Source: a virus
Lineage: Duplodnaviria; Heunggongvirae; Uroviricota; Caudoviricetes
Length of the DNA: 37,771 bases
Strand: one strand, 5' to 3'
IMG/VR virus record: IMGVR_UViG_3300026533_000003
Span: 1 to 37,771 of that record
In this document: piece after piece, positions 1-37,771 of the stretch
How positions within the stretch are numbered: position 1 is the stretch's first letter
Layout: each line of letters starts with the position of its first letter
The notes under the pieces: generated by a model
The model's database searches: none
What the model saw: only the letters and a program-made list of their open reading frames with translations
Told to the model about the DNA's origin: nothing
Program-made: the position numbers and the translations under genes

Positions 1-2
1 TA

Positions 3-287
3 CCACTACCATTAGTTGCTTTTTTAAAGCCTGACACAATAGATGAGTACTACACTATACCTGAGTACTTAGCTACAATGAACCAAACAGTAGAGAGATA
101 CTCTAATGATGGAGTATACTTCTTAAAAGGATTTGGTTTCAATATAGCTAGTTTAGATGAACTCAGAAGTAAGCTAGTGGATTTCAACTTAACGGAGGGT
201 GTAAACTTTTTTATCCTTAGCCACCCCGAAGCATTAGAAGAGTTAGCTAAACCTGAGTGGGATAATAATGAGTTACCAGTAGCGTAA
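3..287 (+). CDS. Hypothetical protein, 3' part (5' end outside window)
   Basis: The frame of the 78..287 ORF is open back to the window edge (PLPLVAFLKPDTIDEYYTIPEYLAT-MNQ…). There is no RBS before ATG 78, so this is probably a truncated longer gene. Confidence 0.6.
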   Translation, partial: PLPLVAFLKPDTIDEYYTIPEYLATMNQTVERYSNDGVYFLKGFGFNIASLDELRSKLVDFNLTEGVNFFILSHPEALEELAKPEWDNNELPVA

Positions 288-289
288 TC

Positions 290-318
290 TTGACACTAGT
301 TAGAATGTAGGCTATAAT
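290..318 (+). promoter_or_regulatory. Consensus sigma70 promoter for the portal operon
   Basis: TTGACA (290-295), 17-nt spacer, TATAAT (313-318); AAAGGAGG RBS follows before ATG 343. Confidence 0.85.
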
Positions 319-342
319 CCTACAATTAATAAAGGAGGCTCT

Positions 343-2583
343 ATGGCCGAACATACAGAAGAAGAAACTACCTCTTTAGCTCCTAAGGTGAGTGCAGCTA
401 AGATGCAGCCCACTTGGAAGAAAGCTCCAGAGGTTACAGACTTCAAAGCTGACCATGACTCTGCCGAGAGTGGACAAGATGCTTTCAGAGAGAGACTGGA
501 AGGATGGAAAGAAACTAGAGAGGGTGGAAAGGCTATTACAGTCAATGCTCTAGGCAAGTCCACATCTAGACCATTAGTAGTAAGAAAGTCTAATGAGTGG
601 AAATATCCTGCACTAGAGGAGCCGTTTCTCAGTACTACTAGTCTATTTAAGATCTCTCCAGCTACATACAAAGACGTAGAGGCTGCTAAGCAGAATGAGT
701 CTATACTTAACTACCAATGGAATACTAAGGTACAGAAGACTAAGTTTGTAACTGATGTTATTAGAACTGTGGTTGATGAAGGTACTGTTATAGTTAAGAC
801 TGGGTGGAAGACAGAGTTTGATATAGAGGAAGTTGAGGAAGAACAGCCAGTATATGCTACTCCTGCAGAAAGTCTAGTTATGATGCAAGAAGCAGTACAG
901 TCAGGTAACATGGCACCAGAGCAAGCACAGGCTATGATGGAGACCGGAGAACCTATCGTTAAGGGGACTAAACTTGTTAAGGTAGAGAAAGAGGTTATGG
1001 TTATTAACCAACCTACTTATGAGGTCTGCCTTAACGCTAACGTTACTATCGATCCTACATGCGATGGTGTTATGGAAGATGCTTTATTCGTTATACACGA
1101 GTACGATACTAACCTTGCTGAGTTAAGAATGAATGAGTTTGAAACTCTAGAGGATGGAAGTACAAGAGGCTTCTACTACAACTTAGACCATATAGGAACA
1201 GGAGAGACTGTTTCTGATGATGATGCATTAACTGATGAGTCTAATGAGTTTAAGTTTGCAGATAAGGCTAGGAAGCGATTAAGAGCTTATGAGTACTGGG
1301 GCTATTGGGATGTTCAAGATGACGGAGTACTAGTAGGAGTTGTTGCTACTTGGGTAGATAACGTTCTTATCAGGTTACAAGAGAACCCATTTCCTCATGC
1401 TAGACTGCCGTTTAGTGTATCTACATATATGCCAGTTAAGAAGAGTGTACATGGTGAACCTGACGCTGAGATTTTAAAAGAGAACCAAGATACTATTGGT
1501 AGAATGACTAGAGCTATTCAAGACATAACTACTAAGCAAGCAGTAGGGCAAGAGTTCATAGATGAGAACTTCTTCCCTAGTCCGTCACAGAAGAATAGTT
1601 ATGAGAAAGGTAATACAGTTTTCTACCGTACAGGTTTTGATCCTAAGAAGGCTATACATAGAAGTGATATACAGCAAGTAGGCAGCACTCCATTTGACGT
1701 TATCAATTGGCAGACAACTGATGCTAATGAGTTAACTGGTACTAGACCGTTTAGTGGCCCTGGTGGTGCTAAGATGAATGGTAACCAGCAGAGTAAGGAC
1801 TCTATGGATGCCACAGCTAAGAGAGAGCTATCTATACTTAGAAGGCTTAGTGATAACTTATTTGTAGATATGGCTAAGATGACTATAGCTATGAACCAAG
1901 CTTTTCTACCAGAAGAGACGGTAGTTAGAATTACTGACAAAGAGTTCGTAACTATTAACCGAGATGACTTAGGAGGGGACTTTGATTTAAGAGTACAAGT
2001 TAGTACCCCTGAAAGAGACCAAGACCAGGCAGAGAAGTTAATGAAGCTTATGCAAACTAATGCAGCCAATATGGATCAAGAGATAGTTAAGATGCACTAC
2101 GTTAAGATGGCAGAGCTTTGGAAAATGGAAGACCTGGCTATGGCAGTTAGTGAGTACCAACCGCAGCCTGACCCTAAACAAGAGCAACTAATGGAACTAC
2201 AGCTTGAAGAGCAGAAGCTTAAAAATGCAATACTTATGAAAGAGCTTGAAGACCTCGATAGCAAGATTACAGAGAGAGTTAGTAGAGCTGCTGGTAATAC
2301 TAATGATAGTGACCTTACAGCTGCTAAGACAGAGCAAGCGTTAGCGTTAGCTGATAAACTCAAGTCTGAGACAGATATATTAGACCAATCTTTTCTCTAC
2401 CTTCAGTCTGGTAAATCCAGGCAAGAGGATATAGAAGATCAAGAGTACACGACATCTGTAGATGCTGCTAAGAGCGCTGATGACAGGAAAGCCAGTATAG
2501 AAGATCAAGAGTACGCTGCTACTGTCAAGGCATTCGAAACAGCTGGACATAGAGCATCAGTTAAAACAGTAAACGAAGTTTAG
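343..2583 (+). CDS. Portal protein (N4 gp59-like)
   Basis: 746 aa, strong RBS. N-terminal WKKAPEVTDFKAD, SRPLVVRK, GTVIVKTGW, YEYWGYWD and LPFSVSTYMP resemble N4-family portal motifs; position upstream of scaffold and MCP genes. Confidence 0.88.
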   Translation: MAEHTEEETTSLAPKVSAAKMQPTWKKAPEVTDFKADHDSAESGQDAFRERLEGWKETREGGKAITVNALGKSTSRPLVVRKSNEWKYPALEEPFLSTTSLFKISPATYKDVEAAKQNESILNYQWNTKVQKTKFVTDVIRTVVDEGTVIVKTGWKTEFDIEEVEEEQPVYATPAESLVMMQEAVQSGNMAPEQAQAMMETGEPIVKGTKLVKVEKEVMVINQPTYEVCLNANVTIDPTCDGVMEDALFVIHEYDTNLAELRMNEFETLEDGSTRGFYYNLDHIGTGETVSDDDALTDESNEFKFADKARKRLRAYEYWGYWDVQDDGVLVGVVATWVDNVLIRLQENPFPHARLPFSVSTYMPVKKSVHGEPDAEILKENQDTIGRMTRAIQDITTKQAVGQEFIDENFFPSPSQKNSYEKGNTVFYRTGFDPKKAIHRSDIQQVGSTPFDVINWQTTDANELTGTRPFSGPGGAKMNGNQQSKDSMDATAKRELSILRRLSDNLFVDMAKMTIAMNQAFLPEETVVRITDKEFVTINRDDLGGDFDLRVQVSTPERDQDQAEKLMKLMQTNAANMDQEIVKMHYVKMAELWKMEDLAMAVSEYQPQPDPKQEQLMELQLEEQKLKNAILMKELEDLDSKITERVSRAAGNTNDSDLTAAKTEQALALADKLKSETDILDQSFLYLQSGKSRQEDIEDQEYTTSVDAAKSADDRKASIEDQEYAATVKAFETAGHRASVKTVNEV

Positions 2584-2591
2584 GAGACATA

Positions 2592-2963
2592 ATGGAAGTA
2601 CCAACACACCCAGGGGCACAGCAACCTCAGCAACAGGCACCGGCTACCGGCGCTGACTTTTTTAGGCCTAGTGCTAGTCTAGCTGCTAGTAACCAGCAGA
2701 TAGCTCAGAAGCAGGCTCCTCAACAGGGGCTAGGAGCACCAGTACAGCCTCAACAACCTCAGGTAAGCCCAGAGCAAGTTCAGGCAGAGCAGATGGCTGA
2801 GGCTATCTCTAATGGCCAATTACAAGGTGATCAGCTACAGGCACTAGCTAATCAAGACCCAGCTATGGTACCAGTTATACAAGCTGCAGTTACAATGGCT
2901 GAACAGCGTAGGAAGGCTACAGAAGCTCAATACAACCAACAACAAGGTTTAGGGGAGTTTTAA
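2592..2963 (+). CDS. Gln/Pro/Ala-rich low-complexity hypothetical protein
   Basis: 123 aa; TAGGAG RBS overlaps the portal stop codon; composition is strongly Q-rich. Confidence 0.75.
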   Translation: MEVPTHPGAQQPQQQAPATGADFFRPSASLAASNQQIAQKQAPQQGLGAPVQPQQPQVSPEQVQAEQMAEAISNGQLQGDQLQALANQDPAMVPVIQAAVTMAEQRRKATEAQYNQQQGLGEF

Positions 2964-2992
2964 GGATACTGTAAGGTAGTACTTACTATAAT
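2960..2992 (+). promoter_or_regulatory. Putative promoter, TTAA-N8-TAAG-N11-TATAAT type
   Basis: TATAAT at 2987-2992 at the start of an intergenic gap; upstream TTAA 2960-2963 and TAAG 2972-2975 match three other promoters in the window. Confidence 0.6.
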
Positions 2993-3120
2993 CCGTCAAC
3001 TTATTAGCAGGAGCTACTAAGTAATAGATGATCTCCACAAGGGGATTCCGCCAAAGTCTGAAGCGGTTAAAAGCTGGTTACAAGAGGCAATGTGGTTAAC
3101 ACACCCTATGAGGACGTATT

Positions 3121-3501
3121 ATGGAACTAACTGATTTACAACAAGAGCTAAAGGCTATTGACAGTTTTATTGCTGAGAAGCAGAAGCTTATTAAGCGTGG
3201 TGAACAACTCAAAGAACTTATGAATAGTGAAGCTTTTAAAGCCGTTATTCTAGAAGGTTATATTGAGGAGGAATCTCGCAAGTTATTTGAATCCCTTACT
3301 AATCCAATGGGTGTGAGTGCTTATACAGAAGAGGAAACTCTACAACGTATGAGATCTATTAATCACTTCAGAGACTACGTAGGTACTAAGGACCATCAAG
3401 GTACAGTACTGGTAGATGCGGGTAAGGCTCCTATTGATATCATCAATGAGGAAGACCACCGTAAAGAAGTAACTGCTAAATATGCAGAGGATGAGGAATA
3501 A
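3121..3501 (+). CDS. N4 gp58-like head assembly protein (coiled-coil)
   Basis: 126 aa with GAGGA RBS; LMNSEAFKAVILEGY motif; syntenic between portal and gp57-like gene. Confidence 0.6.
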   Translation: MELTDLQQELKAIDSFIAEKQKLIKRGEQLKELMNSEAFKAVILEGYIEEESRKLFESLTNPMGVSAYTEEETLQRMRSINHFRDYVGTKDHQGTVLVDAGKAPIDIINEEDHRKEVTAKYAEDEE

Positions 3502-3504
3502 CTA

Positions 3505-4809
3505 ATGAGTGAAGCAATACAACAAGAAGCTGAGTTTGATATAGATGTATTTGAGGCAATGGCCGCAGGTAACTATGAAGAACCGGAAATAGAAGATAGT
3601 GTTGAAGACGAAGACGAGGAACACCAAGAGGACACAGACCAAGAGGTTGTTGAAGAAGATGAAGAGGAACTTGATGAAGGTAGCGACGGCGACCTTGATG
3701 AAGACTTGGGAGATGACAATGACATTGAGGAAGAAGACTCTCTAGTAGATGCTGATGATTTAGATGATGAAGACGATGCTGCTGAAGATGAGGTTGATGA
3801 CACTGACGAAGTGGAAGATACGGAAGATGAAGACATCGAGGAAACAGAAGACGACACAGACACAGATGAGACTAGCGACGGCGAACCTCAGGGCACAGAT
3901 GTAGTTGATTATAAAGCATTCTATGACGCTGTAGTAAATACAGAGTTCGTCGTGAACGGTAAGAAGGTTAAAGGGTTTGCAGATCCTCAGAAGATTATTC
4001 AGTCTCAACAGATGGCTGGAGGGTTCTCTGAAAAGATGGCAGGCTTTAAGCAATACCGTCCTTATATGGCACCTCTGAAAGAAAGGGGTATGCTAGATGA
4101 CCCTGCTAAGTTTGACTTGGCGATGAATCTAGTTGATGGGGATGTTGAGGCTATTAAAGCTCATCTAAACTCATTGAAGATTGATCCACTAGACTTGGAC
4201 ATGGAACAAGTTAAGTATGAGAGAAAGGTTAGTACAGCCTCTGAGAGCTCTTTAGCTATTGATGATGCACTGGAACAGGCTAGAGCCGCTGGTGTAGAGG
4301 ATAGGCTAAGAGATGTTATAGGTAAGCAATGGGATGCTGAGAGCTTTGACGAGTTCTCCACCAATGCTAGTGTACGTAACGATCTCATACAGCATATCTC
4401 ATCTGGAGCGTATGACCAGGTAGAAAGTAAGATGACAGAGTTAAGTCGACTTGACTTCTCTGGATCTTATGGTACAATGTCGACCGTTGATAAGTATCGC
4501 GCTGCGGTAAGGGCATTACAAGCTGAAGCTCCGGCTCCGGCTAAAGTAGCTCCTGTAGACACTAAGCCCGCGAAAGATGTTGCGGCTAAGGCAGCTAAGG
4601 CTAAGATACTTAAGGCTCGTAGAGAATCTGAGTATAAGGCCAAGGCAGCTAGAGAAGAGGCTAAGCGTAATAAGCAAAGGTCTTTAGCTACATCTGTAAG
4701 TGGTAAGAAGAAAGGTAAGACTAAGCAAGTTGCTAAGTTTGATCCTATGGCATTAGAGGGAGAGGCGTTCCAAGAACACTTCGACTTCTTAGCATCAGGC
4801 GGTAGGTAG
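3505..4809 (+). CDS. N4 gp57-like protein, probable scaffolding protein
   Basis: 434 aa; ~125-aa D/E-rich N-terminus, then FVVNGKKVKG…IIQSQQMAGGFSEKM…P, and a K/A-rich C-terminus; directly upstream of the MCP. Confidence 0.7.
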   Translation: MSEAIQQEAEFDIDVFEAMAAGNYEEPEIEDSVEDEDEEHQEDTDQEVVEEDEEELDEGSDGDLDEDLGDDNDIEEEDSLVDADDLDDEDDAAEDEVDDTDEVEDTEDEDIEETEDDTDTDETSDGEPQGTDVVDYKAFYDAVVNTEFVVNGKKVKGFADPQKIIQSQQMAGGFSEKMAGFKQYRPYMAPLKERGMLDDPAKFDLAMNLVDGDVEAIKAHLNSLKIDPLDLDMEQVKYERKVSTASESSLAIDDALEQARAAGVEDRLRDVIGKQWDAESFDEFSTNASVRNDLIQHISSGAYDQVESKMTELSRLDFSGSYGTMSTVDKYRAAVRALQAEAPAPAKVAPVDTKPAKDVAAKAAKAKILKARRESEYKAKAAREEAKRNKQRSLATSVSGKKKGKTKQVAKFDPMALEGEAFQEHFDFLASGGR

Positions 4810-4852
4810 TTAACGCTACCACCCCTCAAACAATAACTAAAGGACATATATA

Positions 4853-6169
4853 ATGGGTATTAATAAATCTAAATTCAACCAAGGTGGTTACACTTCAACA
4901 GGGATCGACGAACAGTATAACGACAAGTTCTGGTCTAAAGGTGCTGTTAAAGAGTCACAAAAGAAGAAAACGTTTACACAATTAGGTGACCGTTTAACTC
5001 AACCTAAACACTATGGTGATCGTATTGTTAAAGAACGTCAGTTCCCAATCCTTCACGAATTAAATAAGATTGATGGTGGTCTTGATGCTACTGTTGCTTC
5101 TATTATCGTTTCTACATTCTACGCTTACAACACTTCTGGTGTTTTAGTTGGGACTTTTGAAACTCGTGATTATGCTAATGCTGCTGCTGCTGAAGCTGCT
5201 GCAGTTGCTGCCGCTGCTGGTGGTAAGGTACAGAATGGTGCTGGTTCAGTTTATCATGGTGATGCTGATCACGCTGTTGTTAAGGCTACTTTCCCAGCTC
5301 TTACAGAAGAGGGTGGTAACGTAAACTCAGTTAATACTAAGTCTGTTACTGTTGAAGGTTTTGTTAAAGAGTTTGGTATTCATACTAAATTTACTCAACG
5401 TTCACTTGACATGGATTCACGTACAGGGTTACTTGCACGTAAGTCTAAAGAGCTTGGTGAGGCTAAAGGTGATATGTATGAGGCACAAGTTCAAGCTGAC
5501 CTTATCTCTGCATCTGAGTTAAATCGTACTTTTGCTGGTACTACTGCTACTTCATTACTAACTTGTGATGACACTGCTGTATTAACTTACTCTGACTTAC
5601 GTCTTATGGAACAAGAGCTTAAGCGTTTACTTGTGCCACATGATACTAAGATCATCAGTGGATCAACTAAGATTGATACTAAAGTAATTGGTAAGGCTTT
5701 CTACGTTTACGTAGGTCAAGAGTTATCTCCTACATTAGAAGATATGCAACACAATGGTGTTAATGTTTGGAAACCTGTAGAGGCTTACAAAGATGGTAGT
5801 TCTAATACTGCTGAAGGTGAGATCGGAGCAATCGGAAGATTTCGTTTTATCGAAGTGTCTAACATGCAAAAATACCGTGGTGTAGGTGCAGATGCTACCT
5901 CTACTCCTGGGTTCCATACATCTAAAGTAGCTGGTGGTGGTATTGAGTCTTTCGACGTATTCCCAGTATTATTCGTAGGGTCTGACTCTTTCGCAACTGT
6001 TGGTTTCGAAGGTGATAGCTCACGTATTAAGACTGCAATGCCTAAGGCTGATGCACACAATGACCCATTTGGTAAGAATGGATCAGTATCTATCTCATGG
6101 TTCTTCGGTACTCTTATCTACAAAGCTGAGCGTATTAGACAAATCGCTTGTACCGCTAAGCTCGTATAA
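4853..6169 (+). CDS. Major capsid protein (N4 gp56 family)
   Basis: 438 aa; PKHYG, PALTEEGGNVN, FTQRSLDMDS, IISGSTKIDTKVI, YVGQEL, GEIGAIGRFRFI, DVFPVLFVGSDSF and DPFGKNGSVSISWFFG match N4 gp56 motifs; codon usage typical of high expression (CGT/GGT/GCT). Confidence 0.93.
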   Translation: MGINKSKFNQGGYTSTGIDEQYNDKFWSKGAVKESQKKKTFTQLGDRLTQPKHYGDRIVKERQFPILHELNKIDGGLDATVASIIVSTFYAYNTSGVLVGTFETRDYANAAAAEAAAVAAAAGGKVQNGAGSVYHGDADHAVVKATFPALTEEGGNVNSVNTKSVTVEGFVKEFGIHTKFTQRSLDMDSRTGLLARKSKELGEAKGDMYEAQVQADLISASELNRTFAGTTATSLLTCDDTAVLTYSDLRLMEQELKRLLVPHDTKIISGSTKIDTKVIGKAFYVYVGQELSPTLEDMQHNGVNVWKPVEAYKDGSSNTAEGEIGAIGRFRFIEVSNMQKYRGVGADATSTPGFHTSKVAGGGIESFDVFPVLFVGSDSFATVGFEGDSSRIKTAMPKADAHNDPFGKNGSVSISWFFGTLIYKAERIRQIACTAKLV

Positions 6170-6181
6170 TTGGCTTGTTCC

Positions 6182-6214
6182 TTTAAACTTTAACTAAGTT
6201 TAAATGGCTATAAT
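6182..6214 (+). promoter_or_regulatory. Promoter with overlapping inverted repeat upstream of the endonuclease gene
   Basis: TTTAAACTT-N5-AAGTTTAAA (6182-6204), then TATAAT at 6209-6214; AAGGAG RBS follows. Confidence 0.65.
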
Positions 6215-6239
6215 CTCTTTATTAACTTAAGGAGATTGT

Positions 6240-6965
6240 ATGCAATTACTAGAGATACTACGAACGGATAAATGGGTTACAAGTGGAGGTAAGAATACCT
6301 CAGCACCGATAGGGTTATTTGAATGCCCTTCGTGTAAGTGCACTGTTGAGAAAGTTAAACAGGCTGGTCTTAAGGCAAGAAGCTGTGGGGCTGCTACATG
6401 TAGGAAGGCTACGTTTCAAGCCAATCCTGACAACAGAGGCAATACGTCTATAGCACCAATAACTAAGATGCCTTACTACTCTGTACTTAAGGAGAAGTAC
6501 CGCTTGCTCAAGCAGACACACTCTTATGATAATTCAATAGGTACTTTTAAAAAGTTCTATGATTGCATCATAATTAGGTATACTGATATACGTGCTAACT
6601 CCGGTAAGGTGCGACTTACTGTTAGTGGCCCCACCGCCACAGTGGATACTATAAATGTAGAGGCTGTTAGTGAGCTTGCTAAGTACAAGAAGACTGGTGA
6701 TGAGAACTCTAAGTTCCTGTACCTTGTCGAGTCTCAAGGGTTTGTAAAGATTGGTGTAACTAATGATGTGCAAGGCAGAGTTTCAACCATCTCTACTTGT
6801 AACCCATTTGAAGTGAAAGTAATACTAGCACAAGAGGTAGGTAGTGCCTACCAAGTAGAGAAGTTCCTACATGATAAGTTTAAAGATACTAACGTTAAAG
6901 GTGAGTGGTTCAAACTTACCTCTAATGACATTGCTTACATCACGGAACATTTAAGTAGTCTCTAA
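6240..6965 (+). CDS. Free-standing T5orf172/MUG113-family (GIY-YIG-like) endonuclease with N-terminal Zn-binding motif
   Basis: C-terminal YLVESQGFVKIGVTNDVQGRV…EKFLHDKF…KGEWFKL; N-terminal CPSC…CGAATC. Confidence 0.82.
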   Translation: MQLLEILRTDKWVTSGGKNTSAPIGLFECPSCKCTVEKVKQAGLKARSCGAATCRKATFQANPDNRGNTSIAPITKMPYYSVLKEKYRLLKQTHSYDNSIGTFKKFYDCIIIRYTDIRANSGKVRLTVSGPTATVDTINVEAVSELAKYKKTGDENSKFLYLVESQGFVKIGVTNDVQGRVSTISTCNPFEVKVILAQEVGSAYQVEKFLHDKFKDTNVKGEWFKLTSNDIAYITEHLSSL

Positions 6966-7034
6966 GGAGGCTACTACTATACTACGACCACTAGAAAGTA
7001 ATAGGTGTTAGCACAGTCTAACAGATATATGGCA

Positions 7035-7053
7035 ATAGGTAATTATTACCTAT
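7035..7053. promoter_or_regulatory. 19-bp inverted repeat (operator or hairpin candidate)
   Basis: ATAGGTAAT-T-ATTACCTAT in the intergenic gap just upstream of the RBS of 7077..7667. Confidence 0.45.
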
Positions 7054-7076
7054 CCAACAACAAAGGAATTATATAA

Positions 7077-7667
7077 ATGGCAACAGCATTCAAAGACATG
7101 ACTAACAGCGAGCTTAAAGAAGCTTGTGTAGATTTTGGTTTAGAGGTAAAGGCTAATAACCCTAAGCGTCCAACTAAGGATGAGTACGTAGCGGTATTAG
7201 AAGCGTTTAAAGTAGAGCAAGCTCGTATCAATGGTATTGACTTAGAAGAGCAAGCAGCGTTAGAAGCAGAAGCAGAGGTTGCAAAGAAAGACCCTACTTC
7301 TAAACGAAAACCTCAAAGTAAGGTAGAGTTAATGAAGCTTGACCTATTTCGTAAAGATAGAGTTATAGTACATGATCAGCAAGATAACCAAACTAAGGAC
7401 GCTATGGTTAGCATCTCTTGGGGTAACAGGTTAGTTGGTGGGCAGACTGACTGGGTAGACTTAAGTGGAACTCCTCAGTATATTCGTAAAGGTGCTATAC
7501 AGAACCTTAAGGATGCTACATGTACTATACAGACTAATAAGTCTAACGGTGGTGGTGTACAGACTGAGACTAGGCCTAGGTTTATTGTAGTACCTGTTGA
7601 CGGGCTAACACCTGAAGAGTTAGCTGCATTAGCTAAGAAACAGGAAGCAAGAAACGCTAAGTTCTAG
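7077..7667 (+). CDS. N4 gp55-like virion protein
   Basis: 196 aa, AAAGGA RBS; first conserved gene after the MCP; N-terminal SELKEACVDFGLEV helix and C-terminal RFIVVPVDGLTPEELAALAKKQ resemble gp55 homologues. Confidence 0.62.
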   Translation: MATAFKDMTNSELKEACVDFGLEVKANNPKRPTKDEYVAVLEAFKVEQARINGIDLEEQAALEAEAEVAKKDPTSKRKPQSKVELMKLDLFRKDRVIVHDQQDNQTKDAMVSISWGNRLVGGQTDWVDLSGTPQYIRKGAIQNLKDATCTIQTNKSNGGGVQTETRPRFIVVPVDGLTPEELAALAKKQEARNAKF

Positions 7668-7671
7668 TTTC

Positions 7672-7697
7672 ATAGAGATCTCTTTGGAGGTCTTTAT
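7672..7697 (+). terminator. Stem-loop after the gp55-like gene (weak terminator or processing hairpin)
   Basis: ATAGAGATCTC-TTTG-GAGGTCTTTAT, an 11-bp stem with two G-U pairs; no long U tract. Confidence 0.5.
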
Positions 7698-7719
7698 TGA
7701 GATTACATAAGGAGTAAAT

Positions 7720-7962
7720 ATGGCATCATTAGATTTCACTAAAGTCACAGACGGTACACTTACAGGTAATGGTTACTTTGACGTAGCTATTAGGACACTA
7801 AGGGCTCATATATCAGATGCTCTATCTAACAATGAGTTAACACAGGAAGGTGCTGGTGTTGTGTATACAGGTGTACTACCTGGTATATTTGAACAAGCAG
7901 TTGCCTTTGAAGTACAGGATGTACAGATTAAGCTCGGTAAGATCCCCTCAGTACTAAAATAA
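7720..7962 (+). CDS. Small virion protein resembling the N-terminal motif of N4 gp54-family proteins
   Basis: 80 aa, AAGGAG RBS; DGTLTGNGYFDVAIRTLRAHI resembles the remembered gp54-family G-G-FD-L---AHL motif. Confidence 0.5.
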   Translation: MASLDFTKVTDGTLTGNGYFDVAIRTLRAHISDALSNNELTQEGAGVVYTGVLPGIFEQAVAFEVQDVQIKLGKIPSVLK

Positions 7963-7969
7963 CCATTTA

Positions 7970-7978
7970 TGGTATAAT
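7970..7978 (+). promoter_or_regulatory. Extended -10 promoter for the tail cassette
   Basis: TGGTATAAT (TGnTATAAT) immediately after the stop codon at 7962. Confidence 0.65.
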
Positions 7979-8049
7979 CCCCCCAATAAACTAACTTAAG
8001 GCCTTAGAGCTCATCTATGAGACTCTGACGGCTACATAAAGGATACATC

Positions 8050-8457
8050 ATCGCAACAGCAGCAGACCATAGAATCATTATAGAGAAAGGTGCGGACTTT
8101 AAGATTAACGTACAGGTGTCAGAGAACGGAGTTACTAATAAGGACTTATATGGCTACTCCGTTGAGATGGTTATTAAGTATGAAGACACAGATGGTACTA
8201 TTAAAGTATTAGATACTATTGTAGGCACAGTACTAGAGGATGCACCAGGTTCAGGTACTTACGCTAATGGTAACCTAGAAGTGGTAATTGACAAGGCTAT
8301 AACGGCTACTTATACTACAAGAGTATTACCACCGTTAAGCCCTTTTACTACAGAGTATAACTACTTCTATAACATCGATATAAATGAAGACCCTACTATT
8401 ACAGATGGTAAGGATAACCTCAGAGTTCTTAGAGGTAAGTGTGCAATAAGGGTTTAG
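8050..8457 (+). CDS. Tail-cassette protein (135 aa), probable ATC start
   Basis: The frame is open from 8029 with no ATG. AAGGA RBS at 8039-8043 lies 6 nt before ATC 8050, giving (M)ATAADHRIIIEKGADFKINVQV. The track's GTG start at 8116 lacks an RBS. Confidence 0.65.
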   Translation: MATAADHRIIIEKGADFKINVQVSENGVTNKDLYGYSVEMVIKYEDTDGTIKVLDTIVGTVLEDAPGSGTYANGNLEVVIDKAITATYTTRVLPPLSPFTTEYNYFYNIDINEDPTITDGKDNLRVLRGKCAIRV

Positions 8458-8458
8458 T

Positions 8459-9646
8459 ATGCAAGTTATAGTAGATGATAAGGTAACAGCAGTACTTGAC
8501 CCCAAGGTTGAGGTTACTATTGAAGCTCCTTCATACAGAGCTAGATCAGGAGCTGAGAAGAAGACAGTCAGTGTAGACGACACATACCAAGTAATACCTG
8601 CCTCTAAGAGGATTACAGCAGATTACGTAGTGCCTGACTATATACTATCAGACTTGCAAGGACACTTAGATGACCTCAGAGCAGATATGCTACAGGAGAT
8701 GGGTGACAGAGATGTTGCAGTCATTAATGAGTCTAAGACGTACACTGACGAAGAAGATCAGCGAACACTCACTACAGTTAAAGCAGACTACATCAGTAAC
8801 AGTGGTATGCCTGGACAAGACACAGGACCAGCTTTCATACTAAAAGATGAGATAGCTTCATTACAGATAAAGTATGATACTGGCAGTGGGCTTACTACAG
8901 CCAGCTTCCAAGACATGAATGATACTATAGTTAATGTAGATGGTAACCAAGCAGGATTCACTACAGCATTACAAGCTAACGTTAATAACACTTCTGCGAA
9001 CGCTACTAATATAATTAAGCTAGAAGCTATTGTAGGAGACAGCGGAGTATCCATAGATGACTTACAAGCGGTACAAGCAGGACAGTTCCTTAACTGGTAT
9101 GGGCCTACTACTGAGTACCCGGCTCCTGTTATAGGCATGGTTAAGTACGTATCACTTACTGGTACGTTAAGGACTAGTAAAGGTGCAGTGACTGTTACAG
9201 ATAAACAATACCAATTCCTCGGCGGTACACTAGGGGCAGGTAATGATGGATGGGTACTAGTTACAGGAGCTGGTGATACAGACGCAGGATGGTCGGCAGG
9301 TACTAGTAGACTAGTATCAGGCTCAGATGGCTCTATAACCGGTTGGAGCTTTGGAGATGGCAGTGCATTGTCTAGTGAGTTTAAGATTCAGGCTGATAAG
9401 TTTACTATTAGCTCTAGCAACAATAAGCACACACCTTTCACAATAGCTCCAGACCCAGATAACCCGGGGGAGTACCTTAGTAAGTTTGAAGGGACAGTGC
9501 AGGCTGATAAGATCAGAGCCGGTGCTCTAGTTCTAGATAATCTAGATGTTGGTGGCGCTGTACTTAATGGGACAGTTATAGATAAGGATGGTATTAGTGT
9601 TTATGATAATGGTCAGCTCAAAGTTCGTATAGGTAAGCTAATATGA
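8459..9646 (+). CDS. Tail fibre/tip protein with lambda J-like (DUF1983-type) C-terminal region
   Basis: 395 aa; central helical segment, then ITGWSFG…SEFKIQADKFTI and terminal GISVYDNGQLKVRIGKL, typical of J-family C-termini. Confidence 0.6.
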   Translation: MQVIVDDKVTAVLDPKVEVTIEAPSYRARSGAEKKTVSVDDTYQVIPASKRITADYVVPDYILSDLQGHLDDLRADMLQEMGDRDVAVINESKTYTDEEDQRTLTTVKADYISNSGMPGQDTGPAFILKDEIASLQIKYDTGSGLTTASFQDMNDTIVNVDGNQAGFTTALQANVNNTSANATNIIKLEAIVGDSGVSIDDLQAVQAGQFLNWYGPTTEYPAPVIGMVKYVSLTGTLRTSKGAVTVTDKQYQFLGGTLGAGNDGWVLVTGAGDTDAGWSAGTSRLVSGSDGSITGWSFGDGSALSSEFKIQADKFTISSSNNKHTPFTIAPDPDNPGEYLSKFEGTVQADKIRAGALVLDNLDVGGAVLNGTVIDKDGISVYDNGQLKVRIGKLI

Positions 9647-11307
9647 GTGCTTATGGCGTATCTATCGATAGTGTTAGGCTTGACAGCCCCACGTACCAAA
9701 TAGTTGACTGGACTAAGGCTCCGGCAGATGGGTCCTCTATCTCATATTCCTTAAATATGCTACAGCCATTCACAGACTTCTTTCATACATTTACAACAAC
9801 TAAGCCAACAGATACTTCAAGAGATGTCAGGTACCCTCAGGTAGTTAATGACGGAACTAATATCATAGTAGGTTCTCAGGATTCTGTACCTTCTCCTCGG
9901 TCTTTAAACATGAGAGATGTCCCAGGTTTTATTGAGATATCCAACTCTTTTGCGTCTAATTCATTTGGTGCGTCGTACTCAGCAGGGGTCTTGTTTAGAA
10001 GGACAATAGCATCATCGACGTCATCTAGTGATGACTACGTAGTACTACCTACTATAGGCAGTAGTTATAGGCTTGAGAAACTTACTATGTACTTTGGAGA
10101 TAAGTTCAGTGGAGGGACTCCTACTAACGAGGACACATTAAAAATAAGTGGTAGTACTATAGTATACCTGGATAACATAGGAGCTGTTGCTACTACACAA
10201 ATGGTTACCAACCCTGACCTTGATATAGACCCATACCTTGGGGCCACAGCAGGTGTTTACTTCGATAGGCAAGGCCTTAAAGATGTCTCTTCAGTGCCTG
10301 ATTGGATGATTGACGCTACCCCTACAATAGTTGGTGGTGGAAGGATGCGAGCTGCAATGATTTACTGGGATCATTACGAGAGCCCGGACGGTACCACCAC
10401 TTACCTGAATTGGGCGTACAATGTTACACCATCAGACCATATTGATGTCTACGTAGGTAGCTACGATAACGAGTATCAAACAATCTCATCTCCTACAGAG
10501 GGGGATATTTACTTTTTTCAAAATAAATATGGGTTCAGAATCAGGTATTTCAGTGGAGGTGTGTGGTCTTTTTTAAATAGTGCTGATAGAACATTTTTAA
10601 CCATGATAAACTTCAGCAATGACCCAACCATTATAACAGACGCTATTAATAGTACCATAGCTGTTGTACGTCCCCTAATGGATATTAACGGGTATACTGA
10701 CTACCCGTCATGGTTCACTACAACGCCTGCTCCTGGCGACGAGGTTGTTAGGGCTGACTCCTATGCTTCATTTATAGTCGCTATTAAGTATCTATATTGG
10801 CTAACACATCCTCAAGAGGCTTCTGCCCTCTTCTTACGTAATGTGATAACTAGTGTCGGTATCCTGGCTAGCAACGATAGCCATATGATTGATAGGTATA
10901 GAAAAGGTATATTATCAGTTAGGTCCAGTGACGGCACTGAGTCAGGCCTAAACGCTGCTGATAAAGCTGAGTATGACAAAGCGCTGACTGACTATGTTGA
11001 TGGCCCTACATACTGTATGGCGGTATTTAGTTCTGCTGACCATATAACCTCTAATGCTTATAATGAAAGCTACGGAGGTAATCTATATGGGCTATTCTTC
11101 GACTGGGGTACGGGGTTTAAAGATAGGGTGAGTAACGGAGAGATACTGGTGCTAGTGTCTGAGATGTACCATGCTGCCAAGTCCTCTGTCGATGTTGAGT
11201 ATGCAGATGATTGCTTACGTACATTACTGACTAATGAAGGGGATCTAAGTTCAACGTCTACATATATAGCAGACCCTTCAATAAATTTTTTACTACTAGG
11301 AAGATAG
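9643..11307 (+). CDS. Hypothetical tail-associated / receptor-binding candidate
   Basis: 554 aa; ATGA overlap with the J-like gene; S/T/Y/D-rich, beta-like composition; starts MSAYGVSI like tail-accessory proteins. Confidence 0.55.
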   Translation: MSAYGVSIDSVRLDSPTYQIVDWTKAPADGSSISYSLNMLQPFTDFFHTFTTTKPTDTSRDVRYPQVVNDGTNIIVGSQDSVPSPRSLNMRDVPGFIEISNSFASNSFGASYSAGVLFRRTIASSTSSSDDYVVLPTIGSSYRLEKLTMYFGDKFSGGTPTNEDTLKISGSTIVYLDNIGAVATTQMVTNPDLDIDPYLGATAGVYFDRQGLKDVSSVPDWMIDATPTIVGGGRMRAAMIYWDHYESPDGTTTYLNWAYNVTPSDHIDVYVGSYDNEYQTISSPTEGDIYFFQNKYGFRIRYFSGGVWSFLNSADRTFLTMINFSNDPTIITDAINSTIAVVRPLMDINGYTDYPSWFTTTPAPGDEVVRADSYASFIVAIKYLYWLTHPQEASALFLRNVITSVGILASNDSHMIDRYRKGILSVRSSDGTESGLNAADKAEYDKALTDYVDGPTYCMAVFSSADHITSNAYNESYGGNLYGLFFDWGTGFKDRVSNGEILVLVSEMYHAAKSSVDVEYADDCLRTLLTNEGDLSSTSTYIADPSINFLLLGR

Positions 11308-11308
11308 C

Positions 11309-12346
11309 ATGGGATTTTTAACAGGAAAAGAGGGGATCATATCTTTTGATGATCTTGGAAAGGTATCATTCTGCTCTAATACACCTCCTCTGTATTTAGT
11401 AACACCAACCTCTGAAGCTGTGATTGGTAAATCATTTTTCAATGGTTCTCATGCAAACTACACCTTTAATGACATCAGTAGTGACACTACATTTGAGTTA
11501 GCTACGACAGCTTATCAGGTTATTAGCTACACCAAAGATAGTTTAGTAATACCATTCGTTAAGTTCTCTAGCGCAGACCAGCATGTGGCTATACTGGATA
11601 TCATAGTTGATGAGCCACAAGCTTCATGTAGGGTGGTGTATGCATACACTGGGACACCCCCGTCGTTAATGTTGTACAGCGATGAGGTTGTAGCTTCTAC
11701 CAGTACATACGGGGTAGAGGTTAAGGATGATTCTGGTGTGCTGATCTTCACCACTCCTACCGGTCTCATGAGTAGAGCTGGCACCTTCACTATAGACTAT
11801 TCTACGGTACTTGATCCTATAGTTGACAATGCTGCTAAGGCAATAAGAGCTAAGAACTCTATAAAAAGTGTTACTATAACAGATGGTACTGTATTTGACT
11901 ATACTAAACATGCTGTTTACATGCCAATAGGTCCATACAAAGGTAGTACAGGTAAAGTAGACACAGACACAAGCCCTAAGTGTGGTACTGAGTTTTTTGG
12001 TACAGTAAATAAGTATCAACGCACTAAGACATCTGTTAAGTTTTGGAGTACAGCTAGGGCTGCAATGTGTACCAGTGGAGGTGTTCTGGGAGCTTCGTAC
12101 CTCAACGTCAGTGGTGGTAGGGTAAGCGCTACTGTAAAGGGTAGATGCTTATATGGAGGTGCATGGGGGGATATAGAGAGAGTCATCTTGTCATTAGTAG
12201 GTCTTGTTAACGATATAATATTTGACGATAACTCCTTCTCCCTGTCTAGTGCTTCTGGGTATCTACCATACCCTAGGTTCATCAGATCTCCGTATACTGG
12301 AAACTTCAGTAATATAGAGCTTAATGGGCTAATAATTAATATATAA
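11309..12346 (+). CDS. Tail-associated protein
   Basis: 345 aa, coupled to the previous gene; STYGVEVKDDSGVLIFTT motif typical of genes downstream of J-like tail tips. Confidence 0.55.
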   Translation: MGFLTGKEGIISFDDLGKVSFCSNTPPLYLVTPTSEAVIGKSFFNGSHANYTFNDISSDTTFELATTAYQVISYTKDSLVIPFVKFSSADQHVAILDIIVDEPQASCRVVYAYTGTPPSLMLYSDEVVASTSTYGVEVKDDSGVLIFTTPTGLMSRAGTFTIDYSTVLDPIVDNAAKAIRAKNSIKSVTITDGTVFDYTKHAVYMPIGPYKGSTGKVDTDTSPKCGTEFFGTVNKYQRTKTSVKFWSTARAAMCTSGGVLGASYLNVSGGRVSATVKGRCLYGGAWGDIERVILSLVGLVNDIIFDDNSFSLSSASGYLPYPRFIRSPYTGNFSNIELNGLIINI

Positions 12347-12356
12347 CAACTTACGC

Positions 12357-12362
12357 TATAAT
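12357..12362 (+). promoter_or_regulatory. Putative -10 element
   Basis: TATAAT in the short gap before the AAAGGA RBS of 12394..13212. Confidence 0.45.
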
Positions 12363-12393
12363 GCCAACATCAATTAAAAACTAAAGGATTAAA

Positions 12394-13212
12394 ATGGCTT
12401 TTACAAATATAACAACACCAGAGATTAACAAAGGGGAGTTCAGTGAACTAGTAGTAGACTTACTAGAGGACTTCGTACATGGGGATGCTTCTCCGTTCAA
12501 AGACGTTAAGAGTGTACTAGAGGATTACCTAGATGGTGCTACAGAGCTAGACGCTAATCAGAAAGCGGGTATCTTTGCGGATTGGCTTAAGTCTTCTTAT
12601 AGTGATATTAACACTAAAGCTATGGATACTGCGGTTGCTATCCTTAAGGCTAATGCTGGGCTAGAGTTGGATAAGTATTCTGCTGAGGGTAAGTATAACC
12701 TAGAGTTAGTACAAGCTGATAAGATTGCTGCAGAGATTGCAGTGGTTGATAAAGAGTCTGCTAATAAGGATGCTGAGAGAGCATTACTTGAACAGAAGTT
12801 ACTTAATGAGAAAGCTGCTTATATGGTTGAGATGGCTAAAGTTAAGAAGCAATATGGCTATGGTGCTGCAGTTGTTGATACTACATTAGATGCTAACATG
12901 GGGGCAAGTTCTAGAGATGGTGCTATTGACCGCCAGATTGAAGGGTACACTAGACTTAACTATAAAGATATGCTTAAGACAATGGATGAGAAAGCTTCTC
13001 TAATGCAGAATGCTAAGATACCAGAGTCACTATATGAGAAGGCATCAAGGATGGAGCTAATGTTTGAGATATCTAGAATGGATGGCTCTTTGGATGGTGT
13101 TAACTATAAATTGTTTCACAATGGTAAAGAGAATGGTAATACAGATGTTACTTATGTGTATAATCCAGGAGCTACACCGTTTAGTGGTACATGGATTCCT
13201 GCCTTACCGTAG
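12394..13212 (+). CDS. N4 gp54-like virion structural protein
   Basis: 272 aa, AAAGGA RBS; coiled-coil centre and GAIDRQIEGY motif; synteny with gp53-51/vRNAP. Confidence 0.55.
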   Translation: MAFTNITTPEINKGEFSELVVDLLEDFVHGDASPFKDVKSVLEDYLDGATELDANQKAGIFADWLKSSYSDINTKAMDTAVAILKANAGLELDKYSAEGKYNLELVQADKIAAEIAVVDKESANKDAERALLEQKLLNEKAAYMVEMAKVKKQYGYGAAVVDTTLDANMGASSRDGAIDRQIEGYTRLNYKDMLKTMDEKASLMQNAKIPESLYEKASRMELMFEISRMDGSLDGVNYKLFHNGKENGNTDVTYVYNPGATPFSGTWIPALP

Positions 13213-13221
13213 GTAGTTGAG

Positions 13222-13944
13222 ATGGCAGGCAGTACAGTAGATTTACAACCACTAGTTTATAATTTCAAGTATAGCTATTACGAGAACTACAAAGCAGCAA
13301 GGCATAAAGCCTTTGCTACTTCAGGAGACTTCTTCTCCATGTGGCGAGATAGCTGGAACAATGCAGACTCGGTAAAAGTTATTGATGATGGTATTGGTAA
13401 TGCAGTAACCGTTAACAATGGGGTAGAAGTTGCTTGGTATGTTAAGAAGCATTATAATGGTGATATGCCAGAGTGTCTTACAGATAAGATTGCACTAGGT
13501 ATTAGAGAAATACATAGGTATGCATTAGCTTTCGTTACACTAGGTATCTCCTTACTCTTAGAGGACTTCTTTACAGATCTATTCAAGTCTTTTATATGCT
13601 CAGCTACACTTAATACTGTTGGTAATGAGTGTGGGCACAAGATGCTTACTAAGCTTAAAGAGTATAGGAACATAAGGCTTGAAGATGCTGAGATAAGGGA
13701 TATGTATAGGCACTATACTATTATAGGCCCTAAGATAGTTAAAGCTATAGACGCTGACGAGGATACTGAAGTTATATATCAATACCTATATGCTGAGTAT
13801 ATAAGTAAGATATTAATTCTAGTGGAAGAGAGAGATGACTTTGGGGTACTAGAGGTATACTTCAAAATGGTTACCGATATGGTAAATAGGTATGATATTA
13901 AAGTAAGTAAAAGGTTTAGGAAATGGCAAAAGAACTGGATGTAG
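13222..13944 (+). CDS. Protein with a C-terminal CFI-box-like domain
   Basis: 240 aa; SFICSATLNTVGNECGHKMLTKLKEYRN…YRHYTIIGPKIVKAI resembles the CFI(T/A)TA…LR-FRD…YY--AP-IV pattern; a hydrophobic segment precedes it. Confidence 0.55.
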   Translation: MAGSTVDLQPLVYNFKYSYYENYKAARHKAFATSGDFFSMWRDSWNNADSVKVIDDGIGNAVTVNNGVEVAWYVKKHYNGDMPECLTDKIALGIREIHRYALAFVTLGISLLLEDFFTDLFKSFICSATLNTVGNECGHKMLTKLKEYRNIRLEDAEIRDMYRHYTIIGPKIVKAIDADEDTEVIYQYLYAEYISKILILVEERDDFGVLEVYFKMVTDMVNRYDIKVSKRFRKWQKNWM

Positions 13945-15668
13945 TAGGACAACAAGATCCTTATTTTGCCTCTAAGCTCAAAGGGTATGATGTTGATGAG
14001 ATATCATCAGCACTTGCCCATTTAGATAGTACAATAGCTTGGCTAGTCGGTAAAGGGTTGCACCTACCCACTAGCGAGGATATAGTGACATTTAGAGCAG
14101 GTGTGCCTTACCTAGGCGGTGATAAGACTGTCGATGCTGATAGTATCTATGATGGGGATGGTAACTTAGATGTTCTTATTCGTAGTATTAGTACTGATGT
14201 AATTAAGGTAACACTTAGTAATGGAGATACTACACAATCTGCTGCTAATAGAATGACCTCATATACTTACAAGTCTAAGTACGTTCATAGGATATTTGGT
14301 AGGTTCTTTTATGATGGGGTGGATAATAGGACAGGGTTTACATACATGGATGGTGAGAACACTAACCTGAGTAATATAGCATCAGTACCAGTAAGGTATA
14401 ACGGAGTGGTACAAAATACACCAGCAACACACTCCGCTATACCAGACTTCTTTATTAAGTGTATGACATACTTAGTACAACACCCTAGGATATTCGTGGA
14501 GATGGGTAATAGCCTATACACTAAAGGAGGAGACTTAGTTCACTTTAAGAGCGATAAGTTCTACACAGGACTGGTTACAGCTAGGGCTAATCTAGCAGAG
14601 AAGATAGTACCAGTTAGTATAGTTGACTTGCCTATAAACGTAGAGGAAGCAGTAGCGGATATCTTTGAAACTACAGGACTTGATAACTCGTTCAGTGACT
14701 TAGAGTATGGAGGGCTTATAGATGGCCTCAGGCTCGTTATAAGGATCCCGGCTAGTCGCGCTAAGCAAGAGATACTTGAGGGCTTGCTGAGCACCGAGGA
14801 GGTCTTCAGTGACGTATTTAAAGAAGAGTGGGTTACCGACTTAAGCATAAAGGATGAGGAAGGTTCAGTTAGGGACTTGGACTTAGCAGACCCTTACAAC
14901 ATGGATGCTGGTGACTTAGGGCTTGAAGACGTGGCTAATGGGTATTATGGGTGCAGGCGGGTTGAGACTATTGATGACCCTCGGAAACCTGGTACTTCTA
15001 TAGAGACTATTACACATAGGCATTGGATGGTATCTGATAAGTGGTTGTCAGAGTTAACGGCAGAGCACCTAGCAGTTATCTTCTGGGAAGGTTTAGATAT
15101 CTTATCTAATAATACATCTCCATGCCCTTTAGATAAGATAGTTACAATTATTATTATTATAGTAATGACAGTTATATCTGTAATATCTCTAGGTAGCACT
15201 GCAGCACTGCAAGCAGGGGAGACAACTGTACTGGTGGCCCAGGCGTTAGCTATTACTTCCGCTGTTATTTCTATTGGGATGACTACTGGGGCTATAACAA
15301 CACAACAAGGTGGTATAGCAGCAGCAGTAGTAGGTGCGGCCTCGCTATTTACTCTTAACTTCACAGCTATACTTACTACTTTTGGTAGTGAAAGCTTACA
15401 AGCGGTGATGGCAGTTGCTTCAGTAGGATTACAGATAGCAGAAGTTGTGCAGGAAGATGAGTTCGCTAGTTCTGTTAAAGACCTAGAAGATCAACAAGCT
15501 GAAGTGGATGCTAATAACCCTGAGTTCTTCGAAGAGGGGATAAGGATTGAACTGGGAGGCTACCAAGATATGCACATACAGAACGGTGCAGAGGTAGACT
15601 ATGAGAAATACCTCACGGATACATATAGCAGGTTTGCTACTTATAAGCATTCAGGGTTTAGAGGTTAA
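13923..15668 (+). CDS. N4 gp53-like virion protein with C-terminal hydrophobic helices
   Basis: 581 aa; overlaps the previous gene by 22 nt; IVTIIIIIVMTVISVISLG and further hydrophobic segments near the C-terminus; synteny. Confidence 0.6.
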   Translation: MAKELDVVGQQDPYFASKLKGYDVDEISSALAHLDSTIAWLVGKGLHLPTSEDIVTFRAGVPYLGGDKTVDADSIYDGDGNLDVLIRSISTDVIKVTLSNGDTTQSAANRMTSYTYKSKYVHRIFGRFFYDGVDNRTGFTYMDGENTNLSNIASVPVRYNGVVQNTPATHSAIPDFFIKCMTYLVQHPRIFVEMGNSLYTKGGDLVHFKSDKFYTGLVTARANLAEKIVPVSIVDLPINVEEAVADIFETTGLDNSFSDLEYGGLIDGLRLVIRIPASRAKQEILEGLLSTEEVFSDVFKEEWVTDLSIKDEEGSVRDLDLADPYNMDAGDLGLEDVANGYYGCRRVETIDDPRKPGTSIETITHRHWMVSDKWLSELTAEHLAVIFWEGLDILSNNTSPCPLDKIVTIIIIIVMTVISVISLGSTAALQAGETTVLVAQALAITSAVISIGMTTGAITTQQGGIAAAVVGAASLFTLNFTAILTTFGSESLQAVMAVASVGLQIAEVVQEDEFASSVKDLEDQQAEVDANNPEFFEEGIRIELGGYQDMHIQNGAEVDYEKYLTDTYSRFATYKHSGFRG

Positions 15669-15697
15669 GGTAGGGTTAAAGCTACTTTAAGTATAGT
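15665..15697 (+). promoter_or_regulatory. Putative promoter, TTAA-N8-TAAA-N11-TATAGT, containing a TTAAAG-CTA-CTTTAA inverted repeat
   Basis: Same spacing as the promoters at 2960, 6183 and 36724(-); TAGGAG RBS follows. Confidence 0.5.
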
Positions 15698-15725
15698 TAC
15701 ACAATTAAATTAACTAGGAGTTAAT

Positions 15726-16163
15726 ATGGGGTATGAAATAGTAAATGGTAATGTAGTATTTACGCAAGGAAACTCGGCAAATGCTGTACCAGATCTAAAT
15801 TCTGTACTTAAAACACAGACAGACACAGGGTTTAATATACCATCGCAGACTTACAAAGGCGTAAATGTAGGCACTCCTACAGAAGGTCTTGGCGTTCTAA
15901 ACGGTAACTGGTTTGGTGCTGGTGATGGATTCATGGGCGCACAGAACGACCTATTCGGTGGCAAGGATAGCATTACAGGACTTACTGGCTCAGAGGCCCT
16001 AAGTGGAATTGCATCTATAGGACAGCTGGGATTAGGGATATTAAACTACCAAGACACTAGTAGGTATAACGATAAAGTTATAGAAGGTCTTGACCAGAAT
16101 CTAGCTAACTCTAGACAGGAAGCTAAGTCTACTGCTGATTACCGTAGAAGCTACGGGCAATAA
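15726..16163 (+). CDS. N4 gp52-like internal virion protein
   Basis: 145 aa, Gly-rich, no Cys; LSGIASIGQLGLGILNY followed by a helical tail; synteny. Confidence 0.55.
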   Translation: MGYEIVNGNVVFTQGNSANAVPDLNSVLKTQTDTGFNIPSQTYKGVNVGTPTEGLGVLNGNWFGAGDGFMGAQNDLFGGKDSITGLTGSEALSGIASIGQLGLGILNYQDTSRYNDKVIEGLDQNLANSRQEAKSTADYRRSYGQ

Positions 16164-16165
16164 CT

Positions 16166-18136
16166 ATGGGATTTAAGGCACAGACTAACATCAATGTTGG
16201 GGGATTCAAAGACGCTACTGCTAGTGGGCAAAGAGCTTTATCTAGTATAGGTAACCAGCTCGACATGCGACGTAGAGAGCAACAAGCCCAGGCTAATATG
16301 GATAGAACACGTACTGACATGCTGACACAGAGAGACCTTGAGAACGAAAGAGCTAAAGTACTAGCAGATAGGAACACTACTGAGTATAACTACAAGGTTG
16401 CACAGAGAGATGCTATACCTGGACTACTTCAAGGCGATATAGTTAATAAGAATGCACAAGACTACACTGATAACTTCAATAGCCAACTAGCAGCTACACA
16501 GGCACCGGCACAGGCTAAGTATGACGCGGTACTTGCAGCCGGAGGGTCTCAGAAAGATGCAGAGAATGCCTTCACAGCTAGTATGGGTAAGCAAGGATTA
16601 GGTGGAGCTTATGTTAATAAAGATAACTTCAATCTAAATAAGATTGAGCAGGGTATGGGTACAAGTCTAAGAGAAGAGTACAACATACGTAAAGGTAACG
16701 CTATAGCTGCTAACAATCCTACAGCTGTTGCCGCTATCGAAGCTGATCTTGGTGCAAGAGTTAAGGCACAGGATGCTAGTAGAGCTGCTGCACTTAAAGC
16801 TGCTAATGATGTTACAGCTGAGACGTATAAGCAGAACTCAAAGGCTACACAGAAGACTATACAAGGAGCTACTAAAGGCACAAAAGGTACTAGTAAAAGA
16901 AGCTCTAAAGCCTCTGCTCTTGGTAATATAGGTAACCTTGATGCAACTTTCTCACAGACTGTTAAGGACGGTTATTGGTTCTCTAACAAAGATGACGCTA
17001 CCACTATGCAAACAACTCTTGCGTTAGCTGGGTATGATGCTAAAGAACAAGCTAATATAATGACCGCTTTGAATGATGACAATGAGTGGAGAGACGGTGT
17101 CTACGCTCCAGAGAGATTTCTATCTCCTAACGTGCTTGCTTTAAATGGTATGGTTAAGAAAGGGTTAACAGAAGCGCAGATTAGAGGTACTGGTATATAC
17201 GACAAGATTGCCGCTGAGAATAAAAAATATAATTCTAGTAATGGGGCTACTACAGGCACAGCAGGAACATCTGCTCAGACTGCTGCTAAGAATCAGGCTG
17301 CTATTAATGCACAGTATCGTAAAGAGTTGGCTGCTAATGCTAAAGTATTTGGTGGTACTGGTGCTAAGGATAGGGGAGCGTTAGGTACAAGTCTCACTAA
17401 AGAGTTTGACAACTTAGGTAGTAAGGCACCTACTCATCCTGGTAAGACTAAGGTTACTACTACAGCTCCTAAGCACCCTGGAAATAAGAGCACTACTCCT
17501 ACAGTTACGGCAGAAGACTTACTCGCTGCTCCAGGGCAAGTTACATTAGGTAGCGACCAACTAGGTAACAACTTAAATGTACTGCCACAAGGGTACTACG
17601 AGAATGACTTGGCTGCTCCTAATACAGGTACTGGTAGGTACGCTAATAGAAGAGGCACACAAGGTGTATTTAGTACAGTTAGTAGCTTACTTCCACATGG
17701 CCCTTATGGCAGCGGGAGAACTAGAGGTTTACAAGCCCCTACAGCTCCAGTAGCTGCTCCTATTGTTGAAGACAGTAATAGGTTAGCGCTAGATAACCCC
17801 AATGCTCGGTATAGTGCTGATGTTTCCCCAAGAGAACAAGCTGCTATTGCGGCTAGTAGAAATGAGAACAATGCTGCTTATCAGAGTAGGATGGCTATTA
17901 ATGCAGAGAGAGGGAGAGCAGTTGGTAACAGGGTTAATAACCTTCCAGCACAAGCACAGGTAGTTTCTCCTACGTTAGCGGATACGATGGCTAGATTACC
18001 AGTTGCCAATAGGGCTAGGGTAGAAGCTATTTCTAATGCCTCAGCAGGGTTAAGTGTTCCTCAGAAACAAGAGATGCTCAATGAGTTACTACAACTAGGT
18101 CTTACAGAAGAAGAGGCTAGAGCGGCTATTCAGTAA
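16166..18136 (+). CDS. N4 gp51-like internal virion / ejection protein
   Basis: 656 aa, A/G/T/N/Q-rich, no Cys; immediately upstream of the vRNAP locus. Confidence 0.6.
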   Translation: MGFKAQTNINVGGFKDATASGQRALSSIGNQLDMRRREQQAQANMDRTRTDMLTQRDLENERAKVLADRNTTEYNYKVAQRDAIPGLLQGDIVNKNAQDYTDNFNSQLAATQAPAQAKYDAVLAAGGSQKDAENAFTASMGKQGLGGAYVNKDNFNLNKIEQGMGTSLREEYNIRKGNAIAANNPTAVAAIEADLGARVKAQDASRAAALKAANDVTAETYKQNSKATQKTIQGATKGTKGTSKRSSKASALGNIGNLDATFSQTVKDGYWFSNKDDATTMQTTLALAGYDAKEQANIMTALNDDNEWRDGVYAPERFLSPNVLALNGMVKKGLTEAQIRGTGIYDKIAAENKKYNSSNGATTGTAGTSAQTAAKNQAAINAQYRKELAANAKVFGGTGAKDRGALGTSLTKEFDNLGSKAPTHPGKTKVTTTAPKHPGNKSTTPTVTAEDLLAAPGQVTLGSDQLGNNLNVLPQGYYENDLAAPNTGTGRYANRRGTQGVFSTVSSLLPHGPYGSGRTRGLQAPTAPVAAPIVEDSNRLALDNPNARYSADVSPREQAAIAASRNENNAAYQSRMAINAERGRAVGNRVNNLPAQAQVVSPTLADTMARLPVANRARVEAISNASAGLSVPQKQEMLNELLQLGLTEEEARAAIQ

Positions 18137-18142
18137 ATACTA

Positions 18143-18151
18143 TGCTATAAT
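18143..18151 (+). promoter_or_regulatory. Extended -10 promoter for the three-gene vRNAP locus
   Basis: TGCTATAAT (TGnTATAAT) followed by AAGGA RBS and ATG 18181. Confidence 0.7.
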
Positions 18152-18180
18152 GTCCTCATTAATTTTAATGAAGGATAATT

Positions 18181-21100
18181 ATGGCAACACTACAAGACCT
18201 ATACAATAGCGAGGCATACACAAGTACTGCTTATATAGATAACCTCGCTCCAATTACTCCTACACTTTCACAACAAAAACAATCTAAACTAAACCGTAAA
18301 ACTATCGATAAGACTGCTAAGGTTGCACCTGAGTACACACAAGATGTACTAATTGGAATGCAAGATAGTGACAGCTTTAGGACAGGGCAGTTTGCTGCTA
18401 CAAGAACTAAGATACCAGGGCTAGATACCTATTACGACGGCATAGAAGGTGCTCACTACAAGGATGGTGTCCTACAAAGCGGGATAGACATACAGGGAGT
18501 AGATAAGCGTACTGGTGCTTACGGTAAGTCAGATAGAGTAATGTCCGCACAGAGAGAGTATGTGGCTTCCGTAGTAGGCAAGACAGCTGACACGGTAACA
18601 GAACAAGACTTCATTGATGTTTCTAACCAACAACAGATACAGAAGTTAGCTAACTTGGGTGGAGAGGCAGATTGGAAGGCACCGTTGATTAGAGGTGTAG
18701 AACCAACTAACCTTACAGGTACTTATAGAGATGAGAATGGTAACATAGTACAAGAGTCATTGAATGTTCCTATCCAAACTAAGAGCTTCGGTACTACTGG
18801 TAAAAGAGATTTAGTGGCCTTTGGGGATCAACAGGGGCTTGACGTAACTAGTATTGATGCCACTAATCCACAGATGAACCTGTATGCTGGTAACGTTCAG
18901 AACGAGCTTAGTGCAGGAGTACCAGCTTCAGATCCTACTAGCCCCCTTAATCAGTACTACCAGGCAGGACTGCAGGAGACTGATAATGGAGGAGCTAACG
19001 ATACTGATGGATACTTCGGTAACCTTGTAGATAACTTACAGTTCGGGTTAGGTAGAAAGGCAGCAGGTATTGCAGATGCTTTTGTTGACGCTAGCACTAG
19101 GGCTGTAATAGAAGGTGATAAGTATTTTAATGGGGTTACAGAGGAAGAGGCTGTCAAGAACATAGTAGACTCCTCGTCGTTGTTCGAAAGAGATCCTAAG
19201 ACTGGAGATTTTATAGGTTTCGATAAGTATAAGAAAGCCTCAGAGTATGGATACGATAACACTAGGGAAAACAACGCTATGAAGAGACTTGCCAAAGGTT
19301 GGGAAGAAGGGGATACTGCGGGTAAGGCTAAAGCTGTACTAGATGCTTTCCTTACAGCAGGGCCTAACTTTGTACTTAGTAGTGCTGGAGAGTTCCTTAC
19401 AGGCCCACTTAAAGGTTTTGGGCTTATGGCTAACAGTGCTGACTACGCTAACCAGATACTAGAAGATGTAAAAGGGGAAGTTACTAACGGTAGAAGAGCG
19501 GCTGCTATTACTGGCGGTTTTGGCATGGCAGTACTTAATAAGTTAGGAGCGGATGAGGCGCTAGGTAATACTAAGTTAGTACAGAAAGCTATCGGGGCAG
19601 TAATTAAGACGGGGTCAGAGAGTGCTGCTAGGAAGATGGCTAAGGATGTTGCTAAGTTAGCTTTAACTACAGTTGGTAAAGGTGCCTACGAAGGTATGGA
19701 AGAGGTTGCTCAAGAGGTAATACAGAAAGTAGTTGCTAAGTATGGCACTGATAAAGAGAAAGAGCTTTATGATGGTACACTTGGTACAGAGTTATTCCAA
19801 GCATTCGGCGCAGGTGCAGCAGCAGGTGGTAGTATAAACGTTGCTAAGGATACAGTACCAGCAGCTATTAAGCCTATTGCTAAAGCCACAGGGTACGTAG
19901 GAGGTAAGGTACTTGATGCAGGGGATAAAGTACTTGATAAGGTATTTAACAGTGGAGAGGATACTACTGACAGCAGCCAGGATGTTATTAAGGATAATCC
20001 TAATATAGACCCTACTGAGATCAGAGCAGCAGCAGAAGGACTACAGCCCTTAAACGTTAACCTTACTACAGCTAGTAAGAGTGATAATGCTAATACTAAT
20101 ATAGGGGTTGCAGATGATATTAACCCACAAGCTACAGCGGCAGTTGTAGCCAATGAGGCTATTAAGTCTCCTATACATAAGATAGTAGACCCTAAAGATA
20201 CTCCGGAAGTTTCTAAAGCTGCTGAAGAGTTCGACACAGTATTTGCTGAGATTGTTGCGGACCTTGCAGAAGGCGCTGCAGTACCAGTAGACCAGAGGGA
20301 AGAGTTCGGGCTACCTACTGATGAGGGAGAGTATGCTAACGCTTTTAAACAAGTTACAGCTGGAGCTATGGAAGATATCAATTCCGCTGTTGCTAAGTTG
20401 ACTAAGGCAGGTGCAGGGCCTAATAAGCTTAACGCAGTGGCTAGAAGGATAGAGGCACTAGTGCAGATTAAAGCAGCTAAGAACTCAGCTGACGTCAGGA
20501 AGGTTATAGAAGATGCGGGTACTGAGCAAGCAGTTAAGGTAAGAGCTATCCTAGGTAGTGCACAGTTCACTCCTAAAGAGATAGATACGTATATAGAAGA
20601 GAATGCCGAGGAGTTAGATGCTCAACAGAAGAAGCTACTAGTTGCTAAGAGTGCCATACTAAGCTCAGTTAAGAATGTTGGTAAAGAGAAGATACAAGGT
20701 GGTGGTACGTTGCCTGGTGTTAATCAGTGGATGTCAGTACTTGGACAGGATAAGACTTTAGATACTATTGCTAAGAGTAAGATAAAGAACTTCATAGGTA
20801 GCCAACGTAAGAAGCTTAGTGACTTCAAGGGCTCATTAGATGCTTGGGATATAGCTAACAAGATGCCTTGGACTTCTGAAGGGAAGGGCAACAAAGACTT
20901 CAACAGTAACATAGATTACAGTACACCAAACGCTAGAGCAGCGGCAAGGTCGTTTGCTATAAACTCTGGGAAGATGGAAGCTACCAATGAACCCGGCACA
21001 GTGGAGTACGGTGATAGCTCGTTTACAGATGTGCATAAAATAGCAGATATGGTAGAGACACTTACTGCAGAAGATAAAGCAATGCGGTTACTAGAGGATG

Positions 21101-21924
21101 CTTTTAATACATCATCAGAGGCACAGGAAGGTACCCAGGAGACACAGAAGAAGTCTACTGGTAAAAGTACTCCTGTTAAGGATACAATGCCTCCAGAGGC
21201 TTCTAAGGAAGCTATATCAGAGGGAGCTGTTAACCGTAAGGTATATGAGGCTCAAATAGCAGATCCAGAGGTCTCTAAACTTGAAGAGGCATATAAGAAA
21301 GCACCTGATGGCGAGAAATCTATAAATGCTGCTGACGCACTAACAGCTGCAATGGACAGGGTACGAGCTGAAGTAGAGGCTAGGTATGACATCATAGGTA
21401 GGGCTAAAGAAACTGCAGGGGAGAAAGAGCTTAGACTTAAATTAGAGGCTAAAAAGGAATCTCGTAAGGCCACTAAGGAAGTATTACCTACTGTAAAAGA
21501 AGTTGCTGATAAGATAGCAACAGGTAAGAAGCTTAGTGATGCAGACTTACAAGTACAGGATAACGGTGGTAAAGCTATTGAGGATATACTTAAGAAGCTA
21601 GCTGAAGCTAAAGCAGCTGAACAGAAAAAGAAGAAAGAAAGTAAACCCACAGTTGACAAAGTAGAAGAGAGTACAACTACTGATGGGTTAGAGCAGGCAC
21701 AAGCTGATGCTGACGAACAACAGAGGATGCATGAGGAAGACTTAGCTAATAAAGCTAAAGAAGCCAACACCCCTCAGAAAGTAACAGGTGTTACTAAGGT
21801 AAGTAAGGGTACTATTGCTGAAGTTAAAAAAGAAGCTAAAGATACCCTTGATGAACTTTCAGATCTAGAAGCATCATTACCTCCAGGGCTTAATAAAATA
21901 TTTAAAGAGGACTGTACAATATGA
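18181..21924 (+). CDS. Virion RNAP locus part A (equivalent to N4 vRNAP N-terminal/ejection domain)
   Basis: 1247 aa; Gly/Ala-rich amphipathic or hydrophobic segments (AAAITGGFGMAVL, FGAGAAAGG), EEVAQE motif, K/E-rich C-terminal linker; single Cys at 1245. Confidence 0.72.
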   Translation: MATLQDLYNSEAYTSTAYIDNLAPITPTLSQQKQSKLNRKTIDKTAKVAPEYTQDVLIGMQDSDSFRTGQFAATRTKIPGLDTYYDGIEGAHYKDGVLQSGIDIQGVDKRTGAYGKSDRVMSAQREYVASVVGKTADTVTEQDFIDVSNQQQIQKLANLGGEADWKAPLIRGVEPTNLTGTYRDENGNIVQESLNVPIQTKSFGTTGKRDLVAFGDQQGLDVTSIDATNPQMNLYAGNVQNELSAGVPASDPTSPLNQYYQAGLQETDNGGANDTDGYFGNLVDNLQFGLGRKAAGIADAFVDASTRAVIEGDKYFNGVTEEEAVKNIVDSSSLFERDPKTGDFIGFDKYKKASEYGYDNTRENNAMKRLAKGWEEGDTAGKAKAVLDAFLTAGPNFVLSSAGEFLTGPLKGFGLMANSADYANQILEDVKGEVTNGRRAAAITGGFGMAVLNKLGADEALGNTKLVQKAIGAVIKTGSESAARKMAKDVAKLALTTVGKGAYEGMEEVAQEVIQKVVAKYGTDKEKELYDGTLGTELFQAFGAGAAAGGSINVAKDTVPAAIKPIAKATGYVGGKVLDAGDKVLDKVFNSGEDTTDSSQDVIKDNPNIDPTEIRAAAEGLQPLNVNLTTASKSDNANTNIGVADDINPQATAAVVANEAIKSPIHKIVDPKDTPEVSKAAEEFDTVFAEIVADLAEGAAVPVDQREEFGLPTDEGEYANAFKQVTAGAMEDINSAVAKLTKAGAGPNKLNAVARRIEALVQIKAAKNSADVRKVIEDAGTEQAVKVRAILGSAQFTPKEIDTYIEENAEELDAQQKKLLVAKSAILSSVKNVGKEKIQGGGTLPGVNQWMSVLGQDKTLDTIAKSKIKNFIGSQRKKLSDFKGSLDAWDIANKMPWTSEGKGNKDFNSNIDYSTPNARAAARSFAINSGKMEATNEPGTVEYGDSSFTDVHKIADMVETLTAEDKAMRLLEDAFNTSSEAQEGTQETQKKSTGKSTPVKDTMPPEASKEAISEGAVNRKVYEAQIADPEVSKLEEAYKKAPDGEKSINAADALTAAMDRVRAEVEARYDIIGRAKETAGEKELRLKLEAKKESRKATKEVLPTVKEVADKIATGKKLSDADLQVQDNGGKAIEDILKKLAEAKAAEQKKKKESKPTVDKVEESTTTDGLEQAQADADEQQRMHEEDLANKAKEANTPQKVTGVTKVSKGTIAEVKKEAKDTLDELSDLEASLPPGLNKIFKEDCTI

Positions 21925-24900
21925 GTTGTAAACTAAGACAAATTGATGAGGCTATTGCTGTTACTAATAAGTCAGGCAGTGCTAAGAAGGCTGAGACCAT
22001 AAAGACATTAGAGAAGATGCGTGACTTAGCATTAATAGCTAACTACCAAGTTAATATTAGCTCAGTGGTTGTTGAGTCTGACAAGACAGTCGATGAGGTT
22101 ACAGCTGAGGCATTAGACAAAGACAACTATTACCAAGGTCTTGTGAAGGATGCAGAAGAGGCTAGAAAAGCTACTGACGCTTCTTATACTAAAGCTAAAG
22201 ACTCACTAGTATATAAGAGAGACGCTAAGGTTACTGATAGAGTTAAAGGTGATAGGAAGGAAGGCAAGGGAGTAGTAGATAGGGCTACAGTTAAGATTAA
22301 AGCACTCGGAGAAGAGATTGAGGAGTTACAGAGTTTTAATATTAGTTGGTACAATAAGATCCCAGGAGCTACTGAGGCAGAGAAGACGGTCTACAAGGGT
22401 AACATTGAAGGCCTTAAGACTAGAATCAAAAGTCTTAAGTTAGAGCAAGATGCCCTAATAGCTAGAAGGTCTGCTGCTGAGAGTAACAGCAGGACTAGTG
22501 CTAAGCTGTTTGATGAGGCTGAGGCTATTAAGAAGTCTAGTGCTGAGGCTCAAGCTAAAGTTACAGAGCATAGGATGACTTACTCTACAGCAGGTCAAGT
22601 TATACTGGAGACTAAAGTAGCTGGTACTAAGAATAAGAAGGCTGACTCAGAGATTGACGAAGTGTCACTAGCGGATTACTTTATAGCTTCAAATGTCAGT
22701 ATAGACTTACCAAATATGAAGGCTAGACTAGAGCAAGCTATAAACTCTAAAGAGGGAGATAGAAGCACGTACGCTGGTAACGTCGAGAAGGCAAGAGGCT
22801 GGGTAGTTGAGATGTTTGCCGGCATAAAGAAGTTTGCAAATGCACTGCCTCCAGTATTTAAGAACGAGGTAGCAGATGGCGGTGTAGAGGAAGGATACCA
22901 GAATATAGTTAGGTCTTCAACTTCGCAAGAGAGTTACAACAAGTACGGAGATACTAGAACAGAAATAAATGATACTTTAAACAAAGCAGCTTCAATAGCG
23001 TTTGTAGAGTGGGCTGCTAATATAGGTGGAGCTGCTAGGGCTAGTACTAGAAGTAACGATGACTCACTACGTATGTTGGGTAAGACTACGAAAGAGACTT
23101 TATCTACTTCAGAGAGAGATCTGCTATCACAGTTTGATGGAGTTGTTCCAGAGGCTGCTAGGATGATTGGTAGAGAAGCTATGAAGATGCTAGGACTTAA
23201 GGCTAAGGAAGGATCTACAGAGCTAGAGACTTCACAGTTCAAAGCTAAGCTAGAGATAGAGTTAGGGCTAATGGCACTGAAAGGTGCTGAGAAAGCTGGT
23301 ATTATAAAGCTTAATGATACTAAGGTAGACTTTAGTGAAGACATTAACAAGTTGCAGGAAGAGAATGCAGAAAGAGCGGCTACTAATGAAGACAATACTC
23401 TAGAAGATATTATAGCAGTTAGGCAAGGAGAATTTAGACCTGGGTATGCGATTATAACTTCAGCTATCTATGGTGACAAGACTACCGATAAAGGGACTAC
23501 AGCTACATTTAGTTTTACTAATGAAGAACACCCAATGCTTAATAGAGCAGAGAGTGCTGTCAGCGACCTTTTAACGGCACTAGGGGACACGAAGAGAACT
23601 ACAGGGTTACACTTATCACCAGAGAGTGCTGCGACTGCTAGGGACTCTATAGTGAACCAAGGTGTTAGTAATTACGTAGGAGATGTACCTGCAGTACAGA
23701 AGGATGCTATTATTAAGCAATCAGCTACAGCTAATTGGTTTGATGATGGGTACACTGAGATGTTGGATAAGGTATTAGAGGAGTCTGGTGAAGACACCTT
23801 TCTAGAGATGCTAGGGATGACTGATGAGAATGGTGCTTACGTTGAGGACAGAGCAGCTATCAGAGGTAAGAACGAGGCACTTAGGAGGTCTCTCAAGCAC
23901 CTACAAGATGCTAGAGAAGAGGTTGCTGCTTCAGGGCAGAACAATATGTGGTTTAAGTGGTACGTAGTTACTAATGGTAGATTTGGTATTAAGTCTAATA
24001 CCTTCAATATACAGGATCAGAAGCTTCATAGGAACTCAGTTAGTAATGCAGCTATTACAGTTGACACAAAACAGAAAGAAGAGTTCCTTAAGATGTCAAT
24101 GGCACAAGGCTTTGATATCAGTGTGGATAAGTTAACTAAGAAAGCTGCACTAGAGAAGTTTGATGCTTATGCTGAAGAGCTGGTACCTTATGTAGAGGCT
24201 ATTAACAATGGAGATAAGAACGCGTATACTAAGGCACTTAAGTTCGTAACTAGCTCTACAGGGGAACCAGAGCATGCAATGAGGGCACTATCAGAGTTCA
24301 TCAGTTACTATAACTGGAATGATAATGGGCGTAAAGGTAAGCTTATATCAGGAATGACATTAGAGACAGACGCTATTACTTCAGGGTATATCCTTAAGAT
24401 TATGCAAATGCCTATATTCTTAAAAGAAGATGGGACTATAGATATGGAGAAGGTCAAGCTACAGTTAGAGAAAGGTGGGGTATTTGACCATACTACTGAT
24501 GCTGATGGTAAGATGACTAACCCTACCTATGGTGAGTGGAAGATGAATAAAGAGAATAAGGATTCATACGAGACTGCTGGTAAGGCTTTCGGCGAGGAGC
24601 TAGCTAAGGCTACAGAGCCAGAGAATATGGTGTTTAGACTTGGTAAGGAGCACGGTAAGAAGAAGTATAGTGACCTCACAACTAAGCAGCAGACTTTTCT
24701 AGCTAAGATAGCAGAAGAGGATAAAGTCAAGACTCAGGCTATTATGGCTTTACTTGGGGAAGGTAATGTAGTTGACGGCTTTATAGCTATATCTAGGGCT
24801 TTTATGAAGAACCCTTTTATGATATTTAACTACGGTTCAGCTATTAGTTCTATCGTTAATGCTGAGGCGTCTAAGACTACTGAGAACATCTTTAAGAGGA

Positions 24901-26375
24901 TGACAGCTATTGGTAGAGAGGAAGACAACACGTCTCACACAGAGATTATCAATGCACTAAAAGCATCAGAGTACCAGCTCAGCAAGGATTTAGAAATAGA
25001 CCAGAAGGCAGCTAAGACCATTATTAATGGGCAGTTAGTAAACTTAGAGAAGGCTATTGAGGAAGGCGGTGATAAGGTATTAGAGCTGAAGTTCGATAAG
25101 AGAGTACTTGCAGCAGTTGAGGCCACAGCAAGGAATGTTATTAGTAAACCACTTACAGCTACATTTAAAAGTGAATATAGTGAGTATATGGAGGCCGGTA
25201 AGACTATTAATACGTCTATGGCAGTAATGGCTAAGGTAGCACTAAGAGCTCTTGATAAGAGGATACTAGAGGAAGTAGCTAAGAAGAATAAGGACAATAC
25301 AGGTAGAGATGCTAGATTAAGTCCTAAAGAGATTGATGCTTTAGTATTAGGTATGAGAGACGAGTTCCCAGTGCTTAACATGCCTTTAGGGGATGGGGAT
25401 GCTAGTAAGATTCTACTGATGAAGACAGCCCAAGGAAGTTATACACCAGATCATGAGTATAACGTTGAAGCTAGATCAGGGTTTAAAGACTTTAAGGGTG
25501 AGAGTAGTATGTACAAGCTAGTAGAGAGCTTTACTAGTGGTGCAGTTATCCCTATCCACTTTATGGATGGGTCTATTCAGTCAAGAGTTCTATCAATGTT
25601 CACAGCTTTAGGAGTACATGATGCTAACTTATTCAACTTGGAGAATATGGTTGAAGGTACTAAGGAGTACAACAAGGCTGCTATCGAGTTGGCTAAGAGT
25701 TACTCACTGTCTACAGAGGTAATGAATAGCTTTGTTGATACCCTTAATAAGGCTACTGCTGAGGACTTAGCAGCTATAGATACAATACACATGGAGCAGT
25801 TTATACGAAATATTGGTAAGTTTGAAGAAGGTTCTACTTACACAAATACTAAGTTGATAGATAAATCTATACAGAGACTTAAAAATAAACTAGGAGAGCT
25901 GACTGCAGAAGGTATCTTAGGTATAGAGGTTAAGGGTACTAGTAAGTCTGATAATTTTGTTAGAGATATACAGGCTGAGTTAGAGACTAAGTCTCCCACT
26001 ACTATAAGTGAAGCGTTTAGTACTGTTAAGAAACTGCAGGAGACTAGCGAAGAAGGTAGGTATCAGCTATTTAATAACAATGTGCAGTACATAGAACATA
26101 GTGCACTAGAAGGGGCTGGATATGTTACACCTGCCGAGGCTTACAGTAAGAAGGTGCCTAAAGAACTAGTTAGCAGTACCAGTAACTACTTAGGTACACC
26201 AACTGAAGGCACAGCCACTAAAGTAGCCACACAGTCACCACTTGACAATATAGAGGAAAACAGTAATAATACTGTAACTGAAACAGAAACCTCTAAGCAC
26301 TTAACACCTGATGAAATGCAATCTATGAAGGATGCTAACAAGAAGGCTGGAGAGAAGATCTGTAAGACTAAATAG
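21921..26375 (+). CDS. Virion-encapsidated single-subunit RNA polymerase, catalytic part B (N4 mini-vRNAP-like)
   Basis: 1484 aa; T/DxxGR-like TNGRF (~23970), motif A ETDAITSG (Asp codon 24369), motif B R-x3-K-x7-YG (RAFMKNPFMIFNYGS, 24795-24839), motif C GVHDA (Asp codon 25620). Confidence 0.9.
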   Translation: MSCKLRQIDEAIAVTNKSGSAKKAETIKTLEKMRDLALIANYQVNISSVVVESDKTVDEVTAEALDKDNYYQGLVKDAEEARKATDASYTKAKDSLVYKRDAKVTDRVKGDRKEGKGVVDRATVKIKALGEEIEELQSFNISWYNKIPGATEAEKTVYKGNIEGLKTRIKSLKLEQDALIARRSAAESNSRTSAKLFDEAEAIKKSSAEAQAKVTEHRMTYSTAGQVILETKVAGTKNKKADSEIDEVSLADYFIASNVSIDLPNMKARLEQAINSKEGDRSTYAGNVEKARGWVVEMFAGIKKFANALPPVFKNEVADGGVEEGYQNIVRSSTSQESYNKYGDTRTEINDTLNKAASIAFVEWAANIGGAARASTRSNDDSLRMLGKTTKETLSTSERDLLSQFDGVVPEAARMIGREAMKMLGLKAKEGSTELETSQFKAKLEIELGLMALKGAEKAGIIKLNDTKVDFSEDINKLQEENAERAATNEDNTLEDIIAVRQGEFRPGYAIITSAIYGDKTTDKGTTATFSFTNEEHPMLNRAESAVSDLLTALGDTKRTTGLHLSPESAATARDSIVNQGVSNYVGDVPAVQKDAIIKQSATANWFDDGYTEMLDKVLEESGEDTFLEMLGMTDENGAYVEDRAAIRGKNEALRRSLKHLQDAREEVAASGQNNMWFKWYVVTNGRFGIKSNTFNIQDQKLHRNSVSNAAITVDTKQKEEFLKMSMAQGFDISVDKLTKKAALEKFDAYAEELVPYVEAINNGDKNAYTKALKFVTSSTGEPEHAMRALSEFISYYNWNDNGRKGKLISGMTLETDAITSGYILKIMQMPIFLKEDGTIDMEKVKLQLEKGGVFDHTTDADGKMTNPTYGEWKMNKENKDSYETAGKAFGEELAKATEPENMVFRLGKEHGKKKYSDLTTKQQTFLAKIAEEDKVKTQAIMALLGEGNVVDGFIAISRAFMKNPFMIFNYGSAISSIVNAEASKTTENIFKRMTAIGREEDNTSHTEIINALKASEYQLSKDLEIDQKAAKTIINGQLVNLEKAIEEGGDKVLELKFDKRVLAAVEATARNVISKPLTATFKSEYSEYMEAGKTINTSMAVMAKVALRALDKRILEEVAKKNKDNTGRDARLSPKEIDALVLGMRDEFPVLNMPLGDGDASKILLMKTAQGSYTPDHEYNVEARSGFKDFKGESSMYKLVESFTSGAVIPIHFMDGSIQSRVLSMFTALGVHDANLFNLENMVEGTKEYNKAAIELAKSYSLSTEVMNSFVDTLNKATAEDLAAIDTIHMEQFIRNIGKFEEGSTYTNTKLIDKSIQRLKNKLGELTAEGILGIEVKGTSKSDNFVRDIQAELETKSPTTISEAFSTVKKLQETSEEGRYQLFNNNVQYIEHSALEGAGYVTPAEAYSKKVPKELVSSTSNYLGTPTEGTATKVATQSPLDNIEENSNNTVTETETSKHLTPDEMQSMKDANKKAGEKICKTK

Positions 26376-26383
26376 GAGTTTGT

Positions 26384-29300
26384 ATGGCTTGTAACAAGAC
26401 TGCGATAATTAAAGATATTGAGAAGAGAATAGCTAGGACACTTAAGGCTAAGAATACTGGCATGAGTAACGATGAGATAAGAGCCGTTGCTAAGGCTGAC
26501 GCTCCTAAGATGTTCAGAGAGATGCAAGAAGAGCAGATGGGTGATGCAGCTGACGCTAAAGAACTCAGTAAGCCAGAGATACAGAAGCTTAATGCAGCTA
26601 GACCACACGTAAAGCACACTAATGGTAACACTTACGTACCGGTAACAGTAGTAGGCAGAGCTAGTGATGGCAAGATTAACTACACATACCCTAATGGTGA
26701 TAAGGCCTACCCTATTGCTACAGATAAGGTCTTGCTTAAGGCAGGGCCACACGATACTGCAGCTTCGCAGATCGTAGATACAATCCCTTTATATAGTATC
26801 AGTACAGCTGCAGCCAATGGTGCTAGCAAGGATACTAATAGCGATAGAACAGTCACGATTAGTAAGGCAGTAACAGAGGCTAGAGCTAGGTATACAGCAG
26901 ACCCAAGTACAGATAATGCTAACCACTTAGCTAACGTAGAGGCTCTTAATGGATTAAGGAACTCATTTGGAAAAACTATAGCAAAGGGAGTTAGCCCTAG
27001 GAAGTTACAGAGTGCTAAAGACGCAGGAACTAAGGATGAGATAGAAGACTTCTACTTTGATGAAGATGGCAGTATGAGCAAGAGTGAGAATATAAACGCA
27101 GCCCTTACAGAGTGGGATAAGAAGAAGTACGGAGAGAACTTTGATGTAGAGCACAGCAAGGAACTAGGCGCTACTCTAGAAGCTATGGTTAACGCTATAG
27201 AAGATCTTAATAAGGCTGACGTTAGTATAACAGAGGCACAGCTTAGTAGTAGAGCAGCTAAAGGTGAATATTCTCCATTTGATAATACTATAGAGATACA
27301 TGTAGATTCTAGACATAATGGCGAGTTCTTTAGGCAGAGGTTCACACAGACAGCCCAAGAGGTTTATGTGCACGAGTTAGTACATGCTGCTACAGAGTTT
27401 ATCTTTGATGGTAGTAGGGAAGTACAGAGAGATCCTACTATAGCTGGTATGGTAGCCTCAGTTAAAGAGTTATATAGCTCAGCTAGGAAGGGATTAACTA
27501 GTTACGAAGGGTTGCTACCAGGGTATACAGATGGCAGCACTACTTATAGTGAGTACGAGGTAGCACAGGCTAAAGAGAAGTATGATTATATCTTCAATAA
27601 TAAAGAAGGTGTAGGGCTGGAAGAGTTCATGTCACACTTGCTTACTAATAAGCAGTTTAGACTTGCTATGAGTAATATCGATGCGATTAGTAAGGCTACT
27701 AAGGATGAAGATGCAGGGCTAATAGATAAGATTATAAATGGCTTTAAGGATTTCTTAGGAAGGTTAGTAGGGTTTACTACACATAAGAAGAATGCAAGTA
27801 TTACAGAGGCTGGTACAGATTTGTTATTTAAGGTAATGAAGGCACATAGTGATAATGCGATGAAGGTTGCTAGTAAACACCCTGCAAGAGTTGCTGAGAG
27901 AGCTACAGAGTACCTGGATGGAGTTCTAAACAAGAGTGATGAGAAGTTGGCAGGAGTTGCAGACACAGTAATTAGCACTGCAATGTTTGAGGGCACTGCT
28001 AGTAAGGTTGAGTACTATAAGCAATTAGCTGAAGATGTACAACGAGTTAAGGACAGTAAGGTTACAGACCCTAAGGAAGTTGAGAAGATTAAGAAGGCTA
28101 ATGAAGAGAAGATTGCTGAGAAGGAAAAACTCTTCAATGATATAGGTAAGCTATTAGGTAAGGTACCAGATAGGAATAGTAAAGAGTATAGGTCGTTAGT
28201 GGGTAAGTATATAGGGCTTGGTATTACTGCTGCAGGTATGCTTAAAGATCTATTTATATACGCTAGGATGCTTAATAAGTTACGAAAGTTAAAAGAGATA
28301 GACCCTAAAGGGTATGCACAGCGAATGGCTAAGCTTGACGGGTTTATTAAGAGAGTTGAGAAGAATGTTATAGCTAAGATACTTAAGGACTTTAGTACTA
28401 AGGATTTAACGTACAGTACTATGACTGATGCTATTTTGAAGTTAACACATGATGTTGATGCTATGAGAGAGAGTAATTATGAGGATGTACTAGGAGCTAG
28501 TAAGGAATGGTTTGGCAGGATTGAGGTTAATGGTGAGGCCTTTAGGAAGCAGAACGATGCCCTTAGCGACACGATCTTACGCACAGACATACAAAGCCTA
28601 GGGGTAGATTCTAAAGGGCTCCTAGAGCTTCTAGAGGACTCTGGTAAGGTGTACTCAGAGATTAAGGCATTGGCTAAGGTTATTAAAGATAAAGGGATGC
28701 TGGAGGATGCATTATTAGCAGCAGAGGCTATGGCAAGTGGTGGTGGATTGATAACAAATCCTACTAATATTGCTAGTGGCTTTGGTAGGGCTATTCAGTC
28801 ACCAGATCCTAAGATTGTTAAGGCCTTAGATAGATATATATCTTTAAAGGCTTTAGAACTTACTAGTAGTGAAGTTAAGAAGACTGCTGCTGATTTTATA
28901 AGTGGTAGGGATTATAAGAGAATTAGTGAGAGTAAATTAAGTAAGGCTGGTAAGAAGCTAAAGCTCATTAAAGGTAAAGAACCTATGACTCAGGATGAGT
29001 ACACAGCACAAGTACAGGAGGGGGTTAATAGCTTCCTTCAGCACTCAGAAGGTACTGATGCTAGATCTAAGGAAGAGATGACAGGAGAAGAACATAACCT
29101 TATTAAAGGATATATGAAAGAATCTTTTGATACTGGCAATGAGCTAGTGATTGTGCCACTTAGAGAGAGAGTTGACTTAGAGAAAGAAGGATATAAGTAC
29201 GTAAGGGATGTTAAAGAGCATAGGGAAGGTGCAGAGCCGTATGCAATCTTTACACGTAGAGACGGTAAGACTTCTAGAGCTAATGGAGCTATAGGACTGC

Positions 29301-30976
29301 AAGGAGTTAAGGCAAGAGGTGTTAGCCTATCAGCTATGATACATGAAGAGATAGAGAATGCCCCACTAGGAGAGAAGATAGATTACTTCCAAGAGACTGC
29401 TAAGTTTAAGAAAGAGTTAGCAATGCAGGTTAAGGAGTATAATAGAGATAGACTTGGTGCTGATATGCAACCAGTATATAACAGTAATGGTGATATTGTG
29501 GACTTTAGAACTAATATGACTCATACAGAGAAGAAAGAGTTATTAGATATGGAAACTAGAGGTACACAGAACTTAGCTAGGACGTATGGTACATTTGGGA
29601 CAGCTAAGGCGACAGAAGAGCATAATAAGAAAGTTCTGCAAAACATTAAGAATGATGCAGATAAGTTTGCTAGTTCATTGCCAGGGGACTACGTTACAAT
29701 TAGACCAAGAGCCGCGCTGGGTAAGGAAGACTTTGGATTAGAAGGAGTTGTGCCTAAAGATGCTACACAAGAAGAACAGCTATGGGCTAGGCTACCGGCT
29801 AGTACTAAGAAAGCTGCTGCTGATTTATATGATGGTGAGAACAAGATAATTATTAGAAGGGATTTAGTGTTACCAGCATTTGGTGAGAATGATTTATCAG
29901 TATCTGATAGCCCATTTGGCAGGTTCTTTAGTAAGGCGGGTAGAAGAAACATTAAGCAGATTGAGAACTACTGGCAAGATCTAATGCAGATAGCTAAGGG
30001 TAATATCGTTATTAAGGTACCGGCAGTACTTATTGGTAACGTGGTATCTAACGCTAAAATACTATTCTATCTAGGAGTTAATCCTATTAAGGGTACCAAG
30101 CTATTGTTTTTAGGTGCTAGGGAATTAAAGAGGTATGAGAGTGATAATAAGGAGCTACAAGAGCTTAAAAGGGTTGAGGGGCTAAGTAGGACTAGTAAGA
30201 GTAATTCAATCCGTATAGAGGAGCTAGAGGCATCTCTAAAGCATAATATGGTTAGACCATTGATTGACGCTGGTATGTACCAGTCGATTGTAGAGGATGT
30301 AAGTACTAGGAAGGAGACTAATAGAGTTAGTGAAAGAGCTAATAAGTTGGTAGATAAGTACGTTACTAATAAGGGAGCTAATACTGCGGTACAGTACTTA
30401 TTCCTTACAGAGAAGACTAAGCCGTTCCAAGCAATGCTTAAAGCTACACAGGTATCAGACTTCTACTTTAGGTTTGCACAGTACTATGATACCATAGATA
30501 AATTGGAAGCACAGGCTGAGAGTGCTAATGCCGGTAATAAAAATGATGAGAAAAGGTTACGAGTAACACTTGCTGATTATATTTATGATGGAATACCTTT
30601 TAAGACTAGAAGAGGTAATGTGTCAGAGGAATTAATGGATGCTATTAAGTGGCACTCAATGAGAGAGATTACAGATAACTACATTAACTACGAAGCTCCT
30701 CTTAATGATAAGGTTAGGTATTGGGATAAGATGAACCCAGGGTTCGTTAGGTACTACACTAATATCCAGAGAGTTATTAAGAAGATAGCAAAGAAGAGCC
30801 CGGGAAGGGTCGCTAGTGACTTTGCACTGCAGTTAGTAATTGGAGATACTGATGGTATCGAAGATCAGACATTTATAGAGAAAGGGTTAAATCCTTATAC
30901 GTTTAAAACACTAGGGATGATTAAAGAGGCTATTATACCTCCTGGTCCAGAAGTTATAATGGCTTATGCTCGTTAG
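26384..30976 (+). CDS. Virion RNAP locus part C (equivalent to N4 vRNAP C-terminal domain) with HExxH zincin-like motif
   Basis: 1530 aa, TAGGAG RBS; VHELVHAAT (27371-27385) plus downstream LEEFMSHLLTN; C-terminal DNYINYE…FVRYY…IQRVI resembles the N4 vRNAP C-terminus. Confidence 0.78.
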   Translation: MACNKTAIIKDIEKRIARTLKAKNTGMSNDEIRAVAKADAPKMFREMQEEQMGDAADAKELSKPEIQKLNAARPHVKHTNGNTYVPVTVVGRASDGKINYTYPNGDKAYPIATDKVLLKAGPHDTAASQIVDTIPLYSISTAAANGASKDTNSDRTVTISKAVTEARARYTADPSTDNANHLANVEALNGLRNSFGKTIAKGVSPRKLQSAKDAGTKDEIEDFYFDEDGSMSKSENINAALTEWDKKKYGENFDVEHSKELGATLEAMVNAIEDLNKADVSITEAQLSSRAAKGEYSPFDNTIEIHVDSRHNGEFFRQRFTQTAQEVYVHELVHAATEFIFDGSREVQRDPTIAGMVASVKELYSSARKGLTSYEGLLPGYTDGSTTYSEYEVAQAKEKYDYIFNNKEGVGLEEFMSHLLTNKQFRLAMSNIDAISKATKDEDAGLIDKIINGFKDFLGRLVGFTTHKKNASITEAGTDLLFKVMKAHSDNAMKVASKHPARVAERATEYLDGVLNKSDEKLAGVADTVISTAMFEGTASKVEYYKQLAEDVQRVKDSKVTDPKEVEKIKKANEEKIAEKEKLFNDIGKLLGKVPDRNSKEYRSLVGKYIGLGITAAGMLKDLFIYARMLNKLRKLKEIDPKGYAQRMAKLDGFIKRVEKNVIAKILKDFSTKDLTYSTMTDAILKLTHDVDAMRESNYEDVLGASKEWFGRIEVNGEAFRKQNDALSDTILRTDIQSLGVDSKGLLELLEDSGKVYSEIKALAKVIKDKGMLEDALLAAEAMASGGGLITNPTNIASGFGRAIQSPDPKIVKALDRYISLKALELTSSEVKKTAADFISGRDYKRISESKLSKAGKKLKLIKGKEPMTQDEYTAQVQEGVNSFLQHSEGTDARSKEEMTGEEHNLIKGYMKESFDTGNELVIVPLRERVDLEKEGYKYVRDVKEHREGAEPYAIFTRRDGKTSRANGAIGLQGVKARGVSLSAMIHEEIENAPLGEKIDYFQETAKFKKELAMQVKEYNRDRLGADMQPVYNSNGDIVDFRTNMTHTEKKELLDMETRGTQNLARTYGTFGTAKATEEHNKKVLQNIKNDADKFASSLPGDYVTIRPRAALGKEDFGLEGVVPKDATQEEQLWARLPASTKKAAADLYDGENKIIIRRDLVLPAFGENDLSVSDSPFGRFFSKAGRRNIKQIENYWQDLMQIAKGNIVIKVPAVLIGNVVSNAKILFYLGVNPIKGTKLLFLGARELKRYESDNKELQELKRVEGLSRTSKSNSIRIEELEASLKHNMVRPLIDAGMYQSIVEDVSTRKETNRVSERANKLVDKYVTNKGANTAVQYLFLTEKTKPFQAMLKATQVSDFYFRFAQYYDTIDKLEAQAESANAGNKNDEKRLRVTLADYIYDGIPFKTRRGNVSEELMDAIKWHSMREITDNYINYEAPLNDKVRYWDKMNPGFVRYYTNIQRVIKKIAKKSPGRVASDFALQLVIGDTDGIEDQTFIEKGLNPYTFKTLGMIKEAIIPPGPEVIMAYAR

Positions 30977-31542
30977 GTATTCACATAGTTACAACAACCC
31001 TAGATGAGTAAGTGTGAATAACATGTGAATAGTCATAATATGTGAATAACTTTCAGTACTCATTTCTAGTGGCTTTAAGGTTTACCGGTGGCACTGGTGA
31101 TATGAGGTGGCAGCACCACAGTACTACTGGGGGCTCAGGCAAGTTAAGCATAATAACGGCTAATTACTGTATACTCTTCGTAAACTGAGTTTACTCAGTG
31201 GCTAGTAAAGTGCCTGCAGCAGGAGCTTAGGAGAGGGTTGGCAGAAGAAGGCTAAGGCTATATAAGAAATACTATCGTTAAGGTACCTTAGAGGCCTTGA
31301 AAGCTCCAGGAGTACTAGGGCTGGTATTAATAGCTATGATACCTTTAAGGTGCAGCTATGTAACTCTTACGGCTACTTACGTTGATGGCCAGAGTGCACT
31401 AGAGGCTACTTGGTCTAGTATACTACTTCAGGGATTGTAGGGTGTATTACTACTAAGTATATAGTATAGCATCTACCACTACACCTAGAGGTTATTCACA
31501 TTAATTACTACATTATTTTTGAGTTATTCACATCTATTCACA
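30977..31542. repeat. Non-coding convergent junction with seven DnaA-box-like 9-mers
   Basis: GTATTCACA 30977(+); TGTGAATAA 31013 and 31041; TGTGAATAG 31024; TTATTCACA 31492 and 31524; CTATTCACA 31534. Confidence 0.8.
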
Positions 31543-31543
31543 T

Positions 31544-32995
31544 CTACTTATATGGCTTCTTAGGGAGTTCTTTAGCATTCACTAGGAACTTCTTAGCCCT
31601 AGTACATGCTACATAGTATAGTAAGAACTCAGTATTGGCAGCATCTATCATAACTGCGTTATTAGTACGTTTACCGTCCTTATCCTTCTTTTTAGCTTTA
31701 ATTACAGCTTCATTCATATCAGGATCTATAACTACCTCGTCAGCTTCTAAGCCCTTCGATGAATGGGCAGTAGTGAATACTAGGGAATTACTATCAGAGA
31801 CTACACTCGCAGCATAGGATTCTAACCCTACTACACGGTCTCTGCCGAAGGTTGCTAAGACTTTTATTCCACGAACAACTTCATCATCATCTTTCATAGC
31901 AGCCTTTATATATGTTTGAATAGAGCCGTATTGGGATTGTAATGTAGCAGTCTTCTCATATCTTGCTCTAAGATTCTCTAGTACCCTATAGCGAGTATTA
32001 GTTATCTTCCTACCGTTATCAATGTTAGCCAGTATTAGAGGCAGTTCTAACATTACTTTAAGAGGCCTAGTAGTATTGAAGCTTTCGCCAAGGTCTTGCA
32101 TCTCTAGCATCTTAGCTATTAAAGTAGAGTTATACCTAGATATATACATAGTACTAGTAATAGTCTCATCAGTGCATTCAACACCTTCAAACTTAAAATC
32201 AATATCTACATACTGCTTCATAAAGGCTTCGACAGGTTTAGCAATCTTAGTTGAGACGCGGTAAGATTTAGTGAGAGGCAGTTCAACCCCTTCGTCTTTT
32301 AAGGCATGGAATCCGTTAATAGTATTGTTGAACTTGTATATGTTCTGGGCAATATCTCCGACCATTAGTTTTTTCTCCGCCTCTATTGCTCTGAATATAG
32401 CTAAGGATACTGGTGTAACATCTCCAGCTTCATCTAGTATAAGGAACCCTACTTTTGGAGGAACTATATTGCCTGATACTAGTAGCCCGTGAAACATTTT
32501 TAGGTAGAACGAATGGTTGCATGCGATAGCACCATTTGCCATTGAGTGTATATGCTCTTTTGCAGCATGTACTAAATCTTCATCAGTGTTATTAAACTCT
32601 TTTCTTGAAAAATACTCATCAGGGGTAGGTTCAGCACATAGGCAGAAGTCCTCTATCATAGAGGCGATTTCTTTTTTATCTTTAACAAGTCCTGAGTACC
32701 TTACATCACGGTAGTTAAACCATCCTACATTTAACCCATATTGGCGTACAACTGCCCGCCAGGCTAAGGAGTGTAGTGTACTACATTTAATCCCTGTTCC
32801 TTTGAACTTTTCAGCTGCTTCAGTTGCTATTGCTTTATTGTACGCTAGGTATTGACCATCTAGTTTAAGTGCCTTTGCAGCAGCTATGGCTAGGTGAGTT
32901 TTACCAGAGCCGGCCACTGCTGATGTCTTGACTAGGCGGGGACCTGGTTGTTGTAGTTCAGTTATTACTGCTTGTTGTTGTGGGGATAGTGACAT
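31544..32995 (-). CDS. Superfamily 1 (UvrD/Rep-like) DNA helicase
   Basis: AVAGSGKT, LAYNKA, STLHS, ILDEAGD, VGDIAQNIYKF, LTKSYR, TAHSSKGLE and YVACTRAK motifs. Confidence 0.9.
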   Translation of the reverse strand: MSLSPQQQAVITELQQPGPRLVKTSAVAGSGKTHLAIAAAKALKLDGQYLAYNKAIATEAAEKFKGTGIKCSTLHSLAWRAVVRQYGLNVGWFNYRDVRYSGLVKDKKEIASMIEDFCLCAEPTPDEYFSRKEFNNTDEDLVHAAKEHIHSMANGAIACNHSFYLKMFHGLLVSGNIVPPKVGFLILDEAGDVTPVSLAIFRAIEAEKKLMVGDIAQNIYKFNNTINGFHALKDEGVELPLTKSYRVSTKIAKPVEAFMKQYVDIDFKFEGVECTDETITSTMYISRYNSTLIAKMLEMQDLGESFNTTRPLKVMLELPLILANIDNGRKITNTRYRVLENLRARYEKTATLQSQYGSIQTYIKAAMKDDDEVVRGIKVLATFGRDRVVGLESYAASVVSDSNSLVFTTAHSSKGLEADEVVIDPDMNEAVIKAKKKDKDGKRTNNAVMIDAANTEFLLYYVACTRAKKFLVNAKELPKKPYK

Positions 32996-33055
32996 ATGTT
33001 ATTTCCTGTTATTTATTGTTAGTATAATAAGATACTCCAAAGAGTACCCTATATA

Positions 33056-33250
33056 CTACTTTTTTAAGAGAGTATCGAGTACCCAATCTGAGTACATAGC
33101 TTTGAGTTGCTTAGTCGCATTGATTGAGGCAGCATTTAAGTGCCCTCTACTTGCAAACATTAAGGCTCTACGCTCAGCTGCTGCTTTGTGGGTAGCTTCT
33201 GAGTTGTTGGGCCCGTCGTATTGAGTTACTGTTGGTTTTGCGTATTTCAT
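33056..33250 (-). CDS. Hypothetical protein (64 aa)
   Basis: Fills the gap between neighbouring same-strand genes; GAGGA RBS just upstream. Confidence 0.65.
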   Translation of the reverse strand: MKYAKPTVTQYDGPNNSEATHKAAAERRALMFASRGHLNAASINATKQLKAMYSDWVLDTLLKK

Positions 33251-33251
33251 A

Positions 33252-33764
33252 TTAATCCTCTATTGGTAGTGTTGGCTGTAGTGGTTTACGCTCGTCTAAG
33301 ATTGCTTGTAGCATCTCTTCCGGGCCTTTCCAGCCTTCTGGTTTAAGCTGTTTACCATGTTCATCTTTTGGTGCTCCTAGCTTACGCATATTGGCAGCAG
33401 TTACGATGTCCATCCCTAGGTCGATCTGCTCAGCAGTTAATCCCATTTTTGCTAGCTTCCCTGCGTGGAAGAACATTGCGTCTAGTGATTTATCGAATTC
33501 AGCAACTTCTGTAGGTAAGGGGATACCTCTTGCTTCAAAGGCTTGGTGTAAGTTATTGCATAGTCCTAAAGACCATTGACGAGCATTTACCCATTGCTTA
33601 TCTTCAGGAGTGATTGGTTCCCCTTTTTCGTTAGCCCCATTTAGTGCTGGTTCGTACCCTTCCATTGCTTCTTCAAAGATGTAAGCTGCCTCAGCAAACG
33701 AGTCCATAGGTTTTCCGAGGAGACCTGCTTTTGAGTTGAAGTCGATGATTGCTTGAGTGTTCAT
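33252..33764 (-). CDS. MazG-like / PRA-PH-like nucleoside triphosphate pyrophosphohydrolase
   Basis: IFEEAMEG, EFDKSLDAMFF and AANMRKL…DEHGKQLKPEGWKGPE, typical of the phage all-alpha NTP-PPase family. Confidence 0.78.
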   Translation of the reverse strand: MNTQAIIDFNSKAGLLGKPMDSFAEAAYIFEEAMEGYEPALNGANEKGEPITPEDKQWVNARQWSLGLCNNLHQAFEARGIPLPTEVAEFDKSLDAMFFHAGKLAKMGLTAEQIDLGMDIVTAANMRKLGAPKDEHGKQLKPEGWKGPEEMLQAILDERKPLQPTLPIED

Positions 33765-33907
33765 TTATGCTCCTCAATTATCACTGCGATATCTAGAAGA
33801 GATCTTAGGTACCCGGCTTGAATTGTATCTTCAGAGGATTGTAGGTCGGTTAAGATGCCTTCTAGGATTAGCTCTACTTGAGCAATTGTGTTTTTAGTTT
33901 CGTTCAT
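33761..33907 (-). CDS. Small hypothetical protein (48 aa) missing from the ORF track
   Basis: MNETKNTIAQVELILEGILTDLQSSEDTIQAGYLRSLLDIAVIIEEHK; its stop overlaps the next start (ATGA) and it supplies that gene's GAGGAG RBS; own RBS is weak. Confidence 0.55.
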   Translation of the reverse strand: MNETKNTIAQVELILEGILTDLQSSEDTIQAGYLRSLLDIAVIIEEHK

Positions 33908-33915
33908 CGTTTTAC

Positions 33916-34257
33916 TTATAATTCTTTCATGCGTTGCATGGCAGCTTCTAGCCTTCTGCTGGCTTCGTCCATACGACGGTCTAGGTCGGTTTGGTGTTCA
34001 GTTGATTCTGGTTCATCATCATCTAGGGTTGGCAGCTTTACTTTTATAGGGAACTTAATTAGCCAAAGGCTGATTAGTGTTGATCCTGCTGTAGCACTTA
34101 TAACACCTAGTTGGGAGCCCCCGAATACTATGTTCAGGGCGACTAGCATTGCTATATCTATGACAATATCCATATACATCTTTCGTTTCCACTTGTACCT
34201 TATTAGGACAAATTGGAATAGTACTGCTAGCCCAAGTCCGAAGACTACAAATCCCAC
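33916..34257 (-). CDS. Small membrane protein (2-3 hydrophobic segments, charged C-terminal tail)
   Basis: 113 aa; FVVFGLGLAVLFQFVLI and IVIDIAMLVALNIVFGG; start overlaps the upstream stop. Confidence 0.65.
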   Translation of the reverse strand: MGFVVFGLGLAVLFQFVLIRYKWKRKMYMDIVIDIAMLVALNIVFGGSQLGVISATAGSTLISLWLIKFPIKVKLPTLDDDEPESTEHQTDLDRRMDEASRRLEAAMQRMKEL

Positions 34258-34598
34258 TAGTTACCTTTTAAGGCTTCCACATCTTTTAGGAGCTGGAATA
34301 GTTGAGCTTGTTCACCACAAGTTTCTAATTGAATAGAACCTGCTAGCACACCATGCATGAAGTTGTGGATATAGATGTCGAATGCTTCAAGTGGTGTTGC
34401 ACCTACTGTCGCAGAAGCGTCTGGTTCTGAGTCATTCTCTAGCTGGTCACAGATACAAGTTACATACCCACAGTCATGGCAGCGTTCTTCATAATAGGGG
34501 TCACCCGGTGTGTCCTCATTATGTGTTTCAGATGCTGCTCTGGCTTCTTTAATTACGTCGACTAGTGCTTGTAAAAAGTCGGGGCGTTGTTCTTCCAT
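34257..34598 (-). CDS. Hypothetical protein with CxxC-x4-CxC motif
   Basis: 113 aa; RCHDCGYVTCICD; AAGGA RBS upstream. Confidence 0.65.
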   Translation of the reverse strand: MEEQRPDFLQALVDVIKEARAASETHNEDTPGDPYYEERCHDCGYVTCICDQLENDSEPDASATVGATPLEAFDIYIHNFMHGVLAGSIQLETCGEQAQLFQLLKDVEALKGN

Positions 34599-34601
34599 TT
34601 T

Positions 34602-35990
34602 TTATCCTTCTGTTTTTGATTCTGAGAATAGTCTCTCAGCGTAGGCAGCGAAATCAGATCTCACTACTTTAGTTAGCGGTATAACATGTTTGTTAATACC
34701 GTTACCTAGCTCAGTTGCACAATCGTTCAGGATTACGCTTAAGCCGTTGGTGTATTTAGTCATGTTAGGGTTGTCTATTTGGTTATTAGAGCCTATAAGG
34801 ATTATCTTACAGTTCTTACCAAATCTGGTTAGCATCTTTTGTAAGGATGCCTTAGACTGCCCTTGAACTTCATCGATAAGTACTACAGAGTCAGTGAAGG
34901 TTCTACCACGCATACCTAGACCAGTTAGCATTTCTATGCTATAGTCTTCAATATACTTCTCTACTTGTTCTTCTACTTTCTCCGTTAGCTCCCGACCCTT
35001 AGCCTTACCTCCGGCAAACTTAGCAGTCGCCATGTGGGTTAAAGAATCGTATAGGGGGTGAAAGTAGACAGCGTTCTTCTCTTCGGAAGTACCAGGTAAG
35101 AACCCTACCTCTTCTATATCTTCTACATCGTTTATAGATGCTCGAACATATAGGATAGAGTTGAATGGGTTGTTAACTTTAATTAGCCTCATAGCGTTGC
35201 TTAGAGACACTAAAGTCTTACCAGAGCCTGCTAGGGCTTCGGCTACTATTAAGTCCATAGTGGGGTCCTGAATGGCCCTAGAGAGTAGTAGTTGATCAGC
35301 ACCGCGAGGGTTAACTTCTTGGCGACGTAGCTCAGCTTCAGTATCTTTACCTAGGATGTTGATTGTCTCGTTATTAATAGAGGCAATCTTTATCTGGGCA
35401 GAGTCTGGGGTTGAGAACTTATAGTTGTAGTGTTCTACTAAGTGTTCAGGGTCTACTTCAAAGATGGAGCGATTGTGTAGAGTTTTAAATACACCTTCAG
35501 TTACCTCTAGGGTTTTAGTGAATTCGTAGTCTACCTTATCAACCACTTTGAAGTCGGTTACGTTTAGACCTAGGGACTCAGCCCTGATGCGACACATTAC
35601 ATCGTTAGACATAAAGGTTAGTCCGTTATCTAGGTAATTATTCATTACTCTAGCTGTTTCTATAATCTTACGATCATTTAAAACATTAGCAGCAACATCA
35701 GAGAAATCTGGGTAGGGCTCAATTGAGACTATCCAAATTTCTACTTCATTATGTTTTACTTTAACTATAGTGGCATTTTCGTAAGAGACCCTGCCTAGTT
35801 TATCAGTATCAGCCATCATACGGCCAAAGGATCTAGCTTGGTAGGCTAGCTCACCTAGGCCTGACTTCTTGGCGTCAAGCTCATCTATGACGGTCTCAGG
35901 TATGATTATGATAGAGTCTTGTCCTAGTGTTATAATGTTATTGGCATCTAGGAGTGGTATGTTGGTATCTATACAGATGTAGTTAGGCAT
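34602..35990 (-). CDS. phoH: PIN-PhoH fusion (PhoH2-like RNase/ATPase)
   Basis: N-terminal PIN domain (IDTN, ETVIDELD, NDRKII, SNDVMCRIRA); C-terminal PhoH (ALAGSGKT, GFLPG, MRGRTF, IDEVQ, GSNNQID, RSDFA). Confidence 0.85.
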   Translation of the reverse strand: MPNYICIDTNIPLLDANNIITLGQDSIIIIPETVIDELDAKKSGLGELAYQARSFGRMMADTDKLGRVSYENATIVKVKHNEVEIWIVSIEPYPDFSDVAANVLNDRKIIETARVMNNYLDNGLTFMSNDVMCRIRAESLGLNVTDFKVVDKVDYEFTKTLEVTEGVFKTLHNRSIFEVDPEHLVEHYNYKFSTPDSAQIKIASINNETINILGKDTEAELRRQEVNPRGADQLLLSRAIQDPTMDLIVAEALAGSGKTLVSLSNAMRLIKVNNPFNSILYVRASINDVEDIEEVGFLPGTSEEKNAVYFHPLYDSLTHMATAKFAGGKAKGRELTEKVEEQVEKYIEDYSIEMLTGLGMRGRTFTDSVVLIDEVQGQSKASLQKMLTRFGKNCKIILIGSNNQIDNPNMTKYTNGLSVILNDCATELGNGINKHVIPLTKVVRSDFAAYAERLFSESKTEG

Positions 35991-36708
35991 CTGATCTCCT
36001 AGCGTACCAGCCTTTAAATGCTTTGTTTGTTTTAAATGGGTTATCCATTTTAGTGTCCTTTTCTAAAGTTTTTCGGAGTGCTCTAAATGGCAGCCCGTGC
36101 TCTTCGCATGTCTTCTTAAAAGAGCCTGTACAAGAGTACATGAGGAGGTTACCGTTATTGTAAATATTAATAGTCAACGCTCTCCCATTACCTTTACCGC
36201 TGTTAGCCTTACTTATTTTAGCCTTAGTAGCAAGTGTATGGGTAGCTCCAAACATAGAGTTAGCAGAACCATTACATACGCAATGGTTATTAGAGATCTT
36301 AGCTTTTGATGCTTCCGAGTGCTCTTTACCATAGAAGGGATTCCCTTTACCAGTAAATAATTTACTAAGCTTTTTCTTTGTCTCCGCCGATACTTTCGTA
36401 CCGAACGTACTAAACTTGGTAGATGTTTGCACAGCCTTATTATAGAACGACTGGTTTACTGCTACGTTAAAATACTTATGCAGCTTAACTTCTTTAGCCA
36501 ATGCCAACTCTCTTGTAAGGTGCATACTGACCACCTTATACTTGTAATTAGCAGGATTAGCCTTCTGGTCTGTTTTAAACTGCTTATCTGAACTTGAGCT
36601 AAGGTAAGTGGTCCCTAGGTCATCCATTGGGGCACACCTAGAGCTTCTAACTCCATAGTAATGTTTACCCAGTACCTTGTTTGTTATTCTATACACGTAG
36701 TGATACAT
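35983..36708 (-). CDS. Free-standing GIY-YIG (Seg-like) homing endonuclease with NUMOD3 motifs
   Basis: YVYRITN…HYYGVRS…Y-SSS N-terminus; GKGNPFYGKEHSEASKAKIS and HTLATKAKISK NUMOD3-type repeats. Confidence 0.85.
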   Translation of the reverse strand: MYHYVYRITNKVLGKHYYGVRSSRCAPMDDLGTTYLSSSSDKQFKTDQKANPANYKYKVVSMHLTRELALAKEVKLHKYFNVAVNQSFYNKAVQTSTKFSTFGTKVSAETKKKLSKLFTGKGNPFYGKEHSEASKAKISNNHCVCNGSANSMFGATHTLATKAKISKANSGKGNGRALTINIYNNGNLLMYSCTGSFKKTCEEHGLPFRALRKTLEKDTKMDNPFKTNKAFKGWYARRSDA

Positions 36709-36723
36709 AAAAATCCTTTCAAA

Positions 36724-36756
36724 GATTATAGTGTAATCATACTTAAGTAAAGCTTA
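36724..36756 (-). promoter_or_regulatory. Promoter of the GIY-YIG endonuclease gene
   Basis: Minus strand reads TTAAGCTTTACTTAAGTATGATTACAC-TATAAT, then AAAGGA RBS. Confidence 0.65.
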
Positions 36757-36770
36757 ATAGCGCACTCATA

Positions 36771-37376
36771 TTACTTCTTCAGCATCGCTTTTGTATAGGC
36801 TTCTAAACCCTTTCCATCTTTCTTCCTCATGAAGTTAAACCTTGCAGTAGTCTCATCGACTCCCATCCATAAATCCTTGCCGGCTATTACCAGCTCCATT
36901 TCATGAGGGGTGAGGAAATTACCATAAATCTCTGTAAATGCAAGATTCAGCTGAGTATCGGTAAACTCCATTTGTGCCCGCATTTCGTGCCCCTTGCCAG
37001 ATGCACCACCACTGTAGTTGTGGATCATGAATTGTACATAAGGAGCTATCTCTAGCTTATCACAGCTTAGTGAGATAATAGTTGCGACAGATGCTACCGT
37101 GCCAGATAGCTTGGCTACTACTGTTGCCTTACTGCGTTTGATAGCGTCGATTATCATGAACCCTGAGTCCACGTAACCGCCACCGTTGTTGATGTGAAGG
37201 TTGATAACGTCACCCTTGTAGGCTTGGTCTAGTGTACGGCATAAGTGATTGTACTCTGAAGGAGCCTCAATGCCATCTGTTAAATAGACATCAGTTACTC
37301 TACCTGCTGTTATTAAAGGGACGTAGTTATCCCATACTGTTTCTTTTTTCTGTTCTATTGGTAATTCTATTTCCAA
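36771..37376 (-). CDS. ClpP-like (peptidase S14-type) serine protease
   Basis: LHINNGGGYVDSGFMI, VASVAT (Ser), FMIHNY (His) and KDLWM (Asp); 201 aa. Confidence 0.82.
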   Translation of the reverse strand: MEIELPIEQKKETVWDNYVPLITAGRVTDVYLTDGIEAPSEYNHLCRTLDQAYKGDVINLHINNGGGYVDSGFMIIDAIKRSKATVVAKLSGTVASVATIISLSCDKLEIAPYVQFMIHNYSGGASGKGHEMRAQMEFTDTQLNLAFTEIYGNFLTPHEMELVIAGKDLWMGVDETTARFNFMRKKDGKGLEAYTKAMLKK

Positions 37377-37388
37377 TTGTTATCCTTT

Positions 37389-37697
37389 TTATTGTAATGC
37401 CAAGAAGGCCTCATCCACCGCCTTGTGGAACTCAAATGGTTCTAACCGTATAGTAGCCAGCAGTGGACGGTATTTACTAAATTTCATTACTGCCGGTAGT
37501 CCAGCTATGAAGTCCATCGTTGCTTTAGTTATAGGCTGATACTCGTCAAATCCATTATAGGTCACAGTTATGTATGTAGGCCTTTCGTTACGTTGGCTTC
37601 TAAGGCCACGTAAAGGGAATAGTAAATTCAAGTAACGAGTCTCTGTATGAGTACTGAAGTGGATATCTATAGTGAACTTACTCTGTTGCTTCACCAT
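37389..37697 (-). CDS. Hypothetical protein (102 aa)
   Basis: AAAGGTGG RBS upstream; abuts the AAGGA RBS of the ClpP-like gene. Confidence 0.65.
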   Translation of the reverse strand: MVKQQSKFTIDIHFSTHTETRYLNLLFPLRGLRSQRNERPTYITVTYNGFDEYQPITKATMDFIAGLPAVMKFSKYRPLLATIRLEPFEFHKAVDEAFLALQ

Positions 37698-37771
37698 TTG
37701 AATCCACCTTTCTAAAGTGTATACCTACTGGTTTCAATGGGATATCATCCTGTGATAACATTTCAAACTCT

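Follow-up and report, generated by a model that had tools for sequence, protein, structure and literature searches.

A three-piece N4-type virion RNA polymerase with cysteines only at its internal ends: a candidate disulfide-linked chain for ejection

The window, which is the whole 37,771-nucleotide stretch of viral DNA analyzed here, carries a virion RNA polymerase (vRNAP) in three open reading frames rather than in a single polypeptide of about 3000–4400 aa. Piece A, the N-terminal domain, occupies positions 18181..21924 (1247 aa). Piece B, the polymerase (mini-vRNAP-like) domain, occupies 21921..26375 (1484 aa), and piece C, the C-terminal domain, occupies 26384..30976 (1530 aa). These genes and all features given below lie on the plus (+) strand. 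A, B, and C each have their own Shine-Dalgarno (SD) sequence and ATG. At the A/B junction the ATG of B overlaps the TGA of A (ATGA), and the SD of B, GAGGA (21907..21911), lies in the Glu-Asp codons directly 5' of the cysteine codon of A. The SD of piece C, AGGAG, was read at 26374..26378. Piece C also contains an HExxH-type motif, HELVH, at residues 330–334 (27371..27385), and many of the C pieces in alignment A3 have a comparable HE..H stretch.

Absence of cysteine is a mark of N4-type vRNAPs; the window proteins contain four. Cys1245 is the sole cysteine of A and the third residue from its C-terminus (...KEDCTI*, TGT at 21913..21915). Sequence reading places Cys3 of B (MSCK..., TGT at 21927..21929) at its N-terminal end and Cys1481 (...KICKTK*, TGT at 26361..26363) as its fourth residue from the C-terminus. 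Cys3 is the sole cysteine of C (MACN..., TGT at 26390..26392). All four therefore lie within 4 residues of an internal end, with just 2–3 residues from each of them to the chain end, while the interior of A, B, and C and the two outer ends (N-terminus of A and C-terminus of C) have none. The sequence-only reading had reported three proteins of 4261 aa in all with four cysteines, one per side of each junction, and this was exact on recount. The other 23 ORFs of the window contain 50 cysteines among 7377 aa (0.68%). At that rate A+B+C, with 4261 aa, should have about 29; the four observed correspond to a Poisson P(≤4) of 9e-9. If four cysteines were placed at random, the chance of finding one within 4 residues of each of the four internal ends is 1.9e-11.

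Homology assigns A, B, and C to the N-terminal, polymerase, and C-terminal regions of a vRNAP of N4 type, which bears out the split virion RNAP read from the letters alone. Piece B matched PHROG 2206 (E = 5.9e-80, profile positions 764–2042) and positions 815–2042 of the fused-vRNAP HMM, gave 279 HMMER hits, and has precomputed Pfam matches to PF21894 and PF21867; its score against Pfam N4_RNAP_helical was 24 bits, below the 27-bit cut-off. It keeps all 17 invariant columns of the catalytic-core alignment A1. Piece C matched PHROG 2206 (E = 1.3e-94, profile positions 2590–3382) and HMM positions 2049–3182. Piece A had no direct match in PHROGs, Pfam, or the fused-vRNAP HMM, and was assigned by phmmer collinearity with the N-terminal parts of A+B-type proteins, with the fused 3141-aa protein of locus L039, and with separate A pieces. 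Identity to cultured N4-like phages is only about 22% over the core. The nearest relative, L004, is about 50% identical there and has both splits too.

Two small Cys-free ORFs precede the vRNAP, within a structural block that also encodes a portal and a major capsid protein of N4 type. The first of these (145 aa, 15726..16163) is N4 gp52-like by position and size only, sharing with gp52 of N4 its place two genes ahead of the vRNAP, and has no pairwise similarity to gp52. The second (656 aa, 16166..18136) would, by position and size only, be a gp51-like ejection protein; no PHROG match and no similarity to N4 gp51 were found for it. Operons with gp51/gp52-type genes are highly divergent, and these genes are known by position (PMC11445570). 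From its homology and its adjacency to the portal, capsid, and ejection-type genes, we infer that virions of this phage carry the vRNAP and eject it into the host. A search of the 101.8-kb record, which is about 86% complete, gave no thioredoxin, glutaredoxin, or Erv1-like gene; the Erv1 control of that search matched nowhere.

The cysteine pattern was compared over 79 related loci (viral contigs) with 60 distinct junctions. A split was called genuine when the downstream piece had its own start codon, which applied to 53 of the 60. Cysteines were present on both facing sides in all 53. On the C-terminal side the cysteine lies in the last 1–7 residues (1–4 residues from the end in 51/53), and on the N-terminal side it is residue 3 (38 cases), 4 (11), or 6 (4) from the nearest start. 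In these relatives cysteines occupy only the ends that a split has made, always on both sides, and never a true outer N- or C-terminus. Chains of two, three, and four pieces all follow a cysteine count of 2 x (pieces - 1). Cluster representatives numbered 150 (304,428 aa); of their 164 cysteines, 162 lie within 6–7 residues of an end. The columns of B Cys1481 and C Cys3 are the only invariant ones in alignments of 22 homologous tails and 22 homologous heads, respectively. The earlier reading had let its idea depend on terminal pairs that co-occur with the split and are absent from fused homologues; this held at 53/53 junctions, and all 42 split loci have cysteines, against none in 75,517 aa of the 22 fused loci.

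Seven breaks caused by a frameshift, an in-frame stop, or a 29-nt duplication (L081, L041, L046, L044, L050, L067, and Shigella phage pSb-1 gp101-103) have no cysteine pair and serve as natural negative controls. Split sites fall at about 730–870, 920–1066, 1273, and 1940–2060 of the fused HMM, and extra 'X' pieces are bounded by a split on either side. The catalytic-core tree has 8 changes of the A|B state and 4 of the B|C state, giving at least 12 split-state changes, and six independent contrasts all run in the same direction. At the level of comparative sequence, this shows that the paired end-located cysteines are under strong, repeatedly renewed selection and that they act at the protein level between pieces, not through the mRNA. 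The C-terminal tails had been taken for low-complexity linkers. This fits in part: B has a T/E/S/N-rich tail, but in the relatives the last ~12 residues before the cysteine show a weak amphipathic pattern. Apart from this weak pattern, no conserved docking motif for choosing the correct pairs in three- and four-piece chains was found.

A related split vRNAP with protein data is that of Alteromonas phage AD45-P1, in which a 2481-aa piece has its sole cysteine at 2479 and a 1409-aa piece has its sole cysteine at 4. Along the fused-vRNAP HMM, the break between matches lies at 2042/2049 for the window and at 1983/2050 for AD45-P1; both encode the polymerase and C-terminal domains separately, with the split directly behind the polymerase domain. 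The stop codon of AD45 was sequenced again, and gels showed polypeptides of 270 and 175 kDa (Garcia-Heredia et al. 2013; PMC3821669), so the AD45 pieces are not joined by a peptide bond. That paper does not state whether the gels were reducing. Its authors concluded from the 'two cysteines' that injection of the protein was not indicated, and left their positions unremarked (PMC3821669). The rule derived in our analysis, one cysteine per split-made end and none elsewhere, holds in the window, in AD45-P1, and at all 53 genuine junctions.

Since the same cysteine rule applies at every genuine split in dozens of distant relatives and unsplit versions are Cys-free, it is very probable that the pieces are linked at their facing ends and injected as a single thread. 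We consider it probable, with the chemistry being the inferred part, that disulfides join the pieces head to tail, so that a beads-on-a-string chain is available for ejection, and that reduction in the cytoplasm then separates the pieces. Each piece is translated from its own start codon, and the vRNAP would travel inside the capsid and enter the host before the DNA does. A-1245 would bond B-3, and B-1481 would bond C-3, most likely by disulfides that form after the proteins have entered the particle or an oxidizing medium. As the cysteines are a few residues from the chain ends, the cross-linked product would be almost linear. The continuity of the fused vRNAP, which threading through the ~35 Å tail channel would require, would thus be restored. 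The reducing cytoplasm of the host would then cut the links, and the pieces would separate as the light chains of two-chain toxins do. The timing of the bond, the threading rationale, and the reductive release carry the same conditional weight as the disulfide itself. Because assembly takes place in the reducing cytoplasm, co-packaging of the pieces that lack the C-terminal encapsidation domain would need a non-covalent association or an oxidation step; neither was identified, which counts against the disulfide reading, as do the negative search of the 101.8-kb record for redox genes and the failure to find a conserved docking motif beyond the weak amphipathic pattern.

Could the facing cysteines instead hold a metal or cluster between the pieces, such as a shared Zn, Cu(I), or Fe-S site? 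Interface thiolate pairs are also typical of inter-subunit metal sites, and comparative data show pairing without fixing its chemistry. However, there is one cysteine per side and no other conserved ligand, the cysteine being the sole invariant column in both alignments, and a metal bridge leaves the strict placement at the ends unexplained. Two-coordinate metal sites are rare, and Fe-S clusters are unstable in oxygen-exposed particles. We regard such a bridge as improbable. It is likewise unlikely that the terminal cysteines leave each other unbonded, each acting for its own piece or binding a third partner (through capping, modification, or attachment to another virion component). The comparative data alone fit either pairing or two parallel requirements on every new end, but cysteines are found only at split-made ends, always on both sides and never at outer termini. 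The neighbouring ejection proteins, as the obvious third partners, have no cysteine, and unpaired thiols would contradict the otherwise absolute avoidance of cysteine in these proteins.

A true single chain, made by ribosomal hopping between the cysteine codons, by post-translational ligation, or by trans-splicing, is very improbable. For hopping, take-off and landing codons would match by construction, and all four cysteine codons of the window are TGT followed by A. Across the junctions, however, the cysteine codon is the same on both sides in 44/53 against 44.8 expected, and the next codon matches in 5/53. Every downstream piece has an ATG or GTG 2–5 codons before its cysteine, with an SD-like motif in 47/53. 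In nine loci, representing seven distinct junctions (L019, L030, L035, L045, L049, L050, and L066), the pair is kept although the pieces are separated by 187 nt to 5.8 kb, with other genes between the separated pieces except in L019; that the pair persists across up to 5.8 kb excludes ribosomal hopping. AD45 virions contain two polypeptides, and no intein, Hint, or other Pfam domain for trans-splicing is present in A, B, and C. Two named devices were accordingly rejected as candidates: a split intein (no Hint-type Pfam domain in the three pieces, only 2–3 residues beyond each cysteine) and programmed translational bypass (own starts with SD, wide spacing of pieces, no excess of codon matching). 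That the splits are assembly or gene-calling artefacts with coincidental terminal cysteines is hardly credible. Some 'split' records are truly of frameshift type, and split vRNAPs have been handled as possible calling errors or read-through (PMC10654107). Against this, the window junctions show stop, SD, and ATG in canonical arrangement, L004 has both window splits, the AD45 stop codon was re-sequenced (PMC3821669), and the artefactual breaks are exactly those without cysteines.

Returning to the disulfide-linked chain, a tentative extension is that end-located cysteines are a general modular coupling device, by which any protein Cys-capped near both ends could join the ejected chain as a 'carriage' and be released by reduction. 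In several lineages the polymerase and C-terminal pieces are separated by additional Cys-capped 'X' pieces (224 to 2110 aa), one of them SF1-helicase-like (L087), and these may be co-injected cargo enzymes or effectors. If the extra pieces are cargo, they would represent a new phage route for co-injecting enzymes and a template for redox-cleavable protein concatenation. If modular coupling is true, it would be a natural mechanism of such concatenation for delivery via a phage tail.

The junction-cysteine rule is described in no searchable paper. The claim of the sequence-only reading that the arrangement is undescribed thus holds for the searchable literature, but the two-piece AD45 vRNAP and the Cys-free vRNAP had already been published. 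Surveys of N4-like viruses presumed errors where vRNAPs were split, and either dropped hits shorter than 2500 aa or joined the split ORFs (PMC10654107); terminal cysteine pairs offer a simple annotation criterion for separating genuine splits from frameshift artefacts. The rule is also a natural experiment on packaging, ~35 Å tail threading, and reactivation of a 3500-residue enzyme in N4-like phages. By implication, the chain has to be continuous, or at least tethered covalently from head to tail, until delivery and not after, and the rule marks the inter-domain linkers as sites where a two-atom bridge can replace continuity.

Compared with known systems, the vRNAPs of the Schitoviridae (N4 gp50 and Pseudomonas phage DEV gp71) have the same order of N-terminal, T7-like single-subunit polymerase, and C-terminal domains, the same place behind two small Cys-free ORFs in the structural block, and the same Cys-free interior. 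N4 and DEV make one chain of 3400–3500 aa without cysteine, whereas the window has three chains with a cysteine at each internal end, and its genome record is about 102 kb instead of about 70 kb. The count for N4 gp50 (3500 aa, 0 cysteines) agrees with the single Cys-free chain of about 3500 aa given in the earlier reading. Avoidance of cysteine in vRNAP, gp51, and gp52 has been ascribed to tail passage or to the oxidizing periplasm, and the C-terminal part of DEV gp71 has a predicted zinc-binding motif (PMC11445570). N4 vRNAP consists of three globular units joined by flexible linkers and is ejected unfolded via a ~35 Å channel (PMC13434306); the common split sites of the relatives coincide with these inter-unit linkers.

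Alteromonas phages vB_AmaP_AD45-P1 to P4 have the B|C split at the same HMM place as the window and a genome likewise of about 100 kb, with the cysteine of the upstream piece 3 residues from its end and that of the downstream piece at residue 4. Unlike in the window, A and B are fused and have no cysteine there. The bypass of phage T4 gene 60 is alike in having matching codons that flank a stop-containing gap, but in the split vRNAPs each piece has its own start, the gaps range from 10 nt to 5.8 kb, codons match no more often than expected, and AD45 shows two polypeptides. In diphtheria toxin and clostridial neurotoxins, a catalytic chain is held by one disulfide to a translocation or anchor chain, passes unfolded through a narrow channel, and is freed by cytosolic reduction. 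The logic proposed for the window is the same, as a likeness of working and not of homology. The toxins are one precursor nicked by a protease, with an internal disulfide, whereas the window has separate gene products with cysteines at their extreme ends and a putative bond between them.

The placement of Cys in the split virion RNA polymerase (vRNAP) of the window is exact and far beyond chance. Translation with table 11 gave three consecutive plus-strand ORFs, corresponding to the N-terminal (A), polymerase (B), and C-terminal (C) pieces. A (18181–21924, 1247 aa) has its sole Cys at 1245 (KEDCTI before the stop), B (21921–26375, 1484 aa) has Cys at 3 (MSCK at the start) and 1481 (KICKTK before the stop), and C (26384–30976, 1530 aa) has its sole Cys at 3 (MACN at the start). 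Our recount returned the four positions named by the sequence-only reading, and all four codons are TGT. At the Cys content of the window's other 23 ORFs (0.68%, 50 in 7377 aa), the 4261 aa of A, B, and C would be expected to hold about 29, and 4 were observed (Poisson P(≤4) = 9e-9); the chance of four random Cys landing one per internal end, within ≤4 residues, is 1.9e-11. At the A/B junction, the TGA of A overlaps the ATG of B (ATGA), and the Shine-Dalgarno (SD) sequence of B, GAGGA, lies 9 nt 5' of this ATG (21907–21915 region), within the Glu-Asp codons before the Cys of A. At the B/C junction, the TAG of B is followed by 8 nt and the ATG of C, with AGGAG 5 nt upstream of the ATG.

The assignment of these genes to a split N4-type vRNAP held up, as B and C matched separate stretches of PHROG 2206 (virion RNA polymerase), at profile positions 764–2042 (E = 5.9e-80) and 2590–3382 (E = 1.3e-94), respectively. 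Pfam gave N4_RNAP_helical on B, below threshold. Common coordinates were taken from an HMM of 18 fused, Cys-free vRNAPs including N4 gp50 (3188 positions), on which B covers 815–2042 and C covers 2049–3182. A had no match in the family search (PHROGs, Pfam); by phmmer it aligns collinearly with the N-terminal regions of A+B-type proteins, a fused 3141-aa protein, and the separate A pieces of other loci. Residues 330–334 of C (27371–27385) read HELVH, an HExxH-type motif, and many of the C pieces aligned in A3 have a similar HE..H stretch; HELVH may be the counterpart of a zinc-binding motif that has been predicted near the C-terminal end of the protein, in the C-terminal part of Pseudomonas phage DEV gp71.

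The window, which makes up the first 37.8 kb of a viral record of 101.8 kb, carries N4-type portal and major capsid protein genes. Directly upstream of A, two Cys-free ORFs (145 aa and 656 aa) sit at the positions of N4 gp52 and gp51; neither ORF matched its N4 counterpart in pairwise BLAST, so this assignment is positional only. Cys content in the window is highest in the ORFs at 6240–6965 and 34257–34598 (minus strand), of 241 aa (7 Cys, clustered at 29–54) and 113 aa (5 Cys, at 40, 43, 48, 50, and 94), respectively; they may be metal-binding proteins, in contrast to the Cys-free ejection genes. The polymerase core is ~22% identical to cultured N4-like phages. The locus had no megablast match among cultured phages, no relative turned up when viral contigs were scanned with a single-protein pattern, and a word-index protein search returned the query alone.

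An exhaustive HMMER search with B residues 285–1484 found 279 relatives, of which the best 150 representatives were analysed. Among these, proteins of ~3000–4400 aa had no Cys, A+B-type proteins had exactly one, in the last 1–6 residues, B-only proteins had two (an initial MxC and one terminal), and B+C-type proteins had one, at position 3–6. Together they hold 164 Cys in 304,428 aa, 162 of them ≤6–7 residues from an end. Scanning viral contigs with the core alignment gave 79 loci with 10-kb flanks (L-numbers below), in which junctions were called blind to Cys from plus-strand ORFs (first ATG per stop-to-stop frame) and mapped to the HMM coordinates. These loci hold 60 distinct junctions, 53 of them with the downstream piece's own start codon, and every one of the 53 had Cys at both facing ends. 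At the tail of the upstream piece (C side), Cys stood 1–4 residues from the end in 51/53; at the head of the downstream piece (N side), counted from the nearest start, it was residue 3 (38 junctions), 4 (11), or 6 (4). Among the 64 loci of known architecture, 42/42 split loci had Cys (125 in 163,736 aa) and the 22 fused loci had 0 Cys in 75,517 aa. Terminal Cys pairs are thus conserved at split loci and absent from fused homologues, a comparison which the sequence-only reading had set out. N4 gp51 and gp52 have no Cys, and neither has gp50, so the N4 vRNAP is Cys-free as had been stated. When 22 homologous tails and heads were aligned, no column other than that of Cys was invariant. The rule that Cys goes with the split is as clean as such data permit.

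The other seven junctions lack a proper downstream start. Cys was missing from both sides in six of them; in the remaining one (in L067), Cys appeared only when a frame that is probably incorrect was read. Of these seven breaks, the one in L081 is a 29-nt tandem duplication, those in L041 and L046 are in-frame stops, and the others are overlapping frames, one each in L044 and L050 and two in L067. The L081 duplication (1960–2045, two mismatches) lies inside the conserved KxPFMxFNYGSG motif and breaks the frame of a vRNAP that is otherwise fused and Cys-free; its origin is either mutational or an artefact of assembly. Three cluster representatives (P0040, P0046, P0052) begin at Met residues of this motif, and contig L025 stops there. 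Shigella phage pSb-1 gp101–103 (L083:38194–48982), annotated as a vRNAP of three ORFs, has overlapping frames, no proper starts, and zero Cys; it looks like one fused gene with frameshifts, probably sequencing errors. Several apparent exceptions were traced: the downstream start of L019 is GTG, giving MAC; a second Met yields MxC in L013, L018, and L020; the A piece of L035 and L045 was found upstream of an inserted Cys-rich ORF; L031 and L034 end short of where an A piece would show upstream; and L087 (P0028) has a VTC start followed by a frameshift, in a contig of 4x coverage.

In fused-HMM coordinates, the split sites fall at ~730–870 (A/B of the window), 920–1066, 1273, and 1940–2060 (B/C of the window). 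The 1273 site lies within the polymerase region, in L084 (pieces of 1619, 781, and 1252 aa), where Cys occupies −4 of the first piece, 3 and −2 of the second, and 3 of the third. Further splits bound both ends of extra pieces (X, 224–2110 aa) between the polymerase and C-terminal pieces, in the arrangements AB/X/C and A/B/X/C. X pieces with Cys at both ends are L087:6374–9481, L005:9528–10652, L007:12595–13677, L014:12878–13552, L022:12676–18327, and the 2110-aa piece of L047. The L087 piece (1035 aa, VAC at the start and NKCK at the end) gave SF1-helicase-type Pfam matches (AAA_19, AAA_30, UvrD_C_2), and the other X pieces gave no family match; Pfam on four X pieces and three inserted ORFs showed nothing above cut-offs. 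The X pieces may be co-injected cargo. In the nearest relative (L004:8369–16834), the 2821-aa middle piece continues after the polymerase for ~1400 aa without a fused-vRNAP HMM match; it has an internal Cys at 371 besides its two terminal Cys, an exception in a family where internal Cys are very rare.

A phylogeny of the catalytic core built with IQ-TREE has 8 changes of the A/B state and 4 of the B/C state, counts which mean several rather than an exact number, as the tree was built by a quick method and some long branches were flagged. The fused, Cys-free L039 is sister to the split L027/L028 (SH-aLRT 100); in a residue-by-residue comparison of L027 with L039, the last ~37 residues of tail and head were too diverged to align. 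Across six phylogenetically independent contrasts, split went with Cys in 6/6 (p = 0.031, the minimum for six).

Several other explanations of the junctions were weighed. A 2023 survey took split vRNAPs for errors of gene calling or for read-through and dropped hits <2500 aa (PMC10654107). Alteromonas phage AD45-P1 is split at the same B/C site, with its only Cys at 2479 of 2481 aa and 4 of 1409 aa; in the AD45 study the stop codon was re-sequenced, and gels (conditions unstated) showed two polypeptides, of 270 and 175 kDa (PMC3821669). An artefactual split of the window genes was rejected on this re-sequenced stop, on the canonical stop, SD, and ATG, and on the presence of both splits in the nearest relative, L004. 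Intein splicing or peptide ligation was ruled out by the two AD45 polypeptides and by Pfam, which showed no such domain.

The A and fused BC pieces lie 1.8–3.5 kb apart in L030, L049, L050, and L066, and 5.3–5.8 kb apart in L035 and L045, and still end in C-x and begin with M-x(1–4)-C. The intervening ORFs (L035:4084–8358, L045:4350–8342, L034:724–4758, L030:6340–8211, L066:6291–7595) are unrelated, of 434–1424 aa, several of them Cys-rich (8–12 Cys), and none has a Pfam match. The same Cys codon stands on both sides in 44/53 junctions, with 44.8 expected from 91.5% TGT usage, and the codon after Cys matches in 5/53 only. The downstream start has an SD-like motif in front of it in 47/53, and in about one third of the junctions stop and start overlap (ATGA/TAATG), suggestive of translational coupling. 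A ribosomal hop was therefore ruled out by pieces up to 5.8 kb apart, their own starts and SD, and no excess of codon matches. In many loci, the SD of the downstream piece (AAGGA or GAGGA, followed by TGT) fills the two codons in front of that of the C-side Cys, which accounts for the frequent K/E-G/D/E-C ending; a docking motif there was rejected, as it is largely the downstream gene's SD. The distant pieces, codon statistics, and AD45 polypeptides together exclude hopping and peptide ligation and leave a bond or interaction of two thiols.

According to published work, vRNAP, gp51, and gp52 are Cys-free because they pass through the oxidising periplasm as well as the tail (PMC3821669; PMC11445570). 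The N4 vRNAP has been likened to 'beads on a string', with flexible linkers connecting three globular units that have to unfold to go through a ~35 Å channel (PMC13434306), and the frequent split sites coincide with these linkers. An even number of Cys, on facing ends only and at most a few residues from the terminus, is expected if a disulfide takes the place of the absent peptide bond and the chain stays nearly linear. A pre-formed disulfide is, in addition, the only Cys state that an oxidising compartment cannot trap. On these grounds we consider it fairly probable that head-to-tail disulfides form inside the particle; their reduction in the cytoplasm would be the expected consequence. A weak amphipathic pattern, with hydrophobic residues at −3, −7, and −10/−11 before the tail Cys and +2, +5/6, and +9 after the head Cys, is compatible, speculatively, with two short paired helices that the S–S bond would close. 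Complex prediction for the last 160 aa of B and the first 300 aa of C (22-row alignment each) scored 0.11, below the mark, and weighs neither way. Thioredoxin and glutaredoxin families were not found in the 101.8-kb record; the Erv1/ALR profile had no match there, but its control matched nowhere either.

The N4-type vRNAP, its lack of Cys, and the two-polypeptide vRNAP of AD45 are already known. The sequence-only reading knew of no description of the present arrangement, and a full-text literature search of incomplete coverage likewise found none of junction cysteines or a disulfide-linked vRNAP. The AD45 authors mentioned 'two cysteines' and concluded that the protein was probably not injected (PMC3821669). 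AD45-P1 resembles the window in its shared B/C split, with Cys near both facing ends and none elsewhere.
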